From positions 331,336-395,335 of the forward strand of contig WGMK01000010.1 in assembly GCA_016125095.1 (NCBI GenBank): a DNA stretch of 64,000 bases. The letters are read 5' to 3'. Below the pieces are notes generated by a model. The model saw only the letters and a list, made by a program, of their open reading frames with translations. It had not been told where the DNA came from and made no database searches. The position numbers were made by a program, and so were the translations under genes. The DNA is from Candidatus Hydrogenedens sp. Its GTDB lineage: Bacteria > Hydrogenedentota > Hydrogenedentia > Hydrogenedentales > JAEUWI01. Of the stretch, positions 1 to 64,000 are shown piece after piece. Positions within the stretch are counted from its first letter, which is position 1. Each line of letters begins with the position of its first letter.

Positions 1-143
1 CTATGCATTGACTAGAGCGCAGAATGCCTCTACACTCACCTCGTGGGCCTTGGGCAATCGCCGTGATTCGACCCTGGCTCCGCACTGTAGGTCTGCGTGG
101 TTGGTCGCACCGCGTGAGCGCCGAATAAATCGGGGAGAATCCG

Positions 144-1577
144 ATGCAATCGAGCAAGGGTCAGCGCGTGCTCCGTTTCCTGATGCCGCTGGTATTCCTG
201 GGCTTCGCTGGTTACTCGTATGCCGGCGTCGAGGGAGCCGGATTCGAGGAAGGATCCATTGAGGGTGATGGGGCCAATGAGGGGGCGCTTGAAGGTTCCG
301 GCACGGACGAGGGCCAAAGCGGTGCTGAGGGGATTTCGGATGGCGAGGACGGCGAGACAGAGACGTCCTCGCGGTTGCGGATGCTTTGGATACGGCTCAC
401 AAACGATGTGGCCTACGGCGGTCGCAGCGGTCATGTGGCGCTGGTATTTAGGAACCGGCTCTGGATCATGGGCGGCGCCCGTTCACATACCCAGCAGACC
501 AGCAATGACGTGTGGTACACGCGGGACGGCTGGCACTGGGTGGAGGCGACGCCTGCGGCGGCGTGGGCGCCACGGCTGAGTCACTGCGGGTTCGTCTACG
601 ACGACGCCATGTGGATAGTCGGTGGCAACAGCAATACCGGACGCCGCAATGACATCTGGCGTTCCCGCAACGGTGTGGATTGGGAAGAGGTGGTGAACAC
701 GACGCCGTTTGCGGCCCGGAACCGATCGACGACGCTGGTATACGATCACGCGATCTGGATTCTTGGCGGCAGAACCAACACCACCCGCAGTGCGGAAGTG
801 CTGCAGTCTACGAACGGGACCGTGTGGGACACGGTCTTGAATCCTGCAGATTGGGGCGGTCGTTCGAGTGCCGACAGTCTGGTGTTCAAGCGGGGCATGT
901 GGCTGGTCTCCGGGGCGACCTCCGCGCAATTGCGCACGAGCGACGTCTGGCGATCGAGCGATGGCTTGCAGTGGAACCAGGTGAGGGCCGATGCCGGGTT
1001 TGTCGGCCGGTTCGACCAGGCGAACGTGTCCTGGAAAGATCGGCTCTGGGTGCTTGGCGGCGACGCCGTAGGCGGGTTGGCCCACGATACCTGGTATTCG
1101 GAAGACGGCACGGACTGGCAGCAGCCTATACCCGCGGATGCCCCGTGGACGCCGCGTTCCGATATGCCGGCCGTTGTCTGGCATGGCGCCCTGTGGGTGC
1201 TCGGCGGCTGGGAGGGACGCGTCGGGGGCATCAATCAGTACGCGAGCGATGTCTGGATCGGCTTTACCACCGAGTTCCACACGGCCGATCTGGATCACGA
1301 TCACCATCTCTCGCTGTGGGAACTGCTGCGTATTATCCAGTTCTACAATGCCAACGGCATCGAGTGCGCCGAGGACCCGGATGGAACGGAGGACGGATTC
1401 GTCGCACGGCCGTTTTCCGGGCGTGGCTGCGGCGAGCACGACGCGGATTTCGGGCCCCAGAACTGGGAACTCAGCCTGAGCGAGCTGCTGCGGCTGATTC
1501 AGCTGTACACGGTGGGCGAGTACTACTACGACCCCGCGGGCGGCACGGAAGACGGGTTCGCTCCGGGCGCGAAATAA
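144..1577 (+). CDS. Secreted/membrane-anchored Kelch-type beta-propeller repeat protein with a Glu/Gly-rich acidic linker and a C-terminal tandem dockerin-like (EF-hand-like) repeat pair
   Basis: ATG at 144 preceded by GGGGAGAA. N-terminal hydrophobic segment, then a low-complexity EG-rich stretch (EGAGFEEGSIEGDGANEGALEGSG...), then six or more repeats of the W..GG / IW..GG Kelch-like pattern. C-terminus has DLDHDHHLSLWELLRIIQFYN and NWELSLSELLRLIQLY, homologous to the C-terminus of the 52818..57644 protein. Confidence 0.6.
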   Translation: MQSSKGQRVLRFLMPLVFLGFAGYSYAGVEGAGFEEGSIEGDGANEGALEGSGTDEGQSGAEGISDGEDGETETSSRLRMLWIRLTNDVAYGGRSGHVALVFRNRLWIMGGARSHTQQTSNDVWYTRDGWHWVEATPAAAWAPRLSHCGFVYDDAMWIVGGNSNTGRRNDIWRSRNGVDWEEVVNTTPFAARNRSTTLVYDHAIWILGGRTNTTRSAEVLQSTNGTVWDTVLNPADWGGRSSADSLVFKRGMWLVSGATSAQLRTSDVWRSSDGLQWNQVRADAGFVGRFDQANVSWKDRLWVLGGDAVGGLAHDTWYSEDGTDWQQPIPADAPWTPRSDMPAVVWHGALWVLGGWEGRVGGINQYASDVWIGFTTEFHTADLDHDHHLSLWELLRIIQFYNANGIECAEDPDGTEDGFVARPFSGRGCGEHDADFGPQNWELSLSELLRLIQLYTVGEYYYDPAGGTEDGFAPGAK

Positions 1578-1583
1578 TCGCGC

Positions 1584-2285
1584 TTACGAGCCCGCGGGCC
1601 GGCGTCCGACGCGGATGCGGTACTCGAGGTAGAAACTGGCGAACATGTAGTAGAGCGGGTAGAACGACGAGATGAGCACGAGAGTGCGGTCGGGCTCGGG
1701 CTGGTAGAGCAGGTAGAGGCAGATGGCGCACCAGACAAAGCCGAGCGCCCACGTGGTGCGCCACAGGAAGGTATTGCGGCTGGGGTAGAGGTAGCGCGTG
1801 GGGATAAAGGTGAGCAGCGCGGGAATGGTGACCAGAAGTACCGCGCCCATCGGCCCCGGTTTCAGCCACCACATGTATAGCGCAACCACGTTCCAATAGC
1901 TGGGAAAGCCGAGGAAGTAGTGGTCCTCGGTTTTCATGTCCACTTGGCCATAGGCATACATGGCGGCGAATATCGGCACGGCCACCCAATAGACGCTCGG
2001 CAGCAGCTCTATCCAGGCCATGATGAAGATGGGCACGAAGATATAGGTGAGCACATCGACGGCGTTGTCCATGTAGGCGCCGCTGAACTTGGGCAGGATT
2101 TCGGAGACCTTGTAGCGGCGGGCCAGCATGCCGTCGGTCGCGTCGATAAAGCCGGCCAGCAGCAGCAGCAGGAACGACAGCCGCAGTTCTTCGCGCGCCG
2201 CCGCAATCAGCGCCAGCATGCCCACCACCGCACCGCTGGCGGTGTAGCAGTGAATGAGCCAGGCAATCGTTTTTTTACGCAACAT
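1584..2285 (-). CDS. pcs: CDP-alcohol phosphatidyltransferase family protein, phosphatidylcholine synthase (Pcs)-like
   Basis: Motif DG-x2-AR-x12-G-x3-D-x3-D (DGMLARRYKVSEILPKFSGAYMDNAVD), with the x12 spacing reported for Pcs rather than x8 of PgsA. Multi-TM protein; N-terminus AWLIHCYTASGAVVG is Pcs-like. ORF-track frame extends to 2387, but ATG at 2285 (MLRKKTIAW) gives a Pcs-sized product of ~233 aa. Confidence 0.6.
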   Translation of the reverse strand: MLRKKTIAWLIHCYTASGAVVGMLALIAAAREELRLSFLLLLLAGFIDATDGMLARRYKVSEILPKFSGAYMDNAVDVLTYIFVPIFIMAWIELLPSVYWVAVPIFAAMYAYGQVDMKTEDHYFLGFPSYWNVVALYMWWLKPGPMGAVLLVTIPALLTFIPTRYLYPSRNTFLWRTTWALGFVWCAICLYLLYQPEPDRTLVLISSFYPLYYMFASFYLEYRIRVGRRPAGS

Positions 2286-2589
2286 CAACACGGGCTTTGC
2301 TCCGTACCGCAAGGAATGCGTTAGCTTAGTGTTAGCTGCAGCACGGAAGCAAGACCTGCCGGAAATCGGGCGATTGTAACTTCGCATTCATACGGCGCAA
2401 GGGCTTGCGCAGGTGCCCGATTTTTGTCACTTTCACCCGCCAACAGCGAACGATTTTCGCCATTTGTCAGGTGCCGGATCTCGGGGTAGAATCCCCTCGT
2501 GCTTGCCGGGGCAGACGGCAAGCAGCGGGCCGCGGGCGACGTTCTCCCAAGCGGCTTCCGGCTACGAGGGCTGTACCGGGGATTGGTCT

Positions 2590-5500
2590 ATGAAGCATTC
2601 CATGCGCGCGGAACTGCGACGGGATATCATGCCCGATTCACGTGCGCGCAGCTTCGTAGTCCTCGGCGTGATGCTCTTCCTTTTCGCGTCGTGTGTCGGC
2701 CAGGCGCAGGATTTTCCGAATGTCGCCCGCACGGCCGGCGAACTGCTGGCCGGCCCCATCGCGCCGGAGCAGGGCCGCACCGCGATTGTGGGCTGGCACG
2801 GCGGCCGCATCGTCTCGGTGCCCGAAGCGCCGGGCAGCCAGCCGGGCGCCGATTTGAATATGCGCGTGGTCAGCCTCGAGAACCTCGACACCACGGGCCC
2901 GGAGGTTACCGTCGTTCCGGCGCACGCCTCCGGCTTTCATGCGCATGGCTATTTTCAGTCGGGGCCCTACATGTACGTGGGGCCGCATTGCCTGGGCGAT
3001 GCGCTCGATACCTGCAACGGCACCTATCCGCACGATGTCTGGGGCAATGCCTTCCGCATCGGTGGCGCAGGCACGGCCATTGGCGATTCGCAGCTCCGCC
3101 GCGCCGACCTCGATGGCGAGACCGGGCTGCTGCTGGGCAGCGTGCAGCGCGCGGGCGCGCAATCGCCCTGGGGGCTCAACGATTTCTGGACCTACAACAC
3201 CATCGGCGGCGACATGTTTCTGGCCGTGCGCCGCAATAACGACTGGGTGTACGACTGGGCCAACGGCGGAGAACCCATCGGCCCGGCGATCAAGGCGCAG
3301 TGGGACCATCTCGGCCTGACCGGCGTCACCGGCTTTCCCTTCATCATGGGCAACATTCTCCTGGTGGCATCCGACCAGGCGGGCAGCGGCGTGGCGAGCT
3401 ACGACATCTCCGACCTGTCGAATCCCATCCTGCTCGACGTACTGAAGGAGGGGAATCCCGGCGGCTATTGGCCCGAGATTTACAGCCACTACATCTTCTT
3501 TCCGCGGCGCGATGGCGAGGGCGGCGTGGGCAGCCAAGCCGGCTACATGGTCGTCGATTTCGAGGATCCCACCGACCTGAAGATCGTCGCGAACCGCAAC
3601 CTGCAAGGGTCGAATCAATACGTCACCTTTCAGGACGAGTTCGCATTCATGAATCGCTACAAGATCGACATGCGGAACTTCGATGTGGCGCTCGAACTGG
3701 CGACGGTGCCGGGCGTAATTGATGCCAGCCAGTTTTCGCTGCCGGTGGGGAATCTCGTGGTGACGGGCGGCTACGGCAGCGATGGTCCCGGACTCGCGGT
3801 GTGGGCGCATCAGGATGCTCCCGATACGCGCGGGCCGTATGTGGCCTATCACGTGCCCGTGCCGGACCAGGCGAACTATCCGCTCGAATGCCCGATCACG
3901 CTCTCCATTCCGGAATCGCTGCGGACGGAAACGATCGTGGATGGCACATCGCTCATTCTGCGGCCGGTGGGGGGCGCCGCAGTGCCCACGTGGCATGCCT
4001 TCAGTCAGGGCAAGCTGTTGACCGTGACGCCGCATGAGCCGCTGCTGCCGGACACCACCTACGAGTTTCTGCTGACCAGTGTCATCGAGGATGCTGCGGG
4101 CAATCCTTTCGAGGCCTATACCTTCCGCTTCTCGACCGGTAGCGCATTGAGCGGCGGCAACCAGCCGCCGGTGGTGGATATGGTGACCTTCAATCCGGCA
4201 GTGCCCGCACCGGGCGTGTCGGTTGCGGTATCGTGGAGCGGCCATGATCCCGATACCGACCCCATCGAGTTCCGCGTTGACTATGGCGATGGCACGGCGC
4301 TGTCGGCGTGGGGTGCGGCGACTACCGGGAACCACGTCTATGCGGAGGCCGGTCACTACCAGTTCACCGTGCAGATTCGCGACGACCAGGGTTCCGTGTC
4401 GGCCCTTTCGCGCAAGGTAACGGTGATCGATGCACCGACCGAAACGAACGCCACGGCCAGCGGGCCGCTCGCGCTGAACGGCACGGCAGGGCGGCTGTAC
4501 GTTGCGAACCCCGACAACCAGAGCGTGACCTGCATCGACACCAGCACGAACGCCGTGTTGTGGGAAGCGCCCGCCGGGAAACACCCCATGAGTGTCGGCA
4601 TCGCGGCGGATGGCACGGTGTGGTTGGCCTGCCGCGACTCGGACAACCTCGTGCTGCTGAACCCTGCTACCGGCGCCGTCGAAGCGACCATAGCGCTCGA
4701 TTACGGCGCGGCGCCGGTCGCCATTGCGCCCACGCCGGACGGAACCGCGATGCTGGTGAGCCTCGACGGAGAAGGTGCAATCGCGCGCTTCAACACAGCG
4801 ACCCACGCGCAGACCGGGATGCTGGCCGTCGGGCCGTCGCCGCGTGCGATCGCCATCACGCACGACGGCTCCCGCGCGCTGGTCACCCGGTTCATATCAG
4901 GGCCGCATTCGGGATCGGTCTACGACGTCGCGCTTGCCGGCAGCATGAGCCTGACCCGCACGATCATCCTCGCGCGCGATCACTCAGTCGACAGCTCGGC
5001 GTCGGGGCGCGGTGTGCCGAATTACCTGGCCGGCATCCGCATTTCGCCCGATGGCGCGCACGCGTGGGTGGTGGGCAAGAAGGACAACACGACGCGCGGA
5101 AACTTCTTCAGTCCGGACATGACGCCCGGGCAGGACAGCACCGTGCGCGCCGTGCTGATGTTGATCGACCTCGGCACCAACGCCGAGGACCTGGCGCTCC
5201 GCCTCGACATCGACAACAGCGAATCGCCCAGCGCCGTCGCCTTCAGTCCGCTCGGGGACTACGCCCTGATTTCACTCCAGGGCAACAACCAGATCGGCAT
5301 CATCGACGTGCTCGACCTGCTCCGCGACGACACGCCCGGCACGCTGCAAGGGCGGTGGTCGACGGGCCTGGCGCCGCAAGGCGTGCTGGTCGATCCGGCG
5401 TCGCTGGCGGTCTATTCGAAGGACTTCATGGGCCGCAGCGTGACCCGGCTCGACGCTTCGGGCTTCTTCAACGCGGGCGCACTCAATGTGCCGTCGGCCG

Positions 5501-7440
5501 CCATCGCTACGGTAGGCAGCGAGCGCCTGCACCCGCAGGTGCTGCAGGGCAAGCGGATTTTCTACAACGCCTCCGACACGCGCATGAGCGCCGAGGGCTA
5601 CATCAGCTGCGCTACGTGCCACATCGACGGCAGCCACGACGGCCGCACCTGGGACTTCACCAACCGCGGCGAGGGCTTCCGCAATACGACCGATCTGCGC
5701 GGCCGAGCGGGCATGGGCCACGGCAATGTGCACTGGACCGCGAACTTCGATGAGATACAGGACTTTGAGAACGACATCCGCGGGTTCTTTGGCGGCTCGG
5801 GATTCCTGACCGACGGACAGTTCGCTTCCACGAGCAGTTCGCTGGGCTCGCCCAAGTCCGGGCTGAACGCCGACCTCGACGCGCTCGCGGCGTATGTGAC
5901 TTCACTGGGTACGGCCTCGCTGCCGCGCAATCCCGAGCGTGATCCGTTGGGAGCCTTGAGCGAGGCGGCGGTGCGGGGCGCGGCGGTATTCACCGCCCAG
6001 GGCTGCGCTGTTTGCCACATCCCCGAGGACGGCTACACCGATCGCCAGATGCACGACGTCGGCACGCTGCGCGCCTCGTCGGGACAGCGGCTGGGCGGTC
6101 CGTTAACCGCGATCGATACGCCGACGCTGCTGGGCCTGCAGGCCTCGGCCCCCTACTTCCACAACGGCACCGCCGCGACGATCGAGGAAGTGTTCACGAC
6201 GACCGGCGGGCGGCTGGTGCAAGCCGAGGACGCCGTGCTGGGCGGCGGCGCGTATGCGGAAGACATTCCGTGGTTCGCCATGAAAGAGTGGCATGGCGGG
6301 GAATTTGTGACCGTCGAAGCGGGGCAGTCGATCACCTTTGACGATGTGGTGTCCACGCAGGCCGGGGCGGGCTATGCCGAACTGCGCTACAGCGCGCGGT
6401 ACAACCAGCTGACGCTCGGCGTGTCAGTCAATGGCGGGGCCGTGCAGAACTACCTCGTCGCCATGACGCCGAACGAGCCGAGCTATGCGCCGACCGAATG
6501 GCGCGAACTCCGGGTGCCGATCACCTATCAGGCGGGGACGAATACCATCGTGCTCAGCAAGATATCCGGCGGGCAGCTGGCCTTCGACGATGTGATGTTC
6601 TCGACTCCCGACGACGCCGTGAATGCGGCCGCGCATTTCCGTGTGCTTGCGCCGGGCGATCTGGCCGACCTGACCGCGTACGTCGGTTCGTTGGATGGCT
6701 CCGACGCGCCCGGGGGACAGGTGGAAGTGCGGCGCGGCGTCGTTATCGCGCCGGGCAGCACCGACCATGCCACGGTGGCCGTCGGCGGAGCGGACACGCT
6801 GACCTATACCGTTCACAACACCGGCGCGGGTCCGCTCGATCTGGGCGCGTTCGCCCTCGTATCTGATCCCGCCGGCGCATTGGTCGTATCGCAACAGCCC
6901 GCGCCGCAGGTGGCACCCGGCGCATCCACCACGCTGGTCGTGACGGTGCAGCTACCGGGGACCAGCGCGCAGGCCGATTTCCATGGCTGGACCAGCGACC
7001 CGGGAGCCGAGTCGCTGTCGTGGTCGGTCACCGCCTTGGAAGAGGGCGCGTGCCTTGGGGAATGCCTGACGGTCGATGCCGTGGGTGCGACGCAGTACCT
7101 CCGCGAAGTGGGGGATTCGGTGACCTTCCGTGTGCAGGCGGCGGGTGATGCGCCGCTGCTCTATCAGTGGTACCGCAATCTCTCCGGCAAGGCCCTGCTC
7201 GAACTCGATGCGACCGATGCGACACTCACCTTGACCGACCTGCAGATCGCCGCCAGCGGCGAGTATTTCTGCGTGGTCGAGGATGCCAACGAGATGGTGC
7301 AGGGCCCGTCGTTCACGCTGACGGTCGTGGCGGAATTGCCGGCGGCAGGGAGCGCGGGCTTGTTGGTTATGGCGGCTTTGCTGGGCCTTGCCGGTACGAT
7401 TCTGATCCGGAGTAATCGCGTCCGTCGATGCGGGCTCTAG
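2590..7440 (+). CDS. Giant secreted multidomain protein: beta-propeller region, Ig-like/PKD domains, YVTN beta-propeller repeats, di-haem cytochrome c peroxidase (CCP/MauG-type) domain with two CxxCH, Ig I-set domain, C-terminal PEP-CTERM-like anchor
   Basis: ORF frame 2413..7440; ATG at 2590 (or 2629) precedes signal peptide MPDSRARSFVVLGVMLFLFASCVGQAQ. PKD-like segment (VDYGDGT...GNHVYAEAGHYQFTVQIRDDQG). YVTN repeats (LYVANPDNQSVTCIDTSTNAV...). CCP signature CATCHIDGSH...GCAVCHIPEDGY...HNGTAATIEEVF. Ends ...ELPAAGSAGLLVMAALLGLAGTILIRSNRVRRCGL. Confidence 0.7.
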   Translation: MKHSMRAELRRDIMPDSRARSFVVLGVMLFLFASCVGQAQDFPNVARTAGELLAGPIAPEQGRTAIVGWHGGRIVSVPEAPGSQPGADLNMRVVSLENLDTTGPEVTVVPAHASGFHAHGYFQSGPYMYVGPHCLGDALDTCNGTYPHDVWGNAFRIGGAGTAIGDSQLRRADLDGETGLLLGSVQRAGAQSPWGLNDFWTYNTIGGDMFLAVRRNNDWVYDWANGGEPIGPAIKAQWDHLGLTGVTGFPFIMGNILLVASDQAGSGVASYDISDLSNPILLDVLKEGNPGGYWPEIYSHYIFFPRRDGEGGVGSQAGYMVVDFEDPTDLKIVANRNLQGSNQYVTFQDEFAFMNRYKIDMRNFDVALELATVPGVIDASQFSLPVGNLVVTGGYGSDGPGLAVWAHQDAPDTRGPYVAYHVPVPDQANYPLECPITLSIPESLRTETIVDGTSLILRPVGGAAVPTWHAFSQGKLLTVTPHEPLLPDTTYEFLLTSVIEDAAGNPFEAYTFRFSTGSALSGGNQPPVVDMVTFNPAVPAPGVSVAVSWSGHDPDTDPIEFRVDYGDGTALSAWGAATTGNHVYAEAGHYQFTVQIRDDQGSVSALSRKVTVIDAPTETNATASGPLALNGTAGRLYVANPDNQSVTCIDTSTNAVLWEAPAGKHPMSVGIAADGTVWLACRDSDNLVLLNPATGAVEATIALDYGAAPVAIAPTPDGTAMLVSLDGEGAIARFNTATHAQTGMLAVGPSPRAIAITHDGSRALVTRFISGPHSGSVYDVALAGSMSLTRTIILARDHSVDSSASGRGVPNYLAGIRISPDGAHAWVVGKKDNTTRGNFFSPDMTPGQDSTVRAVLMLIDLGTNAEDLALRLDIDNSESPSAVAFSPLGDYALISLQGNNQIGIIDVLDLLRDDTPGTLQGRWSTGLAPQGVLVDPASLAVYSKDFMGRSVTRLDASGFFNAGALNVPSAAIATVGSERLHPQVLQGKRIFYNASDTRMSAEGYISCATCHIDGSHDGRTWDFTNRGEGFRNTTDLRGRAGMGHGNVHWTANFDEIQDFENDIRGFFGGSGFLTDGQFASTSSSLGSPKSGLNADLDALAAYVTSLGTASLPRNPERDPLGALSEAAVRGAAVFTAQGCAVCHIPEDGYTDRQMHDVGTLRASSGQRLGGPLTAIDTPTLLGLQASAPYFHNGTAATIEEVFTTTGGRLVQAEDAVLGGGAYAEDIPWFAMKEWHGGEFVTVEAGQSITFDDVVSTQAGAGYAELRYSARYNQLTLGVSVNGGAVQNYLVAMTPNEPSYAPTEWRELRVPITYQAGTNTIVLSKISGGQLAFDDVMFSTPDDAVNAAAHFRVLAPGDLADLTAYVGSLDGSDAPGGQVEVRRGVVIAPGSTDHATVAVGGADTLTYTVHNTGAGPLDLGAFALVSDPAGALVVSQQPAPQVAPGASTTLVVTVQLPGTSAQADFHGWTSDPGAESLSWSVTALEEGACLGECLTVDAVGATQYLREVGDSVTFRVQAAGDAPLLYQWYRNLSGKALLELDATDATLTLTDLQIAASGEYFCVVEDANEMVQGPSFTLTVVAELPAAGSAGLLVMAALLGLAGTILIRSNRVRRCGL

Positions 7441-7456
7441 CCACAGGTCCCGGGCT

Positions 7457-8641
7457 CTAGGTCCACTGCGGCACCTTCAGCCATTCGCCGCCTTCACCCG
7501 CCGATTCGTGGGCCAGGATGCCGGCCGCCGTCATGTTGAGCGCGAGGCCGATGTCGACGAGCGGCTGTCGATCTTCCAGAATCGCCGACACGAATTCGTC
7601 GCACAGGTAGCCATGCGAGCCGCCGTGTCCGCCCCCCTCTACTCCCGGCGGCAGCGGCGGCTTCTTGAGCAACGCCGGGTCGAACTCGGTGAGGCCCTCG
7701 AAGGTGATGCCCTGCATCGAACCCTGCTGTCCGCGGACCCGCCCGACTTCGCCGCCAAAGCCGGGAGTATCCCAACTGACCACCATGCGCGCCGTGCCAT
7801 CGGTCGTCTTGAGTTGGGCGACCTCGGTGCCGAAGGGGTTCACGTAGGTGTTGTTTTCCGGGCGGAGGTGGCCGACGATACTGGGCACGCCAACGCACGA
7901 AACTTCGGTGAAGCGGCCCCCGGTGACGCAGGAGAAATACCCGTTCGAATGGGTCGGATACCATTGCGGCGGCAGCCCGACGCGCCAGCCCTGGTAGGAA
8001 TCGATGGGCTCAAGCATGAGGTGGTAATACTCGCCCTCCGCATAGACGAGCTTGCCGAACACGCCGGCCTGATACAGCTTGCGCATGGCGTAACAGTCGT
8101 CTCGGAACGCGGTCGTCTCGAACATCATGTACTTGCGGCCGGAGCGCTTCACGGCGTCATACAGGGCCTCGGCGTCCTCCATCGATCCCCACACCGCCGG
8201 CACCGCACTGGCCACATGCTTGCCCCGCTCGAGCGCGGCGATACACAACCGCGCATGGCTCGGCGCGTCTGTCGCTACAAAGACGGCCTCGAGCGAATCG
8301 TCCGTCAGCATTTCTTCCATGGACGAATAGGTGGTTTCGCAGCGGCATATGCGCGCCAACTCGGCACAGCGGTCGGGAAACAGATCGCTGACCGCCGCCA
8401 CTTCGACGTTGGGATGATGCTGAAATCCGAAGGCCGCGCCGAACTTGCAGACGCCATAGCCCGCGATACCCACGCGGATCTTCCGGTCGCTGATGGGCGA
8501 CCATACGGCCCCGGCATCGGTGTTGCTCGAAGTCTCGTCGAAGCCCTGAATCGTGCTTTCTTCGGCGCCTGCCGCGCGGCTCAGCGCCGCCAGCAATGCA
8601 GTGCTTCCCAGAAATCCCCTTCGCGTAAGTCTGAATGGCAT
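7457..8641 (-). CDS. Tat-exported Gfo/Idh/MocA family oxidoreductase
   Basis: ORF frame runs to 9049, but internal ATG at 8641 gives MPFRLTRRGFLGSTALLAALSRAAGA (twin-arginine signal). Next comes KIRVGIAGYGVCKFGAAFGF (Rossmann fold) and a Gfo/Idh/MocA C-terminal domain. Periplasmic Gfo/Idh/MocA oxidoreductases are typical of PVC glycoside 3-oxidation systems. Confidence 0.7.
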   Translation of the reverse strand: MPFRLTRRGFLGSTALLAALSRAAGAEESTIQGFDETSSNTDAGAVWSPISDRKIRVGIAGYGVCKFGAAFGFQHHPNVEVAAVSDLFPDRCAELARICRCETTYSSMEEMLTDDSLEAVFVATDAPSHARLCIAALERGKHVASAVPAVWGSMEDAEALYDAVKRSGRKYMMFETTAFRDDCYAMRKLYQAGVFGKLVYAEGEYYHLMLEPIDSYQGWRVGLPPQWYPTHSNGYFSCVTGGRFTEVSCVGVPSIVGHLRPENNTYVNPFGTEVAQLKTTDGTARMVVSWDTPGFGGEVGRVRGQQGSMQGITFEGLTEFDPALLKKPPLPPGVEGGGHGGSHGYLCDEFVSAILEDRQPLVDIGLALNMTAAGILAHESAGEGGEWLKVPQWT

Positions 8642-8817
8642 AAGTTGCTTTCCTTGTGAAGACCCGTTGGCACACGGTAGGAAAGTCTGCTCGGACAATG
8701 CAATAAGAAAAGCGGTTGCGGCATGGAAACCGCGCGCGGCTGAACCGCGGTACGTGCGGGCTGCTGAACTTGTAACCGGGGGTAGGAAAAGATCGTGGCG
8801 GCACTCGGGGGCGCCTG

Positions 8818-9906
8818 CTACTCGAACAGAAAAGCCTCCGCCACCAGGCCCGGACCGAATCCGAGTGCGACGCACGGCCCCTCGGCGGCCCGGCTTATCA
8901 TTTCCTGAAGGATAAAGAGGACCGTGGGCGACGACATGTTCCCGAATTTGCGGAGGATATCCCAGGAAATCGCTAACTCCGCGCGACCAATTCCCAGGGT
9001 TTGCTGCACCGCACGCAGAATTGCGGGACCACCCGGGTGGACCGCCCAATGGCTCACCGTATCGACACTAAGATTCCTCTGTTCCAGCCACCCTTCCAAC
9101 CAGGGCCGCAAGTGCGTACGGATCAATTGCGGCACTTCATCTGAGAGCGTCATTACAAATCCATGATTCCGAATGCGCCACGACATCGCGTCCCGCGAAT
9201 CCGGCAGCACGCACGAGCCGGTGTGCGTGCCGCGCCAAACGCCGGCACGATCGGGAGCTCCGCCGACGACCATGGCTGCAGCGCCATCGGCGAAGAGTGC
9301 ATTCGCCACATTGCGCTCCGGATCCCAGCCATACTGAAAATGCAGACTGCAAAGCTCCACCGCCACCAGCAGAACGACGGCCGCAGGATCGGCATCGACA
9401 TAGCCCTTGGCCACGCGCATCCCGTTTATGGCGCCGTGGCACCCCATGAATCCAACCTGTGTCCGTTGTACCGTTGGCTTGAGGCCCAGAGTATCCATGA
9501 GGTGCACATCGACACCGGGGGACATAAAGCCACTGCAGGTGACAACAACGATGTGGGTGATTTCTGCCGGTTGCGCGCAAGCGGCGTTGAGCGCTTCCCG
9601 CGCGGCTTGTTCCGAGAGTCGCGGCGCCTCGATCTCATAGCGCCTCATCCGCTCTGCAACCGCCGGCCCGGTATCGTCCGCGTTCTTGGCATCCTCATAG
9701 AAGTCTATCGTGGGGCTATCGTTCGGCCCGGCGCCCAACAATACGCTGCGGCGCTGCTCCACCCCGGTAAGACGATATAATCGTTGAAGGTATTGTTCTT
9801 GCATCGCGTCGGCGTAGGCGAATTTCGCCGCCGACAACGCGGCTTGCTGCTGCGTTATTGAATGTTCCGGAATAGCAGTTCCCATTCCCAGTACAGCAAA
9901 GCTCAT
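8818..9906 (-). CDS. Type III polyketide synthase (chalcone/stilbene synthase family)
   Basis: Internal ATG at 9906 (MSFAVLGMGTAIPEH...). Catalytic-Cys context VVVTCSGFMSPGVD, His context HWAVHPGG, Asn context KFGNMSSPTVLFIL, C-terminal GFGPG. ~363 aa. Confidence 0.8.
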   Translation of the reverse strand: MSFAVLGMGTAIPEHSITQQQAALSAAKFAYADAMQEQYLQRLYRLTGVEQRRSVLLGAGPNDSPTIDFYEDAKNADDTGPAVAERMRRYEIEAPRLSEQAAREALNAACAQPAEITHIVVVTCSGFMSPGVDVHLMDTLGLKPTVQRTQVGFMGCHGAINGMRVAKGYVDADPAAVVLLVAVELCSLHFQYGWDPERNVANALFADGAAAMVVGGAPDRAGVWRGTHTGSCVLPDSRDAMSWRIRNHGFVMTLSDEVPQLIRTHLRPWLEGWLEQRNLSVDTVSHWAVHPGGPAILRAVQQTLGIGRAELAISWDILRKFGNMSSPTVLFILQEMISRAAEGPCVALGFGPGLVAEAFLFE

Positions 9907-9976
9907 GGGGCCTCCTTTTCTCGGTGCGGGCGGTCGCCAGCTCCACATCTGCCCGCTCTCGGGCGGGAAAATTGCG

Positions 9977-11128
9977 TCAAAATGCGGGAGTGTTGATGTA
10001 TCGGATAAGTGGTGTCGCCAGGCCCGGCTGCCAGCCCAACGCGCGCAGAAACATACGGACCGCGAGGGGATACCGGAGCAAGGTGGCCACCCCGCGGCAC
10101 ACCAATTGCCGCGAACCGACATGCCCGCGATAAACGTTGCGCCACTCTTGGAGCGGCAGGGGGACATCGTGCGATACCGCGTGTTCCACGAGCGGTGCTA
10201 CGGCGTATCCCGAGGTAAGCGCCCAGGCCATGCCTTCGCCGGTGAACGGCTCTATGTACCCGGCCGCGTCTCCCAGCACAAGCACGCGCTCTGCTCCTAG
10301 CACGGTGGCCCGCCGAGTCAGCGGCGGAGTGCCTTTCCATTTCGTGCTCGCTTCCACAGGTACAGGGGCGTACCCGGCGCTCATCAGAATCTTGTTCGCT
10401 GCATCGGCCGGCCCGTTGCACTCGCGCAGGAAACTTGGGTCAAAGGCGGCTGCCACGTCGATACGGCCTGCTTCAACCATCGCCGCGCCGACATAGCCGC
10501 CCACGGCAATCGCCATACGGATTACGCCAGGCTCTATCCGCACGGAACCCGCGGGCAACACTGTTCCTGCGCCTACGCGCGCGTCCGCCGCGATACGGGG
10601 TTCATGTCCCGCGCTGCGCAGGGTGCCGCCATGCAGGCCATCGGCCGCGAGCACCGTGCGCGCACGGACCGTTTTCTGGCCGTCGTCTGAATACAGCGTG
10701 ACGATACGGTGTCCGCCATCGACGTCTCCCAACACCGCCTTTGTACCGTCTACAAAACACCCGCCGGCGTCAATGACAGCTTCACTCATCAGGGTATCCA
10801 GCGCGGCGCGCGAAATGCTCAGCCCCGTCGGTACAGCGAGGCGGATTCTCTGATCCGTGGTCGCAAGTTCCAGCGCAGCCTGTGACACCGCGCCTGCCTG
10901 CACCACCGCGTCTCGCATGCCGAGCCGCATCAAAATATCAATGGCACGCTGATTCAGGCAGCCGCCGCATACCTTGTCGCGTGGAAAGCGTGCCCGCTCC
11001 ACAAGCAGAACGCGGAGATTCAATTGCGAAAGTCTGAGCGCTGCAGCAGTTCCCGCGAGACCTGCGCCGATAATCAGGCAGTCCCAAGGCTCGTCGTTGA
11101 GCAATTGGAAGTCGATGGCATTTTCCAT
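9977..11128 (-). CDS. FAD-dependent oxidoreductase, geranylgeranyl-reductase/flavin hydroxylase family
   Basis: N-terminal GxGxxG dinucleotide fold DCLIIGAGLAGTAAALRL and FPRDKVCGGCL motif typical of the geranylgeranyl reductase family. Lies immediately between the methyltransferase and type III PKS genes on the same strand. Confidence 0.7.
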   Translation of the reverse strand: MENAIDFQLLNDEPWDCLIIGAGLAGTAAALRLSQLNLRVLLVERARFPRDKVCGGCLNQRAIDILMRLGMRDAVVQAGAVSQAALELATTDQRIRLAVPTGLSISRAALDTLMSEAVIDAGGCFVDGTKAVLGDVDGGHRIVTLYSDDGQKTVRARTVLAADGLHGGTLRSAGHEPRIAADARVGAGTVLPAGSVRIEPGVIRMAIAVGGYVGAAMVEAGRIDVAAAFDPSFLRECNGPADAANKILMSAGYAPVPVEASTKWKGTPPLTRRATVLGAERVLVLGDAAGYIEPFTGEGMAWALTSGYAVAPLVEHAVSHDVPLPLQEWRNVYRGHVGSRQLVCRGVATLLRYPLAVRMFLRALGWQPGLATPLIRYINTPAF

Positions 11129-11132
11129 CCTG

Positions 11133-11897
11133 CTATTCCGTGCTCCGGCGCCAGTCGAGCATGAAGCGCTCGGGCCAGCGGCGGCCCAGTTGCGCCGTGT
11201 GCATGCCCACCGCGTTCGCCATCTGGCGGATTTCCTGCATCGTGAACGCAGAACGCGCCGACAACACGGCGTCCACGTGCACCACGTACGAGCGGCTCAC
11301 GATCGGCGGCACGAGCCGCGCGAGCCAAAGACCCGCCTTCGAACGTACCAAGTCATTGACCAATACTCCCCTCCGGGCCCGCTTAAACATTTCTCCCAGC
11401 AAGGCGGTGGCCTGCGCTTCCGTCAAGTGATGCAGAAACAGCGAGCAGAGAATCACGTCAAAGCCCTCGGGCAGGCCATTGGCCAAGACGTCCCGCTGCA
11501 TCCAAATCACCTTGACTCGCTTCGATTCCGCCTCGCGCGCGGCAAAGCGAAGCGCCTGGGCACTGATATCCAGCCCAGTTACTTCGATCGCTGCGTTTGC
11601 GCGTCTGGCGAGACGCGCCACCCAGATCGAGGTTCCACCTCCCCCGCACGCCACATCCAATACCCGTAACGGTCGTTCAGGCTTATGACCGCGTGCCATT
11701 TCCAAAAGCGGCCGCCGAAAACCAAGCGACGCAAGGCTCAAGAGGTTGATGCGCCCCAAGCCCGTCAGCGCGGCAAAGTGATCCGATTCGGCCAGCCCCG
11801 GCTCGTCCATCAATTCGGGATCGAGTACTCGTTCCGGTAGGGTGAATATCGTTCTCGCTTTGAGCAACGCCAGTAGCTCCGATCGTGTTTTGTTCAA
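11133..11897 (-). CDS. Class I SAM-dependent methyltransferase
   Basis: SAM-binding motif I VLDVACGGG and acidic motif LVND. TTG start at 11897 per the ORF track; the start is uncertain. First gene of a three-gene same-strand unit with the FAD oxidoreductase and type III PKS. Confidence 0.65.
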   Translation of the reverse strand: MNKTRSELLALLKARTIFTLPERVLDPELMDEPGLAESDHFAALTGLGRINLLSLASLGFRRPLLEMARGHKPERPLRVLDVACGGGGTSIWVARLARRANAAIEVTGLDISAQALRFAAREAESKRVKVIWMQRDVLANGLPEGFDVILCSLFLHHLTEAQATALLGEMFKRARRGVLVNDLVRSKAGLWLARLVPPIVSRSYVVHVDAVLSARSAFTMQEIRQMANAVGMHTAQLGRRWPERFMLDWRRSTE

Positions 11898-12259
11898 CTT
11901 ATAGTGGACAACACATCGTCAGCCTGATTAATTCTTGCGTCAGGAATTTTTTGTTGGGGGTGTTTGGTGGTGGATGAAGATGTCGACCCGCTCTGGCGAG
12001 GTATTGCCGCTGCGGAGACGCAAGCTGCTGCGGTGTGCGCCGATGCAAAAAGGCGGTGCGAAGCAACGTGGCGCACGGAACGTGCTTGGTAGCGACCGAA
12101 GGCAAGCAGGCATCTGAGGTTGGAGGCCCAGACCTGCGTGGGGTCTTCCGCTCTGAATTCCATTAAGCAGAAGAGCATCCGTTCTTTGCACGCCGCAAAG
12201 GGGGGCCCCTGAGGCCGTAAGCTTCAAAGAGAGCCTATGCCAAAGCGCAAAGAAAAAGG

Positions 12260-12346
12260 TGGTAGCGGCACTCGGGGTCGAACCGAGACGGGGTTGCCCC
12301 CACTGGATTTTGAGTCCAGCGCGTCTGCCAATTCCGCCATGCCGCC
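12260..12346 (-). tRNA. tRNA-Leu (anticodon CAA), class II with long variable arm, encoded CCA
   Basis: Manual fold of the reverse complement: acceptor GGCGGCA/TGCCGCT (G1-U72 wobble), U8, anticodon stem CTGGA/TCCAG with loop CTCAAAA (anticodon CAA), long variable arm TGGGGGCAACCCCGT, T-arm CTCGG-TTCGACC-CCGAG, discriminator A, CCA. Confidence 0.85.
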
Positions 12347-12430
12347 GCGATGGGAGCGGAAGTATAGCTTAGTAATCCCGAGGTTTCCAAGGTGTGGGAT
12401 GCTGCGGGTGCATCTGATGTGGATCGGGGC

Positions 12431-12472
12431 GGAAATAAAAGTGCCCCGTCTCGGGGAGGAGTCGAGACGGGG
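12431..12472 (-). terminator. Rho-independent terminator (10-bp GC-rich stem CCCCGTCTCG/CGAGACGGGG followed on the minus strand by CACUUUUAUUUCC)
   Basis: Seen directly in sequence. On the plus strand the same hairpin is followed by T runs (gattttttcgcttttt), so it may be bidirectional. Sits between the candidate sRNA/sORF locus and tRNA-Leu. Confidence 0.5.
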
Positions 12473-12542
12473 CGAAGCGAAGAAGGGATTTTTTCGCTTT
12501 TTGAGGCCACCGCGGCATAACGGGCCGCGGGACCTCTAAATT

Positions 12543-12729
12543 ATTTTTTCGGCGCCCGGTCGGCAAGGGCTCGGACGGGCTTGACCTGGTGTTCGGGCCG
12601 CCTCACCAGGAGAGGCGTTGGGCTTTTGCCTGGAGTCGAGTTGTGGCATAGGTCGCTTGGCGGGAGGGAGGCCGCGCAAGGAGTGTAGAAGGGATCCGAA
12701 CGGATTCGCCTTCCGGGCGCCGGAAAAAA
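12543..12729. ncRNA. Candidate ~187-nt structured RNA closed by a long-range 16-nt terminal helix (UUUUUUCGGCGCCCGG ... CCGGGCGCCGGAAAAAA); 6S-RNA-like size and architecture; strand undetermined
   Basis: Near-perfect inverted repeats ~170 nt apart enclose a GC-rich region with several local hairpins (e.g. CGCCTC-ACCAGGA-GAGGCG). No convincing ORF inside. The region lies in a ~1 kb gene-free gap. Confidence 0.3.
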
Positions 12730-12761
12730 CGGATTCAACTATCTTCAGCGGTCAGCGCGTG

Positions 12762-12944
12762 TCAGCGCGATCGGTACGTGTGGGCCAGGGCGGAGAGCTG
12801 CTCGAGAGAAAGCCCGGCGTGCCAGTTATTGCTCAGGCCGGCCGCGTGCGCTTCCGCGTTGTACGCGTACTGCGCCATCAGACGCGTTCCGGCGTCCTGG
12901 GGGGCGGGGCTAAGCATTACTGGGGTCGTCGTGCGGGCTTCCAT
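12762..12944 (-). CDS. Possible small protein (60 aa) MEARTTTPVMLSPAPQDAGTRLMAQYAYNAEAHAAGLSNNWHAGLSLEQLSALAHTYRSR
   Basis: ATG preceded by AAGGAGAGCAGAGG (SD-like, ~8 nt spacing). High GC3 consistent with the genome's coding bias. The longer 102-aa ORF-track frame was trimmed to the ATG with an RBS. No homolog recognised. Confidence 0.3.
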   Translation of the reverse strand: MEARTTTPVMLSPAPQDAGTRLMAQYAYNAEAHAAGLSNNWHAGLSLEQLSALAHTYRSR

Positions 12945-13381
12945 CCTCTGCTCTCCTTGGGGTTGGCGGCGGCTGCTTCCGGTCGGTCTTGCGTTGCGTC
13001 GGGCGGCGGCGCTGGGCGACGTGGGGTTCGCCCAGCGTCCGCACACCCAGGGGGGAGATTCACAACGCAATCACGATTGTCCTGAACGCAGCCTCCTCTT
13101 GTTTCGGGTTGCTTTTTCAACTGTGCTGTCGCTACCGCGCCAGCGACAGGCTAATAGCAGCGCCCGTGCCAACTTTGGAAAATTTGGGGAATTCCCAACA
13201 AAATGGAGGTTTTGGGCTCGCTGGTCGTGCCAACTTGGCACGGAACCGGCACAAAACAACCTACCGGCGGGTGTGCGAGATAGGCAACATTACCAAAATG
13301 TAGGATTGGTGGCTGCGTGCAGGGTTTGCATGGGCAGGCAGGGATCTCCCGACGGGGAGTCCATGCATACTTCAGGGGGGA

Positions 13382-13957
13382 CTAGAGCACCAAATCGTCG
13401 GGTTCGGACACGGGAATGGCCGCAAGCGTGGGCGGAAGGGATTCCGCGTCGTAGGTTTCCAGCGTGAGGGTGGCGAGGGGATGGAAGGGTACGTCGAATT
13501 CGGCCTGTCCGCCACTGCGATCGATCAGCGCGGCCACGGCAACGATGTCCGCGCCGCGGGCACGGAGGTGGTCGATGCTCTTCTTTACGGAGCCGCCCGT
13601 GGTGATGATGTCCTCGACGACGAGCACCCGCGTGCCGGGTTCGAGCCGGAAGCCGCGCTTGAGCGCCATCGTTCCGTCGGGCTCCTTCTCCGTGAAGGCG
13701 GCCCGGCAGCCGAGGTGCCGCGCGGTTTCGTAGGAAAGAATGATGCCGCCCGTGGCGGGACCAACGACCAGCTGGATCCCGGCATCCTGAAACGATTCGG
13801 CCATGGCCTTGCAGAGCGCTTCGGTCTGTTCGGGAAACTGCAGCACACGCGAGGCCTGCAGAAAGCGCGAGCCGTGCCGGCCGCTGGCATAAATAAAATG
13901 TCCGTTCAGCAGGGCGCCGGTCTGTTCGAAGAGCGCGAGTACTTGCTGGGTGTCCAT
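13382..13957 (-). CDS. pyrE: Orotate phosphoribosyltransferase
   Basis: PRPP-binding motif VLVVEDIITTGGS; overall length and sequence typical of PyrE. Confidence 0.85.
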   Translation of the reverse strand: MDTQQVLALFEQTGALLNGHFIYASGRHGSRFLQASRVLQFPEQTEALCKAMAESFQDAGIQLVVGPATGGIILSYETARHLGCRAAFTEKEPDGTMALKRGFRLEPGTRVLVVEDIITTGGSVKKSIDHLRARGADIVAVAALIDRSGGQAEFDVPFHPLATLTLETYDAESLPPTLAAIPVSEPDDLVL

Positions 13958-13997
13958 GGCAGGATATCCTTTAGCGAGGCATGTTCCGGAGACCGGC

Positions 13998-14687
13998 CTA
14001 GTTCAGTTCGTCTTGAATCAAATCCACGGCCTCGGCCGGGTTTTCGTGTCCGAGTATCGGCCGGCCTACCACGATGTAGTCGGCACCGGCGGCGCGGGCG
14101 TCGGCCGGGGTCATGATGCGCGCCTGGTCGTTGGCGGCCGCCCAGGCCGGACGGATGCCGGGCGTGACGATGAGCGCGTCGGGCCCGACGGCCTCGCGCA
14201 CGGCGGTAATCTCGAGCGGAGAGCAGACGATGCCGTGCGCGCCGGAATCGACGGCCAGACTAGCCAGACGCCGCACGGCCTGCTCGGGCGTTTCGGGCAT
14301 GCCGACTTCGCCGCGCAGGGCTGCTTCACTGATGCTGGTCAATACTGTCACCGCGAGGATACGCGTGTTCGTGCCCTCGGCCGCCTCGCGCGCGGCGGCA
14401 ATCATGGCGCGTCCGCCGCTGGCGTGGATGGTCAACAGCCCGGCATCCAGCGCGATGCTCGATTCCACGGCGTGCTTCACGGTGTTGGGAATGTCGTGGA
14501 ACTTGAGGTCGAGAAAGAGCTGCTTGCCGGCCTGACGCACCGCATGGGCGATATCGGGGCCGTAGCGCGTGTAGAGCTGCAGGCCCACCTTGAACCAGGC
14601 GCAGCGCCCGCAGCGTTCCACGGCGGCCAATGCCTCCTCGCGCGTGGGCACGTCGAGGGCGGTAATTAGTTCGGTCTGGCGGCTCAT
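13998..14687 (-). CDS. pyrF: Orotidine 5'-phosphate decarboxylase
   Basis: Real gene is the C-terminal 229 aa of the 755-aa ORF-track frame, with ATG at 14687 (MSRQTELITALDVP...). The FKVG...DLKFHDIPNT motif contains the catalytic Lys and DxKxxD. Overlaps the pyrD stop by 4 nt (ATGA). Confidence 0.85.
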   Translation of the reverse strand: MSRQTELITALDVPTREEALAAVERCGRCAWFKVGLQLYTRYGPDIAHAVRQAGKQLFLDLKFHDIPNTVKHAVESSIALDAGLLTIHASGGRAMIAAAREAAEGTNTRILAVTVLTSISEAALRGEVGMPETPEQAVRRLASLAVDSGAHGIVCSPLEITAVREAVGPDALIVTPGIRPAWAAANDQARIMTPADARAAGADYIVVGRPILGHENPAEAVDLIQDELN

Positions 14688-15745
14688 AGCGCGGCTCCCG
14701 TGGCTTCTTGGATAGTGGCGATGCCCTCGGCTTCGAGGCGTTCGAGCAGACCGGCGTTGATGTCGCGCACGAGCCCCGGCCCCTTGTAGATCATGCCCGT
14801 ATAGACCTGCACCAGCGATGCGCCGTGAACAATGCGGCGCCAGGCCTCGTCGGCACTGTCGATGCCGCCGACGCTGATCAGGGTCGTCTTCCCGTAGAGC
14901 TCTGCGGCAATGGCCTGAAACACGGCAAAGCTGCGCTCCGTCAGCACGCGTCCGCTCAGGCCGCCGAAGTCTTTCGCGCCTGGGCAGAGCGCGTAGTCCA
15001 CCGTCGTATTCGTCGCGATGATGCCCGCCGCGCCTGCGTCTACTGCCGCACGGCACAGGCCGACGATGGTGTCGGGCTCGGCATCGGGCGAAACTTTGAG
15101 CAATACCGGCGCCTGGGTCAGCGGCAGGCAGGCCCCGAAGACTTCCGCGATGAAGGCCTCGTTCAGCAGGCCGCGCAGCCCCGGCGTGTTCGGGCTGGAG
15201 ATGTTGATGACAAAGTAATCGCAGAGCCCGTCGAGCCCCTGAATCAGCTTGGTGTAGTCCGATACGGCGTCGGCCTCGGGCGTGTCTTTGTTCTTGCCCA
15301 GGTTGATGCCGATGGGTATGCCCGCCGGGTAGGTCCGCTGCAGGCGGGCGCGCACGGCATCGAGTCCGTCGTTGTTGAAGCCCATCGCGTTCTGCAGCGT
15401 CTCCTGCGCCGGATGGCGGTACACGCGCGGCTTCGGGTTGCCGGGCTGCGGGCGCGGGGTGACGGCGCCCAGCTCGGCGTGTCCGAATCCGAGCAGCGGC
15501 CAGGCGCGCACCAGCGTGGCGTTCTTGTCGTAGCCTGCCGCCAGCCCCACGGGGTTGGGAAACTGCAGGCCAAGGCAGTCCACGGCCAGCCTCGGATCGG
15601 CCAGGCAGAACTCCGAGCGCAGGATGGCCGGACCAAAGGGGGCGAGCGCCGCGGCGCGCAGGGCGGCGCTGGCGGCGGCGTGCGCCTGTTCGGGCTCCAA
15701 CTGGAATAGCGCGGGTTTGAGCAGCGGATACAGGAGGCGGTGCAT
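14684..15745 (-). CDS. pyrD: Dihydroorotate dehydrogenase (quinone), class 2
   Basis: MHRLLYPLLKPALFQL N-terminal extension typical of membrane-associated class 2 DHODH. FMN/substrate motifs GFNNDG, NISSPNTPGLR, GGI. Confidence 0.85.
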   Translation of the reverse strand: MHRLLYPLLKPALFQLEPEQAHAAASAALRAAALAPFGPAILRSEFCLADPRLAVDCLGLQFPNPVGLAAGYDKNATLVRAWPLLGFGHAELGAVTPRPQPGNPKPRVYRHPAQETLQNAMGFNNDGLDAVRARLQRTYPAGIPIGINLGKNKDTPEADAVSDYTKLIQGLDGLCDYFVINISSPNTPGLRGLLNEAFIAEVFGACLPLTQAPVLLKVSPDAEPDTIVGLCRAAVDAGAAGIIATNTTVDYALCPGAKDFGGLSGRVLTERSFAVFQAIAAELYGKTTLISVGGIDSADEAWRRIVHGASLVQVYTGMIYKGPGLVRDINAGLLERLEAEGIATIQEATGAAL

Positions 15746-15751
15746 GGGCCC

Positions 15752-16831
15752 CTACATGCGCGAGCGCTGCACGTGCTGGTTGCGCAGCAGCTCGAGACTC
15801 ACGCGCACGCGTTCGGCGAGCACCTCGCCGATGCCGTCCACTTCCACGAGGTCGTCCTTCGGGGCGCGCACAATCATCTGCAGGGTGCCGAAGCGCTGCA
15901 CGAGGTTTTCGATGATGGCGTTCGGCAGGCGGTGGGTGGCGGCGAGCACACGGTAGCCGCGCGGCGCGAGATAGGTATCCACCGCGCGGATGTTGCTGCC
16001 GAAGCCCAGCGCGTGGCTGATACTTTCCAGGTTCAGCAGGTCTTCCTGCGAAATCTGGCGGATCCGGTCCATCACCGTGTCCAGGTTCACGCCGGACTTC
16101 GTGCTGTAGTAATCCTTCACCACCAGCTGGCACTGCTCGATGGGCTGCATGAGTTCTTCCAGCTGCAGCTCGATCAGGCGGCCCTCGGTGCCGAGCTCGA
16201 CGATGATGGGCTCGATTTCCTTGGCGATGCGCACCACCATCTCGGTGCGCTGAATGGCCCGGCACACGTCGAAGATCGTGACGATGTCCTGGAACTCGCG
16301 CGTCGTCAGCTCGGTCATGGCCTGCTGCAGCACGGTCATGTACTTCTCGAGCGTCTGGATGGCCTGCATGCCCTTGTTCACCAGCGAGGGGATCTCGTCC
16401 ATCACGTGGCGGATTTCGTGCACATAGACGGTGACCGCGCTGCGGCGCTGCGAGACCGCGATGACCATGGCCTTGGCCTGGTTCGCGAGGCGCTGCGCGG
16501 TGCGGTGGCGGGTGCCGGTCTCTTCGGAATGGATGTTCGCGTCGGGCTTGAGGAAGCGGTTGGCGTAGAGGATGCGGTCGCCCTTGGGGGTGAGGATGAT
16601 GGCGCCGTCCATCTTGGCGAGTTCATACAGCAACTGCGGCGTTACGCGCTCGTCCAGCTGCACGCCGCCTTCCGAAAGGCTGGCGAGCTTCTTCATCGGC
16701 CCGATACAGATGAGTGCGCCGGTGCCGCTCTGCAGAATCGCGGAAATGCCCTCGCGTATGATCGTGCCGGGCGCGATCATCTGCAACGCCTCGCGGAAAG
16801 CCTCGTCGGTGGATTTCGTTTTCGCCGCCAC
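15752..16831 (-). CDS. disA: DNA integrity scanning protein DisA (diadenylate cyclase, c-di-AMP synthase)
   Basis: DAC-domain DGA and RHR motifs (KMDGAIILTP...GTRHRTAQRLA). C-terminal HhH region (VDGIGEVLAERV). Directly downstream of radA, as in the Bacillus radA-disA operon. Confidence 0.8.
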   Translation of the reverse strand: MAAKTKSTDEAFREALQMIAPGTIIREGISAILQSGTGALICIGPMKKLASLSEGGVQLDERVTPQLLYELAKMDGAIILTPKGDRILYANRFLKPDANIHSEETGTRHRTAQRLANQAKAMVIAVSQRRSAVTVYVHEIRHVMDEIPSLVNKGMQAIQTLEKYMTVLQQAMTELTTREFQDIVTIFDVCRAIQRTEMVVRIAKEIEPIIVELGTEGRLIELQLEELMQPIEQCQLVVKDYYSTKSGVNLDTVMDRIRQISQEDLLNLESISHALGFGSNIRAVDTYLAPRGYRVLAATHRLPNAIIENLVQRFGTLQMIVRAPKDDLVEVDGIGEVLAERVRVSLELLRNQHVQRSRM

Positions 16832-18196
16832 TTAGTACGCCTCCATGCCGGATTCCAGGGCGCGCTCCAGACTGTCCACCGCATGCGCGGTTTCGAGCAC
16901 CCCGCCCGCGTCGCGGGCGCACCCCTTGGGCAGTATACATTGTTTGAAGCCGAATTTCGCGGCCTCGGCCACCCGCTGCCGGGCCATGGACACGGAGCGT
17001 ATTTCGCCGGAAAGCCCGACCTCGCCGAAGGCGACCAGGTCAGAAAAGGCGGGGGATTCGCGGAAGCTCGACACCAGGGCCAGCGCGATGGCGAGGTCTG
17101 CGGCGGGTTCGTCCAGCCGCACGCCGCCGGCCACATTGACGAAGACATCGCGGTCGGAGAAGTGCAGCCCCGCGCGCTTTTCCAGCACGGCCAGCAACAG
17201 CGATACGCGGTTCTGGTTCACGCCGGTCACGGTGCGCCGGGGCGAGCCCGCGTGCGATTCACCCACTAGCGCCTGCACTTCCACCAGCAGGGGGCGGGTG
17301 CCCTCGATGCTGGGGAACACCACCGAGCCGCTGATGCCCTCGGGCCGCTCGTGCAGGAACAGGGCGCTGGGGTTGGGTACTTCGTGCAGGCCCGAGCCGC
17401 GCATTTCAAACACGCCGATCTCGTTGGTCGATCCGAAGCGGTTCTTCACCGCGCGGAGGATGCGGAGCGATTGCCGGCCCTCGCCCTCGAAATACAGCAC
17501 GGCATCGACCAGGTGCTCGAGCAGGCGCGGCCCGGCGATGGCCCCGTCCTTCGTGACATGGCCCACCAGCATGATGCCGACGTTCTGGCCCTTGGCCAGC
17601 CGCAGCAGCTCATTGGCGCATTCGCGCACCTGGCTGATGCTGCCCGGCACCGCGGGCACCTGGGGACTGTACACCGCCTGAATCGAATCGACCACGACGA
17701 GTCTGTAGTCGCCTTCGCGGATATGGCGGGCCACCGATTCGATATTCGTCTCGGTGAGCATCATGAGGTGGTCGTGCATGGCGCCAAGGCGCTCGGCGCG
17801 CAGCCGGGCCTGGCTGAAGGATTCTTCGCCGGAAACATAGAGCACCGGGCCATGCTGCGCGGCCAGCCGCTGGGAGACTTGCAGCATCATGGTGGACTTG
17901 CCGATGCCGGGGTCGCCGCCGATGAGGGTGAGCGAGCCGGGCACCAGGCCGCCCCCGAGCACTCGGTCGAATTCGTGGATGCTGGTGCGGATGCGCTCGG
18001 GCGGAGCGAGCGTGCCATCGGTAATCGGCACGGGCTTCGCATTGGACACAATGGCGGGCCGTTCGTGGGCGCCCGACTCCGCTTGCACGTCCTCTTCCAG
18101 CGTGTTCCACGATCCGCACGCGCCGCACTTGCCGCTCCACTTGGGGGCGATAGCGCCGCAATCGCTGCAGATGTATACCGTGGTGAGCTTGGCCAT
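16832..18196 (-). CDS. radA: DNA repair protein RadA/Sms
   Basis: ATG at 18196 (MAKLTTVYICSDCGAIAPKWSGKCGACGSW, zinc finger). Walker A GDPGIGKST. RadA-specific KNRFG motif (AVKNRFGSTNE). Lon-like C-terminal domain. Confidence 0.85.
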   Translation of the reverse strand: MAKLTTVYICSDCGAIAPKWSGKCGACGSWNTLEEDVQAESGAHERPAIVSNAKPVPITDGTLAPPERIRTSIHEFDRVLGGGLVPGSLTLIGGDPGIGKSTMMLQVSQRLAAQHGPVLYVSGEESFSQARLRAERLGAMHDHLMMLTETNIESVARHIREGDYRLVVVDSIQAVYSPQVPAVPGSISQVRECANELLRLAKGQNVGIMLVGHVTKDGAIAGPRLLEHLVDAVLYFEGEGRQSLRILRAVKNRFGSTNEIGVFEMRGSGLHEVPNPSALFLHERPEGISGSVVFPSIEGTRPLLVEVQALVGESHAGSPRRTVTGVNQNRVSLLLAVLEKRAGLHFSDRDVFVNVAGGVRLDEPAADLAIALALVSSFRESPAFSDLVAFGEVGLSGEIRSVSMARQRVAEAAKFGFKQCILPKGCARDAGGVLETAHAVDSLERALESGMEAY

Positions 18197-18335
18197 GAAC
18201 CCGATTCCTGTCCGGCCGAGCAGGGTAACAGAGCCGCGCGGATCCGGGCAACGGTACGCATGGTTCGGTGAGAATCGGGCAGCGTACATGCTATGCTCCT
18301 CCGCCTGTATCTACCCGCAACCGAAAGGCTGAACC

Positions 18336-19586
18336 ATGTCCCAAGCTGCGTTTCTATCCGCCGAGCAAGCTGCCGCGCTGGCCGAATCCTTCGGCACGCC
18401 GGTGTTCGTTTACAGCGAGGCGGAGCTGTTGAAACGGGCGGAACAGGCGCTGTCGTTTCCCTGCCGCCACGGGCTGACCGTGCGCTACGCGATGAAGGCG
18501 CTGCCGACGGCGGCCATCCTGCGGCTGTTCGACGCGCAGGGCATCCACATCGATGCAAGCAGCGGCTACGAGGCAGAGCGCGCCATGCGCGCCGGAATCG
18601 CGCCGGACCATATTCAGCTGACCGCGCAGGAAATGCCGTCGAACCTGGCGGACCTGCTGGAGCAGGGCGTGCTGTTCAACGCGTGCTCGCTGCGGCAATT
18701 GGCCCGCTACGGCGAACTGCGTCCGGGCAGCGAAGTATCCGTGCGCATCAATCCGGGCCTGGGCTCGGGGCATAGCCAGCGCACCAACGTGGGGGGGCCG
18801 TCCTCGTCGTTCGGCATCTGGCACGAGCACCTCGATACCGTGAAGTCGGTGGCGGAGCAGCACGGCCTGCGGATTACCGGCATGCACACGCACATCGGCA
18901 GCGGCTCCGACCCCGAGACCTGGGTGAAGTGCGCGCAGCTCGGTATCGGCATTGCGGCGCAATTGCCGGACGTGACGCGCCTGAGCCTGGGCGGCGGCTA
19001 CAAGATCGCCCGCATGCCCGACGAGAGCCCGGCCGACCTGCGGGCCATCGGCGCGCGCATGCTGTCGGAGTTCGAACTCTTCGAGCAGCGGCAGGGCCGC
19101 AAGCTCCACCTGGAAATCGAGCCGGGTACCTTCCTGGTGGCGAATGCCGGGGCGCTGATTTCCACCGTCATCGACGTGGTGGACACGGGCGCGCAGGGCA
19201 TGAACTTCATCAAGCTCGATACGGGCATGAGCGATATCCTGCGTCCGAGTATGTACGGCGCGCAGCATCCGATTACCTTCTTCGCCGCGGACGGCGGGGA
19301 GCGCCCCGAAGCGAGCTGCATGGTGGTGGGGCATTGCTGCGAGAGCGGCGATATCCTCACCCCCGAGCGCGGCAACCCCGAGGCGCTCGCCCCGCGCATG
19401 CTGCCGCTGCCCGAGCCGGGCGACCTCGCGGTGATTGATGGCGCGGGCGCGTATTGCGCTTCGATGGCGGCGCGCAATTACAACAGCTTTCCGGAATCGG
19501 CCGAGGTGCTGCTCGGCACCGATGGAACGCCCCGGCTCATCCGCAAGCGCCAGACGCTCGATCAGTTCCTGGTCAACGAGGTATAA
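18336..19586 (+). CDS. lysA: PLP-dependent group IV decarboxylase, diaminopimelate decarboxylase (LysA)-like
   Basis: N-terminal GTPVFVYSEAELLKRA...YAMKALPT (PLP-Lys context), HTHIGSGSD, CESGD, YCASMA motifs of the Orn/DAP/Arg decarboxylase family. Exact substrate (DAP vs carboxynorspermidine) not resolvable by eye. Confidence 0.6.
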   Translation: MSQAAFLSAEQAAALAESFGTPVFVYSEAELLKRAEQALSFPCRHGLTVRYAMKALPTAAILRLFDAQGIHIDASSGYEAERAMRAGIAPDHIQLTAQEMPSNLADLLEQGVLFNACSLRQLARYGELRPGSEVSVRINPGLGSGHSQRTNVGGPSSSFGIWHEHLDTVKSVAEQHGLRITGMHTHIGSGSDPETWVKCAQLGIGIAAQLPDVTRLSLGGGYKIARMPDESPADLRAIGARMLSEFELFEQRQGRKLHLEIEPGTFLVANAGALISTVIDVVDTGAQGMNFIKLDTGMSDILRPSMYGAQHPITFFAADGGERPEASCMVVGHCCESGDILTPERGNPEALAPRMLPLPEPGDLAVIDGAGAYCASMAARNYNSFPESAEVLLGTDGTPRLIRKRQTLDQFLVNEV

Positions 19587-19606
19587 CCGGTCCAGGAGGA
19601 TCACCC

Positions 19607-20404
19607 ATGTCCAAACCACGCTGTTTACTCGCCGCGCTCGTCGCGGCGGCAATCGTTCCCGCGTTGAGCGCTTCGGCGGCCGAGCCGATTGCCTTGTTCG
19701 ATGGGACCAGCCTCGACGCCTTCTATACCTTCATCAAGGATCGTGGCCGGGATGACGACCCCAAGGGCGTCTTTTCCATGAAGGACGGCGAGCTGGTCAT
19801 CACCGGCGAAGAGTGGGGCTGCGTGACGACGAAGGAATCCTTCGGCGACTATCACCTTGTGGCGGAATTCCGCTGGGCGGGCCCGGCGCACGGCGACCGG
19901 AAGGACAAGGCCCGCGACAACGGGCTGCTCATCCATTCGCAGGGCGAAGACGGCGCCTACAGCGGCACGTGGATGTATGGCATCGAAGTGCAGATTATCG
20001 AGGGCGGCACAGGCGATTTCCTCGTGGTGGCCGACGGACGGCCCGAGTTCGCCCTGACCGCGCCCGTGAAAGACGAACAGGATTCCGGCTGCTGGGTCTA
20101 CGATCCCGAAGGCCATCTCGAGACCATCCATAAAGGCCGCATCAACTGGTGGGGCCGGGACCCCGCCTGGACCGACACCATCGACTACCGCGGTCCGCAG
20201 GACGTCGAGAAACCCGTCGGCGAATGGAACCGGCTCGAAGTCATCGCCCTCGGCCGCACCGTCACCGTGGTGCTCAACGGCACCCTCGTCAACCAGGCCG
20301 TCGACGTGCTCCCCCGCGAAGGCCGCATCCAGATACAAAGCGAAGGCGCTGAAATCCGCTACCGCAAAATCGAACTCACCCCCCTTGCCACTCCCGAGAA
20401 GTAG
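19607..20404 (+). CDS. Secreted DUF1080 family protein (3-keto-disaccharide/3-keto-glycoside hydrolase-like, concanavalin-like fold)
   Basis: ATG at 19607 preceded by AGGAGGA. Signal peptide MSKPRCLLAALVAAAIVPALSASAA. Family hallmarks YHLVAEFRW...DNGLLIHSQ...WMYGIEVQIIEG...GRIQIQSEGAEIRYRKIEL. Confidence 0.65.
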   Translation: MSKPRCLLAALVAAAIVPALSASAAEPIALFDGTSLDAFYTFIKDRGRDDDPKGVFSMKDGELVITGEEWGCVTTKESFGDYHLVAEFRWAGPAHGDRKDKARDNGLLIHSQGEDGAYSGTWMYGIEVQIIEGGTGDFLVVADGRPEFALTAPVKDEQDSGCWVYDPEGHLETIHKGRINWWGRDPAWTDTIDYRGPQDVEKPVGEWNRLEVIALGRTVTVVLNGTLVNQAVDVLPREGRIQIQSEGAEIRYRKIELTPLATPEK

Positions 20405-20620
20405 GCGTCGCTCGTTCGCGGCTTCGCGAATGCGTCCGATCAATGTAGGTCGGGGTTCTACCCCGGCAAAATCCGCAGCACACGCGCCAAGATGCCGGGA
20501 TAGAATCCCGGCCAACGGGAATGCCGCGCCGGGAGCGCCGTTTTCCATAGCGGCTCTTCACTCGATTGCGCCGCCTTCGTATCAAGGTGGCTCGCGCGTA
20601 CGCTCGCCCTACCTTACTTA

Positions 20621-23600
20621 TCAGTGGTGACCGGCCTTGCCTTCCCAGTGCTGGGGAATCAGCCAGGGCTCATTGTTGAGCGATTGGAGGAAGGTGAGGA
20701 GGTCGATGAGTTCCTCGTCGGTGAAGGCGGCGTCGAGGCCTTCGGGCATGATGGATACTGCGGCGGGCTGCATGTTGCGCACGTCGCTGCGGGGGATGTG
20801 GCGCACCTCGTTCACGCCGGGCGCGATGGTGATGGTGTCGGCGGTCTGCTGCAGGATGATGCCGACGTAGGTCTCGAATTCGAGGTCGATCTGATAGGGC
20901 ACGAAATCGGGCACCATGCTGGCGCTGGGAAACAGGACCGACTCGATAAGGTCGTGGGCGGACCGCACGAGGCCGATGGTCGTCAGGTCGGGCCCGAGAT
21001 GGCCGCCGTCTTCGCCCACGGCGTGGCATTGCGAACACTGCGCCTTCTCGCTGAAGAAGAGTTCGCGGCCGCGTCCGACGTCGCCCGTGCCGAGGCGCGG
21101 GGTGAGCGCCAGCAGCCGCTGCACGCTGCCCTCGGCGCGCTGCGCCATCTGGCTTTCCAGCGCCGCCGCGCGTTGCCGGGTCTCTTCCGGGTAGCCCTTC
21201 AGGGCGTTTTCGATCTGCGTCATCGACAACAGGTCCAGCACATTCGTGTGTTCCTGCAGGGCCGCCACGAGGGCATCGCCCGCTGCGGCATCCGAGCCGC
21301 GCACGACACAGGCCAGCACGGTGGAGAGCGCCAGCGGGTCGGCCTGCGGCAGTTGCGTTTCAATCAGGGCTAGCAGGGTGGGCGTGTCGAGCGCAGCGGC
21401 GGTGAGCACGCTCGAGGCCGCCCGTCGCACCAGCGCGTCTCCGCCGGGACTCAATCGGTCGGCGGCAAACGTGATGCGTGCGTCGGACAGCGCGCCGTCT
21501 TCCTGTGCAATTACGGCCAAAGCCGCAAGGCGCAGCATGTCGCTTTCCGTCTTGTCGCCGGCGATGGCGTTCAGGTCCTTGCCAAACCCGTCGAAGCCGC
21601 GCGCCTGGATGACGCGGATGGCCCCGGCGCGGATGTCGGCGTCGGCGCTGTGCAGTCCGTCTTCGAGCGCTTCGCGCCATGCGGCGGAAAGACTGCCGCC
21701 CGCAGCCGATTCGATGCAGGTCAGCATGAGTTGGCGGACGCTGGCCACGGCCTTCTCGTCCGAAAGCAGCGCCGCGATTCGCGTTTCTCCGGCGTCGGTG
21801 GCGGCGTAGGCCAGCAGAATTTCCTGCAACGCCGCGCGTTCGGCATCGTCGGCGCTGCCGCTGCGGAGGCGGGCCTCGACGAAATCGAGTACGGCGTCGG
21901 CCCAATCCGAATGGCGCGAGGCCACCCAGAGTGCATCGGCGCGGAGACCCGGATCGCCGCTCTCGAGGAAGGGCAGTACCTGTTCCGCCGCGAGCTGCTG
22001 GTCGCCCAGCTGATCCAGCGCGATGAGCGCGGCCTTGCGGGTGGGCCAGGGGGCGTCGGAATTCAGCGCGGCGCGAAGCGATTCCTGCTCGCCCAGTTCA
22101 ATCAGCGCGTAGATAATCGCGTGTTCCTCGAAGCGGTCCGCCGACTTAGCGCTCGCTTCGAGCAGCGCGGGCACCCCGGCGGCATCGCCAATCTGACCGA
22201 GCGCCGTGGCCGCCGCCATGCGCTCCGCCGGAGACTCCGCGCGTAACTGTGACGACAACCCGGAGACTGCGGCCTCGCCGCCCATATCGCCCAGCAGCCG
22301 TGCCGCCAGCGACCGAACTTCCGCATCGGTATCGTGCAGCGCCTCGACGAAAGGTGCGGCATCGCCCTCCGGATTCAGGCGAAAAAGCCCCGACAGCGCC
22401 AGCAATTTCGCGGGCGTGCTCTGCGACTTCGCGATCACGCGGCGGAATGGTTCCGCTGATTCCGGACCGCGACGCAGCAGGACCTCCAGCGCTCGCGTCC
22501 GCACACGGAAACGCGGGTCTTCCAGCAGCGCGGCCAGTTGCGCGTTATCCACCTGCTCGAAATCTATCCGGCCGCCCCAGGGGTCGATTGCTGCCGGGGC
22601 GTCTTTCTTGCGGATACGGTAGATGCTGCCGCGCACATCGGGCTTGGCCACTCGGCTGATGGGACAGGCATCGACATACCACCCGCCCGTGTCGCTCACG
22701 AGGATGCTGCCGTCGGCGTCTTCGAGCACATCCGTCGGATAGAAGTCCGGACTCGACGAGATCAGGAAGTCCTCGTCCTCCGTGCGATACGTCGCGCCAT
22801 CGGCCACGACCTGGTGTCGCTGCACGCGGTGCGGGTTGAACTGCGCGCTGAACAGGCTGCCGGTGTAGTCCTCGCCGAAGCTCGACGCCTGATATTGCAG
22901 CAGGCCCGCCGGGGCGATGCGGGCGTACTTCGACATCACCGGCATCAGGCTGCCCGTGCGGATGAATTCAGCGGTGGATTCGTGCGGCTTGGGATACACG
23001 CCGCCCCAGACCCAGTGCATCAACGCGTCGCGCTGCCCCAGTTTGGGGTCGGTGAAATAGGTCATCGTGCCGACCAGCTGGCCGCCCGGCATGAACACCA
23101 GCTCGACCGGATTGTCGAAGCCGCCGCCCGCGAAGCGCTCGAGCTGCGTGCCGTCGGGCTGACACCGCCAGATGCGCGACGCCAGGCCCTCGAGCGTCTC
23201 GCCTTCCTTGGTCGTAATCTTGTAGCCGTGGCGTCCATGGGTCAGATACAGGCGGCCATCAGGCCCCAGGAACGGGCCGTGCAGGCTGGCCGTATTGAAA
23301 ACGTTCCAGCCGGTCAGCAGCACTTCGCGCTCGTCGGCTACGCCGTCGTGGTCCGTGTCGCGGAAGCGCACGAAGTCCGGCGGGCTGGCCACGTAGAGGG
23401 CGTCCTGATGCCAGAGTACGCCCATGGGCAGGCTCAGTTCCTCGGCGAACACCGTCTTGCGGTCGTATAAGCCGTCGCCATTGTCGTCGGTCAGCCGCAG
23501 GATTAGGCACTTCGGGTCCGCCGCCATTTCCTGGCCGGAGAGATCGAGTCCGGTCGATTCGGCAATAAAGAGATTACCCGTCTCGTCGAACTCCATGAAC

Positions 23601-23740
23601 ATCGGATACGACGAGAGCTCGGGGCCGGCCGCCCGCTCGACCACGAAGCCTTCGGGCACGGAAATCGTATCGAGCGTATCGGCGCCCGCGGCCGAAGCCG
23701 CCAGTGAAAGTAGCGCGCCTATCGTGCAGCAAAGTTTCAT
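20621..23740 (-). CDS. PVC-type multidomain protein: N-terminal putative membrane-bound (glucose/sorbosone) dehydrogenase-like beta-propeller, central HEAT repeats, C-terminal haem-binding CxxCH domain
   Basis: Signal peptide MKLCCTIGALLSLAASAAGA. Long HEAT-like repeat stretch (ALEVLLRRGPESAEPF...AALIALDQLGDQQ...). C-terminal CSQCHAVGEDGGHLGPDLTTIG cytochrome c motif. Architecture characteristic of Planctomycetes/Verrucomicrobia. Confidence 0.65.
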   Translation of the reverse strand: MKLCCTIGALLSLAASAAGADTLDTISVPEGFVVERAAGPELSSYPMFMEFDETGNLFIAESTGLDLSGQEMAADPKCLILRLTDDNGDGLYDRKTVFAEELSLPMGVLWHQDALYVASPPDFVRFRDTDHDGVADEREVLLTGWNVFNTASLHGPFLGPDGRLYLTHGRHGYKITTKEGETLEGLASRIWRCQPDGTQLERFAGGGFDNPVELVFMPGGQLVGTMTYFTDPKLGQRDALMHWVWGGVYPKPHESTAEFIRTGSLMPVMSKYARIAPAGLLQYQASSFGEDYTGSLFSAQFNPHRVQRHQVVADGATYRTEDEDFLISSSPDFYPTDVLEDADGSILVSDTGGWYVDACPISRVAKPDVRGSIYRIRKKDAPAAIDPWGGRIDFEQVDNAQLAALLEDPRFRVRTRALEVLLRRGPESAEPFRRVIAKSQSTPAKLLALSGLFRLNPEGDAAPFVEALHDTDAEVRSLAARLLGDMGGEAAVSGLSSQLRAESPAERMAAATALGQIGDAAGVPALLEASAKSADRFEEHAIIYALIELGEQESLRAALNSDAPWPTRKAALIALDQLGDQQLAAEQVLPFLESGDPGLRADALWVASRHSDWADAVLDFVEARLRSGSADDAERAALQEILLAYAATDAGETRIAALLSDEKAVASVRQLMLTCIESAAGGSLSAAWREALEDGLHSADADIRAGAIRVIQARGFDGFGKDLNAIAGDKTESDMLRLAALAVIAQEDGALSDARITFAADRLSPGGDALVRRAASSVLTAAALDTPTLLALIETQLPQADPLALSTVLACVVRGSDAAAGDALVAALQEHTNVLDLLSMTQIENALKGYPEETRQRAAALESQMAQRAEGSVQRLLALTPRLGTGDVGRGRELFFSEKAQCSQCHAVGEDGGHLGPDLTTIGLVRSAHDLIESVLFPSASMVPDFVPYQIDLEFETYVGIILQQTADTITIAPGVNEVRHIPRSDVRNMQPAAVSIMPEGLDAAFTDEELIDLLTFLQSLNNEPWLIPQHWEGKAGHH

Positions 23741-24813
23741 GCGGCTTGCTCCGGTTCCGGTTCAGCGTCGGGACCGCGCAGCGCCGGTCCGCCCAGCAGA
23801 AAGAAGACGAGCGTGCCGATGCCGAAGCCCAGCAATCCGCCCATCAACACATCGGACAGGAAATGCGCGACGGTATACACGCGTGACGCGGCCTGAAGCG
23901 CGCCGAGGCTGAGAATCGCCGTGCGGGATTTGCGCCCGCGCACCCACCAGAACAGCGGCGTAATCAGCGCGAAGGTGCCCGAGGTATGTCCGGAGGGATA
24001 CGAGTTGTTGCCCTTCAGCGTTTCCTCGGGGATGGCGCGCAGCACATCGTTCGAGGGCTGGTAGGAATCGCTCAAGGGCCGCGGCCGCGCGATCGATTCC
24101 TTGATGGTGTTGGTGACGAAGACATCGGTGATGATGGAGGCGAGCAGCACCAGCCAGAACACGCCGATGAAGCGGCCGATGCGCGCGTCGTCCATCTTCA
24201 GGAAGGCCGCAAGCGCGCCCGCATGCGCCACCAGCAGGGCAGGCAGCAGCAGATAGTTCGCCCCCGGCAGGCCATCGTTCCAGAAGAGCTTGTGCGTGGC
24301 CCACAGAACAATCAGCAGCACAATCTCCGCCACCATCACCCCGCCCACCCAGCGCTTCGGGTTGAGGTTCTTTAGCAACAGCGGCGGCACCGCGCCAATC
24401 AGGATAAGCACCGGAGCCAGCGAGCCCAATCCGATCACCAGCGGCGGCTTGGCCTTGTCGCCCACGGCCAGCGCCAGCAGGCCGATGACGCAGCCCCACA
24501 ACAGGCAGGTAATCAGGCTCCACCGAACGGCCCGGTCGCTCGACATCCGTACCAGGTTGTACAGCCCGATGGCTATCGCCAGGGAAACCAGGGGCAGCGC
24601 GATGATCAGGTTGCTGTAGTCGGTATAGGCCCGGAAGAATTCATCCACGCCCGGGACGTAGTTGTCCGGGTTCATCGCCGCCGAGAAGGCCATGTCGAGG
24701 TCGTGCACCCGCGGCATGACCCACAGCCCGAAACCCTGCACGACGGCCCAGATGACGGCCGTGCCTGCCGCGATGCCCCCGATGCGCGTACCGCGCGAAA
24801 CCCAAACGTTCAT
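23737..24813 (-). CDS. Integral membrane PAP2 family phosphatase (acid phosphatase/phosphatidic acid phosphatase-like) with ~250-aa N-terminal multi-TM domain
   Basis: ATG at 24813 (MNVWVSRGTRIGG...). PAP2 tripartite motif KESIARPRP ... PSGHTSGTFA ... SRVYTVAHFLSDV. Overlaps the upstream PVC haem-protein gene by 4 nt (operonic). Confidence 0.65.
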   Translation of the reverse strand: MNVWVSRGTRIGGIAAGTAVIWAVVQGFGLWVMPRVHDLDMAFSAAMNPDNYVPGVDEFFRAYTDYSNLIIALPLVSLAIAIGLYNLVRMSSDRAVRWSLITCLLWGCVIGLLALAVGDKAKPPLVIGLGSLAPVLILIGAVPPLLLKNLNPKRWVGGVMVAEIVLLIVLWATHKLFWNDGLPGANYLLLPALLVAHAGALAAFLKMDDARIGRFIGVFWLVLLASIITDVFVTNTIKESIARPRPLSDSYQPSNDVLRAIPEETLKGNNSYPSGHTSGTFALITPLFWWVRGRKSRTAILSLGALQAASRVYTVAHFLSDVLMGGLLGFGIGTLVFFLLGGPALRGPDAEPEPEQAA

Positions 24814-24945
24814 GCTGATTGCTCCCGCTACTGCTGAATCTTGCCTAGGCGGGGAGCATAGCAAATGGAACCGGCGGCGCGCGGCATCGCTCGGGTGTTC
24901 CGTCGCGCGGGGCAATCTGCTATCGTGGCGCAATTGTGTTAGCGC

Positions 24946-26475
24946 TTGGCGAGGACTACCACCATGACCCTGGAAGAACGTGCGCGGCTGAGCCGACGTG
25001 CCGCATTTAAGACCGCCGCAGCAGCCGGCGCGGGCGCGCTGCTGTCGGGTGCCGCGCCGTCGGCCGATCCGGGCCTGCTCGCGCGCGAGAACCAGCGTCC
25101 GGGCACGACGGACTGGCAGCTGACCTATACCCGCGTGGAGCCGTCCACCCGGTACCGCTGCCCGTGGATCGAGGGTTTCGTGTCGCACGCCAGCATCGCC
25201 GCGGGCGAAGAGCTGCGCTTCATAGTCAGCACGAACCCCGCTGCACCCTTCACCATCGACCTCTACCGCATGGGCTATTACGGCGGGGCGGGGGCGCGGT
25301 ACCTGCGGACGCTAGGCCCCTTCGAGGGCGCCGTGCAGCCCGATCCGCCCGTGGGCGAGATGCGCCTGCGTGAATGCCGGTGGGAGCCCTGCGCCGCCAT
25401 CACCATTCCCGAGGACTGGCCGAGCGGCGTGTACCTCGGCAAGCTGTCGCTGGTGGAGGGCCGCTGCCAGAGCTACGTGATTTTCATCGTGCGCGACGAC
25501 CGCCCGGCGGACCTCGTGTTCCAATGCAGCGACAATACCTGGCAGGCCTACAACCGCTGGCCCGACAACTTCGCGCTATACGACAACGGCGAAACCAGCT
25601 GGGCGCTGAAGGACGGCATCAAGGTCAGCTACGACCGGCCCTACGGCAAGTACTGCCAGGTCGTCGATGCGCCGCTCTCGCAGGGCTCGGGCGAATTCCT
25701 GCTGTGGGAATTCCCGCTGGTGTACTGGCTAGAGCGCGAGGGCTACGACGTCACCTATTGCTCCAACCTCGACGTACACACCGGTGCGGCGGATCTGACG
25801 CGCGCCAAGGGCATGATATCGGTCGGGCACGACGAATACTGGAGTCAGGAGCAATACGACCGCGTGAAAGCTGCCATCGAGGCGGGCGTGAACATCGGTT
25901 TCTTTTCCGCCAATACCTGCTGCTGGGTGACCCCCGCGACGCCGGGCTCGGACGGCACCCCCAATCGCGTGTTGCGCCGCGCGGGCAGCTTCGGGCCGTT
26001 GTCCGAGCGGGACATCGCCTACGGCATGGGACCGTTCGAGATTACCGGCCCCGGCGAGGAGTGGCTGATCGGCGCGCAGACGATTAATCCTTTCAATGGC
26101 TCCGCCGACTGGACCGTGACGCGGCCGGACTGCTGGATATTCGAGGGCACGGGCATGAAGGCGGGCGACGGCATTCCGGGGCTCGTGGGCTGGGAATTCC
26201 ATGGCCTTCCGGCGGACATTCCCGGCCTGGAGATCGTGGCCGAGGGCGATGCCATCAACGCGGGCGGCGATTCGGCGCATTGGACCGCGACGCTGTATCC
26301 GGGCCCGAAAGACAACTGGGTGTTCAATGCCTCAACCATCTATTGGGCGCAAGGGCTGAGCAGTCCTCCGGGGCATGTGCTGCCCTACGCGCACTACGGC
26401 CGCCCGCATGGTCCCGACGCCCGAGCGCAGCGCATCACGAAAAACATTCTCGACCGATTCATCGGCAAGACCTGA
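24946..26475 (+). CDS. Tat-exported hypothetical protein (possibly N,N-dimethylformamidase large-subunit-like fold)
   Basis: Twin-arginine signal LSRRAAFKTAAAAGAGAL. No catalytic motif recognised with certainty; family assignment is from overall resemblance only. Confidence 0.45.
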   Translation: MARTTTMTLEERARLSRRAAFKTAAAAGAGALLSGAAPSADPGLLARENQRPGTTDWQLTYTRVEPSTRYRCPWIEGFVSHASIAAGEELRFIVSTNPAAPFTIDLYRMGYYGGAGARYLRTLGPFEGAVQPDPPVGEMRLRECRWEPCAAITIPEDWPSGVYLGKLSLVEGRCQSYVIFIVRDDRPADLVFQCSDNTWQAYNRWPDNFALYDNGETSWALKDGIKVSYDRPYGKYCQVVDAPLSQGSGEFLLWEFPLVYWLEREGYDVTYCSNLDVHTGAADLTRAKGMISVGHDEYWSQEQYDRVKAAIEAGVNIGFFSANTCCWVTPATPGSDGTPNRVLRRAGSFGPLSERDIAYGMGPFEITGPGEEWLIGAQTINPFNGSADWTVTRPDCWIFEGTGMKAGDGIPGLVGWEFHGLPADIPGLEIVAEGDAINAGGDSAHWTATLYPGPKDNWVFNASTIYWAQGLSSPPGHVLPYAHYGRPHGPDARAQRITKNILDRFIGKT

Positions 26476-26490
26476 GCGAGGGAGCACGGG

Positions 26491-27489
26491 ATGAAGTCCA
26501 CTTGGAAACACGTTCTGGCCGCATCGGCCATCGCTATGTTCACGGCGCTGCCCGCCCGCGCGGAGGAGCCGATCAAGGTCGGCATCATCGGCCTCGATAC
26601 GTCGCATGTGACGGCATTCACGGAGCTGCTGAACAACCCGGACAACGCGAAACACGTGCCCGGTGCCAAGGTGGTGGCGGCCTACCAGGGCGGCAGCGAC
26701 GACATCGAGTCGAGCTATTCGCGCGTGGAGGGCTACACCAGGACGCTACAGGAAGACTACGGCGTCGAGATTGTCCCGACGATCGAAGACCTCTGCGCGA
26801 AGGTGGACGCGGTGCTGCTGGAAAGCGTGGATGGCCGACCGCATCTGGAGCAGGCGCGTCCGGTATTCGAAGCGGGCAAGCGCGTGTTTATCGACAAGCC
26901 TGTCGCAGGATCGCTCAAGGATGCCATCGAAATTTACCGGCTGGGCAAGCTGCACGGCGTGCCCTGGTTCAGTTCTTCGTCCTACCGCTTTTACGACAGC
27001 ATGACCGCGCTGATGCAGCAGGACGTGGGGGACATCAAGGGCGCGATTTCCTTCGGTCCGGCCACCTACGAGGAGCACCACCCGGACTTGTTCTGGTATG
27101 GCGTGCATCCGACCGAGGCGCTCTTTACGGCGCTCGGCCGCGGCTGCGAATCGGTGGTGCGGACGACGACCGAAGACACCGACGTCGTGACCGGCGTGTG
27201 GAGCGGGGGACGCGTCGGCACGTTGCGCGGACTGCGCAACGCCGCCACTCCGCATGGCGTGATTCTGTTCGGGGCCAAGGCCGTCGCGCATCAGGAAGAC
27301 AGCGGAGACTATGCGCCCCTGGTAGCCGAAATCGTGAAGTTCTTCCAGACCGGGGTTGCGCCCGTTTCGCCCGAAGAGACCATCGAGATCTTCGCGTTCA
27401 TGGAGGCCGCCGACGAGAGCAAACGCCAGGGCGGCGCCGTGGTGACCATCGCGGACGTGATGAAGGCAAACGGCGGCCCGCTGGAATAA
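26491..27489 (+). CDS. Sec-exported Gfo/Idh/MocA family oxidoreductase
   Basis: Signal peptide MKSTWKHVLAASAIAMFTALPARA, then IKVGIIGLDTSHVTAF Rossmann N-terminus and a GFO_IDH_MocA C-terminal domain. Starts 16 nt after the upstream gene (operonic). Confidence 0.7.
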   Translation: MKSTWKHVLAASAIAMFTALPARAEEPIKVGIIGLDTSHVTAFTELLNNPDNAKHVPGAKVVAAYQGGSDDIESSYSRVEGYTRTLQEDYGVEIVPTIEDLCAKVDAVLLESVDGRPHLEQARPVFEAGKRVFIDKPVAGSLKDAIEIYRLGKLHGVPWFSSSSYRFYDSMTALMQQDVGDIKGAISFGPATYEEHHPDLFWYGVHPTEALFTALGRGCESVVRTTTEDTDVVTGVWSGGRVGTLRGLRNAATPHGVILFGAKAVAHQEDSGDYAPLVAEIVKFFQTGVAPVSPEETIEIFAFMEAADESKRQGGAVVTIADVMKANGGPLE

Positions 27490-27689
27490 CTTGCTTTAGA
27501 GTAACCGCATTTACCGAAAACGATCCCAGACAAACTTGATGTCGAGCGTCGAGTAAGGAAAAACATCTACCATCTTCGTCATTGCGAGGAGCGAGTCTTC
27601 GAGCGACGCGGCAACCTCCTTTTAGTGGGATGCCGATGCGCCAACGAGATTGCCGCGCTTCGCTCGCAAGGACGGAACGAGAGGTCGCC

Positions 27690-29051
27690 ATGAAAGTACT
27701 ATCTGCATTGCTCCTTGCAACCTCCGTACTGCTCTCTTCGGCCTACGCCGCGCCGCCCATGCGGGTGGCCGTGTTTCAGGCCGACGTGACGCCGCCCGTG
27801 GGCACGCCCCTCTGCGCGGGCGGGGTATTGCCGGCGCAGCGTATCAATGATCCCCTGAGCGCGCGCGGCATCGCGTTGCTGCCCGAGGGCGAAGCGCCCA
27901 TCGTGCTCTGCGCGGTGGACTGGGTGGGCATCGCCAATGGCGCGCACGATGCCTGGCGCGATGCCCTGGCCGAGGCCGCCGGCACGACGCGTGAACGGGT
28001 GGCCGTGCATACGCTGCATCAGCACGACGCGCCCTACGCCGACACGACGACCGAGGCGCTGGTGGAGGCAGTGGGCCTGGGCAGCCGCATGTACGATCCG
28101 CGTTTCGAGGCGAAGGCCCGGACCCGGACGGCGGAGGCCCTGAAGGCGTCGCTGGACGAGGCGCGAACCGTCACGGCGTTTTCAATCGGGCAGGCCGATG
28201 TGGAGAAGGTGGCGAGCAACCGCCGCATTCTCGGGGAGGACGGCAAGGTGCGGGCCGTGCGCTGGACGGCGACCACCGACCCCGCCATCCGCGCGGAGCC
28301 GGAAGGGGTCATCGACCCCAAGGTGAGGGCCATCGGGCTTTGGGACGGCGACGACTTGATCGTGGTGCTCACGTACTACGCGACGCACCCGCAGAGTTAC
28401 TACAACACGGGCTCGGTGAGCGCGGACTTCGTGGGCATGGCGCGCGATGCACGGGCCGAGGCGGACGGCGTGCCGCATGTGCATTTCAACGGGGCGTCGG
28501 GCAACATCGGCGCGGGCAAATACAACGACGGTTCGCCGGAGAACCGGCCCGTGCTGGCGGGGCGCCTGGCCGACGGCATGCAGCGCGCCTGGGAATCGGC
28601 CCAGCGCTACGACCTGAACGCAGACACGGCCTTCGGCTGGAAGTCGCTCGATGTGGATCTGCCGCGTCGCTCGGAGGTGAAACTCGAGGCCGAACGCGCG
28701 ACGCTGGCAAACCCGGAGGCAGACTCGAATCTCCGTATGCAGGCCGGCCGCGAGATAGCGTGGATGGAGCGCAAGGCGGAGCACCCGATTCAGTTGTCTT
28801 GCCTGACCCTCGGCCCGGCGCGTCTCGTGCAGATGCCCGGAGAGCTTTTCATCGAGTACCAGTTGGAAGCGCAGGCCATGCTGCCGGACAATTTCGTCGC
28901 GATGGCCGCCTACGGCGACTACGGTCCGGGCTACATCGGCACCGCTATATCCTACGAACAAGGCGGCTACGAGACCGGCATATATACCAGCCGCACCGAT
29001 CCCGAAGTCGAAACCGTACTGCACAACGCGCTGGAGACCCTGCTCAAGTAG
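27690..29051 (+). CDS. Secreted hypothetical protein; weak resemblance to the neutral/alkaline ceramidase N-terminal domain
   Basis: ATG at 27690 (MKVLSALLLATSVLLSSAYAA signal peptide). AVFQADVTPPVGTPLCAGG and VHTLHQHDAP segments resemble ceramidase motifs, but the match is weak and the function is uncertain. ORF-track frame begins earlier with TTG at 27582. Confidence 0.45.
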   Translation: MKVLSALLLATSVLLSSAYAAPPMRVAVFQADVTPPVGTPLCAGGVLPAQRINDPLSARGIALLPEGEAPIVLCAVDWVGIANGAHDAWRDALAEAAGTTRERVAVHTLHQHDAPYADTTTEALVEAVGLGSRMYDPRFEAKARTRTAEALKASLDEARTVTAFSIGQADVEKVASNRRILGEDGKVRAVRWTATTDPAIRAEPEGVIDPKVRAIGLWDGDDLIVVLTYYATHPQSYYNTGSVSADFVGMARDARAEADGVPHVHFNGASGNIGAGKYNDGSPENRPVLAGRLADGMQRAWESAQRYDLNADTAFGWKSLDVDLPRRSEVKLEAERATLANPEADSNLRMQAGREIAWMERKAEHPIQLSCLTLGPARLVQMPGELFIEYQLEAQAMLPDNFVAMAAYGDYGPGYIGTAISYEQGGYETGIYTSRTDPEVETVLHNALETLLK

Positions 29052-29057
29052 CGGGGC

Positions 29058-29654
29058 TTAGGCGTCCCCCACCATGCACACGAGGCAGGAGCGGGGGCCC
29101 TGCGCGCCAATAACGAGGCATTGGGCGATGTCGGAGGTCTTGGAGGGACCGGCGATAAAATAGCCCGAGGTGTCGCCGCGCTGGGCGAGGCGGGCGTAGG
29201 CTTCGTGCATGGTCGGCAGGAGGGCATCGCGCCGGACAATGAGCACGAGGTGCTCGGCGAGGTAGAGCAGCGAACGGTGCGGCACGGCCCCGGCGGGCAC
29301 CCACACGGCGGCGTTTTCCGCCACGCATTCGCAGCCGTCCACGATGGCCAAATCGAGGTGCTGCAGCGCGGCGGTATCGGTAAACGCGGCCTCGGGCAGC
29401 GAGGTGGGCACGGCTGCGGGGTTCGTGGAATACACGGACCGCTCCGCAAGATCCGGCCAGCGGGCGGAGAGTAGTGGGGCTAGCTCCTCTACACTCCGCA
29501 GCACGGCCAGTTCGCCGCCGCAGGCCTTCAGCCGGAACTCGAAAGACTCCAGCAAGTCGGCCGCCGGGGCGTCGGGCGTGTACATAGCAGGCGCTTCGAC
29601 GCCTCCGGGCGCGGCCTCGCGCAGCGCCTTCAGTATGGTATCGCGGCTGCTCAC
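29058..29654 (-). CDS. lutC: Lactate utilization protein C (LUD domain)
   Basis: GTG start overlapping the lutB TGA stop (CCGTGAGC). LUD/DUF162-like sequence; ~198 aa. The ORF-track frame extends upstream (to 30104) as a high-GC read-through artefact. Confidence 0.6.
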   Translation of the reverse strand: MSSRDTILKALREAAPGGVEAPAMYTPDAPAADLLESFEFRLKACGGELAVLRSVEELAPLLSARWPDLAERSVYSTNPAAVPTSLPEAAFTDTAALQHLDLAIVDGCECVAENAAVWVPAGAVPHRSLLYLAEHLVLIVRRDALLPTMHEAYARLAQRGDTSGYFIAGPSKTSDIAQCLVIGAQGPRSCLVCMVGDA

Positions 29655-31018
29655 GGGCGGCCTCCGTCCAGATAGGAGCGCTTCGGCGGCACCGGCAGTT
29701 CGCGACGCTTGCCCCACGCGTTCCAGGGGCCGTAGACCAGCGCGCGCGGCGTGATCCGCAGCGAGAGGCGCATCATCCGCCCGCCCAGCTTGAACAGCCA
29801 CGGGCGCGTGGCGACAAAGGTAAACACGTGCGCGCCGAGCTGCTTGGACAGCGGCACGCGCCCCTCCTTCGCCAGTTCTTCGCGCCAGTACAGCAGCTGC
29901 TTGTGCAGGTCGATCTTTACGGGGCACACCTCGGTGCAGGAGCCGCAGAGCGAGCTGGCGAAGGGCAGCGTCTCGGTCTGCTCGAAGGCGACGTTCGGCG
30001 CGAGCACCGACCCGATCGGCCCCGGAATGACGTGGTTGTACGAGTGGCCGCCGCTGCGCCGGAATACCGGGCAGGTGTTCATGCACGCGCCGCAGCGGAT
30101 GCACTTGAGCGCATTGCGGAACCGGTCGCGCGCGAGGAGCGCCGAACGGCCGTTGTCGAGCAGCACGATGTGCAGTTCGCTGCCCGGCGCCGGCCCCGTC
30201 ACGTGCGAGGTATAGGCCGTGATGGCCTGGCCCGTGCCCGAGCGCGCCAGCAGCCGCGTGAACACGGCCAAATCCTCGAAGCGTGGCACGAGTTTTTCCA
30301 GCCCCATGCAGGCGATGTGCAGCTTCGGCACCGTCATGCCGAGATCGGCGTTCGCCTCGTTCGTGCAGACCACCAGCGTGCCGGTCTCGGCGACCGCGAA
30401 GTTCACGCCGGTGATGCCCGCTTGCGCATGCAGGTAGCGCGCGCGCAAATCCTGCCGGGCGGCCTCGGTCAGCTCCTCGGCCGAGTCATTGCCCGGGGCC
30501 GTCCCCAGGTTCTTCTCGAATATCCTGCCGATCTGCTGCTTGTTCAAATGGATCGCCGGCAGCACGATGTGGCTCGGGTGCTCCTGGTTCAATTGCACCA
30601 CGCGCTCGCCCAGGTCCGTATCGACCACCTCGATGCCCTGCGCTTCCAAATACGGGTTCAGCGCGCATTCCTCGGTCAGCATGCTTTTGCTTTTCGCCAC
30701 CGAGGTCACGCCGTGCTGCTTCAAGAGCCCGTGCACCAGCACCCGGAATTCTTCCGGGTCCTTCGCCCAGTGTACCGTCGCGCCCGCAGCCCGCGCGGCG
30801 CGCTCGAATTGCTCCAGGTAATCGGGCAAATGCGCCAGCGTGTGCTGCTTGATGCGCGTGGCCTGCTCGCGCAGGCGCTCCCAGTCCGGCACCGAAGCGG
30901 CAGCCTTGTCGCGCCGGTCGCGCACGTTCCACAGTGCGGCGTCGTGCCAGGCGGCATGTGCGCCATCGTCCAGAAAGCGCGCGGCAGCCGGCGGGTGCGC
31001 CTCCGTGCGCGCGCTCAT
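29651..31018 (-). CDS. lutB: Lactate utilization protein B, iron-sulfur cluster-binding (LUD + 2x[4Fe-4S] ferredoxin)
   Basis: ATG at 31018 overlapping the lutA stop (ATGA). CIRCGACMNTCPV and CGSCTEVCPV ferredoxin motifs. 455 aa. The ORF-track 690-aa frame is an upstream read-through. Confidence 0.8.
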   Translation of the reverse strand: MSARTEAHPPAAARFLDDGAHAAWHDAALWNVRDRRDKAAASVPDWERLREQATRIKQHTLAHLPDYLEQFERAARAAGATVHWAKDPEEFRVLVHGLLKQHGVTSVAKSKSMLTEECALNPYLEAQGIEVVDTDLGERVVQLNQEHPSHIVLPAIHLNKQQIGRIFEKNLGTAPGNDSAEELTEAARQDLRARYLHAQAGITGVNFAVAETGTLVVCTNEANADLGMTVPKLHIACMGLEKLVPRFEDLAVFTRLLARSGTGQAITAYTSHVTGPAPGSELHIVLLDNGRSALLARDRFRNALKCIRCGACMNTCPVFRRSGGHSYNHVIPGPIGSVLAPNVAFEQTETLPFASSLCGSCTEVCPVKIDLHKQLLYWREELAKEGRVPLSKQLGAHVFTFVATRPWLFKLGGRMMRLSLRITPRALVYGPWNAWGKRRELPVPPKRSYLDGGRP

Positions 31019-31785
31019 ACGCGGTCTCCCGCCAGAATCTGCGCCACATGCGCCACGCGCACGGCCCGGTGTTCGCGCCGGATGATCCCCTCGAGGTGCA
31101 TCAGGCAGCTCATGTCGCCGCTCGCGATGATCTCCGCGTGCGCGCGCTCGTGGCAGGCCACGCGGTCGCGCCCCATGCCCACGCTCACCGCTTCCTCCGA
31201 CACCGCGAACAGTCCGCCGAAGCCGCAGCATTCGTCCGGCCGGTCGAGATTGACGAGTTCGATGTCGCGCACCAGGCTCAGCAGCGCGCGCGTCTTGTCC
31301 GTAGCGCAGCCGAAAGATTCGCTCGGCTGGGCCAGCCGCAGTTCGCGCAGGCCGTGGCAGCCCTGGTGAATGCCCACCCGGTGCGGAAAAGACACGTCCA
31401 TTTCCCGCACGCCGACCACATCGTGGAGAAACTCGCAGAACTCGAATACACGGGGGATCTTGGCGTCGTCCAGCCACAGGTCGCGGTAGTGCTCGCGCAC
31501 CATCGCTGTACAGGAACCCGAAGGGCAGACCACATACTCGAAATCCGCGAAGACCTTGCAGCAGTGTTTCGCCACCGGCAGCGTTTCCTTCGCGAAGCCC
31601 GAGTTCAGCATGGGCTGACCGCAGCAGGTCTGCTGCTTCGGCACCACCACCTCGCAGCCGTGGCGCTCGAGCACCCTCCGCGCGGCGTCGGCCACGGCCG
31701 GATAGAACTGGTCCACATAGCACGGCACCATGAGGGCGGCGCGCAGCGATTGGGTGGTCGGGGCAGCAGAAGTCATGGCGCGCAT
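31015..31785 (-). CDS. lutA: Lactate utilization protein A, (Fe-S)-binding CCG-domain oxidoreductase
   Basis: Two cysteine-rich CCG domains (TCCGQP ... CPSGSC ... ECCGFGG). Confidence 0.8.
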   Translation of the reverse strand: MRAMTSAAPTTQSLRAALMVPCYVDQFYPAVADAARRVLERHGCEVVVPKQQTCCGQPMLNSGFAKETLPVAKHCCKVFADFEYVVCPSGSCTAMVREHYRDLWLDDAKIPRVFEFCEFLHDVVGVREMDVSFPHRVGIHQGCHGLRELRLAQPSESFGCATDKTRALLSLVRDIELVNLDRPDECCGFGGLFAVSEEAVSVGMGRDRVACHERAHAEIIASGDMSCLMHLEGIIRREHRAVRVAHVAQILAGDRV

Positions 31786-31901
31786 TTTAGCCTGTGTCGA
31801 AAGGTTTGTGCGAACTGCGCCGCCGCGATCGCCTTTCGCTGGCGTTGGAAACCGCGACAGGAGTAGACTTCAACTCCCCTCTTTACCGATTGGATTCCGC
31901 C

Positions 31902-33653
31902 ATGAGCCCCAAACGCATCGCCCGAAGTGTGTCCAGCGCCCTCCTAGAGCCGGCGTACCTGGGCACTGCGCTCCGACAGACCTTCCGCGAAGGCTACGGC
32001 CGCGCCGATCTGCTCGCCGATCTTTCGGCGGGCGCGGTGGTCGGCATCATCGCCATTCCGCTGTCCATGGCGCTCGCCATCGCCACGGGCGTGCCGCCGC
32101 AGATGGGCCTCTACACGGCCATCGTCGCGGGCGCGCTCACGGCCCTGCTCGGCGGTTCGCGCGTCCAGGTCACCGGGCCGACTGCCGCCTTTATCGTCAT
32201 CCTTGCGCCCGTCGTGCACCAGTTCGGCGTCGGCGGACTTATGCTGGCCACCGGCATGGCGGGCGTCATGCTCTTCGCGCTCGGCTTCGCGCGCATGGGG
32301 CGGCTCATTCAATTCGTGCCCTATCCCGTCACTGCCGGCTTCACCGCGGGTATCGGCATTGTTATCGGCACACTGCAGGTGAAGGATTTTCTCGGCCTGC
32401 ATATCGAGGCGATGCCCGAGGAATTCCTCGAAAAGGCGCTGGCGATCGCCGAGGCCTTGCCCACGGCGTACCTGCCCGATTGCCTTGCAGGCGCCGCGAC
32501 GCTGGCGCTGCTGCTGCTCGTGCCGCGGGTACTGCCGAAATTCCCGGCGCCGCTGGTGGTGCTGCCCGTCGTGGCGGGCGCGGCCTATGCCGCTGCACTG
32601 GCGTGGCCCGATGCCGCTGCGGTCACCATCAACGACCGCTTCTCCTACACCCTCGGCGGCGAGACCCTCGCGGGCATTCCGCGCCTGCTGCCGCCGTTCA
32701 TGGCCCCCTGGAACCAGCCTGGACCCGATGGTGCGCCGTTGACGCTATCGCTGGGCCTCATCAAAATCCTGCTCGGGCCCGCCTTCGCCATCGCGATCCT
32801 CGCCGCCATCGAGTCGCTGTTGTCCGCCGTCATCGCCGATGGCCTCACGGGGAAAAAGCACGACCCCGATTCCGAACTCATGGGCCTTGGGCTGGGCAGC
32901 ATCGCGGGCACGTTCTTCGGCGGCATCGCGGCCACCGGGGCCATTGCGCGCACGGCCGCCAACGTGCGCTTCGGCGCACGGTCGCCCATCGCCTCCATCA
33001 CGCACGCTCTCGTCATCCTCATCGCCATCGTGGCGGCCGCGCCGCTGCTGGGCTACCTGCCCATGGCCTCGCTGGCCGCACTGCTTATGCTTGTCGCGTG
33101 GAATATGTCCGAGGCGCGCCACGTGCTCTACGTGCTGCGCATCGCTCCCAAGAGCGATGCCTTCGTCCTGCTCACCTGCATCACGCTCACCGTCGTCTTC
33201 GATATGGTGGTCGCGGTCAGCGGCGGGCTGGTGCTGGCGTCAGTGCTGTTCATTCGCCGCATGGCCGAGGTATCAAGCGTTACGCTCGTGGATACCAGCG
33301 CGGGGGAGACAATGCATGGTCTGCGGCCCGGGGTGGTGGTTTACGAAATCGCGGGACCGCTCTTTTTCGGCGCGGCGGAAAAGGCCATGTCCTCCCTGCA
33401 CGAAGTCGGCACCGAAGTCCGCACAGTCATCTTCGATTTCCGGAAGATACCCGCCATGGACGTGACCGGACTCATCAACCTGCAGTCGGCCATCCGCCGC
33501 CTGCGCAGTGAGCAGATCGACATTGTCCTCGCGGGCGTGCACGGCCAGCCCCAGCGCGTCCTGGCCAAGGCAGGCACGGACGACAACGTCATCGTCGAGT
33601 CCGACTTCGAGGCCGCCCTCGCGCCGTATCGGGCATTTGAAAGTAGCCGGTAG
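31902..33653 (+). CDS. SulP family anion transporter (sulfate permease/DauA-like) with C-terminal STAS domain
   Basis: ATG at 31902 (MSPKRIARSV...). Multiple TM helices, the SulP signature region, and a C-terminal STAS domain (VVVYEIAGPLFFGAAEK...). Confidence 0.75.
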   Translation: MSPKRIARSVSSALLEPAYLGTALRQTFREGYGRADLLADLSAGAVVGIIAIPLSMALAIATGVPPQMGLYTAIVAGALTALLGGSRVQVTGPTAAFIVILAPVVHQFGVGGLMLATGMAGVMLFALGFARMGRLIQFVPYPVTAGFTAGIGIVIGTLQVKDFLGLHIEAMPEEFLEKALAIAEALPTAYLPDCLAGAATLALLLLVPRVLPKFPAPLVVLPVVAGAAYAAALAWPDAAAVTINDRFSYTLGGETLAGIPRLLPPFMAPWNQPGPDGAPLTLSLGLIKILLGPAFAIAILAAIESLLSAVIADGLTGKKHDPDSELMGLGLGSIAGTFFGGIAATGAIARTAANVRFGARSPIASITHALVILIAIVAAAPLLGYLPMASLAALLMLVAWNMSEARHVLYVLRIAPKSDAFVLLTCITLTVVFDMVVAVSGGLVLASVLFIRRMAEVSSVTLVDTSAGETMHGLRPGVVVYEIAGPLFFGAAEKAMSSLHEVGTEVRTVIFDFRKIPAMDVTGLINLQSAIRRLRSEQIDIVLAGVHGQPQRVLAKAGTDDNVIVESDFEAALAPYRAFESSR

Positions 33654-33740
33654 GGCGAGCGTACCCGCGAGCCATCTTGATGCGAAGACTTTGCTACAGC
33701 GCCAAAATGGCTCGCGGGTACGCTCCCCCTACCGTTCCAA

Positions 33741-36700
33741 TCAGATCCCCCCGCCGGTGTCTTTGGTCTTCGCGGCGGCGCGCCGGTGCGCCAGCAAATA
33801 CAGGATCGGCAGCACGAACAAGGTGAGGATGGTGTCCGTCACCACGCCGCCCACGACGACCGTCGCGAGTGGGCGCTGCACTTCCGCGCCGACGCCCGTC
33901 GACAGCGCCATTGGAATGAAGCCGGCCGCGTCGGTGATAGCGGTAGCGAGCACCGGCCGCAGCCGCTGCTTGCCGGCCTCGACGATCGCCTCGCCCAGTC
34001 CTTGGCCCTCGTTCCGATAGGCGCGGATGGCTGCGACGAGCACCTGCCCGTTGAGCACGGCGATGCCACTGAGCGCGATGAAGCCGACCGCCGCGCTCAC
34101 GCTGAACGGAATGCCGCGCGCGTACAGCGCCAGCACGCCGCCGATGGCCGCGAAGGGCACGCCGCTGTAGATGATGAGCACATCGCGCAGGCTGCCCAGA
34201 CTGAAGAACAGCAGCATGAACACGAGCAGCAGCGTGAGCGGCACGATGATGGCGAGCCGCTGCTGGGCGCGCTCGAGGTTCTCGAACTGGCCGCCCCAGT
34301 CGATCACGTAGCCCTCGGGGAGGTCCACCTGCGCTTCAATCTGCTGGCGTGCCTCGTCCACGAAGGATGCCACGTCCCGGCCGCGCACATTGGTCTGCAC
34401 GCGTATCAGGCGCCGGCTCCACTCGCGGTTGATGGTCGACGGACTCTCCGTCACGCGCAGGTCGGCCAGCTGGTTCAGTTCGAAAAGGCCGCCCGATTCC
34501 GTGGCGACGCGCGCCTTGGAGAGCGCGTCGAGATCCTCGCGGTAGCGGTCCGGCAGGCGTAGCACCAGCGGGAATACCCGCTGGCCCTCATAAATCGCGC
34601 CGACCTCGGTGCCGCCGAGCGCGGCGACAAAGTCGAGCACGTCCCCCGTGGGGATGCCGTAGCGCGCGGTGCGGGCCTCGTCCACGTCCACCTGCAGGGT
34701 CGGCTGCCCGGTAATCTGGTCCACGGAGATATCCGCCGCGCCTTCGATGCCGCCGAGCACGGTTTGCACTTCGTCGGCGATGCGCACGAGTTCGTCGAAA
34801 TCGTCGCCGAAGATCTTGATGCCGAGGTCCGACCGGATGCCCGCCGCCATCTCGTTCATGCGCAACTCGATGGGCTGCGAGTACGACATGTTCACGCCGG
34901 GCAGATCCGCCAGCGAGGCCTGGATCTTGGCCACCAGTTCATCTTGGCTCGAGGCCTTGGTCCATTCCTCGCGCGGCTTCAGGGTCATGAACATATCGGT
35001 CAGCTCGATGCCCATCGGGTCCGTGGCGACCTCCGCCACCCCGATACGGCTCCAGACGTATTTAATCTCGTCGGGAAAGTTATCGAGTATCAGCTGCTCG
35101 ATGCGCGTGTTGTACTCGGTCGATGCTGGAATGGCGACGCCCGCGAGCCGCACGATGTTGGCCACGGCCGCGCCTTCGCTAAGCCGGGGCGTGAATTCGC
35201 CGCCCAGCCGCGAAGCGTACACCCCGGCCACAATCGCCAGCGCCGCTGTGCAGACGAGGATGGGCCCCCGAGCGACCAGCGCGCCTCGAAGGAGTGCCCC
35301 GTAGCCTGCGGTCATCCAGTGGCCCAGACCCTTGCGCTCCGGTCTCAGGTTCCACGGCAGTGCGTAGTACGAGAGCACGGGGGAGAGGCACAGCGCCACA
35401 GCGAGCGCGCCGCCCAGCGCCAACATGAAGGTGAACGCCATCGGCCGGAACATCTTGCCTTCGACGCCCTCGAGCGCGAGAATCGGCAGAAATACGATGG
35501 CGATGATGCCCATGCCGAAGCCGATCGGCCGCGCCACTTCCTTGCTCGAATGCACGATGCACGCGATGCGCTCGGCCGCGGTCAGCTTGCGCCCTTCGCG
35601 TTCCTGCGATTCGCGCAGGCGGCGCAGGTTCGCCTCGGTCATCACCACGCTGCCGTCCACCAGGATGCCGAAGTCGATCGCGCCCAGGCTCAGCAGGCTC
35701 GCCGCGATGGACAGCTCGAACATGCCCAGCGCCGCGAACAGCATCGCCATCGGCACCGTCACCGCCACCAGCAGCCCCGCCCGGAAATTGCCCAGCAGCA
35801 CGAACAGCACCACGACGACCAGCAGCGCGCCCATCGCGAGGTTGTGCTCGACCGTGCCGATCACTTCCGATACCAGTTCCGTGCGGTCGTAGACCACGGT
35901 GACGTTAATGTCGTCGGGCAGCGCCTTGGCTGCAGCCTGCAGGCGATCACGCAGCGCCGCCGTCACCTCGTTGCTGTTCTCGCCCAGCAGCATGAAGCCG
36001 AGACCCATTAGCGCCTCGCCCTGTCCCTGAAACGTCACCGCGCCCTGCCGGATCTCATGGTCGAGCCGCACTTCCGCCACGTCCCGCACGCGCACCGGGG
36101 AGCCCTCGTGCGCATCGATGACGATGCCGCCGATCTCCTCGATGCTCGATACGCGCCCGAGGCCGTGTACCAGCAGGGCCTCGCCGCTGCGGGTCAGCTG
36201 GCCGCCGCCCACATTCTGGTTGTTGCGCCGCAGCGCTTCTTCCACCTGCGCCAGCGTCAGGCCGTATTTGATGAGCGCATCGGGATCCGTGATGACGTGG
36301 TACTGCTTCTTGAAGCCGCCCCAGCTGTTTACTTCGGCCACGCCCGGCACCTTCAGCAGCTCCGGCTTAATGACCCAGTCGTGCGGTTCGCGGATTTCCG
36401 TGAGCGTGCGGTCGGGGTTGTCGGAGCGCAGCACATAGTGCAGCACTTCGCCGAGTCCGGTGGAAATGGGGCCGAGCTGCGGACGCCCGATACCCTCAGG
36501 CAGCTCGACAGTATTGAGCCGCTCGGTCACGAATTGCCGGGCGTTGTAGATGTCGGTGCCGTCTTCGAACACCGCCACCACTTGCGAGAAACCGAACTTG
36601 GAGACCGAGCGGGATTCCTCCAACCCGGGCAGCCCCGATATCGCCAGCTCGATCGGCAGCGTGATCTGCTGCTCGATTTCGAGTCCGTTCAAAGCCGGGG

Positions 36701-36857
36701 CGGTCGTGTTGATTTGCACCTGCACGGGCGAGGTGTCGGGAAACGCGTCGATCGGCAGCTGCGTCAGCCGCCACGCGCCGACGGCGCAGACGATCGCGAA
36801 GCCCGCCACCACGAGCAGGCGGTTGTGCAGCGAATAGGTAACGATTCTCTCAAGCAT
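33741..36857 (-). CDS. czcA: Heavy-metal efflux RND transporter (HME-RND, CzcA/CusA family)
   Basis: 1038 aa with 12-TM RND topology. TM4 motif AIDFGILVDGSVVMTEAN, resembling the HME-RND A-x5-DFG-x3-DGA-x3-VEN signature. Confidence 0.85.
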   Translation of the reverse strand: MLERIVTYSLHNRLLVVAGFAIVCAVGAWRLTQLPIDAFPDTSPVQVQINTTAPALNGLEIEQQITLPIELAISGLPGLEESRSVSKFGFSQVVAVFEDGTDIYNARQFVTERLNTVELPEGIGRPQLGPISTGLGEVLHYVLRSDNPDRTLTEIREPHDWVIKPELLKVPGVAEVNSWGGFKKQYHVITDPDALIKYGLTLAQVEEALRRNNQNVGGGQLTRSGEALLVHGLGRVSSIEEIGGIVIDAHEGSPVRVRDVAEVRLDHEIRQGAVTFQGQGEALMGLGFMLLGENSNEVTAALRDRLQAAAKALPDDINVTVVYDRTELVSEVIGTVEHNLAMGALLVVVVLFVLLGNFRAGLLVAVTVPMAMLFAALGMFELSIAASLLSLGAIDFGILVDGSVVMTEANLRRLRESQEREGRKLTAAERIACIVHSSKEVARPIGFGMGIIAIVFLPILALEGVEGKMFRPMAFTFMLALGGALAVALCLSPVLSYYALPWNLRPERKGLGHWMTAGYGALLRGALVARGPILVCTAALAIVAGVYASRLGGEFTPRLSEGAAVANIVRLAGVAIPASTEYNTRIEQLILDNFPDEIKYVWSRIGVAEVATDPMGIELTDMFMTLKPREEWTKASSQDELVAKIQASLADLPGVNMSYSQPIELRMNEMAAGIRSDLGIKIFGDDFDELVRIADEVQTVLGGIEGAADISVDQITGQPTLQVDVDEARTARYGIPTGDVLDFVAALGGTEVGAIYEGQRVFPLVLRLPDRYREDLDALSKARVATESGGLFELNQLADLRVTESPSTINREWSRRLIRVQTNVRGRDVASFVDEARQQIEAQVDLPEGYVIDWGGQFENLERAQQRLAIIVPLTLLLVFMLLFFSLGSLRDVLIIYSGVPFAAIGGVLALYARGIPFSVSAAVGFIALSGIAVLNGQVLVAAIRAYRNEGQGLGEAIVEAGKQRLRPVLATAITDAAGFIPMALSTGVGAEVQRPLATVVVGGVVTDTILTLFVLPILYLLAHRRAAAKTKDTGGGI

Positions 36858-36869
36858 GCTGCACCCCGC

Positions 36870-38297
36870 TTAATGGTCGGCGCAGCCCGCGCCGAGGCGG
36901 GCCTTGAGAAATTCGCCCTTGAGGATGTGGCTTCCCTGCAACGCGACGGTCTCGTCGGGCGACAGGCCGGCCGCCACGTACACGCGGCCGTCTTCCTTGT
37001 CGCCGAGCCGCACCAGGCGGGCGTCGTAGAGATCCTCGTCGAGCTTCACGAAAACCATTGGGCGGCCGTCCACATCCTGCACGGCGGACGCGGGCAGCGA
37101 TACCCCGGCGGTCTCCGTGCCCGCGAGCGTGGCTTCGCCGAACAGGCCGTCGCGGAGTTGTCCTTGCGGATTGTCCAGCACGGCGCGCGCCTCGACGGTG
37201 CGGGTCTGCGGATCCACACGATAGGCCAGCCAGGTCAGGGTGCCCGGGAAAACGAGATCGGGGTAAGCCTCGAAGCGCGCCTGCACCGGCGCGCCCACGG
37301 CCACCTGCCCCAGCTGCGCTTCCGGAATCGCGAGCTTCATCCACATCTGCGACAGGTCCGCCACGCGGAACAGCACGGTGCCCGTCTCGACGTTGTTGCC
37401 GATTACGGCCTGCCGGTCCACCACGGTACCGGCGAAGGGCGCGCGGATGGGGAGCAAGGGGCCAGCCTCGCGGCTGCGGGTCACGGCCTCGGCCTCCTCG
37501 GCGCTCAGGCCGAGATTCATCAGGTGCTGCCGTGCATGGTCCACTTCCGTCGCGGCGGCCTGCGCCTCGGCGCGTGCACGTTCCAGGTCCTGCCGCGCCG
37601 AAATCTCCCGGGCGTGCATGTCCTGTTCGCGGGCGAGCACCTGCCGCGCCAGGTCGGCGTCGGCCAGCGCCTTTACGTACGCGCTCTTGGCCTCCGCCAC
37701 GGCGTGCGAGCTGACCGTCGCGAGCAGCTGTCCGGCCTTCACCTGATCGCCCACGTCGGCTGCCACTTCGGTGATGATGCCCTGGCCGAGCGGCGTCACC
37801 ACGGCCAGATGATTACCGTCGAAGGTGACTTCGCCCAGTAGATGCTGCACGCGCCGCCCCGTACGGCTCTCAGGCTTGCCCACTTGCACGCCCGCCTTGG
37901 TCAGCGATTCCGCCGAGCCAAATCGCACTTTCATGCCATCGCCCACCGCGCGCTCGCCGATGCTGGCGGAGCTGCAGATGCCGCATTCGGCTTCCGGCAA
38001 ATCGTGCTCGCCGCACCAGGCCACGCCATCGCGCATGGAATGTCCGTGCCCGTCGTCGTCGCCGTGGTCGTGCCCTTCGTGGTCGGAATGATCGTGAGCA
38101 TCGTCCTCAGCATGGGCGTCAGCATCGTCGTGTCCATGGTCTGCGTCGTGATCATGATCGTGGTCATGGCCGGACTCTTCGTGTCCGTGTTCGTCTTGAT
38201 CCTGTGCGAAGACCTCCGCCGTGCAGCCCGCATACAGCGAGGCCGCGAGGCACAAGGAAAGCCATCCAGCGAACCAGATCCAGTTATTTGTCGTCAT
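36870..38297 (-). CDS. czcB: RND efflux membrane fusion protein (CzcB/CusB family) with His/Asp-rich N-terminal metal-binding extension and CxxC
   Basis: ATG at 38297 (MTTNNWIWFAGWLSLCLAASLYAG). Segment HGHEESGHDHDHDHDADHGHDDADAHAEDDAHDHSDHEGHDHGDDDGHGH then CGEHDLPEAECGIC. HlyD-like beta-barrel and lipoyl domains follow. Confidence 0.75.
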   Translation of the reverse strand: MTTNNWIWFAGWLSLCLAASLYAGCTAEVFAQDQDEHGHEESGHDHDHDHDADHGHDDADAHAEDDAHDHSDHEGHDHGDDDGHGHSMRDGVAWCGEHDLPEAECGICSSASIGERAVGDGMKVRFGSAESLTKAGVQVGKPESRTGRRVQHLLGEVTFDGNHLAVVTPLGQGIITEVAADVGDQVKAGQLLATVSSHAVAEAKSAYVKALADADLARQVLAREQDMHAREISARQDLERARAEAQAAATEVDHARQHLMNLGLSAEEAEAVTRSREAGPLLPIRAPFAGTVVDRQAVIGNNVETGTVLFRVADLSQMWMKLAIPEAQLGQVAVGAPVQARFEAYPDLVFPGTLTWLAYRVDPQTRTVEARAVLDNPQGQLRDGLFGEATLAGTETAGVSLPASAVQDVDGRPMVFVKLDEDLYDARLVRLGDKEDGRVYVAAGLSPDETVALQGSHILKGEFLKARLGAGCADH

Positions 38298-38299
38298 GT

Positions 38300-39772
38300 C
38301 TATTCCTCCGCGGCGGCGCTTGCGCCGTCCAGGGGTTGGGCCGCATCGGGTACTGCTACCGGCAGGGCCAGGCCCGCGGTGCGTTCGATACCGGCGATGG
38401 CGCGGTGGTAGGCAATCCGCGCATCCGTCAGGTCCAGGCGCGCATTCGTCAGCGCGCGGTCCGCCTCGAGCACCGCGAGCAGGTCGAACTTGCCCAGTTC
38501 GTAGCCCTCGCGCGTCAGGCGGCTGGTGGTTTCGAGTTCGGGTACGACCCGCGCGGCCAGCGCCTCGGCGCGTTCGTATGCCGCTGCGGCCGCTGCGTGC
38601 CATTCGGTCAGCGCGGTTTCCATGGCCGCGTCTGCTGCGCGCTGCTGATGCTCTGCCTGCCGCGCCCGCAGTTCCGCCGCGCGGATGGAGCCCTGGTTGC
38701 GGTTGAACAACGGCAGCGGAATCGAGCCTTCCAGCACCAGCGAGTGGCGTAATGTGTCGTCCGGCTCCTCGTTGGCGCGGCTGTAATTGAAGCCGCTCGT
38801 GCCCAGCGACCAGCCGCGTGTCGTTGCGCCGTCCAGCGCCGAGGCGCGGTAGCCGAGGCCCACGGTCAGGTCGGGCACGGCATTGCGTTCTTCCAGGGTC
38901 ACGAGGGCCTCGCGCCGGGCAAGTTCGGCATCCCAGCGTTTCAGCAGGGGATGCTCCGCGCGGGATGCGAACAGCGCGTCGAGTGCAGGCAATTCCGGCA
39001 TGGGGTCGAGGCTGCCTTCGACGCTCTCGAAGCGCGGGTTCGTGGAACCCCACAGCGCCGCCATCCGTAGCCGTGCCCGGTCCAGGGTCGCCCGCGCGCC
39101 GGCTTCCTCGATACGTACGCGCTCCAGTTCAGCGCGAGCACGCCGCTCGTCCAGCGGCGACACATGCCCCGCTTCCACCTGGCCACCGACCGCCGCATCG
39201 AGTTTTTCGGCCAGCGCGACCAACGCCGCGCGTTGCGCGACGTGCTCGCGGGCCGCCAAGACCTCGGTAAAGGCCGCCACGGTATCGCCGGCGATTGCAT
39301 AGCGCGCCGCCTCGTAGTCCCACGCGGCGACAGACTCGGCGAGTTTCGCGGCGTTGACCCTGGCGGCACGCTTGCCGCCCAGTTCGAACACTTGCGAAAG
39401 CCGCAAGGTCGTATCGAGCTCGTCCACGCCGCCGCCGGTTCGGGTCTGTTCCCGGGAGGTGCCCGCCTCGAGCCCGTCCGGCGCTAAGCCGATCGTGCGT
39501 GCGCGGATCGTGCTGCCGGTACCGCCATCGAGAAAGAGATTCTCGACCTCGACACCCAGCTCCGGATTCGGACGCAGGCCGGCTTGCAGGGTTTCGGCCT
39601 CGGCGATGGGGGATTCCCACGCAAGCGCCGCGAGTTCAGGGTTATGCGCCAGCACGATTTCCAGCGCGGTTTCTAGTGTCAGGGTGCCCTCAGGTTCCGT
39701 AAACGGGGGAGTGGCTTCCTGTGCCATAGCCGCCGAGGCGGCCAGTAAGAGCGGTAGGCACCGCAATAACAT
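38300..39772 (-). CDS. czcC: TolC-family outer membrane efflux protein (CzcC/CusC-like)
   Basis: ATG at 39772 (MLLRCLPLLLAASAAMA signal peptide). Two OEP repeat halves with extensive coiled-coil Ala/Arg-rich helices. Confidence 0.7.
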   Translation of the reverse strand: MLLRCLPLLLAASAAMAQEATPPFTEPEGTLTLETALEIVLAHNPELAALAWESPIAEAETLQAGLRPNPELGVEVENLFLDGGTGSTIRARTIGLAPDGLEAGTSREQTRTGGGVDELDTTLRLSQVFELGGKRAARVNAAKLAESVAAWDYEAARYAIAGDTVAAFTEVLAAREHVAQRAALVALAEKLDAAVGGQVEAGHVSPLDERRARAELERVRIEEAGARATLDRARLRMAALWGSTNPRFESVEGSLDPMPELPALDALFASRAEHPLLKRWDAELARREALVTLEERNAVPDLTVGLGYRASALDGATTRGWSLGTSGFNYSRANEEPDDTLRHSLVLEGSIPLPLFNRNQGSIRAAELRARQAEHQQRAADAAMETALTEWHAAAAAAYERAEALAARVVPELETTSRLTREGYELGKFDLLAVLEADRALTNARLDLTDARIAYHRAIAGIERTAGLALPVAVPDAAQPLDGASAAAEE

Positions 39773-39844
39773 CGGATTCGTCTCCAAGTTGCGCGCAGAA
39801 ACGCACGCGGCTTCCAGTTCGTGCAATCGAATGGGAGGGAGCGA

Positions 39845-40225
39845 TCAGATGAGGAGGCAGGCCGTCCGTTGAAAGAAGGGTTGCGGTGGCAGGGTATGCC
39901 GGGCCACGGGCACCAGTCCGGGCGCGGACGGTGCAAGCGGAAGCTCCAGCATGGTTACCGCGGCCGCAGGCACCTGAGGCGCCGGCGCGCTGTACGGTGC
40001 GGCGGCAGGCAGGGCTTCGGCGAAATCGCCGCCGATGGGCAGCGGGATATCGGTGCAGGGCTCAGGCTCCACGGGGGCGGGAGTCTCGTCGCAGCAGGTC
40101 GAGGGCAAGCACTCGCGCTCCAGTGCCACATGCCCATCGCCTCCCAGGCACAACACCATGCCGTCTGCACCCGCGGGCAATACCGCGAGTACAGCGAGTA
40201 GCAAGGTGAGGGTGCGTTGAATCAT
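39845..40225 (-). CDS. Small secreted Cys-rich, Pro/Ala-rich hypothetical protein (possible periplasmic metal-binding accessory of the czc operon)
   Basis: ATG at 40225 (MIQRTLTLLLAVLAVLPAGADG signal peptide). Cys cluster CLGGDGHVALERECLPSTCCDETPAPVEPEPC. Lies 72 nt upstream of czcC on the same strand. Confidence 0.4.
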   Translation of the reverse strand: MIQRTLTLLLAVLAVLPAGADGMVLCLGGDGHVALERECLPSTCCDETPAPVEPEPCTDIPLPIGGDFAEALPAAAPYSAPAPQVPAAAVTMLELPLAPSAPGLVPVARHTLPPQPFFQRTACLLI

Positions 40226-40251
40226 GCGTGTACCAGATACCGGAGACGAAA

Positions 40252-40962
40252 CTACGCGCGCAGGATAGCGCCCCGCCGACTCCGGATCAACCGGGTCAGC
40301 GCCAGCGCCGCCAGCACCGTGGCCGCGGCGGCACCAAGCCATGCGCCCAGCGGCAGCGCCTGCGTCGGCGCATTCCCGGCAAACACGCCCTCGTTCCGGA
40401 ATGTTCCCCCGTTCTCGAACACGCCGTGATTCTCGATTTGCCCCGTGTTATGCAGCGTGCCCCGGCATTCCAGGGTGCCCACATTGTCCAGCATGGCGCC
40501 ATTCTGGAACTCGCCCAAAGGCCCAACCGCCAAGCGGCCGTGATTGATGAGGTTTATCCGCGCAGTGGTCTTGTCGGGATCGCGTATCGCGATGCGACCG
40601 TCCGTGCGCAGGATCCCCGTCGTGCCCACGGTTACCTCGCAGCCCTCGAAATCGCAGGAGGCATCCGTGTCGATAGCGAGCAGCCCTTCAAGGACGACCG
40701 TGGTGTTGGTCGCGATGAGGTGCCCCAGAACGGAAAGCACGCCGTCAATGCGGAGGGGGGTATTCACCGTAACGAAGTCGCCCGAGAGTACCGTTACCTC
40801 GTCTCCGGGCGCAGGCACAGTTTGCCCGGCCCAAGTCGAATCGGATTCCCAGGGCCCCCCGCCCGTACCATTCGTTACCAAGGATGCTGCATTCGCCGAA
40901 CTGGACACGAGGCCCAGCACGGCACACATGATTGCCCAACCACGAGCCATGCCGTACTCCAA
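40252..40962 (-). CDS. Secreted beta-helix-like repeat protein with C-terminal PEP-CTERM-like (variant) anchor
   Basis: Signal peptide MARGWAIMCAVLGLVSSSANA. Gly/Asn/Thr-rich short repeats (GTLHNTGQIENHGVFENGGTFRNEGVFAGN). C-terminus ALPLGAWLGAAAATVLAALALTRLIRSRRGAILRA. Confidence 0.5.
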   Translation of the reverse strand: MEYGMARGWAIMCAVLGLVSSSANAASLVTNGTGGGPWESDSTWAGQTVPAPGDEVTVLSGDFVTVNTPLRIDGVLSVLGHLIATNTTVVLEGLLAIDTDASCDFEGCEVTVGTTGILRTDGRIAIRDPDKTTARINLINHGRLAVGPLGEFQNGAMLDNVGTLECRGTLHNTGQIENHGVFENGGTFRNEGVFAGNAPTQALPLGAWLGAAAATVLAALALTRLIRSRRGAILRA

Positions 40963-41022
40963 AACCCCAAGCCGCCATTCTGGGCATATCCTGCCCCGCG
41001 GTTCAAGTCGATGCCGGCCGCG

Positions 41023-41880
41023 CTACCAGGCGCCGACTTTCCCCAGCAGCCAGTTGCTCAATTCCGCACGGCGCACGTCGGGGTTCGCAAGCCCCGCGTC
41101 ATTCAGGGGATCATTCGCGGTCACGCGCCCTGCAGCACGCCGCGCATCAAACGAACTGTAGCGCTCCATCTCCGCATGCACCTCGTCGACATCGCGGAAC
41201 AGTCCCTCCGCCAAGAGCGCATTCGTTAGCCGGTCCAGCACCCGCGCCATGGTGGCATGGTCGAACTCCGGATGGTATTGCACCGCCCAGAGCGAAGCAT
41301 CGCCGTCGTCGTAGGCGAAGGACTGCACGGCGCACATGTCGTTGCACGACAACACGACCGCGCCCCGGGGCAATTCCGCCACCTCGTCCACATGCACGGC
41401 AAAGGCCGAGAACTTGCGCGGCTTTCCGGCATACATGGGGTGCGCGTGCCCCGCGTCCGTCAGGGTAATTCCGGTTGCGATGCCGATTTCGCGGCCCTTG
41501 GGATTGGCGCGCACCTTGCCGCCGAGGATCGTCGCGAAAACCTGTAGCGCCCAACAGCTGCCGAAGGCCGGCACGCCGGCCTGCATCACCCGTTCGGCCA
41601 GCCTGAGTTGCTCCGTCACCGCGCCATGCGCGTCATACACATTCAGCGCCGACCCCGTCCAGATTGCGCCGTCGAAATCAGTCAGGGCCAGTCCGTCGGG
41701 CAGGCAATCAGCGCCCTCGTCGGCCGGGCGCACGATGGTGCAGGCCGTGCCAGGCGCGATTTCGTCCACCAGCGCCGCGTACCACTCGCCGTAGGGCGTG
41801 CCGCCGACCGCCGCGATTTTGCCGCTCACCTCCCGCGTGTTGCCCTCGACAATCAGCACCCGCCGCCGCATTTGTTCCAT
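41023..41880 (-). CDS. Class I glutamine amidotransferase-like hydrolase (PuuD/gamma-glutamyl-amide hydrolase-like, peptidase C26 family)
   Basis: Nucleophile-Cys context GSCWALQ and His context QYHPEF (type 1 GATase triad). Last gene of a four-gene same-strand cluster with the GS-like synthetase, Fe-ADH and ALDH. Confidence 0.7.
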   Translation of the reverse strand: MEQMRRRVLIVEGNTREVSGKIAAVGGTPYGEWYAALVDEIAPGTACTIVRPADEGADCLPDGLALTDFDGAIWTGSALNVYDAHGAVTEQLRLAERVMQAGVPAFGSCWALQVFATILGGKVRANPKGREIGIATGITLTDAGHAHPMYAGKPRKFSAFAVHVDEVAELPRGAVVLSCNDMCAVQSFAYDDGDASLWAVQYHPEFDHATMARVLDRLTNALLAEGLFRDVDEVHAEMERYSSFDARRAAGRVTANDPLNDAGLANPDVRRAELSNWLLGKVGAW

Positions 41881-41898
41881 GGGTCTGCGCGGCTCCGC

Positions 41899-43272
41899 TC
41901 AGATGATTTCGAAGTACCGCTGGAGTTCCCAGTCGGTAATCGCCTTGCGGAATTCGCGCTCTTCCCACTCGCGCGATTGCGCGTAGTGCTCCACAAAATC
42001 CGTGCCGAAGATGGTGTGCGCTTCTTCTGATTTCCGCAGCCGTCCCGCCGCCTCGTACAGCGTTGCAGGAAGCGACAGCCGCTTGGCGTGCTTGCCCTCG
42101 TAGGCATTGCCGATGACGGGTGGAGTCGGTTCAATCTTATGTTCGATGCCCCACAGCCCCGAGCCCACAGCCGCCGCCATGGTGATGTAGGGATTCGCGT
42201 CGGCTGCGGCAATGCGGTATTCCACGCGCTGGCTCGAGGGCCCGCCGGGTATCGCGCGCAAGGCGCAGGTGCGGTTCTCGATGCCCCAAGTCGCCGCCGT
42301 CGGCGCCCAGAAACCAGGGATCAATCGGCTGTAGCTGTTCACGGTGCAGGCCACCATCGAAAGGAACGACGGCATCAGCGCTTGCTGCCCGCCGATGAAC
42401 CAGCGCATCTCGTCCGACATGCCGTGTTCGCCCGAGGGATTGTGGAAGACCGGCTTGCCCTTGGACTGAAGCGACAGGTGCAGGTGGCCGGATTGACCCG
42501 GCCAGTCCTTCGACCACTTCGCCATGAACGTCGCCATCCATCCCCGGCGCTGCGCGAGCACCTTGGTAAACGTCTTGAAGAGCGCTGCACGGTCGGCGGC
42601 CTCCAGTCCCTGCGCATGGCAGATGGCGGCCTCGAGCACGCCCGGACCGGTCTCCGTGTGCAGGCCTTCCAGCGGATAGCCCATGGCCTCGCAGAGATGC
42701 AGCAGCTCGTGGTAAAACTCGGCATGCACCGAGTTGCGCAGCATCGAGTACCCGAAAAATCCGGGTGTGATCGGCTTGAGGTTCTTGTAATCCTTTTCGC
42801 GTACCGTATCGGGCGATTCCTCGAAGAGGAAGAACTCGTACTCGAAGGCGCCGGTGACCGAATAGCCCATGCCCGCCGCCCGATCGAGCACGCGCCGCAG
42901 CACGCCGCGCGGGCAGATGGCCTCGGCCTGCTCGTCGAACTCGCCCAGGAACAGCAGCGTGCCCGGTTCGAAGGGGATCTTTCGGCAGGACTCCGGAATG
43001 ATGCGGACCGGGGCGTCCGGGTAGGCCGTATGCCAGCCCGTATACTTCGCGCTGTCGTACAGCTGGTCGTGGCTGTCCCAGCCCAGCACCACATCGCAGA
43101 AGCCGAAGCCCTTCTCGAGCGAGGAGAGAAACTTGTCGCGCTGCATGTACTTGCCGCGCATGATGCCGTCCACGTCGAATACGCCGACCTTGACGTATCG
43201 AATCTCCTGCTCGTTGAGCAGTTGCTTAATCTTCTCGATTCTCATCGTCCCGCCCTTCCCTTGCTTCGGCAT
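41899..43272 (-). CDS. Glutamine synthetase family protein (type I-like gamma-glutamyl-amine synthetase, PuuA/GlnA3-like)
   Basis: GS beta-grasp N-domain and catalytic C-domain motifs (GFEYEFFLF, NxY, SYSRLIPGFWAP, ENR). Start may be the internal ATG at 43245 (MRIEKIKQL). Confidence 0.75.
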   Translation of the reverse strand: MPKQGKGGTMRIEKIKQLLNEQEIRYVKVGVFDVDGIMRGKYMQRDKFLSSLEKGFGFCDVVLGWDSHDQLYDSAKYTGWHTAYPDAPVRIIPESCRKIPFEPGTLLFLGEFDEQAEAICPRGVLRRVLDRAAGMGYSVTGAFEYEFFLFEESPDTVREKDYKNLKPITPGFFGYSMLRNSVHAEFYHELLHLCEAMGYPLEGLHTETGPGVLEAAICHAQGLEAADRAALFKTFTKVLAQRRGWMATFMAKWSKDWPGQSGHLHLSLQSKGKPVFHNPSGEHGMSDEMRWFIGGQQALMPSFLSMVACTVNSYSRLIPGFWAPTAATWGIENRTCALRAIPGGPSSQRVEYRIAAADANPYITMAAAVGSGLWGIEHKIEPTPPVIGNAYEGKHAKRLSLPATLYEAAGRLRKSEEAHTIFGTDFVEHYAQSREWEEREFRKAITDWELQRYFEII

Positions 43273-43275
43273 CGT

Positions 43276-44454
43276 CTACGCAGCAGCCACCGGTTCCGGC
43301 AGTTCGCCTGCCAGCGCGCATTCGAAAATCGTCTGGTACTGCGCCGGGGTCAGCGCAATCGGATTGCCGCCCGCCGAAGGATCCTCGATGGCGAGGCGTC
43401 CCACCTCTTCCGCCTGGTCCCCCGGGATACCGAGCGAGGCCAGCGTATGCGGAATGCCGATCTCTTCGCGCAGCGCCAGCACCCAGGCAATCAGGCCGTC
43501 CAGGCTCGCCTTTAGCCCCAGACAATTCGCCAGATAGGCGGCATCGTCCGCGATCGCGTTGCGGTTGGCCGACAGCACATAGGGCATCAGCACGGCGTTC
43601 AGCATCCCGTGGTGCGCGTTGTAGAGCCCGCCCAGCGTGTGGGCCAGGGCATGCATGCCGCCGAGCCCGCGCTGAAACGCCGTCGCCCCCGCCTGCGACG
43701 CCGCCAGCATGTGCGAACGCGCCTCGATGTTGCCGCCATCTTGCACCGCAGTGGCCAGGTTTTCTTTCACCAGCCGCATGCCTTCCACCGCTATACCGCG
43801 TGCGAAGGGATGGTAGAACGGCGCGAAGAAGGCCTCCATGCTATGCGAGAGCGCATCCATGCCCGTGGCGGCGGTAATGCCCGCCGGCAGTCCGGTCGTC
43901 AGTTCCGGGTCCGAAAGCGCGATCCGCGGCAGCATCGTCGGGTGGAAAATGATCCGCTTGCGGTGCGCCGTCTCGTCGGTGATGACGCTCGCTCGGCCCA
44001 CTTCCGAGCCGGTGCCGGAAGTCGTCGGCACGGCCACCACCGGCACCAGGTTCTCCGTGGTCGCGCGCAGCCAGTTGTCGCCGATGTCTTCGAAATCCGC
44101 TATCGGGCGGTTCTGTCGCGCCATGAACGCAATCGCCTTGGCCGCGTCCACGCCGCTGCCGCCGCCGAATGCAATGACGCCGTCATATCCGCCCGCCCGG
44201 AACGCCGCGGTTCCAGCCTCTACCTGCGTTTCGGTCGGATTGCCGCTTACATCGCTGAAGACTCCACAGTCGAGTCCATCAGCCTTGCACGCGGCGACCG
44301 CCGCCTTGGTGATAGCGTGTTCCGCCAGGCCCGAATCCGTAACCAGCAGCGGACGCTGCATGCCCAGTTCGCGGCAGCAGGCCGCCAGTTCACTGATACG
44401 GCCCGCCCCGAAGCGGACGGTCGTCGGGTAATTCCAGTTGCCGCGCAGGTTCAC
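43276..44454 (-). CDS. Iron-containing (group III) alcohol dehydrogenase
   Basis: GGGSGVDAAKAIA NAD-binding motif and metal-binding His clusters typical of Fe-ADH. Confidence 0.75.
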   Translation of the reverse strand: MNLRGNWNYPTTVRFGAGRISELAACCRELGMQRPLLVTDSGLAEHAITKAAVAACKADGLDCGVFSDVSGNPTETQVEAGTAAFRAGGYDGVIAFGGGSGVDAAKAIAFMARQNRPIADFEDIGDNWLRATTENLVPVVAVPTTSGTGSEVGRASVITDETAHRKRIIFHPTMLPRIALSDPELTTGLPAGITAATGMDALSHSMEAFFAPFYHPFARGIAVEGMRLVKENLATAVQDGGNIEARSHMLAASQAGATAFQRGLGGMHALAHTLGGLYNAHHGMLNAVLMPYVLSANRNAIADDAAYLANCLGLKASLDGLIAWVLALREEIGIPHTLASLGIPGDQAEEVGRLAIEDPSAGGNPIALTPAQYQTIFECALAGELPEPVAAA

Positions 44455-44470
44455 GCGCTTACTCCTTGTG

Positions 44471-45856
44471 TTACTTGGTGGAAACGCGGAAGTGAAAGGA
44501 CTTCGGACGCGTCAGTTGTTCAAAACCCAGACGACTCAACGTGCAGCCGCGTCCCGTATTCTTCACCCCGGTCCACGCGAGGTCGGGGTCCAGATAATCG
44601 CATCGGTTCAGAAATACCGTGCCCGTGGCAATGCGGTCGCCCAGCGCCAGCGCGGCGTCCACGTCCTCGCTCCAGATGCTCGCCGTCAGGCCGAGGTCGC
44701 TGTCGTTCATCAGCGCGACGGCCTCCTCGTCGGACTGCACCTTCATGATGCCGGCCACCGGGCCGAAGGTCTCCTCGTTCATCACGCGCATCGAGTGGTC
44801 CACATCCACCAGCAGCTGCGGTGCCAGGTAGGGCGTGCCCTCCCGGTTTTCCGCGAAGCCCGCCGGATCCACCAGCGCCTTGGCGCCGGCCGCCACGGCC
44901 TCGGCCACCTGCCCGCGCACGAAATCCGCGGCGGAAGTCCGCACGCAGGGCCCCAGCGTCGTGGCCTCGTCCAGGGGGCTGCCCAGCACGTATTGCTTCG
45001 TCAGCTCGACCGCGCCCTCGACGAACGCGTCGTAGACGTCGGCATGCACGTAAATCCGCTCGACGCCGCAGCAGCTCTGACCGGAATTGAAGAAGGCGCC
45101 ATCCACGACATTTTCGATGGCATGCGCGAGGTTGGCGTCGTGGCGCACATAGGCCGGGTCTTTACCGCCGAGTTCGAGGCCCACTGGAATGAACCGGCCC
45201 GCAGCCGCTTCTTCAATCTGCGCGCCGCCGGGCACCGAACCCGTAAACGCGACGCCCCCGATGGCGGGCTCCTTGATGAGCTTCGCCGTTTGCGCGCGGC
45301 TCAGGTGTAAAAACTGAAATAAGCCCTCGGGCAGTCCTGCCGCCCGGCCGGCTTCCACAAACCGCTCGGCGCACAAAGGCGTCTGATGCGAATGCTTGAG
45401 CAGCACCGCATTACCCGCCATCAGCGCCGGAATCACGCTATTCACCGAAGTCAGGTAGGGGTAGTTCCACGGGGCCACCGTCAGCAGCACCCCGATGGGC
45501 GTGCGCCGGATAAAACGCTGGAATCCCGGTTTCTCGGGCATGCCGAGGTCGGCCAGCGCTTCAGGTGCCAAGGCAATCATCTTGCGGGCGCGCTCTTCAA
45601 AGCCCCGGACTTCGCCCAGCCCGTAGCGCACCGGCCGGCCCATCTGCCAGGCCAATTCGTCGCGGTGGGTATCTCCTTGCGCCACAAAGGCATCCACCAA
45701 GGCCCCGCACAGGCGCGCCCGTTCGTCAATACTCGCAGAGGCCCACGATCTCGCCGCCGCATCGGCGCGTTCCAGGGCTTGGGTTATCTCGTGGTCGGCG
45801 GCTTCCGGGCGCTCGCAGTAGAGCGAGCCATCCACCGGGGAAATGCATTGAATCAA
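44471..45856 (-). CDS. NAD(P)-dependent aldehyde dehydrogenase
   Basis: ALDH motifs LELGGKDP, catalytic Cys in NSGQSCCGVERIYV, EETFGPV. Confidence 0.8.
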   Translation of the reverse strand: MIQCISPVDGSLYCERPEAADHEITQALERADAAARSWASASIDERARLCGALVDAFVAQGDTHRDELAWQMGRPVRYGLGEVRGFEERARKMIALAPEALADLGMPEKPGFQRFIRRTPIGVLLTVAPWNYPYLTSVNSVIPALMAGNAVLLKHSHQTPLCAERFVEAGRAAGLPEGLFQFLHLSRAQTAKLIKEPAIGGVAFTGSVPGGAQIEEAAAGRFIPVGLELGGKDPAYVRHDANLAHAIENVVDGAFFNSGQSCCGVERIYVHADVYDAFVEGAVELTKQYVLGSPLDEATTLGPCVRTSAADFVRGQVAEAVAAGAKALVDPAGFAENREGTPYLAPQLLVDVDHSMRVMNEETFGPVAGIMKVQSDEEAVALMNDSDLGLTASIWSEDVDAALALGDRIATGTVFLNRCDYLDPDLAWTGVKNTGRGCTLSRLGFEQLTRPKSFHFRVSTK

Positions 45857-46028
45857 CGGCGTTCTCCTGTCGTCGCGTCAGCCGAATTTCGACCGCATAG
45901 TCTAGGCTTCTTGCATGGCGCAATCAACCGCGCGACGGACGGCCAAGCATTCAGCAGGCTTGCAGAAATATGCGATTTATGTTGTAATGCCTATGGTGTT
46001 TTAGGGTGCCTAGACGGGAGGTCTGAGT

Positions 46029-47069
46029 GTGGAAGCTGGGAAATCCGCTTCCGAGGAGTCGCGCTTGGACATTTACGAGGGAATTTTTGAATGCGCGCCC
46101 GATGCGATGCTGGTCGTCGGCGGCGATGGCATCATCGCCAAGGCAAACCAGACGGCGGAGCGTATGTTCGGCTATGAGCGCGGGGCTCTGGCCGGCGCTT
46201 CGGTCGAGTCGCTGATCCCGCGCCGCTTCACCTCGCGCCATGTACAGCACCGCTCGGAATACTTCTCGGAGCCCAGGACGCGTCCCATGGGCGAAGGCCT
46301 CGACTTATTCGGCCTGCGGAATGACGGCACCGAGTTTCCCGTCGATATCATGCTGAGCCCCATGAAGACCGAGTCCGGTCCGGTGATACTCTGTGTCGCG
46401 CGCGATTGCACGGACCGCAAGCGCGCGGAGTCGCTTATCCTCGAGTCGCTTCGCGAGAAGGAAGTTCTCATCAAGGAAATCCACCACCGGGTGAAGAACA
46501 ACCTTGCCGTCATGTCCAGCCTGTTCTATCTGCAGTCAACGTATACGCATGACGAGCCGACGATAGAGATTCTTCGCGAAAGCCAGGATCGGGTGCGCTC
46601 CATGGCGCTGGTGCACGAGTCACTTTATCAGTCCGGCAACTTCTCCGCCGTAAACTTCGCGGACTACGCGGTGAACCTCAGCGAACAGCTTATCGGCGCC
46701 TATACCATGCCTACAGGGCGTATCAAGCTCATCTCCAATGTCGAGTCCGTGCAGCTCAATATGGAATTGGCGGTGCCGTGCGGACTGATTCTCAACGAAA
46801 TCGTGACGAACGCCCTCAAGCATGCATTTCCGCACGGATACCCCGGCGAAATTCAGTTGAACCTGCGCACGCTGGACACCGGCGATATCGAGTTGTGCGT
46901 CATCGACAACGGCGTAGGCATCACCGACATGTTCGATCCCGATGCGTCGCCCACGCTCGGACTTAGGCTGATACGTCTACTCGCCCGCCAAATCGATGGC
47001 GATTTCCGGATGTCCGCCAGGCTGCCCGGTACCGAGGTCTGCCTGAAAGTGCCGGCGCTGCATGGATGA
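46029..47069 (+). CDS. PAS-domain sensor histidine kinase, HWE/HisKA_2 type
   Basis: GTG start. PAS fold (FECAPDAMLVVGGDGIIAKANQTAERMFGYER). H-box EIHHRVKNNLAVMSSL typical of HisKA_2/HWE kinases. Overlaps the next kinase gene by ATGA. Confidence 0.7.
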   Translation: MEAGKSASEESRLDIYEGIFECAPDAMLVVGGDGIIAKANQTAERMFGYERGALAGASVESLIPRRFTSRHVQHRSEYFSEPRTRPMGEGLDLFGLRNDGTEFPVDIMLSPMKTESGPVILCVARDCTDRKRAESLILESLREKEVLIKEIHHRVKNNLAVMSSLFYLQSTYTHDEPTIEILRESQDRVRSMALVHESLYQSGNFSAVNFADYAVNLSEQLIGAYTMPTGRIKLISNVESVQLNMELAVPCGLILNEIVTNALKHAFPHGYPGEIQLNLRTLDTGDIELCVIDNGVGITDMFDPDASPTLGLRLIRLLARQIDGDFRMSARLPGTEVCLKVPALHG

Positions 47070-50000
47070 TTACCAGCATCGAACATAGCATCTTGAGCGT
47101 ACTGGTCGTGGAGGACGAGGCCCTGATCGCCGAGGAAATCTCCGACCGGCTGCAGCGGCTTGGCTACCTCGTCGCGGGAATCGCCGACAACGCGGAGTCC
47201 GCTATTGAAATCGCTTCCCGCGAGCGGCCTGACGTTGTGCTCATGGACATCAGCATCAAGGGCGCTGACGATGGCGTGGAGACAGCGCGCAAAATCTACG
47301 CCGAACTCGATATTCCCGTGGTGTTCCTCACGGCCCATTCCGACGAGGTGACTTTCGCGCGCGCGATGTCGGCGGCATCCTTCGGCTACGTGCTCAAGCC
47401 CTTCCACGAGCGCGACCTCCTGTCTGCGGTCAAGGTCGCCCTGCATCGCCATCACACCGAACAGTACCTGCGGGACAGCGAACTGACCTATGCAACCATT
47501 GCCGCGAACGTTGCCGATGGCATCATCGCGCTAGATGCCGATGCGCGCGTCCGATATCTCAATCCCGCTGCCGAATCCATGCTGCGCATTGAAGGGGCGG
47601 ATTCGATTGGCCAGCCGCTCGAGTCGGTGCTGCGATATACCACCCTCACGGGCGACGGTATCGACGCGGGCATGGTGTCCGCCGTGCTGACCTCGGGCGA
47701 GCCGTCCCAGAACTCGGAATGGGAAGTGCTTCAGGCAGACGGGGGCAAGCTGATAGCGGAGGCCAACGTAACGCCGATCCGGGGAGGCGGAGGGACCGTC
47801 AAGGGCGCAGTGATTGCCCTGCGCGATATCACCGAGCGCAGGAGACAGGAGTCGGCCCTGCGCGAAAGCGAAGAACGCTGGCAGTTCGCCCTCGAGGGCG
47901 CGGATGACGGCGTGTGGGACTGGGATGCTTCCAGTAATTATGCCTATTTCAGCCCCGGCTGGAAGGCCATGCTCGGCTATGCGGAACATGAGATCCCGGG
48001 TACCTACGAGGCGTGGGAGTCGCTCATTCATACCGACGACCGCGAAGGCGTGCTCAAGTCGCTGGACGAGTTGTTGAGCGGAAGGCAACCGAACTACGCC
48101 GTCGAGCATCGGCTCCGGTGCCACGACGGCTCGTACAAGTGGGTGCTCGCCCGCGGCAAGGTAGTCGCTCGCGATGCGGAAGGCGCCGCCCTGCGCATCG
48201 TCGGCACGCACACCGACCTCAGCGAAATGAAAGAGGCGATGCACACGCTCCAAGAGAGCGAAAGCCGGTTCCGGGCGCTTATCGAGGACCTTGCTGTCGG
48301 GGTGGTGTTGCAGGATCCGGACGACCGCGTGACCCTTATTAATCGTGCCGCCAAACAAATCCTCGGCATCGATCTCGATCGCGACCGAAATATCGGGTCG
48401 TCGGATCCACGCTGGAACTTGACGCGGGAAGACGGTGCGACGCTGCTGCCGGAGGACGCTCCTTCTGTGATTGCAGCGAAGACGCTGGTTCCTGTGCGGA
48501 ATCAGGTGCTCGGGGCCTGCAACCTGGAGACAGGAGAACGAAAGTGGCTGCTGGTCACGGCCGCACCGAGACTTTATGAAGATAATTTGCTCAAGCACGT
48601 CCTCGTGACGATTGCGGACATTACCGCTCAGAAGCAGACGGAACAGGCGCTGCGCGAAAGCGACGAGCGCGTGCGGGCGTTGAACGAGCGCTTTGTGCTC
48701 GCCGCCGATTCCGCGGGTATCGGTGTCTGGGAATACAACGCGCAATCGGGTGCCGTCGTTTGGGACGAGCAAATGCACCGGTTGTTTGGCTTGTCGCGGG
48801 AAGATTTCGAGGGTACCTACAAGGCTTGGGTGAGTTGTATTCATCCGGACGATGGCGCAGCGTTCCACTCCGCGATGAAGACGGCCATGGCGGGAAGCGG
48901 TTTCCTCGACATCGAATACCGGATCAAGCTGCCCGACAATGTCGAACGCCATTTGCGTGCCTGTGCCCGGGTGCTTCCCGGCAAGGACGGCCAATCCCTG
49001 CGGATTGCGGGCGTACATATCGACATGACCCGGCAGCGCCAGCTGGAGCGGCGACTTCTCCAGGGGCAGAAAATGCAGGCCATCGGCCAGCTGGCCGGCG
49101 GCGTCGCGCATGACTTCAACAACCTGCTTACCGTAATTTGCGGTTACAGCGACATGATGCTCGGGGAACTCATGGACTCCGCGCATCCGCTGCGCCCCTT
49201 CGTGGAGGCCATGCACGAAGCCGGGGAGCGTGCCGCGCGTCTGACCCAGCAATTGCTGCTCTTCGGCCGCAAAGCCGATCAGCGACTGGAAACGTTCAGT
49301 CTCAATGATTTGCTTCAGGACATGCACCGCATGCTGCGCAGGCTTATCGAGGAAAGCATTGCGATCGAGGTTGCACCGCAACCCGACTGCAAATCGGTCT
49401 TGGCCGATCGCACCCAGCTGGAGCAGGTGATCCTGAACCTGTGCCTGAATGCCCGGGACGCCATGCCCCGGGGCGGCAATTTAGTACTATGCACCCGGGA
49501 CGCGACACCCGAGGAAGTGGCAGCACCGCGCACACCGGGCGATCACGTGGTACTTCTGGTGAAGGACGATGGCCTGGGCATGTCGCCCGAAGTGAAAGAC
49601 CGTCTGTTCGAGCCCTTCTTCACCACCAAGGGCGCCGGTCAGGGCACCGGGCTGGGCATGGCCACGGTGTATAGCGTCGTCGAGCAGGCAGGCGGGTTCA
49701 TCGAAATTGAAAGCGAGCCCGGTGAGGGCACCGAAGTTCGTGTATATCTGCCCGTGGCCGATGCCTGGGTGACTGCGGCGGCGGCGGCCAAGGCGCAAAG
49801 GAAAGTAAAAGGCAACGGCGAAACGATTCTGCTCGTGGAGGATGAGGATGAAGTGCGCCGCGTCGGCCGCCTCATTCTTGAACAATCGGGCTTTACAGTG
49901 ATCGAGGCCGAGAGTGCCATGGAGGCACTGGGCAAATACGATGCCCACGAGGGGCGGGTCGATATGCTCGTGACCGATGTGGTCATGCCGCAAATCAATG

Positions 50001-50185
50001 GCCGCGAATTGGCCGAGCGTCTGCGCGCCAAGAAGCCCGATCTCATAGTGCTCTTCGTAAGCGGCTACAATGAGGATGCCGTACTACGCCAGGGTATTTC
50101 CGACACCACTACGGGCTTCCTTTCCAAGCCCTTCAGCCATCACGAATTCGCACTGCGTGTCTGGGAGGCGCTCCAGAAGCGCTGA
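47066..50185 (+). CDS. Hybrid sensor histidine kinase/response regulator (REC - multiple PAS - HisKA - HATPase_c - REC)
   Basis: N-terminal receiver (VLVVEDEALIAEE...DVVLMDISI). Three or more PAS/PAC modules. H-box AGGVAHDFNNLLTVI. G-boxes DDGLGM...GTGLGM. C-terminal receiver (ILLVEDEDEVR...DMLVTDVVMP). Confidence 0.8.
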   Translation: MITSIEHSILSVLVVEDEALIAEEISDRLQRLGYLVAGIADNAESAIEIASRERPDVVLMDISIKGADDGVETARKIYAELDIPVVFLTAHSDEVTFARAMSAASFGYVLKPFHERDLLSAVKVALHRHHTEQYLRDSELTYATIAANVADGIIALDADARVRYLNPAAESMLRIEGADSIGQPLESVLRYTTLTGDGIDAGMVSAVLTSGEPSQNSEWEVLQADGGKLIAEANVTPIRGGGGTVKGAVIALRDITERRRQESALRESEERWQFALEGADDGVWDWDASSNYAYFSPGWKAMLGYAEHEIPGTYEAWESLIHTDDREGVLKSLDELLSGRQPNYAVEHRLRCHDGSYKWVLARGKVVARDAEGAALRIVGTHTDLSEMKEAMHTLQESESRFRALIEDLAVGVVLQDPDDRVTLINRAAKQILGIDLDRDRNIGSSDPRWNLTREDGATLLPEDAPSVIAAKTLVPVRNQVLGACNLETGERKWLLVTAAPRLYEDNLLKHVLVTIADITAQKQTEQALRESDERVRALNERFVLAADSAGIGVWEYNAQSGAVVWDEQMHRLFGLSREDFEGTYKAWVSCIHPDDGAAFHSAMKTAMAGSGFLDIEYRIKLPDNVERHLRACARVLPGKDGQSLRIAGVHIDMTRQRQLERRLLQGQKMQAIGQLAGGVAHDFNNLLTVICGYSDMMLGELMDSAHPLRPFVEAMHEAGERAARLTQQLLLFGRKADQRLETFSLNDLLQDMHRMLRRLIEESIAIEVAPQPDCKSVLADRTQLEQVILNLCLNARDAMPRGGNLVLCTRDATPEEVAAPRTPGDHVVLLVKDDGLGMSPEVKDRLFEPFFTTKGAGQGTGLGMATVYSVVEQAGGFIEIESEPGEGTEVRVYLPVADAWVTAAAAAKAQRKVKGNGETILLVEDEDEVRRVGRLILEQSGFTVIEAESAMEALGKYDAHEGRVDMLVTDVVMPQINGRELAERLRAKKPDLIVLFVSGYNEDAVLRQGISDTTTGFLSKPFSHHEFALRVWEALQKR

Positions 50186-50438
50186 CCCACCCGTAGTGCC
50201 GCCCTTCGGGGCGCCTTGCCCCGGCAATACCCCTTCGTACGTATGTCAACAATCCCGGCTTTCGCTGGCGGGAACCCAGTGAAATCACCATTTTCATATA
50301 ATGTAGGTATCTATGGGATTGCGATTTTTTCGGGATACCCGTATAATTCCGTCGGGCTTGTAAGGCTTCCGTCTCAATCAGCGAGACCACGGAAGCCGTA
50401 GTAACGCGAGCCATCAGATACCCGCAGAATGAGGTCGT

Positions 50439-52769
50439 ATGTCTATCCAAGCAGAGACACTGGAATCGCTGTCGATATTATGTCGGCTACTTTCCAGTCT
50501 TCCATCCGCCGCCTATATGACCGGCACGGGCGGGAAAATCAGCTTTTACAACAAGCATTTTGAGACGCTCGCGGGCGGCGCGCCCGCCCAAGACGTGCCC
50601 AGCGAGACCTTCTTTGCTCCGTTTCGTTTTGTGGGGCCGGCCGCCACGCCGCTGCCGTTCCGGGATACCTGCCTGAGTCGCGCGGTGCAGGAGCGCCGCG
50701 ATTTTCATGATCAGGAGGTCACGCTGATCCGTCCCGATGGCGCCCGGCTCGAGTTGCTGATCCAGGTGCTTATGCTCTGGGGCGACACGGAGGAGAACGT
50801 CGGCGCGCTCCATATTCTCACGGACATGACGAACCGCAAATTGGCGGTCGATTCTCTCCGGCGGAGCGAGGAACGATTCCGCAGCCTGTTCAATGCGACC
50901 GGCGATGCGGTTTTCGTGCATGACCTTGAGGCGCGGATTCTGGACGTAAACGCGGCGGCGTGCAAGAGCCTCGGGTACACCCGCGAAGAACTGCTCGAGA
51001 TGCACGTGCAGGATATCGAGCAGGCGTTTCCCATCGATAGGCTGGATGAGATCTGGGAACAGGTGCAGCAACTCGGCGGCTTGAAAGTGGATGGCCACCA
51101 CCGCCGCAAGGACGGCTCGGTATTTCCGGTCGAGATCAACATTGCGCCATTCCCGGGACCTGACGGAATGACCATGTGCGCTGCCGTGCGCGACATCAGC
51201 GAACGCAAAGCCTCGGAAGAAGCGATCCGCCGGAGCGAGGAGTTGTTGCGGCTCTACTTCGATCTCGGTCTTATGGGCATGGCGATCTCCTCGCCGGATA
51301 AGGGCTGGGTGCAGTTTAACGACCGCTTCTGCGACATGCTCGGCTTCTCGCGCGAGGAAATGGCCGCAATGTCCTGACCGCAAATCACGCATCCCGACGA
51401 TGTGAGCCTCGACGAGGCACAGTTCGCGCGGGTGATGTCGGGCGAGATTGATGGTTACGCCATCGAGAAGCGCTATCTCACTCGGAGCGGAACCACCATC
51501 CCGGTCGAGTTGTTCGTTAAATGCGTACGCCGGGCCGACGGCTCCCCGGACTATTTCGTGGCGATGGTGCAGGACATCAGCGAACGCAAGCGTGCCGAGC
51601 TTGAGAAGGCTGAACTTCAAGTTCAGCTGCTGCAGGCGCAGAAGCTTGAGGCGGTGGGCCAATTGGCCGGTGGCGTAGCGCATGTTTTCAACAACCTGCT
51701 GCAGGTCATTGAGGGTTACACCGAATTCGCCCAGCAGGACTTGCCCCGGAATCATACCGTGCAGGAAGCCCTCGGCAAGATCGCCGGTGCGGCCTCGCGG
51801 GCTGCCACGCTGGTCGACCAGTTGCTCGCTTTCAGCCGCCGCCAGGTGATGCGGCCCGAAAGCCTCGACCTGAATGAAGTCATCAGCGTCCTCTCCGAAG
51901 CGATTGGTCGCATCGCGGGCGACAGTATCGCGGTGCAAGTACATTCGGCGGCGCCACTCAATCGCATCATCGCGGACCGGAGTATGATCGAGCAGACCAT
52001 ATTGAACCTCTGCGTCAATGCGCGGGAGGCCATGAGTGATTCGGGGGTCCTGACCATCAAGACCGGAGAAAAGACGCTCGACGAGGAATTCTGCGACGCC
52101 AGCCACTGGGCCGTACCCGGGGAATATGTTTCGGTCGAAATCAGCGACACCGGCTGTGGCATGAGTGCCGAACTTCTCGATCACATCTTCGAGCCGTTCT
52201 TTACCACGAAGGACAAGAGCGGTGGCGGCGGTTTGGGGCTCGCGACAGCCTACGGCATGGTGCGGCAGTACGCCGGCCTGATTCACGCGGAGAGCACACT
52301 GGCCAAGGGCTCGACCTTTACCTGCTACTTCCCCGTATCGCCTTCACGGACCGCATTGGCCGACCGGCCGCAGCACCCCTATCAGCCCTCCGGTGCTGAA
52401 GTCATCCTGCTTGCGGAAGATGACGAGGCGGTACGCATGCTTACCGAGCGCATTCTTCGCAATGCGGGGTACCAAGTCATCACGGCGGCCGACGGGCGCG
52501 AGGCGGTCGAGATGGTTGCGCAGTCCGGGGTACGGATCGATATGCTGCTGTTCGACGTCGTCATGCCAAACATGGGCGGCCGCGAGGCCAGCGACGCCAT
52601 TCACAAGACGCATCCGGAAATTCCCGTGCTGTATTACAGCGGTTACAGCGAGAACGCCATACATGCGAACTTCGTGTTGAATGAAGAGACCCGCCTGCTG
52701 GAGAAGCCTTTCAAACCGAAGGAGCTCCTCGAGCGAGTGCGGGAAACCCTGGAATCGGCCAGACGCTAG
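50439..52769 (+). pseudogene. Hybrid PAS sensor histidine kinase/response regulator interrupted by one in-frame TGA (51378..51380) at a conserved PAS tryptophan position
   Basis: ORFs 50439..51377 and 51402..52769 are in the same frame; the only interruption is TGA in ...EEMAAMS*PQITHPDDVSLDE..., where PAS consensus has GxSW.xxIHPDD (TGG Trp). Downstream H-box AGGVAHVFNNLLQVI, HATPase G-boxes, and a C-terminal receiver domain are intact. Confidence 0.6.
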
Positions 52770-52817
52770 GCTGGGATTAAGCCGTCCATCTTTACGACGA
52801 AAGCGTCCGCCAAACGA

Positions 52818-55800
52818 TCAGAAGCAGAAGCCGTCTTCGCTTTCGCCGCACCACCGAATGGTTCCACGATTGAAGAACTGCACCACGCGGAGCAGTTCGG
52901 ACAATTGGATGACCCAATCCTGCACCTGAAAGTCTGCGGCGTGGGGGGCGCAGCCGTCCTTGGCGCCTGCGCCCGGGGCGTAGGCATCCTCCGAGCCGCT
53001 GCTGCAATGCAGTCCGCCCGCGTTGTAGAACTGGATCAACCGCAGCAATTCGGCCAGGTCGATCTTGCCATTGCCATCGAGGTCGGCCGAATGCCGGTGC
53101 TGCTGCGGTTCGCCCTCGGCAGCGCTTTCGCCCTCAAGGGTGGTTTCGCCTTCTTCTCCTTCGACGCTACCTTCACCTTCCGCCGGGTGACCTTCGCCCT
53201 CGAGCGTGCCGCCGCCGCAGGGGCAGCCGCCGCCGTTGGCCGTGGCGTCCGCATTCAGCGCCCACGGCACGAACTGGGGCAGGGGACTCGCCGCCATCAG
53301 GCTGGCGTTGTACTCGCCGAGATTGCACGCCCCATCCAGATCGGCGTCACCATTCCATGCCAGAAACCGTTCAGACGTCCGGTCGAAATCGTTCAGGTCG
53401 AGGTCCGGGAGCGAGAACGGTAGCGAGTCCAGCGCATCGACAATGATAGCGATGGTGGCCTCTTCGCCCAGCGTCATGAGGCCCGCGATCGCATTCACGA
53501 CCGTGGCGCGCGGAAACAGGGTGAACAGCAGCGGCTGCTGGGTGTTTACTGCCGTCGCGAATTCATTGGCCAACGGCAGGTTGGTCTCGTAGGCCGAACG
53601 CACGCAGCAGTAGGCATGATAGTCCGGGTCGGCCAGCACGGCGTCCACCAGCCGCGCGTGCAGCGTATCCGGGATGCCGTTCTCGTCGAGGTCGGCCGTG
53701 TCGGGGTCCTCGCCCACCAGCGGATTCGCATAGATGGTCCGCATCGCCGCCTCGAAACCGGCGTCGATGCCCTCGGCATACGCGCAATCGCGGTCGCATC
53801 CTTCGATTTCGCATGAAGGTTCGCCCTCGCCGCCGCCTTCCGTCGCGCCCTCGCCGTCCACGGCTCCCTCGGGCTTGCCCTCGCCGTCGACCGCGCCTTC
53901 AACAGCAGCCTCGCCTTCGCCCTCGGCGTCACCCGGATCGATGCAAAGGCCCGGCCCCGGCTGAAGCAGCGCATCGGTTGCCGCCAGCAGATAGCAGCAC
54001 CGGCTGCGCAGCCGGAAGCAGGAATACTCGTCGGCGTTGCTCACGCCGTCGTTGTCGGCGTCGCCATTGAAGGCGAGTAACGCCGGCAGCCGCGTGTAGT
54101 TGCTGGGATTTACCGCCGTTACCCCGAGGTCGATATCCGTAACCGCCGCCGCCTCCGTGGTCGCCGTCACCGGTATCGCCACGGAGTCGTCATCGCCCAG
54201 CAACATGTACGCCGCCAGCACTTCGTGCAGCTGCGGCGATATGGCGTTCACCAGGCCAGTCGGCCCGCCCAGGTCGGCGTACATCCGGGCCTTGTTGTTG
54301 TTCCAGCCTTCGCACACCTGCTGCGATGCACCAAGGCCGCCCTGCGTGAGGAAGTAATTAATCAGCGCGAACTCGTCGCTGTCGAGCAGACCGTTGGGGA
54401 AGATTTGCTCGTCCTCGATGCTGAATCCGCCGTTGATGTCCGACGAACTGGGGTCGAAGGAATAGCCGCCCAACTGAGACCGGAACTGTTCGAGCGCCCG
54501 ATCGACCGCCGCCATCTTGCCGTCGAAATCCACGGGACCGCAGGGACCGCTGCCATCCGGGCCGCACTGGTCGAAACAGCGATCCACATTGCCGCCCAGC
54601 GGCGTCATGGCCGCCGCCACATAGTCGGCGCGCGTGCCGCCCTTGCCCGCCACATAGTTACGCTCGAAGAGGTTGGTCATCTCATCGCCGTCGGGGTCGC
54701 CTCCGCTGGCCAGTTGCTGCCGCCCGCCGGGCGCGGAATCGCGGTAGGGGTAGTAATAGCCGGAAAGCTGCAGCAGCTTGGAGAAGTATTCGGCGTGCGC
54801 CTGGCTCACGGTCATCAGCGCAGCGAGCACATGCTGGAATTCCTGGATAAGTTTGAATTGTGCGTCGCCCTGCAGCCGCGACAGGTTGCCGGTGTACTTC
54901 TTTCGCGCGCCCAGGTAATGTGCGAAGTCGGGCGCGCAGGTCGCGCCGGCCAGGAGTGCGGCCTCCCAGCAGTCCGCGATGCCGTTGGCGTCCAAGTCTT
55001 CCGTCGCCCAGCCGTCGCTGCCGGGAATCGCTGCATAGAGCGCGCTGCCTTCCGCATCAAGGAGGGCCAGAAAGCCCGAGCAGTCCGCCGGCTCTTCGCC
55101 ATTGTTGTTCTCTTCGCCGTCGCAGCCGCCACCATTGGCGAGCACGTCCGGGTTCATCGCGTTGGCAACGAACGAGACGTAGCCGCCGAGGTCGCGCGGC
55201 ACCGCATTGAACTCGCTCAGGTTGCACACGCCGTCGTCGTCGGCATCGCCCAGCGCCCCGACATACGGTGCTGCGCTGGTGTCGAACAGCGTCGCATCGA
55301 CTTCGATCTGTTTGTCTTCATCCAGCAGGGTGTTCAACTCGCTGAAGATGGCGAGCATGGCCGCCACGCCGGCCGGTTCGCCCTGGGTCACCAGCCCCAC
55401 CAGCGCGCGCTGCACCTTGCCCACGTCGATAACGAGGCCGATGCCTTGCTCGACGGGCAGCCCGTAGTATTGCTGCGAGAGCTTGTCCCAGAGTTCGTCG
55501 AGGTAGCCCTTCACCACCACCTCGTTGTTCAGGTACGCGCTACCCACCTCGAGGTAATGCGGATTGTCGGCGCACCAGAGGACTGCGTCGATCAGCAGCG
55601 CCTGCGCGTAGTCGACGATGCCGTTCTCATCCAGGTCCGTCGCGTAGGAATCTTCGCACAGCAGGCAGATCGGATCGGTGAGGGGGATGGTGATCGTCTT
55701 CGTATAGAGGTACTCGATAGAGCGCGCGAACTCGACGCCCCGCAATATACCCTCGGGGCAGGCGGCCGTCAGCACCGCGTCCACGTAGGCGTCGCGGTTG

Positions 55801-57644
55801 CCGAAGTTGCTGAGGACCGCGTCGTACTCGGCTTTGTTGTTGTAGGAGTCGCCATCGATGTCGGCGGCGGGGGAGAAGGGCTGGATAAACTGACCCAGCA
55901 AGTCGATCGTAAAGGGCTGATAGGGCCGCGTCAGGTAGGCGCTCAGCTTGTTCTTGATCATGCTGTTCACGCTGGGATTCACCAGCAGCAGCGCCGCGAG
56001 CACGTTTTCCGAACTGCGCAATTGCGTGGAATACGCGGGTTCGGTCTTCAGCAGGTTGAGCGTTGCCTCGTATTGGCCGCGCAACTGCGGATACAGGGGA
56101 TGGCTTGGGCGGCACAGCACCTCGGCCAGCGGCGCGATTTCCCAGCTGTCGATCATGCCGTTCCCGTCGAAGTCCTTCAGCTCCCAGAAATCGCCGAACA
56201 GCAGATAGAGCGGCTGGCCCTGCCCGTCGATGCCGGGCAAAAGGGGACAGTCGCTGTCGAGATCGCCGCCGCCGCCTTCGCCCGTGCCGATGGTGTACCA
56301 AGCGCCTTGGATAAAGTCGTCCGCGCCCAGCCCGCCCAAGGGGTTCCACACGCCATCGTACACCGAGTCGTTGTCGATGAAGTCGATGCTCAGGCTGCCA
56401 TCGCCGGTGGACACGCTCGTCGTCACCACCCAGTCGCGGCCGCTGCCGCTCACGCTTAGAATCGCCGCGCCGGCCGCTGTGCCCTTTTCGTCGATTGCGA
56501 AGTCGCCCGCGTCCACCCCGGTCACGCCCTCGGTGAAGCGGACGTTGAAGGAGACCGTGCTATCGACCGGCGGGTCGGCGCTGCCGAGCGTGATCGATTC
56601 GCAGCGCGGCGGCACCGGGTCGCTGAACCAGGGGATGTACGCCTGATAGACCGCGTTCTCCATCAGGTAGATGTAGCCCTGCGGGCTCAGGTGAATGGGG
56701 TCCAGTTCGTTGCTGCCGGCCATCGCCTGGCGCGGACTCCACAGCCCGCGGTCGCCGCCGGGAAAATTGGCATAGCCGCCGCCCGGGCCGTCGGGCAGCC
56801 ACCCGGGATTCGCACCGACGTTCAGGCTCGGAATCCCAAAGCGCGCCATCATCGTGCCGAAGTTGTGCACGTAGCGCACCCGGTCCATTCCAAGCGCCAA
56901 GTCCTTCTTCAACCGCTCGAGTTCCACGAAGACATCGTTCACCTGTCGCTGATATCCTGCGATCTGCGCGGCTGTCGTGTAGTCGAACTGAAACAGGTCC
57001 GGGTTGAAGATCGGCACATGGATGCCGAAGGCCACGAGCGCGATTGCGGTCGGGTTTTCGATGCTCTTCACATAGGTGACGATGTCGAAGGGATTGAAGG
57101 GATTCGTCCAGGTATCGTAGGTGTAGCCTTCGGCGATGTTCAGGTAGTCGTAGCCGTTGATGACGCAACGGATGTTCGGCCGTACGCTCAAGCAGTGCTG
57201 GATGACATTGCGGATATGGTCGCGCGTGGCGGCGAGCAGGGCATTCGTATCGCCCTCGCTCATACCGATGGTCCAGTTTATGTTGACGTCGTTGCCGCCG
57301 AGGCTGATATGCACCACGTCGATCGTGGGGTAGGCATTCAGCATCGACGTGATTTCGTCCTTGAGCCCCGGCGTGTCCCAGCCCTCGGCCGTGGGGCTGT
57401 GCAGCGCGATATCGCCGACTTCCGTGAACTCGCCGCCCACCGCCTGCTTCACGTCGTTGCGCCCGAGCACCGAACGCAGCGCGGGCGGGTCCTGCTCGGC
57501 CCAGGGGAAATACGTCCAGCTATCGCCGACGTAGAGAATACGGGGTATCGGAGCCGCGTTCCCCGTTGCAGCGGGCAGCATTGCGCTGAGCACACAGGCC
57601 ACCACCGCCACGAAGTCACGGATTCGGTTACAGGAAGACTGCAT
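52818..57644 (-). CDS. Giant (~1608 aa) secreted protein: N-terminal SGNH/GDSL hydrolase-like domain, three or more ~150-aa internal repeat modules bracketed by DxDxDG calcium-loop-like motifs, EG-rich acidic linkers, C-terminal tandem dockerin-like repeat pair
   Basis: ATG at 57644 (MQSSCNRIRDFVAVVACVLSAMLPAATGNA signal peptide). ILYVGDSWT (GDS-W block I). Repeated modules starting DLDENGIVDY / DLDANGIADC / DLDENGIPDT and ending NGDADxDGxxNxxEY. Linkers GEGEAAVEGAVDGEGKPEG.. and EGEGHPAEGEGSVEGEEGETTLEGE. C-terminus DLDGNGKIDLAELLRLIQFYN ... LSELLRVVQFFNRG, homologous to the C-terminus of the 144..1577 protein. Confidence 0.7.
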   Translation of the reverse strand: MQSSCNRIRDFVAVVACVLSAMLPAATGNAAPIPRILYVGDSWTYFPWAEQDPPALRSVLGRNDVKQAVGGEFTEVGDIALHSPTAEGWDTPGLKDEITSMLNAYPTIDVVHISLGGNDVNINWTIGMSEGDTNALLAATRDHIRNVIQHCLSVRPNIRCVINGYDYLNIAEGYTYDTWTNPFNPFDIVTYVKSIENPTAIALVAFGIHVPIFNPDLFQFDYTTAAQIAGYQRQVNDVFVELERLKKDLALGMDRVRYVHNFGTMMARFGIPSLNVGANPGWLPDGPGGGYANFPGGDRGLWSPRQAMAGSNELDPIHLSPQGYIYLMENAVYQAYIPWFSDPVPPRCESITLGSADPPVDSTVSFNVRFTEGVTGVDAGDFAIDEKGTAAGAAILSVSGSGRDWVVTTSVSTGDGSLSIDFIDNDSVYDGVWNPLGGLGADDFIQGAWYTIGTGEGGGGDLDSDCPLLPGIDGQGQPLYLLFGDFWELKDFDGNGMIDSWEIAPLAEVLCRPSHPLYPQLRGQYEATLNLLKTEPAYSTQLRSSENVLAALLLVNPSVNSMIKNKLSAYLTRPYQPFTIDLLGQFIQPFSPAADIDGDSYNNKAEYDAVLSNFGNRDAYVDAVLTAACPEGILRGVEFARSIEYLYTKTITIPLTDPICLLCEDSYATDLDENGIVDYAQALLIDAVLWCADNPHYLEVGSAYLNNEVVVKGYLDELWDKLSQQYYGLPVEQGIGLVIDVGKVQRALVGLVTQGEPAGVAAMLAIFSELNTLLDEDKQIEVDATLFDTSAAPYVGALGDADDDGVCNLSEFNAVPRDLGGYVSFVANAMNPDVLANGGGCDGEENNNGEEPADCSGFLALLDAEGSALYAAIPGSDGWATEDLDANGIADCWEAALLAGATCAPDFAHYLGARKKYTGNLSRLQGDAQFKLIQEFQHVLAALMTVSQAHAEYFSKLLQLSGYYYPYRDSAPGGRQQLASGGDPDGDEMTNLFERNYVAGKGGTRADYVAAAMTPLGGNVDRCFDQCGPDGSGPCGPVDFDGKMAAVDRALEQFRSQLGGYSFDPSSSDINGGFSIEDEQIFPNGLLDSDEFALINYFLTQGGLGASQQVCEGWNNNKARMYADLGGPTGLVNAISPQLHEVLAAYMLLGDDDSVAIPVTATTEAAAVTDIDLGVTAVNPSNYTRLPALLAFNGDADNDGVSNADEYSCFRLRSRCCYLLAATDALLQPGPGLCIDPGDAEGEGEAAVEGAVDGEGKPEGAVDGEGATEGGGEGEPSCEIEGCDRDCAYAEGIDAGFEAAMRTIYANPLVGEDPDTADLDENGIPDTLHARLVDAVLADPDYHAYCCVRSAYETNLPLANEFATAVNTQQPLLFTLFPRATVVNAIAGLMTLGEEATIAIIVDALDSLPFSLPDLDLNDFDRTSERFLAWNGDADLDGACNLGEYNASLMAASPLPQFVPWALNADATANGGGCPCGGGTLEGEGHPAEGEGSVEGEEGETTLEGESAAEGEPQQHRHSADLDGNGKIDLAELLRLIQFYNAGGLHCSSGSEDAYAPGAGAKDGCAPHAADFQVQDWVIQLSELLRVVQFFNRGTIRWCGESEDGFCF

Positions 57645-57792
57645 TGAAGCACCCCAAGCGAAAAAAGACAGCCCACGACAGGGCTGTGGCCGGATACCCC
57701 CGCGACCGGCTTTTGCCCATATTCGCAGTATATCATGCTTCTTGAAGATTGCCAAGAGGGCGAAGGCGGCGCTTGACATTTTGTTTAGCTGA

Positions 57793-57819
57793 TTATAATA
57801 TCAGTAATTGTTTCGGGTG
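57793..57819 (+). promoter_or_regulatory. Near-consensus sigma70-type promoter (TTGACA - 15 nt - TATAAT) upstream of the DinB-family gene
   Basis: Sequence cgcTTGACAttttgtttagctgatTATAATatc seen directly. Sits ~55 nt upstream of the GAGGAG RBS and the ATG at 57876. The spacer is 15 nt (slightly short), so the call is tentative. Confidence 0.4.
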
Positions 57820-57875
57820 GCGCGTGTGCGTAACCAGAATACGGTCTGATAAAACCAACAGAGGAGATAGCGACC

Positions 57876-58370
57876 ATGGCGATGATCGATGGAATCTTGA
57901 TGGAATTCGATATGGAGTCGGCGACGACGCGGCGCGTGCTCGAGCGCGTTCCGGATGATCGCTGGTCGTACCAGCCGCACGCGAAGTCGATGACCCTGCA
58001 GGCCCTGGCCAGCCATATCGCCGACAACCCGGCGTGGGTCGGAAAGACGCTCAATCAGGATCAGTGGGTGATGGGGCCCTACGAGCCCTATACCGCGCAG
58101 TCGCAGGACGATTTGCTGAGTACCTTCGACGCGAACGTCGCCACGGCGCGGGAGATCATGGCGGGCACCAGCGACGACACGCTGCTGACGAACTGGCAGC
58201 TGGTCGATCCGGCCGGCAAGGTGATGTTTGAGGCCCCCAAGATCGGCGTCTTGCGGGGATTCATTCTGAGCCACACGATCCATCACCGCGGTCAGCTCAG
58301 CGTCTATCTGCGCCTCCTCGATGTACCGGTGCCGTCCATCTACGGGCCGTCTGCCGACGAGGGTATCTAG
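57876..58370 (+). CDS. DinB/YfiT-like (DinB_2) metal-dependent four-helix-bundle protein
   Basis: 164 aa with conserved His triad positions (ASHIADNPAW ... SHTIHHRGQLSVYLRLL) typical of the DinB_2 family. Good RBS. Confidence 0.65.
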   Translation: MAMIDGILMEFDMESATTRRVLERVPDDRWSYQPHAKSMTLQALASHIADNPAWVGKTLNQDQWVMGPYEPYTAQSQDDLLSTFDANVATAREIMAGTSDDTLLTNWQLVDPAGKVMFEAPKIGVLRGFILSHTIHHRGQLSVYLRLLDVPVPSIYGPSADEGI

Positions 58371-58417
58371 AGCGATAGCAATACTTAGCAGCGTGGCCGA
58401 GAGCGTTTTCGGCCGGC

Positions 58418-58455
58418 AATCCGGGTTGCGCGTGCACAAGCGCGCAACCCGGATT
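58418..58455 (+). terminator. Perfect 15-bp palindromic hairpin (AATCCGGGTTGCGCG-tgcacaag-CGCGCAACCCGGATT) 48 nt downstream of the DinB-family gene; probable transcription terminator or protein-binding palindrome
   Basis: Seen directly in sequence. The T run (ttttttag) lies ~25 nt downstream, which is atypical spacing for a classical intrinsic terminator. Confidence 0.4.
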
Positions 58456-58923
58456 CGTGTTGAAGTCTGCTTTAAGAGAATTTTTTAGAATCGCAACAGC
58501 AAGGTGCGGGAGATGGCGGTTATGCACATGAATTCCACAGGGTCCGGAGCGCGGCGCAGTTCAGGCATGCATAGTATCGTCATGCTCATAACTTGTTTAA
58601 TTACAGTTTGTTATGCGGGGTGTTGCTGAACCGTCGCCTTGGCTTGGGCGGATATGGAACAACCGGAAATCGATTTCTATCCCCACGCGGATTCGGACGG
58701 TCTTGACTCTCATAAAAACGTAACCAACGCCCCTCGAACCGTATGAATTCGATCGGATGGGCGCCCCTAAATTATTGCAAATCAAGGCCATGACGCGGAA
58801 TACTCTGCGCATGAAATTTTTCCTTGACATTCCCCCACAGAATTTATCCAGCGCCACGGCGCACGGTTATAGGAAAATGTTGACAGGAAATCTCCGGCAG
58901 GGTTGCGGCATGGATATCGCCGT

Positions 58924-59475
58924 ATGCGGGTAATTGCAGGGAGCGCGCGGGGCACCAAGTTGTTCTCGCCCGAGGGCAATGCCATCCGTCCGACGCTGGA
59001 TCGCGTCCGCGAGGCCTTGTTCAACATGCTCGGGCCGAGTCTCGAAGATGCCCGCTTCCTGGATCTCTTCGCGGGGACCGGCGCGAACGGCATCGAGGCC
59101 CTCAGCCGGGGGGCGGCCGAGTGTGTTTTTGTAGATCTCTCGCGCGACGCGCACCGGATTCAGCGCGAGAACCTGCTCAAGACCCGGCTCGCGGCGGACG
59201 CCCAGACCCTGACGCTGGAATTGCCGCGCGATATTGCCCGGATTCCAGGGGATTTCGATCTCATTTTCGCGGATCCGCCCTACGATTACGCACACTATCC
59301 AGCGCTGCTCGAAGCCGCCGGCCAGCGGCTCCTGCGGCCGGGGGGAAGCTTTGTCATCGAACACCAGCGCCGGGTAGAACTACCGGATAACGCCGGTGGC
59401 CTCGTACGGACCAAGTTCAAGCACTACGGCGACGTGGCCTTGAGCGTGTACGAGCACCCGGAATCCGCCGGATAA
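58924..59475 (+). CDS. rsmD: 16S rRNA (guanine966-N2)-methyltransferase
   Basis: ATG at 58924 (MRVIAGSARGTKL...). Motifs FLDLFAGTGANGIEALSRGA, DPPY, and size are typical of RsmD. Confidence 0.75.
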   Translation: MRVIAGSARGTKLFSPEGNAIRPTLDRVREALFNMLGPSLEDARFLDLFAGTGANGIEALSRGAAECVFVDLSRDAHRIQRENLLKTRLAADAQTLTLELPRDIARIPGDFDLIFADPPYDYAHYPALLEAAGQRLLRPGGSFVIEHQRRVELPDNAGGLVRTKFKHYGDVALSVYEHPESAG

Positions 59476-59545
59476 CTGGCAGCGGACCTCCGTCGCGCGG
59501 TACACTTGCGGCCAATTCCCTTTCTTTCCGCACGGAGATTGTATC

Positions 59546-59932
59546 TTGGAGGCCCTGGTCCGATTCCGTCTGATGGTAGTCCGTTGGTCGCTGGTGCTCG
59601 TGGCGCTGGCGGCGGCGGGGTGTTATCTATGGGAAAAAAAAGTGGGGCTCGGCCTGGCGATGGGGGGGCTCGGGGGCGTCTTGGCTTTCTGGATTTTAGC
59701 CCGCCGCGTAGAAAAATTTGCGCAGGTTACGCCCGCTCAAGTACACTCCGAGGCCGTGAAGGGGATGGTACTCCGCATGGCGGTGTACGGGGTCGTTCTG
59801 TGGCGGGCTTGGTCACTCGATCCCGTCGGGCGGTTGCCCCTCTTCGCGGCCGTGGCAGGCATTCTGATTCCCCGCTTGGTCCTCTATTTTCTGGCACTTA
59901 CCAATATCGATCTAGGCAAAAAGCACAGTTAA
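59546..59932 (+). CDS. atpI: Small 4-TM membrane protein, ATP synthase protein I/AtpZ-like
   Basis: TTG start per ORF track (alternative ATG 9 codons in). Hydrophobic 128-aa protein immediately upstream of atpB, with its stop overlapping the atpB start (TAAATG). Confidence 0.5.
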   Translation: MEALVRFRLMVVRWSLVLVALAAAGCYLWEKKVGLGLAMGGLGGVLAFWILARRVEKFAQVTPAQVHSEAVKGMVLRMAVYGVVLWRAWSLDPVGRLPLFAAVAGILIPRLVLYFLALTNIDLGKKHS

Positions 59933-60691
59933 ATGGAACATATCGGTAACAGGCTGGTCTGGTATTTCATCCCGTTCACGGATATCGAGATTCCGATGGG
60001 CGGGCTCAATGTGCTCACCGTTTTCAATACCCTTGTGGTCATGGCGGTGTTGTTTTTCCTTTGCCGTCTGGGTGTGCGCCGCTTCGCGCTCGAGCCCACG
60101 CGCGGCCAGTACATGGTCGAGCTGATCACGGGCGTCTTCGACAACCTGGTCATCGCCTCGCTCGAACTCGAGACCAAGGAAAAGAACCGCAAGTTTTTCT
60201 TCCTCATCGCCTCGCTCTTTCTCTTCCTGCTGCTCTCGAACTTCATGAGCTTCCTGCCCACGCACTATTTCGAGGAGCCGACGGCGGACATCAACTGCAC
60301 GATGGGCCTGGGGCTCATGGGCATGGCCATCGCCACCTATTGCGCCATCAAGGCCAAGGGCGGCATCGGCTACGTCGAGGAGCTGCTGGGACCGCTCTGG
60401 CATCAGGAAGACGCCACGGGCGGCGCGGCCATCGCGGGCAAGCTCTCGGCGCTGTTCTTCTTTCCGCTGAACATCATCGGCGAAATCGCCAAAGTCATCT
60501 CCATTTCCTTCCGTTTGTTCGGCAATATCACCGGCGGCGGCATCATCATCATCGTGATTTCCCACCTCGTGTGGAACTTCAGCGTGCTGTCCATCGGCAT
60601 GGACCTGTTCTTCATCTTCTTCGTCGGCACGGTGCAGGCCTTCGTGTTCACCATGCTGACGCTGACCTATATCTCGGTCGCCATCAAGTAG
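59933..60691 (+). CDS. atpB: F0F1 ATP synthase subunit a
   Basis: Conserved stator Arg in ISISFRLFGNITGGG; 5-6 TM helices; 252 aa. Confidence 0.85.
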   Translation: MEHIGNRLVWYFIPFTDIEIPMGGLNVLTVFNTLVVMAVLFFLCRLGVRRFALEPTRGQYMVELITGVFDNLVIASLELETKEKNRKFFFLIASLFLFLLLSNFMSFLPTHYFEEPTADINCTMGLGLMGMAIATYCAIKAKGGIGYVEELLGPLWHQEDATGGAAIAGKLSALFFFPLNIIGEIAKVISISFRLFGNITGGGIIIIVISHLVWNFSVLSIGMDLFFIFFVGTVQAFVFTMLTLTYISVAIK

Positions 60692-60707
60692 GCGCCGCGG
60701 GGGCATC

Positions 60708-61691
60708 GTGATCGAACTCGAACCACATCAATGGGAAATGCTCGGCCGCTATCTCGGCGCGGGCATCGCGCTGGGCATGGGCGGCCTGGGCGCCGCGCTG
60801 GGCATGGGCAATGCCGCCGGCGCCGCGTCGAACGCCATGATGCGCCAGCCCACCCAGCAGGGCGAACTCCGCCGCACCATGCTCATCGGCCAGGCCATCA
60901 CGGGCGACGCCTCGATCTTCGCCCTTGTGGTCGGCCTGTTCATCCTGTTTTTCCCGGCCGTACAGCCGGAAGAAGTGGGCGGTAACTTTTTCGCCGCCAT
61001 GACCGGCGCGGGCATCGCGATCGGCTTCGGCGCCTTCGGCAGCGGCTTCGGCTGCGGTTTCGCCGCGGCCAACGCCTGCGCAGGCGTCGCGCGCAATCCC
61101 CGCCGCGCGGGCCAGACCACGCAGTCGATGATCATCGGCCAGGCGGTGGCGCAGTCGCCCAGCATCTTCGCGCTTGTGGTTGCGCTCATTCTGATTATCC
61201 GCCAGGCCCCCGGCACCGACCTCGCCACGATGGGCGTGTGCATCGGCGCGGGCATCGCGATGGGCGTCAGCGCCATCGGTTCGGGTATGGGCTCGGGCCA
61301 GACCGCCGGCGGCGCCGTGCTCGGCCTCAGCCGCTGGCCGCGCTCCTACGGCGTCACGCTGCGTACGATGCTGATCGGCCAGGCCGTCTGCGAAACGCCG
61401 GCCATCTTCGGCATGCTCGTGGCCTTCATCATGATGTTTGCCATGCAGGACATCCCCGAGGGCATCCTGGGCTTCGCGCACATGCTGGCGGCGGGCATCG
61501 CGGTTGGCTTCGGCGGCATCGGGCCGGGCATCGGCTCGGGGCTTACCTCGGGTCCGGCCTGCGTGATGGCGGCCACGTATCCGCGCCGCGACACGCTCAT
61601 TCTCCGCACGATGCTGATCGGCCAGGCCGTGGCGCAGTCCACCGCCATCTACGCCCTGATCATCGCGCTGGCGATTCTCTACGTCGTCTAG
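60708..61691 (+). CDS. atpE: Fused quadruple-hairpin ATP synthase c subunit (four tandem c-subunit repeats in one 327-aa polypeptide, 8 predicted TM helices)
   Basis: Four ~80-aa repeats, each with a GxGxGxG helix-1 ([12 protein letters not shown] / [12 protein letters not shown] / [12 protein letters not shown] / [12 protein letters not shown]), an R(Q/N/W)P-type polar loop, and a helix-2 TMLIGQA... At the conserved ion-binding Glu position: repeat 1 has Gly with Asp one residue later (ITGDAS), repeat 2 Gln (AQSPS), repeat 3 Glu (CETPA), repeat 4 Gln (AQSTA). Nucleotide-level repeats of atgctgatcggccaggccgt. No internal stops. GTG start (alternative ATG at 60738). Confidence 0.75.
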
Positions 61692-61747
61692 GCGGCGCGG
61701 GCAACACATACGGTAACAAGGCGCCTGGGGCGCAGAAGGATAGGAAC

Positions 61748-62071
61748 ATGGACGCGACAACGATGCTGATGATGATGGAAACCGTTGTCACGCAGGTGCC
61801 GCAGAAGGCGGCGGCCGCGGGCGTGACCGGTGCGGATCTGGTGAAGGCCGGCGCGCTGATCGGCGCGGGTATCTGCATGGGCTTCGGCGCCATCGGGCCG
61901 GGCGTGGGCGAAGGCTACGCCGCGGGCAAGGCCTGCGAATCCGTGGGGCGCGCCCCGCAGGAAGCCGGCCTGCTGACCCGCACCATGCTGATCGGCCAGG
62001 CCGTGGCGGAATCGACGGGCATCTACTCGCTCGTTATCGCCCTGCTCATGCTGTTCGTGGTGGGTGGCTGA
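61748..62071 (+). CDS. atpE: F0F1 ATP synthase subunit c (monomeric, single hairpin) with a Na+-type two-carboxylate ion-binding motif
   Basis: Helix-2 [23 protein letters not shown] is almost identical to the Ilyobacter tartaricus Na+-binding c subunit (E65-S66-T67...Y70 equivalents). Helix-1 [13 protein letters not shown] has Glu at the Q32-equivalent position, the two-carboxylate arrangement described for the Fusobacterium nucleatum c-ring. RBS AAGGA upstream. Confidence 0.8.
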
Positions 62072-62114
62072 ACCTCCGGTACTGAAATCGCAATCGCAAG
62101 GCGGAAGCTGACCC

Positions 62115-62546
62115 TTGGTCAATCTTAACTTCACCATAATCGTCGAGACAGGACTGTTCCTCGTGTTCCTGTGGCTCATGTACGCGTTCGTGCTGCGACC
62201 GCTGCTGAAAGTCATGGATGCGCGCGAGGCGCAGTTGACCGGCGACGAGACGGCGGCGGCGAAGCTGGAGCAGGATTGCGAAGATACCGAGCGGCTGTAC
62301 CGCGTGTCGCTGGCGGCGATTCACCAGCGCGGCTCGATGCGTGTGGCCGAGGCCAAGCGCGAAGAGCAGGCCCGCCACAACGAGCAGGTGCACGCGCTGA
62401 AGGCCGAGGGCGCCGAGCGCATGTCCGTGCTGCTCAAGGAAATGCGCGAGCAGGTGCGCCAGCAGCGCGCCGCTTCGGACGCCGTGGTGGCCGACATCAA
62501 GATGGCCCTGTCCGACAAGCTCGGCTCCGGAAAGGGGGTTCAGTAA
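62115..62546 (+). CDS. atpF2: F0F1 ATP synthase subunit b' (second b-type stator stalk subunit)
   Basis: Single N-terminal TM helix (IIVETGLFLVFLWLMYAFVLRPL), then a long charged coiled-coil helix. Stop overlaps the atpF start (TAATG). Confidence 0.6.
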   Translation: MVNLNFTIIVETGLFLVFLWLMYAFVLRPLLKVMDAREAQLTGDETAAAKLEQDCEDTERLYRVSLAAIHQRGSMRVAEAKREEQARHNEQVHALKAEGAERMSVLLKEMREQVRQQRAASDAVVADIKMALSDKLGSGKGVQ

Positions 62547-63325
62547 TGTTCCGCATCGCCCCCAAGCCCTTCCTGCTCGGCCTGTTCAGCTTGGCCTTCG
62601 TGGGCTGGCTCATCGGCAATAGCATCTGGGGCTTCCCGGGGCTCAGTGCCGAGTACCTCGAGGCCCATAAGCACGAGCACGAGCACTACCTCGAGGTGGT
62701 GAAGAGCGACGACTATAAGCGCTATATCCAGCGCCCGCACCTCTTCGACATGTCGAAGGCGCACGATCATCACTTCGAGGCGAGCGTTAAGTTCATCGAA
62801 GAATACGAGAAGAACCCCGAGCTGGTGGCGGAAGAGGCGCGCCTCGCGAAGCGCGGCCTGTATTTCGATTTCTTCAACGCCACGCTGGTCGTGGTGCTGT
62901 TTATCCGATTCGGTTGGCCGCCGCTCATGCGCTTCCTCGACAGCAGCATCGCCGAGAAGGTGGAGCGCATGCACGCCGCCAAGGCGGCACGCGCCGAGGC
63001 GGCCGGACGGCTCGACGGCCTGCAGTCGAAGGTAAAAGAATTGCCCGAGGCGGAGGCGCGCGCGACCGAGGAATCCGAGGCCGCCATCGAGCGCCTGCGC
63101 GAAGAAGCCCGGGTGCGTAATGAAGAGCGCCTCGAGGAAGTGCGCCGCGAATTGGCCGACCAGGAAGCGGGTGCCGTGGCCGCAGCGGAGCGCCGCCTGC
63201 GCCGCGAGCTTTTCGACAAGGCTGCGCGCGAGTTCGAGGAAGAGCTGCGTAAGAATCCCCCCGAGTACGCCCGAGGCGGGCTGGTGGACGCGTTCGCGGC
63301 CGCCCTGGAAGGGAAGCGGCTATGA
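62546..63325 (+). CDS. atpF: F0F1 ATP synthase subunit b with ~100-aa N-terminal extension (extra TM helix plus His-rich segment)
   Basis: ATG at 62546 (MFRIAPKPFLLGLFSLAFVGWLIG). The canonical b TM helix LVVVLFIRFGWPPLMRFLD is preceded by an extra TM and a His-rich stretch (HKHEHEHYL...HDHHFE). C-terminal coiled-coil Ala/Glu/Arg-rich helix. Confidence 0.65.
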   Translation: MFRIAPKPFLLGLFSLAFVGWLIGNSIWGFPGLSAEYLEAHKHEHEHYLEVVKSDDYKRYIQRPHLFDMSKAHDHHFEASVKFIEEYEKNPELVAEEARLAKRGLYFDFFNATLVVVLFIRFGWPPLMRFLDSSIAEKVERMHAAKAARAEAAGRLDGLQSKVKELPEAEARATEESEAAIERLREEARVRNEERLEEVRRELADQEAGAVAAAERRLRRELFDKAAREFEEELRKNPPEYARGGLVDAFAAALEGKRL

Positions 63326-63867
63326 GAAATTACCTGCTGGCAGAGCGCTATGCGCGCGGGCTATCGGTGAGCCTTCCGGACACCGACGCCATGAAGCTCG
63401 CCTGCGAGGGCCTCGAGACGGTTGCCGAACTGTTTGAAACCCATCACGACTTCCGCCGTCTCATCATGAATCCCTCGATTCCGCTGACCAAGCGGCTCGA
63501 GGTGGTCTCCGAAATTCTCGACAAGAGCGGCATCGCCGTGGAAGAGGTCAAGCGCCTGTTCCGCGAACTGCTCCGCCGCGGCCGCGTGCCGCTGCTTCCC
63601 GACGTGGCGGTGGTGTTCAGCCAGCTGCTCGACGCGCGCCTGAACCAGACCCAGGCGCGGGTGCGTTCGGCGGCGGCGCTCGACGATGCCCAGAAGGCCC
63701 GCGTGACGGCCGCGCTCGAGGCCTTTACCGGCAAAGAGATTCATGCCGTGTACTCCGTGGATCCGCGCCTGCTCGGCGGCGTGCGCGCCGAGGTGAGCGG
63801 CGTGGTGATCGACGGCACGATACGTTCCCAGATTCGACGTCTCCGCGATGCGATTCTCGCGGATTAA
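63322..63867 (+). CDS. atpH: F0F1 ATP synthase subunit delta (OSCP)
   Basis: MRNYLLAERYARGL N-terminus and C-terminal VYSVDPRLLGGVRAEVSGVVIDGTIRSQIRRL are typical of subunit delta. Overlaps the atpF stop (ATGA). Confidence 0.75.
   Translation: MRNYLLAERYARGLSVSLPDTDAMKLACEGLETVAELFETHHDFRRLIMNPSIPLTKRLEVVSEILDKSGIAVEEVKRLFRELLRRGRVPLLPDVAVVFSQLLDARLNQTQARVRSAAALDDAQKARVTAALEAFTGKEIHAVYSVDPRLLGGVRAEVSGVVIDGTIRSQIRRLRDAILAD

Positions 63868-64000
<133 letters not shown>

Follow-up and report, generated by a model that had tools for sequence, protein, structure and literature searches.

An unannotated duplicated Ca2+-loop domain expanded in Hydrogenedentota, a putative dockerin-like docking module of secreted proteins

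Introduction

The dockerins of cellulosomes (type I and type II, PF00404) are small duplicated F-hand domains in which a Ca-type loop of 12 residues runs directly into a helix, twice, with Asp at position 12 in both repeats; in type I dockerins the loops also carry Asp or Asn at positions 1, 3, 5 and 9. They are about 65 residues long (60-70), lie mostly at the C-terminus behind a linker and sometimes at the N-terminus or internally, and occur on many unrelated secreted proteins of a single organism. Their hosts are Firmicutes, their passengers are carbohydrate-active enzymes, and dockerin-like folds usually bind heterologous partners. Non-cellulosomal dockerin-like modules are reportedly found in all three domains of life, those of Bacteria and Archaea being said to occur on diverse secreted proteins of organisms that make no cellulosome, with partners that are mostly unknown.

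Other systems attach a common tail to unrelated exported proteins. The C-terminal domains (CTDs) of T9SS substrates follow the same logic, with a conserved tail of about 80-100 residues on dozens of Sec-exported passengers; they fold as a beta-sandwich, are strictly C-terminal and are cleaved. PEP-CTERM and MYXO-CTERM are short motifs of a transmembrane helix and a basic tail with sortase-like processing, and T1SS/RTX substrates have no N-terminal signal peptide and carry GGxGxD nonapeptide repeats before an uncleaved C-terminal signal.

Hydrogenedentota are uncultivated bacteria that are common in anaerobic digesters and sediments, and we know of no account of how they present the very many proteins that they secrete. 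Here we describe a domain shared by two secreted proteins that are encoded far apart in a window of 64,000 nt (the whole stretch of DNA that was analysed) from Candidatus Hydrogenedens sp., and compare it with the systems above. The literature that we searched on Hydrogenedentes/Hydrogenedentota holds no mention of this module.

Results

The first protein (carrier A) is a secreted Kelch beta-propeller protein of 477 aa, encoded by the ORF at 144..1577 on the forward strand. Its signal peptide, MQSSKGQRVLRFLMPLVFLGFAGYSYA as read from the sequence, occupies 144..224, the propeller lies at about 372..1274 (Kelch Pfam matches; PF24681, E 1.9e-20), and the C-terminal module, delimited by BLASTP and HMM, spans 1275..1574 ahead of the stop codon at 1575..1577. 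An EG-rich acidic linker is read at 225..362, and in this carrier it is N-terminal, following the signal peptide immediately rather than preceding the module.

The second protein (carrier B) is a secreted SGNH/repeat protein of 1608 aa, encoded by the ORF at 52818..57644 on the reverse strand; the longest ORF reaches 57779, and the signal peptide (57555..57644) follows the Met at 57644. The region from 57554 onward resembles an SGNH/GDSL domain, a label drawn from a sub-threshold PF13472 match (E 3.7e-4, 21.5 bits vs a cut-off of 32.9) and an ILYVGDSW motif found by eye. Inspection of the sequence further reveals about five divergent Ca-loop modules of about 200 aa each (53301..56264) and a linker of EG type (53817..53930). 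A separate EG-rich acidic linker, TLEGEGHPAEGEGSVEGEEGETTLEGESAAEGEP (53106..53207), adjoins the C-terminal module (52821..53099, delimited by BLASTP) on its upstream side, as is typical of the family described below. The original prediction that both proteins carry EG-rich linkers and end in homologous C-termini is borne out, and its coordinates are accurate to within a few codons.

When the full-length proteins were compared by BLASTP, the single strong match joined their C-termini (E 7e-20, 95 columns, 44% identity), pairing residues 379-473 of carrier A with residues 1563-1652 of the longest ORF of carrier B (1518-1607 when numbered from the start used in the original prediction). This E-value, and the position of the match outside the EG linkers, rule out chance or low complexity as the origin of the similarity. 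Each module is a duplicated unit of loop, helix and beta-hairpin, about 95 aa in all (93-100 aa). The duplication is evident from the BLASTP match between repeat 2 of A and repeat 1 of B (E 3e-6) and from a 43-column single-repeat HMM, which finds two units in each of the two proteins and no others when the window is translated in all six frames.

In copy A, repeat 1 (1278..1412) contains the 12-residue EF-type loop DLDHDHHLSLWE at 1287..1322 and repeat 2 (1437..1571) the 13-residue loop DFGPQNWELSLSE at 1446..1484, both on the forward strand. In copy B, on the reverse strand, repeat 1 (52968..53093) contains the canonical EF loop DLDGNGKIDLAE at 53049..53084 and repeat 2 (52821..52943) the loop DFQVQDWVIQLSE at 52896..52934. 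The first loop of both copies fits the canonical EF pattern D-x-[DNS]-x-[DNS]-G/x-x-[ILV]-x-x-x-E, as the original description of a Ca2+ loop followed by a helix had held, and 280 of 321 family members fit the narrower form D-x-[DN]-x-[DN]-x-x-I-x-L-S-E, with D1, D/N3, D/N5, I8, S/N/D9 and E12 at the EF positions. The second loop had been called degenerate; it is instead a conserved 13-residue variant, D-[YF]-N-P-Q-D-W-x-I-x-L-S-E (282/321 members), that differs from an EF loop by one inserted residue and preserves its acidic and amide positions. These patterns suggest that the module binds Ca2+, at least in loop 1.

Copy B has two pairs of cysteines (C1547/C1565 and C1599/C1607 of the 1608-aa protein, at 52950..53006 and 52824..52850, reverse strand; CCCC type), and copy A has one (C408/C429, 1365..1430, forward strand), the second pair being missing (CC.. 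type). Across 340 members the pattern is CCCC in 289, CC.. in 42 and something else in nine, so both cysteines of the second pair disappear together, and two co-varying pairs point to two disulfides in each CCCC-type module. AlphaFold2 models of copies A and B are confident (pLDDT 94.4 and 93.5) and show a loop, a helix of 12-13 residues and a hairpin, twice, with no helix ahead of either loop; in copy A the helices span residues 15-26 and 69-81, beside two hairpins. Neither model has the fold of a coiled coil. Family members are strongly acidic (mean net charge -11.7, pI 4.2), and the module sequence has no hydrophobic stretch.

To place this fold, the models were compared with the PDB using Foldseek. 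For copy B the 14 best matches are dockerins without exception, each of them weak and individually non-significant (E 0.7-3), and several with a target-normalised TM of 0.45-0.57; copy A has three weak matches, one of them a dockerin, and over both copies dockerins score E 0.7-9. Dockerins appear to be the nearest structural relatives of the module, through matches that are weak one by one. At the sequence level, PF00404 matches neither window copy even at E <= 10 and, among 64 members of the family, only five (at best E 1.4e-3), and hhalign gives no profile homology, with a probability of 5.8% against the CelS dockerin (its sequence in the profile was checked and is identical to 2mte_A/1daq_A) and 6.5% against the CelS and CelD dockerins together. 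On these results, membership of the dockerin family by sequence is rejected.

EF-hand models (EF-hand_1/5/6/7) are the most frequent Pfam matches, weak ones, in 47 of the 64 members, and on the window copies they score 14-22 bits vs cut-offs of 25-30 (E 1e-4 to 1e-3 for copy B). Apart from such sub-threshold matches, scans of both full proteins and of the isolated modules against Pfam and NCBIfam gave no family for the module, and a sequence search of the PDB with the family profile returned nothing below E 0.1, the weak matches being to EF-hand proteins. The module shares its 12-residue loop 1 with EF-hand pairs of the calmodulin type; those pairs have an entering helix before the loop, whereas the module has none, carries an insertion in its second loop, and is extracytoplasmic and putatively disulfide-bonded.

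The module is far from confined to these two proteins. It represents an extracytoplasmic domain family that lacks annotation and has undergone a huge expansion in Hydrogenedentota, and the C-termini of A and B, 46% identical to each other, are divergent copies for this family. A profile search recovered 2955 protein clusters at E <= 1e-3, of which 1201 at E <= 1e-30, and more than 560 module stretches were confirmed in species-representative genomes. Individual Hydrogenedentota MAGs hold dozens of copies; counted only among the 79 loci fetched, unique copies number 30 (JAKQEQ01), 20 and 15 per MAG. In a scan of metagenomes for near relatives of the window's own copies, the best identity was 59%. 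Some stand-alone genes appear to encode the domain only, and at least one of these is an artefact of a frameshift or of gene calling, a 1427-aa ORF ending within the start of the called gene; the conserved tail frequently falls at contig ends and in split gene calls.

The module ends within 15 residues of the C-terminus in 127 of 140 representatives and in nearly all of 108 locus ORFs, and EG linkers are found family-wide, the 40 residues upstream of the module in other carriers being 17.7% G and 14.7% E. About 10% of copies are N-terminal, internal or present several times per protein. In P0167 and P0062 the module directly follows the signal peptide, and in P0486 it stands ahead of a Kelch propeller homologous to that of carrier A. 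Some proteins consist of a signal peptide, two or three modules and little else (P0126, P0129, P0123), P0121 has four copies, and in CPR proteins (P0128, P0131, P0133, P0151) membrane anchors flank the module; the architectures of signal peptide plus modules and of the anchored CPR proteins suit a self-associating or structural role at least as well as docking.

Passengers are very diverse and mostly non-enzymatic (LRR, Kelch, cadherin, PKD, Flg_new_2 and PASTA among them, with some hydrolases and proteases), and 70 carriers hold at least 88 Pfam families, in line with the proposal that the module sits on functionally unrelated secreted proteins. A simple test for hydrophobic runs gives 73 of 99 long carriers a signal-peptide-like N-terminus, and paralogous modules from the same MAG share 70-79% identity on unrelated passengers. 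Such N-termini suggest that the carriers are exported by Sec, and their presence in both window carriers and in these long family members leads us to reject a T1SS/RTX identity; Pfam scans of the window carriers and of the family carriers found no RTX repeats or RTX profile matches.

The passengers connect the module with known anchors. Kelch homologues of carrier A from other phyla end in a T9SS CTD (PF18962), a FlgD_ig-like tail, PEP-CTERM (PF07589) or a transmembrane anchor, and WOR-3 homologues of its propeller have the T9SS CTD in the equivalent place. Carriers also include choice-of-anchor J and D domains and passengers of NCBIfam families defined as PEP-CTERM-, T9SS- or myxosortase-dependent, so the module occupies the anchor slot. 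It is nevertheless none of these signals. A T9SS CTD is rejected on the lack of a PF18962/TIGR04183 match, the predicted helix and hairpin fold and the existence of copies away from the C-terminus, and PEP-CTERM or LPXTG on the lack of a hydrophobic segment, the negative net charge and the lack of an NCBIfam match, the module being folded, soluble and acidic.

No cohesin Pfam match was found in the window ORFs scanned, in agreement with the original prediction, and none was found among the Pfam domains of the carriers. Clustering of the non-carrier ORFs at 79 and then 161 loci yielded no recurrent partner-like neighbours and, across the 161 loci, no recurring translocon genes; the neighbours that do recur belong to generic families, namely acyl-CoA dehydrogenases, two-component regulators and GFO/IDH/MocA oxidoreductases, besides a secreted family resembling tail-collar fibres, in 10 loci. 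None of these is receptor-like.

Discussion

We propose that the module, stabilised by Ca2+ and stapled by disulfides, docks proteins for display at the surface in the manner of a dockerin and acts through a predicted receptor, a reading to which we assign a probability of about one half. In the models each half is an F-hand in which a Ca2+-type loop leads directly into an amphipathic helix (ELLRvIQFYN) and then into a short beta-hairpin ending in TEDG[FY]. One disulfide would tie the region of the first hairpin to the linker between the repeats, the other would staple the C-terminal hairpin, with the two halves packing into a single compact, very acidic domain. The module would fold and oxidise once exported from the cytoplasm, loop 1 at least would bind Ca2+, and the flexible acidic EG linker would hold the module off the passenger. 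It would then dock the passenger to a common receptor of the envelope, either proteinaceous or a polymer, so that the cell could retain and display a wide range of unrelated enzymes and adhesins. Ca2+ binding, the disulfides, the docking and the receptor are inferred, and the module probably docks its carriers at the cell surface. Functionally, it may be one more "choice of anchor", comparable by analogy to dockerins, T9SS CTDs and PEP-CTERM.

The same architectures admit a module that associates with itself or is bridged by Ca2+, linking carriers to one another or to acidic polymers of the envelope or matrix in a coat or biofilm-like layer. Such a role would suit the proteins that consist of little but modules, the four-copy protein and the CPR proteins, which resemble stalks with repeated modules, as well as the extremely acidic surface (pI 4.2, charge about -12) and the absence of a separate receptor from the window and the 161 loci. 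However, acidic domains would repel one another, so that association would require Ca2+ bridging, and the heterologous binding that is normal for dockerin-like folds argues the other way; we consider self-association unlikely.

About 90% of copies form the very end of a Sec-dependent protein, set off by a linker, and the phylum is diderm. The tail could also be a signal for secretion or sorting that works in the way of a T9SS CTD, is recognised by a dedicated outer-membrane translocon or a sortase and is perhaps cleaved and replaced by a covalent anchor. The very high conservation among paralogues and the occurrence of the same passenger families with T9SS CTD, PEP-CTERM or MYXO-CTERM in other lineages are consistent with such a signal. 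Yet a C-terminal signal should not tolerate the roughly 10% of copies that are N-terminal, internal or multiple, and the CPR proteins already have membrane anchors. Together with the alpha and hairpin fold in place of the T9SS beta-sandwich, the lack of a PF18962/TIGR04183 match and the absence of recurring translocon genes beside carriers in the 161 loci, these cases make a sorting signal distinctly unlikely.

The original prediction of a cohesin-dockerin-like or surface-anchoring module stands in part. A Ca-loop domain of targeting type is indeed shared by the two proteins, but it does not belong to the dockerins by sequence and no cohesin was found in the window or among the Pfam domains of carriers, and for these reasons a surface-anchoring or targeting module is the better-supported half of that claim, with "cohesin-dockerin" apt as an analogy. 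In a true cohesin-dockerin pair the module would have to be a dockerin that has diverged, and its partner a cohesin-like beta-sandwich carried by a scaffold or anchor protein encoded elsewhere in the genome, in surface complexes like the cellulosome. The duplicated F-hand, the structural neighbours of both copies, the five weak Dockerin_1 matches, the presence in each genome of dozens of carriers whose passengers vary widely and the reported dockerin-like modules outside cellulosomes all point in this direction. Those reported modules were detected with dockerin profiles, whereas the present family escapes PF00404 and has elaborations of its own: it is about 30 residues longer than dockerins, has in each repeat an extra beta-hairpin (TEDG[FY]) and a putative disulfide that dockerins do not have, and departs from the 12-residue, Asp-12 loops in its Glu-12 of loop 1 and the 13 residues of loop 2. 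Its hosts and passengers differ as well, being a diderm candidate phylum and mostly adhesin-like proteins. With structural E-values that are non-significant and an hhalign probability of about 6% against real type I dockerins, we regard a true cohesin-dockerin system as quite improbable.

A lectin- or CBM-like module that binds substrates or glycans, or a cap that merely stabilises in a Ca2+-dependent way and takes no part in targeting, is very improbable: small Ca2+-dependent binding modules are common on secreted enzymes and some passengers are hydrolases or proteases, but a substrate-specific module is not expected on mostly non-enzymatic, diverse passengers, the 70-79% identity of paralogues implies one shared and constrained interaction, and long flexible linkers to the passenger argue against a cap.

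The module marks thousands of secreted proteins in public data, which are annotated as hypothetical or by their passenger only because Pfam and NCBIfam hold no model for it. Definition of the family allows the surface proteins of a candidate phylum to be catalogued at once and makes the search for a receptor or sorting machinery directly testable. As a compact, confidently modelled and putatively Ca2+- and disulfide-dependent docking domain, the module could also serve protein engineering, as dockerins do. Going beyond the docking module itself, we raise tentatively, as a doubtful extension, that the module serves as the address tag by which Hydrogenedentota, across the phylum, display proteins at the surface through a system so far unrecognised, with a dedicated putative receptor or scaffold onto which dozens of secreted enzymes and adhesins would dock in each cell, and with outposts in Kiritimatiellia and CPR. 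If so, this system would be an independent evolutionary counterpart to the cellulosome, T9SS-CTD and PEP-CTERM solutions.

A C-terminal module shared by two secreted proteins

Two distant secreted proteins share a C-terminal domain, as the original prediction held: protein A, a Kelch protein of 477 aa (144..1577, + strand), and protein B, an SGNH/repeat protein whose long ORF (52818..57779, - strand) has a signal-peptide-like N-terminus after the Met at 57644, giving 1608 aa. Their sole strong BLASTP alignment is confined to the C-termini (44% identity, 95 columns, E 7e-20). In another alignment the second repeat of protein A matches the first of protein B (E 3e-6), so that each tail is an internal duplication, in line with the proposed tandem architecture. 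The domain spans, 1275..1574 (+; copy A) and 52821..53099 (-; copy B), are essentially those predicted. When the 64-kb window was translated in six frames, HMMs made from both tails, or from the four half-repeats, recovered copies A and B and no others. The predicted passengers, that is, the remainder of each protein, fared differently: the Kelch beta-propeller of protein A is well matched (PF24681, E 1.9e-20), and the GDSL assignment of protein B corresponds to a weak, sub-threshold SGNH/GDSL match (PF13472, E 3.7e-4), no other Pfam domain being found across about 1100 residues. Signal-peptide-like N-termini are common to both proteins, as are the predicted EG-rich acidic stretches, which recur family-wide upstream of the module. 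Both proteins also begin with MQSS ahead of their signal peptides (144..155; 57633..57644), which is probably a coincidence.

Residues ~461-1448 of protein B (53301..56264, - strand) comprise about five divergent ~200-aa modules, most of which begin with an EF-like loop and helix (DFDGNGMIDSWE, DLDENGIVDYAQ, DLDANGIADCWE, DLDENGIPDTLH) and each of which ends in a TSP3-like motif (GDADxDGxxNxxEY). Pfam gave nothing for them at E <= 0.1, nor did self-BLAST detect a repeat at E <= 1e-3, and they look like another, so far uncharacterised, Ca-binding repeat architecture that protein B carries besides the module. Adjoining protein A is a multidomain secreted protein of 1675 aa (2413..7440, +) with Big_5, PKD, YVTN/PQQ-like propeller, di-haem MauG/CCP-like, Ig and CBM6-like domains, together with a choice-of-anchor D match that is weak; its C-terminal hydrophobic helix and basic tail (…LLVMAALLGLAGTILIRSNRVRRCGL), to which PEP-CTERM models gave no significant match, represent another style of C-terminal anchor within the same genome. 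Elsewhere in the window, a 1039-aa secreted protein (20621..23740, -) is unrelated to the module; it combines DUF7133 and HEAT repeats with a cytochrome c domain at its C-terminus, an architecture typical of PVC-group 'membrane-bound dehydrogenase' proteins. The window's RadA (16832..18196, -) shares 67-73% identity with its counterparts in Candidatus Hydrogenedentes MAGs, and since all named top matches fall in that phylum, the window is assigned to Hydrogenedentota.

Conservation and distribution of the module

The consensus reads H-x-A-D-Q-[ND]-x-D-x-x-I-x-L-S-E-L-L-R-V-I-Q-F-Y-N-S-G-G-x-H-C-...-T-E-D-G-Y-x-P-G-x-G-...-C-x-P-H-x-S-D-Y-N-P-Q-D-W-x-I-x-L-S-E-L-L-R-L-I-Q-F-Y-N-S-G-G-Y-x-x-C-P-...-T-E-D-G-F-C-P-G. 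As predicted, loop 1 is EF-hand-like: the canonical 12-residue loop, with Asp at 1 and Glu at 12, is present in copies A and B and in 280 of 321 members. Loop 2, previously described as degenerate, is not decayed; its 13 residues (D-Y-N-P-Q-D-W-x-I-x-L-S-E) are kept in 282/321 members, with the first Asp and last Glu as in loop 1 and, given a one-residue insertion, Asn/Asp at the equivalents of ligands 3 and 5. Four Cys columns are occupied in 86-99% of members, and among 340 unique domains the patterns CCCC (289, including protein B), CC.. (42, including protein A) and other (9) indicate that the last two cysteines are lost together, as would be expected of a disulfide pair. With a mean net charge of -11.7 and a pI of 4.2, the module is strongly acidic. 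Copies inside one MAG are 70-79% identical despite unrelated passengers, and those from different MAGs 67%; copies A and B are unusually divergent (46%).

No model for the tail exists in Pfam-A (2025 copy) or NCBIfam 20, in which EF-hand models alone touch repeat 1, below threshold, and a full-text literature search for the module's motif strings, or for Hydrogenedentes with dockerin, EF-hand or secretion, returned nothing relevant. Further carriers, as envisaged in the original prediction, are numerous. A word-indexed search returned 223 relatives, two from Kiritimatiellia and many being short Hydrogenedentes fragments named 'hypothetical protein, partial', and when 1.84 billion cluster representatives were searched exhaustively with a profile, 2955 proteins matched at E <= 1e-3, of which 2395 reached E <= 1e-10 and 1201 reached E <= 1e-30. 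More than 560 module stretches were confirmed among the matches listed on one-genome-per-species contigs; the best 79 of these loci come from only 14 MAGs and, deduplicated, hold 30 unique copies in one MAG, 20 in a second and 15 in a third. The module also occurs in a CPR bacterium, Candidatus Buchananbacteria. In metagenome contigs the best match to copies A and B reached 59% identity, so that close relatives were not found there.

At many loci the module is called as a separate gene of ~90-120 aa or lies at a contig end. At L081:5751-10282 (contig CAYYRW010000005.1), a 1427-aa ORF ends within the start of a 93-aa 'gene', which suggests a frameshift; this 'gene' is also overlain by spurious antisense calls. 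Some 'partial' proteins among the 223 relatives may share such an origin, and the family may be under-counted in annotations.

Fold and relation to dockerins

AlphaFold2 models of copies A and B are confident and mutually consistent (pLDDT 94.4 and 93.5, pTM 0.84). Each modelled repeat consists of a ~14-residue loop, a 12-13-residue helix and a short beta-hairpin, with no helix before the loop; as modelled, it is an F-hand, the motif of dockerins, and not a helix-loop-helix EF-hand, which agrees with the loop followed by a helix originally described for the first repeat. Foldseek gave no significant PDB match for either copy. Copy A had only three matches (calmodulin, an R. flavefaciens dockerin and a ribosomal protein; E 8-9), and ranks 1-14 for copy B were all dockerin chains, each individually non-significant (E 0.7-3.2), from C. 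thermocellum (types I and II), B. cellulosolvens, R. flavefaciens and C. acetobutylicum, with target-normalised TM up to 0.57 and rmsd 3.7-4.4 A over 70-80 columns. Dockerins make up a tiny share of PDB chains, much smaller than that of calmodulin-type EF-hands, so this ranking is unlikely to be chance, and the models point to the dockerin fold as the nearest known neighbour of the module core, which is not proof of homology.

At the sequence level the family fails the definition of dockerins: PF00404 matches 5 of 64 members (best E 1.4e-3) versus 47 of 64 for EF-hand_6, and hhalign of the family profile against the CelS dockerin (CelS sequence identical to PDB 2mte_A/1daq_A) aligned only 16-17 loop residues at 6% probability, with the same outcome for a CelS+CelD profile. 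Since the module also differs from dockerins in its length and in the chemistry of its loops, and has extra hairpins in the models and predicted disulfides, we do not place it within PF00404 and regard the family as a variant among the dockerin-like docking modules of the EF-hand clan.

Carrier architecture and likely function

The module lies <=15 residues from the C-terminus in 127/140 representatives and is C-terminal in nearly all of 108 carrier ORFs at genome loci, where carrier genes often stand two or three in a row. The 40 residues upstream (17.7% Gly, 14.7% Glu) form (EGxx)n linkers like that of protein B. Signal-peptide-like N-termini were detected in 73 of 99 long carriers by a simple hydrophobic-run test, and 70 full-length carriers match 88 different Pfam families, including Flg_new_2, beta-helix, LRR, Kelch, CHRD, PKD, cadherin, PASTA, P-domain and BACON. 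Unrelated secreted passengers, a flexible acidic linker, high copy number per genome and strong conservation among paralogues are what would be expected of a module for general localisation, not of one with a catalytic or substrate-specific role. An anchor role is supported by carriers with NCBIfam 'choice-of-anchor' J and D domains or with passengers of families defined as PEP-CTERM-dependent (ScyF-like), T9SS-dependent (M6-like) and myxosortase-dependent (M36). It is also supported by homologues of the protein A propeller in other phyla, whose tails are FlgD_ig-like (PF13860), PEP-CTERM (PF07589), a TM anchor or, in candidate division WOR-3, a T9SS type A CTD (PF18962); in Hydrogenedentota the module takes the position that a surface-sorting signal holds in other lineages.

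Placement is flexible. The module directly follows the signal peptide, ahead of the passenger, in P0167 and P0062, and it precedes a Kelch propeller homologous to that of protein A in P0486 and follows the same propeller in P0388. P0121 has four copies; a signal peptide or TM segment and two or three copies make up nearly all of P0123, P0126 and P0129; P0128, P0131 and P0133 hold copies between an N-terminal signal/TM segment and a C-terminal TM anchor; and in P0151, from Candidatus Buchananbacteria, two copies accompany a hydrophobic segment at the N-terminus, which places the domain beyond the diderm Hydrogenedentota in another architecture. The last four proteins are low-complexity and Lys-rich, with two or three copies of a divergent module form.

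N-terminal and tandem placement argues for a binding domain, as in dockerins. We give a probability of about 0.5 to a dockerin-like docking module, putatively stabilised by Ca2+ and stapled by disulfides, that would bind a receptor shared by the carriers and so retain these Sec-exported proteins at the cell surface. Self-association, either homotypic or bridged by Ca2+, that would build a coat or matrix is favoured by the module-only and multi-copy proteins, but we consider it unlikely. A T9SS-like secretion or sorting signal is also unlikely: T9SS CTDs are read from the C-terminus by the translocon, and such a signal would not tolerate N-terminal or tandem placement.

A genuine cohesin-dockerin system, suggested by the fold, appears improbable. 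No receptor was found: the window ORFs scanned include no cohesin or other candidate, as originally noted, and clustering of non-carrier ORFs at 161 carrier loci (1.2 Mb) yielded no partner-like neighbour, only generic neighbours and a recurrent tail-collar-fibre-like secreted family. The latter (~450-560 aa), with a common N-terminal 'YQG.L.D..G.PV…' domain and one member with a Phage Tail Collar domain (PF07484), directly adjoins carrier genes in 10 of the 161 loci (among others L018:6031-7713, L037:6547-11720 with three in tandem, L124:1266-2900 and L143:2342-3979) and is not obviously a partner. A glycan-binding or purely stabilising role is very unlikely. The original alternative of a cohesin-dockerin-like or surface-anchoring module is partly supported: it stands as a targeting or anchoring module of dockerin-like design, with cohesin-dockerin pairing not demonstrated. 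The module tags a very large, presently unannotated secreted proteome of an uncultivated phylum, and surface-protein display in Hydrogenedentota becomes a testable search for the module's partner.

Follow-up and report, generated by a model that had tools for sequence, protein, structure and literature searches.

The present analysis points, with a probability that we put at roughly 78%, to a hidABC-type (hierridin-like) alkylresorcinol operon in a Hydrogenedentota MAG. The operon lies in the window, that is, the whole 64,000-nucleotide stretch that was analyzed, and its predicted product is a C15–C17 alkylresorcinol that is methylated and probably hydroxylated. Because the three genes form an already described operon type, the locus adds a new host to a cluster that is known and widespread, rather than representing a new system. 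With it, the range of a characterized phenolic-lipid cluster reaches into the uncultured phylum Hydrogenedentota.

Gene Organization

The features discussed below are the following.

8818–9906, minus strand: hidC-like type III polyketide synthase (PKS), predicted long-chain alkylresorcinol synthase (362 aa; Pfam)
9911–9916, minus strand: Shine–Dalgarno sequence AGGAGG, 4 nt upstream of the PKS ATG (read from the sequence)
9977–11128, minus strand: hidB-like FAD-dependent oxidoreductase (383 aa; Pfam FAD_binding_3)
11133–11867, minus strand: hidA-like class-I SAM methyltransferase, MT (244 aa; Pfam and NCBI MBI1318695.1)
11868–12259, minus strand: upstream non-coding region between tRNA-Leu(CAA) and the MT start, presumed to hold the operon promoter
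12260–12346: tRNA-Leu(CAA)

The initial annotation had reported three same-strand genes, and all three open reading frames were confirmed on the minus strand at its coordinates, with Pfam matches for each. The enzyme identities that it gave (MT, FAD enzyme, and type III PKS) are borne out by the Pfam, NCBIfam, and PDB matches and by synteny, and a MAG labeled 'Candidatus Hydrogenedens sp.' has annotated proteins identical in sequence to all three. As to the short gaps or overlaps described there, the gaps are real, with 4 nt between the MT stop and the FAD start and 70 nt between the FAD stop and the PKS start (9907–9976), while no overlaps are left with the refined starts.

The maximal PKS frame (449 aa) reaches to 10167 and overlaps the FAD gene. 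The true start is the ATG at 9906, because the AGGAGG lies at 9916–9911, the homologues align from residue 1, and the resulting 362-aa protein is exactly NCBI MBI1318693.1, annotated as 'type III polyketide synthase'. The presence of AGGAGG in the 70-nt spacer supports both this start and a common transcript from which the PKS is translated. For the MT, the public annotation starts at the TTG at 11867, and the TTG at 11897, where the initial annotation had set its end coordinate, opens the maximal frame (254 aa).

Terminator-like sites show no excess across the region, with 5 seen and 5.4 expected from shuffled sequence. No sigma-70-like site was found in 11868–12259, and the sole promoter-like match nearby is at 12390–12361, just upstream of the tRNA. 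Rfam matched no family in the same upstream region apart from the tRNA. Co-transcription of the three genes is probable, and together they make up a self-contained module.

Distribution and Synteny

The species-representative genomes were scanned with the FAD protein alignment, and the best 80 loci were examined. Relatives of the flavoenzyme occur in at least 584 stretches of these genomes. Of the best 80 loci, 70, spread over about nine phyla, carry homologues of all three proteins with the gene order of the window and all on one strand. The module occurs in Planctomycetota, Hydrogenedentota, Gemmatimonadota, Cyanobacteriota, Acidobacteriota, and Elusimicrobiota, among others. The adjacency of the three genes is far beyond chance, since order and strand are kept in loci that were retrieved through the FAD protein alone. 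The gene order and the FAD enzyme, both initially regarded as unusual, are the norm for a cluster that is described and very widespread. In the literature, 47 hierridin-like cyanobacterial clusters with the same order have been reported (Larsen et al. 2021, PMC8086630), and the planctomycete mtr-fdo-t3pks operon accounts for 58 of 96 type III PKS genes (Milke et al. 2024, PMC10896814), its hosts being 58 type strains, namely Gimesia maris, Rhodopirellula baltica, and 56 others.

In the picocyanobacterial Cyanobium/Synechococcus loci (L044, L051, L064, and L079), the identities to the window proteins are 42–45% for the MT, 39–41% for the FAD enzyme, and 45–48% for the PKS, and the FAD alignment to the middle gene covers residues 1–383. 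The corresponding values for two Gimesia sp. loci (L032 and L070) are 43–45%, 40%, and 50–51%. The concatenated three proteins are 38–46% identical to every species-representative homologue, and with identities of only this level the chain length and the regiochemistry could differ. The branch of the window operon is long, and no sampled clade encloses the operon.

The occurrence of the module in many phyla weakens the published view of a specific gene exchange between planctomycetes and cyanobacteria, and argues for a general physiological role.

The Flavoenzyme

The flavoenzyme is 100% identical to the NCBI entry 'FAD-binding protein [Candidatus Hydrogenedens sp.]', and its AF2 model (pLDDT 88.5) has a PHBH-type fold. 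Among curated models, TIGR02032 (GG-red-SF) scores highest, at 107 bits (cutoff 158.8), and 27 of 27 family members hit it (best E-value 1.3e-39). MenJ, a reductase, and QhpG, an aromatic monooxygenase, come next in a near tie at about 73 bits. The reductase models are under their cutoffs (MenJ, 73.4 vs 700; BchP-ChlP, 52.6 vs 343.3; DGGGPL reductase, 53.9 vs 580). The top PDB profile match is the Thermoplasma digeranylgeranylglycerophospholipid reductase 3oz2 (Ta0516), with 84.7 bits. QhpG, LodB, and GoxB are monooxygenase offshoots of the geranylgeranyl reductase superfamily.

Across 81 homologues, the motifs PRxKVCGxC (near-invariant) and GDAAGYxEPFTGEG are conserved, and the FPRDKxCGG motif pointed out in the initial annotation is indeed present in the window protein, as FPRDKVCGGCL. 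C54, found in 100% of the homologues, pairs with the flavin-proximal Cys of 3oz2 (R-C-G-E-G), while C57, conserved in 79 of the 81, forms a CxxC with it. YxWxFP is the catalytic-pocket motif of archaeal geranylgeranyl reductase structures. This motif is absent here, as in the profile alignment 'GYIWVFP' of 3oz2 is paired with 'GYVGLVR' of the family, with Y212 and G214 invariant and with G, (R/M), and (L/V) where the reductase has Trp, Phe, and Pro. Classical NAD(P)H-dependent hydroxylases use the Asp of the DG motif; of the 81 HidB-family homologues only 59% keep it, the window protein itself having D163-G164.

Two family assignments were rejected on these grounds, membership in the TIGR02032 family at cutoff (score too low and YxWxFP missing) and a UbiH/UbiF/Coq6-type hydroxylase (TIGR01988, 42.5 vs 224.65 bits, with the DG Asp poorly conserved in the family). 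The earlier designation as a geranylgeranyl-reductase type thus holds at the superfamily level but not at the family level.

An alternative that we consider unlikely is that the flavoenzyme is a reductase of the geranylgeranyl reductase/MenJ kind, which, possibly via the conserved CxxC, would saturate a double bond of the alkyl chain or convert an alkylquinone to its reduced form, giving a reduced end product instead of a hydroxylated one. TIGR02032 as the best model, with matches in all 27 members and with MenJ and BchP/ChlP also matching, and the 3oz2 profile match are in line with this reading, but the TIGR02032 score is below the cutoff, and Foldseek ranks the geranylgeranyl reductase only 32nd, not favoring it over halogenases and aromatic hydroxylases. 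The pairing of the invariant C54 with the Cys of 3oz2 and the poorly conserved DG Asp would also fit a reductase; however, G-Y-V-G followed by variable residues, with no Trp, Phe, or Pro, stands in place of YxWxFP. From the literature, no hydroxylated product arose when the G. maris flavoenzyme was co-expressed (PMC10896814), and the HidA/HidB steps have been called 'reduction and methylation' (PMC8086630). Against this, hierridin B requires one ring hydroxylation, for which hidB is the sole oxidoreductase gene of the cluster (PMC6836626), and saturated chains derived from fatty acids require no reduction. The reduced product suggested in the initial annotation finds no positive support, because the TIGR02032 score is sub-cutoff, MenJ and QhpG are in a near tie, and YxWxFP is absent. 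The virtual tie of QhpG with MenJ also means that hydroxylase chemistry has precedent among the nearest relatives.

We have also considered that the HidB-like flavoenzymes constitute a distinct flavoprotein family with non-textbook chemistry, recognizable by the near-invariant PRxKVCGxC (CxxC) motif next to the flavin, the lack of the reductase and halogenase motifs, and the poorly conserved DG motif, and that the module makes a redox-active membrane alkyl-methoxy-(hydro)quinone, a product suggested by the spread over many phyla. We regard this combination as rather improbable. The chemistry may then be a thiol-assisted or a ferredoxin/reduced-flavin-dependent oxygenation, or a quinone/hydroquinone redox step. 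If true, the quinone would have a physiological role like that of the mycobacterial polyketide quinones, rather than being a planctomycete–cyanobacterium allelochemical. The searchable literature holds no demonstration of the reaction of a HidB-type flavoenzyme.

The Type III PKS and the Methyltransferase

The PKS matches PF00195 (Chal_sti_synt_N, 102.8 bits) and PF02797 (Chal_sti_synt_C, 79.2 bits). The catalytic triad Cys156/His290/Asn323 is invariant in 74 homologues and aligns with the triad motifs of PKS18. The top solved relatives are 7cb3, the M. marinum homologue of PKS18, and PKS18 itself (1ted), with 182–183 bits over residues 5–362, and neither THNS nor RppA is named among the 60 best PDB matches. 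The grouping with RppA/THNS that the initial annotation had named as evidence against its reading did not appear among these matches; the best solved relatives are instead of the long-chain-acyl PKS18 type. PKS18-type enzymes take long-chain acyl starters (Anand et al. 2015, as cited in PMC10896814). Compared with the PKSs of the syntenic operons, including those of Gimesia and Cyanobium/Synechococcus, the window PKS shows 45–53% identity for most, with two outliers at 38%, and mostly 285–386 bits.

These scores bear on the possibility that the PKS lactonizes a tri- or tetraketide to a long-chain α-pyrone, as PKS18, BpsA, and ArsC do, after which the MT would turn this into a methoxy-pyrone, the way Bacillus bpsAB does. 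Both top solved relatives are mycobacterial enzymes of the alkylpyrone type, but the window PKS is far nearer to the PKSs of the syntenic MT>FAD>PKS operons than to PKS18, and all tested enzymes of this operon type, namely HidC and those of G. maris and R. baltica as well as S. maiorica, yield alkylresorcinols (PMC10896814, PMC6836626). Alkylpyrone formation, which had been offered as one outcome, is with such characterized orthologues unsupported, and we judge it quite improbable.

The MT matches the Pfam families Methyltransf_25/31/12/11 and reaches 188 bits with NCBIfam PRK06202, under the cutoff of 243. In 78 of the 80 related loci an MT gene lies immediately upstream of the FAD gene, and the window MT is 35–50% identical to the encoded proteins. 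At least 90% of its homologues (n = 79) keep the G-x-G-x-G loop for SAM and an F-x-H-H-L motif. As expected of a HidA-like enzyme, it is encoded by the first gene and is of the soluble class-I SAM type, according to Pfam and to the identity to hid-like loci.

Proposed Pathway

In the proposed pathway, the PKS (Cys156-His290-Asn323) would load a fatty acyl thioester of about C14–C18 from primary metabolism and add three malonyl-CoA units, and the tetraketide would be closed by a C2–C7 aldol condensation with decarboxylation to give a 5-alkylresorcinol. This step is predicted by orthology to enzymes with measured products, among them the planctomycete operon PKS, which makes C15/C17 5-alkylresorcinols (PMC10896814). 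The class-I SAM methyltransferase would then methylate the resorcinol ring at a putative O- or C-site; recombinant HidA methylates 5-pentadecylresorcinol in vitro (PMC6836626), and HidA O-methylates while the G. maris enzyme possibly C-methylates (PMC6836626, PMC10896814). The HidB-like flavoenzyme most probably hydroxylates ring C4, para to one oxygen substituent, which would lead to a hierridin-type methoxy-alkylphenol or to an alkyl-hydroquinone oxidizable to the alkylquinone. The assignment of the C4 hydroxylation is suggested by the structure of hierridin B and by the lack of another oxidoreductase in the cluster. The general proposal, a phenolic-lipid pathway built on a type III PKS with MT and flavoprotein tailoring and chemically analogous to srs, stands (PMC10896814), whereas nothing at the window locus supports the cyst-envelope role.

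In a very improbable variant, the flavoenzyme would be the 'missing' enzyme behind chlorinated products of the hierridin C type, a flavin-dependent halogenase. Foldseek places the halogenases FasV 8zop, PltA 5dbj, and Bmp2 5bva first (E about 1e-22), but hydroxylases and the geranylgeranyl reductase score almost as well (E 1e-21 to 1e-20). The window enzyme has the FPR of the FPRxxIGES motif, with CGxC where the motif has GES. The WxWxIP motif is missing, 'GWVWMIP' of CmlS aligning with 'GYVGLVR' of the family (G-Y-V-G-L-V in the aligned segment), and a hydroxylase would still be required for hierridin B.

That the three genes are merely adjacent and form no functional unit, as the 70-nt spacer between the FAD and PKS genes and the MT-FAD pairs with no adjoining PKS in a few genomes (L013, L017, and L041) might suggest, is extremely improbable, given the order and strand kept across about nine phyla, in 70 of 80 loci, with no conserved neighbor besides the MT, FAD, and PKS families, the small gaps with terminator-like sites at chance level, and the positively correlated pairwise identities of the three proteins across loci (Spearman 0.21–0.42).

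Comparison with Known Systems

The initial annotation had compared the trio with srs, ars, and bps; hidABC and the planctomycete operon are nearer and have the exact MT>FAD>PKS order (PMC6836626, PMC8086630, PMC10896814). In hidABC of Cyanobium sp. LEGE 06113, the order is MT, oxidoreductase, PKS (Costa et al. 2019, as cited in PMC6836626). The window operon matches it in the three families, their order, and the single strand, with full-length homology at 39–48% identity, values that refer to the other picocyanobacterial hid-like loci given above. It differs in its host, a heterotrophic uncultured Hydrogenedentota lineage, and implies no chlorination. With the planctomycete mtr-fdo-t3pks operon the architecture is identical and the flanking genes are conserved in neither case, with the phylum as one difference.

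The likeness to srsABC of Streptomyces griseus lies in the combination of an alkylresorcinol PKS with methylation and flavoprotein oxidation to a hydroquinone/quinone-type lipid. The PKS gene is first in srs (A-B-C) and last in the window. The SrsB-type and BpsB-type methyltransferases are membrane ICMT-like proteins, unlike the soluble class-I fold of the window MT. The srs route leads from the alkylresorcinol via the methyl ether to the alkylquinone (Funabashi et al. 2008, as cited in PMC10896814).

At the level of the single enzymes, the PKS18/polyketide-quinone PKSs (1ted and 7cb3) are the closest structures and have the identical Cys-His-Asn triad and long-chain starters; however, the identity to them is well below that to the syntenic-operon PKSs, PKS18 makes pyrones, and the accessory genes differ. 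With the geranylgeranyl reductase superfamily (3oz2), the flavoenzyme has in common GxGxxG, the flavin-proximal Cys, and GDAAG..P.TG.G, while the additional Cys of its CxxC and the invariant Lys of PRxKVCGxC set it apart, and structurally it is as close to halogenases and PHBH-type hydroxylases as to the geranylgeranyl reductase.

Operon Genes and Boundaries

The interval 8818-11897 of the window carries three successive ORFs on the minus strand, which are given below in the order of transcription together with their best domain matches.

11133-11897 (maximal ORF), minus strand, class-I SAM methyltransferase (MT), Methyltransf_25 59.7 bits
9977-11128, minus strand, FAD-dependent enzyme (flavoenzyme), FAD_binding_3 67 bits
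8818-9906, minus strand, type III polyketide synthase (PKS), Chal_sti_synt_N 102.8 bits and Chal_sti_synt_C 79.2 bits, the two parts of the chalcone/stilbene synthase fold

The MT also matches NCBIfam PRK06202 with 188 bits, which is under the cutoff of 243, and its annotated start is a TTG at 11867, giving a protein of 244 aa (MBI1318695.1). Direct reading of the DNA places only 4 nt between the MT stop codon and the ATG of the flavoenzyme. After the flavoenzyme stop codon comes a spacer of 70 nt, and the PKS then opens with an ATG at 9906 that has AGGAGG in front of it. The resulting 362-aa PKS corresponds exactly to NCBI MBI1318693.1 ("type III polyketide synthase [Candidatus Hydrogenedens sp.]"), and the flavoenzyme is 100% identical to an annotated protein from this MAG; the source of the window is therefore an uncultured Hydrogenedentota bacterium. 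The phenolic-lipid tricistron proposed in the initial annotation is thus a real and correctly delimited cluster, to which only small boundary corrections apply.

A longer PKS ORF of 449 aa was also considered and rejected: it runs into the FAD gene, no homologues support it, and NCBI annotates the shorter protein. Long ORFs antisense to the three genes are found on the plus strand at 9163-9780, 10137-10496, and 10974-11669. They were rejected as genes and are shadows of conserved high-GC coding sequence; similar ORFs are found in 63 related loci.

Distribution and Synteny

A metagenomic protein collection contains over 2,400 sequences homologous to the flavoenzyme at E < 1e-10, the nearest being 66-70% identical. 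An alignment of 27 homologues (A1) was used to scan one genome per species, which yielded at least 584 confirmed relatives, and the best 80 loci (L001-L080) were retained. A tblastn search of these loci with the three window proteins finds the order MT > flavoenzyme > PKS, adjacent and on one strand, in 70 of the 80, most exceptions being contig-end cuts or a displaced PKS. By record title, the module spans at least nine phyla, a broader host range than in published accounts, which treat planctomycetes and cyanobacteria. The best 80 loci include 52 from Planctomycetota, 6 each from Hydrogenedentota and Gemmatimonadota, 4 from Cyanobacteriota, 2 each from Acidobacteriota and Halomonadaceae, and 1 each from Elusimicrobiota, Melainabacteria, and Sumerlaeota; a few further MAGs have doubtful labels.

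When all ORFs of 100 aa or more in the window and the 80 loci were clustered, no conserved partner genes emerged beyond the three families; the other large clusters are antisense shadows of the three genes, and the next genuine one is present in 8 loci only. The composition of the module does vary. The MT-flavoenzyme pair is separable from the PKS, because three loci (L013, L017, and L041) carry the pair with no type III PKS within 5 kb and with unrelated genes downstream, while in a fourth (L003) the flavoenzyme stands alone, also with no type III PKS within 5 kb. In a Gemmataceae MAG (L040, 3124-6092) the order is PKS > MT > FAD, which is the hidC > hidA > hidB variant described for some cyanobacteria. 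Among the close metagenomic relatives, one (L083) has the same three-gene arrangement as the window, and another (contigs L081 and L082; Logan SRR12358676/75) has in the place of the MT a gene for a 278-aa membrane protein of the PF05875 "Ceramidase" family (L081 662-1498, L082 183-1019), located upstream of FAD > PKS with a 346-nt gap, the flavoenzyme being 66% identical to that of the window.

When the three proteins are concatenated, the window operon shares 38-46% identity with every sampled operon, and its branch is long. The nearest operon is that of a Hydrogenedentota MAG (45.5%), with planctomycete, Sumerlaeota, Gemmatimonadota, and Elusimicrobiota operons only 1-2 points off. Identity within phyla is barely higher than between phyla, and the neighbor-joining placement of the window operon carries no meaning. 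For the three proteins, pairwise identities show a positive correlation with one another (Spearman 0.21-0.42), in keeping with a module that moves as a whole. A simple exchange between planctomycetes and picocyanobacteria does not account for so wide a range of hosts.

Genomic Surroundings

The features flanking the operon are the following.

2413-7440, plus strand, 1675-aa ORF with Big_5, PKD, a di-heme cytochrome c peroxidase (CCP_MauG) segment, and an Ig-like domain
12260-12346, minus strand, tRNA-Leu(CAA), upstream of the operon, about 390 nt from the annotated MT start
13382-18289, minus strand, housekeeping block: pyrE (orotate phosphoribosyltransferase), pyrF (OMP decarboxylase), pyrD (dihydroorotate dehydrogenase), DisA (diadenylate cyclase), and a RadA-like protein

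The housekeeping block lies beyond the tRNA on the upstream side. Downstream, the operon is followed by a Gfo/Idh/MocA oxidoreductase, the N-terminus of which (MPFRLTRRGFLGS...) resembles a twin-arginine export signal when its sequence is read, and by the 1675-aa ORF, which appears to encode a large secreted or surface protein. None of the neighbors on either side is tied to polyketide chemistry. An AcrB-family RND transporter (885 bits) with an adjoining HlyD/CusB-type membrane-fusion protein is located at 33741-39053 on the minus strand and has no evident tie to the PKS operon.

The Rfam scan of 7000-14000, judged by E-value, matched only the tRNA-Leu and found no RNA element upstream of the operon. 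The promoter and terminator scan gave nothing above chance inside the operon, and shuffled sequence contains terminator-like sites at least as often. The sole promoter-like site is that of the tRNA, a sigma-70-like TTGGAA-18-TATACT at 12390-12361 directly upstream of it; a terminator-like hairpin is present nearby at 12456-12444. The GC content of the operon (0.61-0.62) is slightly under the window average and inside the window range.

Polyketide Synthase

The residues Cys156, His290, and Asn323 of the PKS are invariant in 74 homologues and lie in the same motifs as the catalytic triad of PKS18. Among solved structures, the nearest are those of a mycobacterial chalcone-synthase-like protein (7cb3), PKS18 (1ted), the Ectocarpus PKS (4b0n), and Steely1. 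Neither THNS nor RppA, kinship with which the initial annotation had regarded as speaking against its proposal, is named among the 60 best PDB matches, and the proposal holds in this respect. PKS18, in the group of closest structures, is a pyrone maker. A resorcinol product of the window PKS would follow from orthology to the tested enzymes of this operon type rather than from residue-level analysis.

Flavoenzyme

The AlphaFold model of the flavoenzyme, built with the family alignment, is a confident PHBH-type structure (pLDDT 88.5, pTM 0.91). Foldseek matches it in one and the same range (E from 1.6e-22 to about 4e-20) to the halogenases FasV, PltA, and Bmp2, the Cytophaga protein 3nix, PqsL, 3-hydroxybenzoate 6-hydroxylase, PHBH, and the Thermoplasma geranylgeranyl reductase, and the candidate functions are thus not separable on the predicted fold.

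The best curated model is that of the geranylgeranyl-reductase superfamily, with 107 bits against a cutoff of 158.8, with MenJ and QhpG, an aromatic monooxygenase, next and both at about 73 bits; the same pattern is obtained for all 27 family members tested. In the profile alignment with the reductase 3oz2, C54 coincides with the flavin-proximal Cys and is 100% conserved in the family, while the YxWxFP motif of the reductases is absent, an invariant G-Y-x-G and non-aromatic residues being found instead. The WxWxIP motif of the halogenases is likewise absent from the family. Since the scores and motifs fall outside those families' own criteria, the flavoenzyme is not a bona fide geranylgeranyl reductase, halogenase, or UbiH-type hydroxylase.

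The family has features of its own. The segment P49-R50-x-K52-V-C54-G-x-C57 is 96-100% conserved and places a CxxC next to where the flavin is predicted to bind, and a second feature is G-D-A-A-G-Y-x-E-P-F-T-G-E-G. In the DG motif, the Asp (residue 163) is only 59% conserved, which hints at a non-classical reductant or mechanism.

Comparison with Known Systems

For the hid cluster of Cyanobium sp., a secondary account reports that recombinant HidA methylates 5-pentadecylresorcinol and presents ring hydroxylation by HidB to hierridin B as a proposal only (PMC6836626). A catalogue of 47 hierridin-like clusters in cyanobacteria has mostly the order hidA > hidB > hidC (PMC8086630). In Planctomycetota, 58 of 96 type III PKS genes end a methyltransferase-oxidoreductase-PKS operon, and the PKSs of Gimesia maris, Rhodopirellula baltica, and Stieleria maiorica produce pentadecyl- and heptadecyl-resorcinols in Corynebacterium glutamicum (PMC10896814). 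Addition of the G. maris MT and oxidoreductase introduced one extra methyl, apparently on carbon; the experiment did not show a hydroxylation step, and its authors left the role of the oxidoreductase unassigned (PMC10896814). The flavoenzyme step would nevertheless most likely be a ring hydroxylation, because hierridin B requires one, for which hidB is the sole candidate gene, and because the curated models matching the flavoenzyme include those of the monooxygenases QhpG, LodB, and GoxB.

The window proteins align over their full length with those of four picocyanobacterial loci (L044, L051, L064, and L079; MT 42-45%, FAD 39-41%, and PKS 45-48% identity) and two Gimesia loci (L032 and L070; 43-45%, 40%, and 50-51%, respectively). 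On the basis of this homology, we assign the locus, at the sequence level, to the hidABC-type operons. A literature search on type III PKS in Hydrogenedentes found nothing relevant. The gene order and the non-UbiH flavoenzyme, which the initial annotation had read as departures from the srs cluster of Streptomyces griseus, are instead both defining features of the known hidABC type. What is left as novel is the chemistry of the HidB-type flavoenzyme and the physiological role of a module found in hundreds of species; the cluster itself belongs to the known hidABC/planctomycete type of alkylresorcinol operon, with Hydrogenedentota as a new host phylum.

Follow-up and report, generated by a model that had tools for sequence, protein, structure and literature searches.

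A four-gene operon of Candidatus Hydrogenedens predicted to degrade ethanolamine or a similar amino-alcohol by gamma-glutamylation

Results

We analysed a 64,000-nucleotide stretch of DNA of Candidatus Hydrogenedens sp. (hereafter, the window) and found in it four minus-strand genes encoding an aldehyde dehydrogenase (ALDH), an iron-type alcohol dehydrogenase (Fe-ADH), a glutamine synthetase-like (GS-like) ligase and a hydrolase of the class I glutamine amidotransferase (GATase) fold. We consider it probable (roughly 0.68) that this operon serves the B12-independent and microcompartment-independent catabolism of ethanolamine, or of a closely similar short primary amino-alcohol. At the expense of ATP, the ligase would couple the amine to the gamma-carboxyl group of glutamate, producing gamma-glutamyl-ethanolamide; the Fe-ADH would oxidise the free hydroxyl to an aldehyde; the ALDH would oxidise the aldehyde to gamma-glutamylglycine; and the amidotransferase-fold enzyme, with its Cys-His-Glu triad, would cleave the gamma-glutamyl amide so that glutamate is recovered and glycine set free. 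We infer the amine used, the sequence of the reactions and the compound on which the hydrolase acts from the gene sequences and their genomic context.

Gene organisation

The features of the operon are as follows.

41023-45856, minus strand: operon of four co-directional ORFs (ALDH, Fe-ADH, GS-like ligase, class I GATase-fold hydrolase)
44471-45856, minus strand: ALDH, 461 aa, TTG start; Pfam Aldedh, E 8.9e-117
43276-44454, minus strand: Fe-ADH, 392 aa; Pfam Fe-ADH, E 3.9e-50, and ADH_Fe_C, E 2.7e-35
41899-43245, minus strand: GS-like ligase, 448 aa from the second ATG; Pfam Gln-synt_C (PF00120), E 2.9e-97
41023-41880, minus strand: class I GATase-fold hydrolase, 285 aa, stand-alone; Pfam GATase (PF00117), E 5.7e-14
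45857-46028, no strand assigned: divergent intergenic region on the 5' side of the operon, 172 bp, from the ALDH start to a PAS-HisKA_2 kinase gene

The four-gene cluster described in the first-pass annotation was recovered in full: all four minus-strand ORFs lie where it had placed them, their families were matched by Pfam, and an independent gene call on a public contig identical in sequence gave the same genes. The maximal ligase ORF (43272..41899) encodes 457 aa, and the second ATG, at 43245, is the likelier start. The intergenic gaps are, in order, 16, approximately 30 (3 if the first ligase ATG is used) and 18 nt. Since the gaps are short (16-30 nt) and the adjacency is conserved, co-transcription of the four genes is favoured. 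The TTG start of the ALDH is preceded, 6 nt upstream, by an AGGAGA ribosome-binding box. The sensor kinase genes, which the first-pass annotation had put downstream, are actually upstream and diverge from the 5' end of the operon; none of the 80 closest genome loci, which formed our synteny sample, keeps the divergent PAS-HisKA_2 kinase beside the module. The 172-bp region between kinase and ALDH is presumed to be the promoter/operator region, and a search of it gave no Rfam match, no inverted repeat and no promoter of the sigma-70 type.

The glutamine synthetase-like ligase

Alignment demonstrated that the ligase retains its residues for catalysis and for binding metal, ATP and glutamate, and that the ammonium site is altered (E327 is replaced by W, N264 by P and S53 by K, and Y179 falls in a gap). 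The ligase scored 219.7 bits against the GlnA model TIGR00653 (cut-off 429.15) and 188.5 bits against the GGputSyn model (cut-off 650), and remained below all NCBIfam cut-offs. Identity was 38% to IpuC, 31-32% to Csal_0679 (PDB 5dm3) and PuuA, and 26% to E. coli GlnA, compared to 49-77% within the window ligase's own clade. The phylogeny suggested by the first-pass annotation, built here as a neighbour-joining tree, placed this clade apart, outside GlnA and with IpuC nearest. The same annotation had left room for a GlnA with its ammonium-binding residues intact; the ligase lacks those residues and does not group with GlnA. The ammonium-binding residues of GlnA considered were D50, S53, Y179 and E327. 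The replaced ammonium-site residues, the score below the GlnA cut-off and the separate clade thus indicate, at the level of sequence, that the enzyme is no genuine glutamine synthetase. We predict that it acts as a glutamate--ethanolamine ligase. One protein bearing the name of a 'Candidatus Hydrogenedens sp.' MAG matches it at 100% identity, and relatives of the ligase are encoded in 515 genome stretches.

The dehydrogenases and the hydrolase

The Puu/Ipu-type gamma-glutamylation route proposed earlier for an amino-alcohol such as ethanolamine is supported by the two dehydrogenases, which are 51-55% identical to enzymes of a Chromohalobacter ethanolamine cluster (54% for the ALDH, 51-55% for the Fe-ADH); no solved structure or NCBIfam model came closer. 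The ALDH harbours the catalytic motifs ELGGKDP and FNSGQSCC and is 55-78% identical to the ALDHs adjoining the orthologous ligase at 64 loci. It reached no NCBIfam equivalog cut-off, scored 192.7 bits against the PuuC model (cut-off 850) and shares 31% identity with PuuC; it would act as a gamma-glutamyl-aminoacetaldehyde dehydrogenase with gamma-glutamylglycine as product. The Fe-ADH, a putative gamma-glutamyl-ethanolamide dehydrogenase, contains the GGGSGVD motif and the metal-binding His motifs, with 49-73% identity across 67 syntenic loci. Its best NCBIfam match is 4-hydroxybutyrate dehydrogenase (350 bits vs. a cut-off of 500), which is also the top match of the Chromohalobacter enzyme.

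In the hydrolase, Cys109, His203 and Glu205 were invariant in all 41 orthologues and form a Cys-His-Glu triad within the PF00117 domain, as in class I glutamine amidotransferases. The GATase half of the previous "class I GATase / peptidase C26" label is thereby borne out; the C26 half is marginal, Peptidase_C26 reaching only 22.5 bits with no stretch passing on its own, and the protein is not a PuuD orthologue. BLASTP against E. coli PuuD gave no similarity (E 0.35), ruling out the reading of the hydrolase as a PuuD/C26 orthologue. Over its full length, the hydrolase aligned at 32% identity (E 1e-37) with the type 1 amidotransferase encoded in an Ipu-like cluster of ligase and P450 genes. Among solved structures it matched GMP synthase subunit A at E 8.6e-12 and, somewhat more weakly, Arabidopsis gamma-glutamyl peptidase 1 at E 2.3e-10. 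It stands alone, without a synthase partner, and is a candidate gamma-glutamylglycine hydrolase releasing glycine and glutamate.

Conservation and neighbouring transporters

Ligase, ALDH and Fe-ADH genes were adjacent in 58 of the 80 loci, 35 with all four genes and 23 lacking the adjacent amidotransferase, and consequently the linkage of the four genes is more than chance. These loci are spread over Hydrogenedentota, Alpha- and Gammaproteobacteria and one Legionella plasmid, and cultured bacteria with the module include Thalassospira, Tistlia consotensis, Inquilinus limosus and Legionella lytica. The amidotransferase followed the module in 35-39 of the 80. About a quarter of the complete modules are without an amidotransferase, and no alternative hydrolase was found in those related loci, which counts against the proposed pathway. 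In a few loci, the module is followed by a dimethylglycine/sarcosine dehydrogenase-like (DMGDH-like) gene with DAO and GCV_T domains.

An ethanolamine-type substrate, as suggested in the first-pass annotation, is further supported by the transporters that adjoin orthologous modules. Neighbours of the ethanolamine permease type (best NCBIfam match TIGR00908, 'ethanolamine permease') were present in 14 loci, and in the closest Hydrogenedentota relative the permease passed the TIGR00908 cut-off (387.1 vs. 381.75). In Thalassospira, whose ligase is 74% identical to that of the window, the module is preceded by RpiR and TRAP DctQMP genes, with a TRAP binding protein that shares 77% identity with PDB 4uab. 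Altogether, five loci encode TRAP binding proteins related to 4uab (62-78% identity; 65-77% in the four measured directly against it). PDB 4uab itself shares 98% identity with the binding protein encoded in the Chromohalobacter cluster (RpiR beside FGase-DctQMP-GS-ALDH-FeADH). Csal_0678, a homologue of that protein, was reported to bind ethanolamine (PMC10132767).

Several observations count against ethanolamine. The 64-kb window contained no ethanolamine transporter, RpiR regulator or other substrate marker, the ligase shares only about 31% identity with Csal_0679, the ligase linked to ethanolamine by experiment, and its clade, and ligase relatives at 53-58% identity lie beside aminotransferases and polyamine-type ABC transporters, indicating that specificity shifts within the wider ligase clade.

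Alternative functions

The same pathway logic might apply to another amino-alcohol, with L-alaninol, 3-aminopropanol, 4-aminobutanol or N-methylethanolamine yielding alanine, beta-alanine, GABA or sarcosine. The ligase clade differs from the ethanolamine ligases and has IpuC as its nearest characterised relative, the ligase/hydrolase pair resembles Ipu-like pairs, and the DAO/GCV_T gene following a few modules would fit such substrates. PDB 4xf5, which we take to be the same binding protein as 4uab, contains bound 2-amino-1-propanol. The top NCBIfam names of the dehydrogenases, 4-hydroxybutyrate dehydrogenase and succinate-semialdehyde dehydrogenase, point the same way but are non-discriminating, because the dehydrogenases of the Chromohalobacter ethanolamine cluster share them. 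With the transporters next to orthologous modules being of the ethanolamine permease or ethanolamine-binding TRAP type, we regard a different amino-alcohol as unlikely. Three of the enzyme types present here (GS-like ligase, ALDH and an enzyme of the gamma-glutamyl hydrolase type) would also suit a Puu/Pau-type pathway for putrescine or another diamine, and class III aminotransferases and Pot-type ABC transporters accompany the ligase relatives at 53-55% identity. However, the 64-kb window has no PuuB oxidase, aminotransferase, PuuD or PuuP homologue, the oxidation step is taken by an alcohol dehydrogenase, and both the 31% identity to PuuA and the PuuC model score are far from the Puu enzymes, making polyamine degradation improbable.

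The public annotations, 'glutamine synthetase' and 'GMP synthase', would imply an ordinary glutamine synthetase and a biosynthetic amidotransferase subunit engaged in nitrogen assimilation, neighbouring alcohol/aldehyde detoxification genes by chance. The missing ammonium-site residues, the sub-threshold GlnA score, the four-gene linkage kept across phyla and the lack of a synthase partner for the amidotransferase make this highly improbable. It is equally hard to defend a biosynthetic direction, in which the operon would make a gamma-glutamyl amide (a theanine-like compound or a compatible solute) and degrade no amine. Stable gamma-glutamyl amides are possible products of GS-like ligases and the window has no transporter, but conservation alongside the ligase extends to a hydrolase, a pair of oxidative dehydrogenases and, in relatives, uptake permeases.

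Comparison with known pathways

Ethanolamine gamma-glutamylation has been reported in C. salexigens (Csal_0678/0679 cluster), Phaeobacter (MED193_10026-10056) and S. coelicolor (SCO1611-1615/GlnA4) (PMC6529630, PMC9397018, PMC10132767). The chemistry described in PMC6529630 and PMC9397018 matches the steps proposed here. The window operon has in common with these systems the reaction logic, the Pfam families of three of its four enzymes (ligase, PF00120; Fe-ADH, PF00465; ALDH, PF00171), a GS-family ligase without the ammonium site, and an Fe-ADH and ALDH that adjoin the ligase and are related to the Chromohalobacter enzymes; the RpiR plus TRAP arrangement is shared by orthologous modules. By contrast, the window ligase is not orthologous to Csal_0679 or MED193_10046 (31-32% identity, separate clade). 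The last enzyme also differs, being a formylglutamate amidohydrolase (FGase, PF05013) in the known pathway and a Cys-His-Glu class I amidotransferase-fold protein in the window; tblastn revealed no PF05013/FGase homologue in the window or the 80 related loci. Linked uptake (EtoVWX TRAP or Eat permease) and a regulator belong to the known pathway, whereas neither adjoins the window operon; transporters of both kinds do stand next to orthologous modules.

The nearest labelled relatives of the ligase (34-38% identity) and the hydrolase (31-32%) are of the Ipu type; the hydrolase is homologous over its full length, but both proteins are too distant for a claim of orthology. The Ipu pathway for isopropylamine, found on P. 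aurescens TC1 pTC2 and in an Agrobacterium leguminum plasmid cluster, likewise pairs a GS-like ligase (IpuC) with a class I amidotransferase-type hydrolase (IpuF). IpuC, the nearest characterised ligase, is itself an isopropylamine ligase, which does not favour ethanolamine. The Ipu hydroxylase parts (P450, ferredoxin and ferredoxin reductase) were absent from the window, where oxidation would instead proceed by ADH and ALDH on a substrate already hydroxylated. The window hydrolase presumably acts after oxidation, whereas the related hydrolase of the Ipu system acts on the gamma-glutamyl-aminoalcohol and not on a gamma-glutamyl-amino acid, which counts against the last proposed step. In its composition, the operon looks like a mosaic of a Csal/Eto-type dehydrogenase pair and an Ipu-type ligase/hydrolase pair.

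The E. coli Puu pathway (PuuA, PuuB, PuuC, PuuD) has the same plan (gamma-glutamylate, oxidise while protected, deglutamylate) and includes an ALDH step, but differs in its ligase, ALDH and hydrolase, as shown by the identities and BLASTP result above. Aromatic-amine systems (aniline and 1-naphthylamine degradation) also have a GS-like gamma-glutamyl ligase gene beside a gene for a class I amidotransferase-fold protein, and additionally carry ring-hydroxylating dioxygenases. No dioxygenase domain was found among the flanking ORFs scanned, and the window operon has the ADH/ALDH pair instead.

Discussion

The logic of gamma-glutamylation pathways is already known; this combination of ligase and hydrolase appears to be undescribed and to carry generic annotations only. 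Ethanolamine, which originates in the head groups of phosphatidylethanolamine, is a widespread source of nitrogen and carbon. Its breakdown by the classical eut route depends on B12 and on microcompartments, whereas gamma-glutamylation does without both. If the variant works as proposed, there are at least two enzyme sets for gamma-glutamylation of ethanolamine, the first and last enzymes having been replaced by non-orthologous ones while the middle steps are still orthologous. The variant is common, judging by the number of genome stretches with a ligase relative, yet invisible to annotation, PGAP naming its genes 'glutamine synthetase' and 'GMP synthase'.

More tentatively, the clade could represent a second, independently assembled route of amino-alcohol gamma-glutamylation, composed of Ipu-type ligase and hydrolase and Eto-type dehydrogenases and passed on horizontally among Hydrogenedentota, Proteobacteria and a Legionella plasmid; we think this possible, although doubtful. 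Were it true, many 'glutamine synthetase' and 'GMP synthase' genes would mark an unrecognised catabolic trait. The substrate range may extend beyond ethanolamine to N-methylethanolamine, converted to sarcosine, in the loci with the DMGDH-like gene, or to alaninol or 3-aminopropanol. Hydrogenedentota have been proposed as lipid and glycerol scavengers, and if ethanolamine is the substrate of the operon, this uncultured phylum would gain a concrete means of using a lipid head group.

Gene content of the module

A cluster of four ORFs had been proposed from the sequence alone at 41023-45856, and four co-directional minus-strand ORFs fill exactly that span:

45856..44471, minus strand: aldehyde dehydrogenase (ALDH), 461 aa (Pfam Aldedh, E 8.9e-117)
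44454..43276, minus strand: iron-containing alcohol dehydrogenase (Fe-ADH), 392 aa (Fe-ADH, E 3.9e-50; ADH_Fe_C, E 2.7e-35)
43272..41899, minus strand: ligase with a glutamine synthetase catalytic domain (Gln-synt_C, E 2.9e-97)
41880..41023, minus strand: class I glutamine amidotransferase, 285 aa (GATase, E 5.7e-14)

The same four genes are called on a public contig identical in sequence, with the ligase starting at its second ATG (43245; 448 aa), and a deposited 'Candidatus Hydrogenedens sp.' MAG protein is 100% identical to the window ligase. The intergenic gaps are 16, ~30 and 18 nt, a spacing from which we infer co-transcription, and an AGGAGA box lies 6 nt 5' of the ALDH TTG start. Catalytic motifs were present in the ALDH and the Fe-ADH. 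None of the four proteins attained an NCBIfam equivalog cut-off, so that current curated models give them no name. The hydrolase had been labelled class I GATase/peptidase C26; the GATase assignment stands, while the Peptidase_C26 match is marginal (22.5 bits) and similarity to PuuD was not detectable.

The ligase and glutamine synthetase

Alignment with E. coli GlnA showed that the metal, ATP and glutamate residues are conserved in the window ligase (E129, E131, E212, E220, G265, H269 and H271, and also S273, R321, R339, R344, E357 and R359). The ammonium site is lost: Trp replaces flap E327, Pro N264 and Lys S53, and Y179 is gapped. The E327 position is also replaced in IpuC (Trp), in the type of Csal_0679, the C. 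salexigens ethanolamine-cluster ligase (Phe), and in PuuA (Tyr). The window ligase scored 219.7 bits against an NCBIfam GlnA cut-off of 429. Its identity was 38% to IpuC, about 31-32% to the Csal_0679 type, 31% to PuuA and 26% to GlnA, compared to 49-77% within its own clade; among plasmid records, identity falls abruptly from 53-63% to <40%. In a neighbour-joining tree the ligase formed its own group adjoining IpuC, and the Csal_0679/11zs group (bootstrap 100), PuuA and GlnA were all apart from it. Judged by its residues and tree placement, the ligase is not a glutamine synthetase, and the first-pass annotation is not refuted on the point it named, a position within GlnA with all ammonium-binding residues conserved; the loss of the ammonium-binding residues from the active site excludes a true glutamine synthetase.

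Conservation of the module in other genomes

A genome scan yielded 515 stretches encoding ligase relatives, and linkage was counted in the best 80 of the 515 (64-77% identity), which belong to Hydrogenedentota, to numerous Alpha- and Gammaproteobacteria, and to other groups. All four genes were adjacent in 35 of the 80 loci and the ligase, ALDH and Fe-ADH in 23 further, several of the remaining loci ending at contig edges. The commonest order was ligase-ALDH-FeADH-amidotransferase (32 loci); the order ALDH-FeADH-ligase-amidotransferase was found in the window and in two of three Hydrogenedentota MAG loci, the third ending at a contig edge. The amidotransferase triad Cys109-His203-Glu205 was invariant in 41/41 orthologues. 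In 13 modules with room on both sides the amidotransferase was not detected by tblastn, and clustering recovered a divergent copy in two of them. Formylglutamate amidohydrolase (FGase) was considered as a replacement hydrolase in loci lacking the amidotransferase and was rejected, as none of those loci contained one.

The same four-gene module is present on the Legionella lytica plasmid pLlyPCM2298_1 (locus L086, 7971-12618), annotated as 'glutamine synthetase', 'aldehyde dehydrogenase family protein', 'iron-containing alcohol dehydrogenase' and 'GMP synthase'. The last label is likely a misannotation of the amidotransferase, and one that probably recurs in other genomes. The Burkholderia vietnamiensis G4 plasmid pBVIE01 (locus L083, 7902-12847) has the arrangement RpiR / ligase-ALDH-class I amidotransferase; Fe-ADH is missing, and IS66 and IS3 transposases lie on the flanks. 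Here a conjugative plasmid may carry a module that has been truncated or mobilised.

In a comparison that included loci L001-L004 and P0025, the window ligase is 74-75% identical to alphaproteobacterial homologues and 74-77% to those of other Hydrogenedentota. As similarity across phyla is as high as that within the phylum, the sequences suggest that the module was transferred horizontally, and fairly recently.

Comparison with known gamma-glutamylation clusters

The ethanolamine pathway of C. salexigens and A. tumefaciens is reportedly the subject of Vetting et al. 2015. Clusters of this type are reported to serve ethanolamine utilisation in both species and to be induced in Phaeobacter, and the binding protein Csal_0678/EtoX binds ethanolamine (PMC10132767). 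S. coelicolor GlnA4 belongs to the same pathway, which there comprises families PF00120, PF00465, PF00171 and PF05013 (PMC6529630, PMC9397018). The Chromohalobacter locus used for comparison, obtained via the ligase of PDB 5dm3, is a cluster of this type, arranged RpiR / FGase-DctQ-DctM-DctP-ligase-ALDH-FeADH. Identity is 98% between its binding protein and 4uab, and 95% between its ligase and 5dm3.

The window ALDH and Fe-ADH are 54% and 51-55% identical to the Chromohalobacter enzymes, and the medians among window-type modules (62% and 56% respectively) are only slightly higher. No solved structure or curated model comes nearly as close to either dehydrogenase as the Chromohalobacter enzymes do; the ALDH had no structural match at E 1e-70 or better, and the best structural matches of the Fe-ADH were generic methanol and propanediol dehydrogenases. 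By contrast, the ligases are only about 31% identical, and the known clusters end with an FGase (PF05013) whereas the window module ends with a class I amidotransferase-fold hydrolase; a PF05013 gene was found neither in the window nor among the 80 related loci.

The ligase and hydrolase resemble those of Ipu systems. The hydrolase is a full-length homologue of the type 1 amidotransferase in an Ipu-like ligase/P450 cluster (32%, E 1e-37) and is 31% identical over 175 residues to a type 1 amidotransferase in the P. aurescens TC1 ipu region; the ligases of those Ipu-type clusters are 34-38% identical to the window ligase. On these similarities the module looks like a mosaic, in which the dehydrogenase pair of the known ethanolamine clusters would be combined with an Ipu-type ligase/hydrolase pair.

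Transporters and other genes at related loci

The cluster had been described as lacking a transporter or regulator, and none for the module was found across the whole 64-kb window either. At 14 related loci there is a permease that, among NCBIfam models, matches TIGR00908 'ethanolamine permease' best; that of L001, the closest Hydrogenedentota relative, exceeds the cut-off (387.1 vs 381.75) and the others score 333-367. Another APC permease occurs in 11 loci, a TRAP system in 5 and a divergent RpiR regulator in 7. The Thalassospira locus L004 (ligase 74% identical to the window's) has the arrangement RpiR / DctQ-DctM-DctP-ligase-ALDH-FeADH-amidotransferase with RpiR divergent, and a binding protein that shares 77% identity with PDB 4uab.

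Further genes accompany the module in some genomes. In four proteobacterial loci (L005, L009, L013 and L073), genes for a PLP-dependent (PALP) enzyme and for a zinc alcohol dehydrogenase lie upstream of the APC permease and module. Six loci (L064, at 14033-16495, L068, L074, L054, L072 and L021) have a dimethylglycine/sarcosine-dehydrogenase-like gene (DAO + FAO_M + GCV_T) directly after or near ligase-ALDH-FeADH; in most of the six no amidotransferase gene was detected, though several of them end at contig edges. The presence of this gene may reflect a connection with the metabolism of N-methylated glycine or N-methylated ethanolamine. On plasmids of Rhodobacteraceae M382 (L082) and Pseudorhizobium flavum (L091), the ligase shares 53-55% identity with that of the window and is accompanied, in place of Fe-ADH, by a Pot-type ABC transporter and a class III aminotransferase, L082 also having an N-formylglutamate amidohydrolase and an ALDH; this arrangement resembles a version of the module for diamines.

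Genomic surroundings

The module is followed, 72 nt further downstream, by two same-strand ORFs without a family match, beyond which lies a Czc/Cus-type RND efflux set; four signalling genes lie on the other side:

40950..40252, minus strand: ORF without family match, 232 aa, signal-peptide-like N-terminus
40225..39845, minus strand: ORF without family match, 126 aa
39772..38300, minus strand: OEP of the RND set
38297..36870, minus strand: membrane-fusion protein of the RND set
36857..33741, minus strand: AcrB-family pump of the RND set
46029-52769, plus strand: PAS-HisKA_2 kinase, receiver-PAS-kinase-receiver hybrid (1039 aa), PAS-only protein and kinase-receiver protein

Sensor kinases had been placed immediately downstream on the opposite strand; the strand is correct, but they lie upstream, the PAS-HisKA_2 kinase being divergent from the module across 172 bp. 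The GC content of the signalling stretch is lower (0.60-0.61 vs about 0.65). Throughout the 80 loci, no counterpart of the flanking kinases, unmatched ORFs and efflux genes accompanies the module, and they are therefore not counted as parts of it; the PAS-HisKA_2 kinase was likewise rejected as the module's regulator (homologue beside the module in 0/80 loci). The search of the 172-bp region for a sigma-70 promoter, a convincing intrinsic terminator or an inverted repeat gave none of these, and Rfam gave nothing but SECIS_2 (E 0.17) within a coding region.

The remaining window genes are ordinary chromosomal ones (radA-like, pyrF, a diaminopimelate/ornithine decarboxylase and a DUF7133-HEAT protein). 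The window also has a 1653-aa ORF (52818-57779, minus strand) that matches no Pfam family at E 1e-5 or better and, at 2413-7440 on the plus strand, encodes a protein of 1675 aa matching Big_5, PKD, Ig and, in part, di-haem cytochrome c peroxidase (CCP_MauG). A type III polyketide synthase (chalcone/stilbene synthase domains) adjoining an FAD-dependent monooxygenase (8818-11128, minus strand) may be a small natural-product locus.

Proposed pathway and alternatives

What was observed are the enzyme families, their catalytic residues, the gene linkage and the association with transporters in relatives; the substrate, the order of the steps and the substrate of the hydrolase are proposed by analogy with the published pathway. 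The ligase would join ethanolamine and glutamate, with ATP, into gamma-glutamyl-ethanolamide, which the Fe-ADH would oxidise in an NAD-dependent step to gamma-glutamyl-aminoacetaldehyde; the ALDH would oxidise this further to gamma-glutamylglycine, and the amidotransferase-fold hydrolase would release glycine and glutamate. We give this four-step route from ethanolamine to glycine a probability of roughly two in three. The dehydrogenase identities, the permease and TRAP links in relatives and the ligase active site support the first-pass proposal of a gamma-glutamylation route for an amino-alcohol such as ethanolamine.

Those features sit beside others that suit the main rival, in which the same pathway logic serves a different amino-alcohol: the ligase falls in a separate clade, has an affinity to Ipu, and in a few loci a sarcosine/dimethylglycine-dehydrogenase-like gene follows the module. 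We regard this rival as rather improbable. A C4 substrate, taken from the NCBIfam names '4-hydroxybutyrate DH' and 'SSADH', was rejected; the Chromohalobacter ethanolamine-cluster enzymes give identical top names, which are thus uninformative on substrate. A Puu-type polyamine route is unlikely, since the 64-kb window has no oxidase, aminotransferase, PuuD or PuuP homologue, even if the relatives with 53-55% ligase identity adjoin aminotransferases and Pot-type transporters.

In the literature searched we found no description of an amidotransferase-containing version of the ethanolamine pathway. The A. tumefaciens ethanolamine cluster may already belong to this variant. The pathway type is already known; the combination of ligase, hydrolase and dehydrogenases is a widespread, generically annotated variant of it, apparently undescribed and found here in a Hydrogenedentota MAG.
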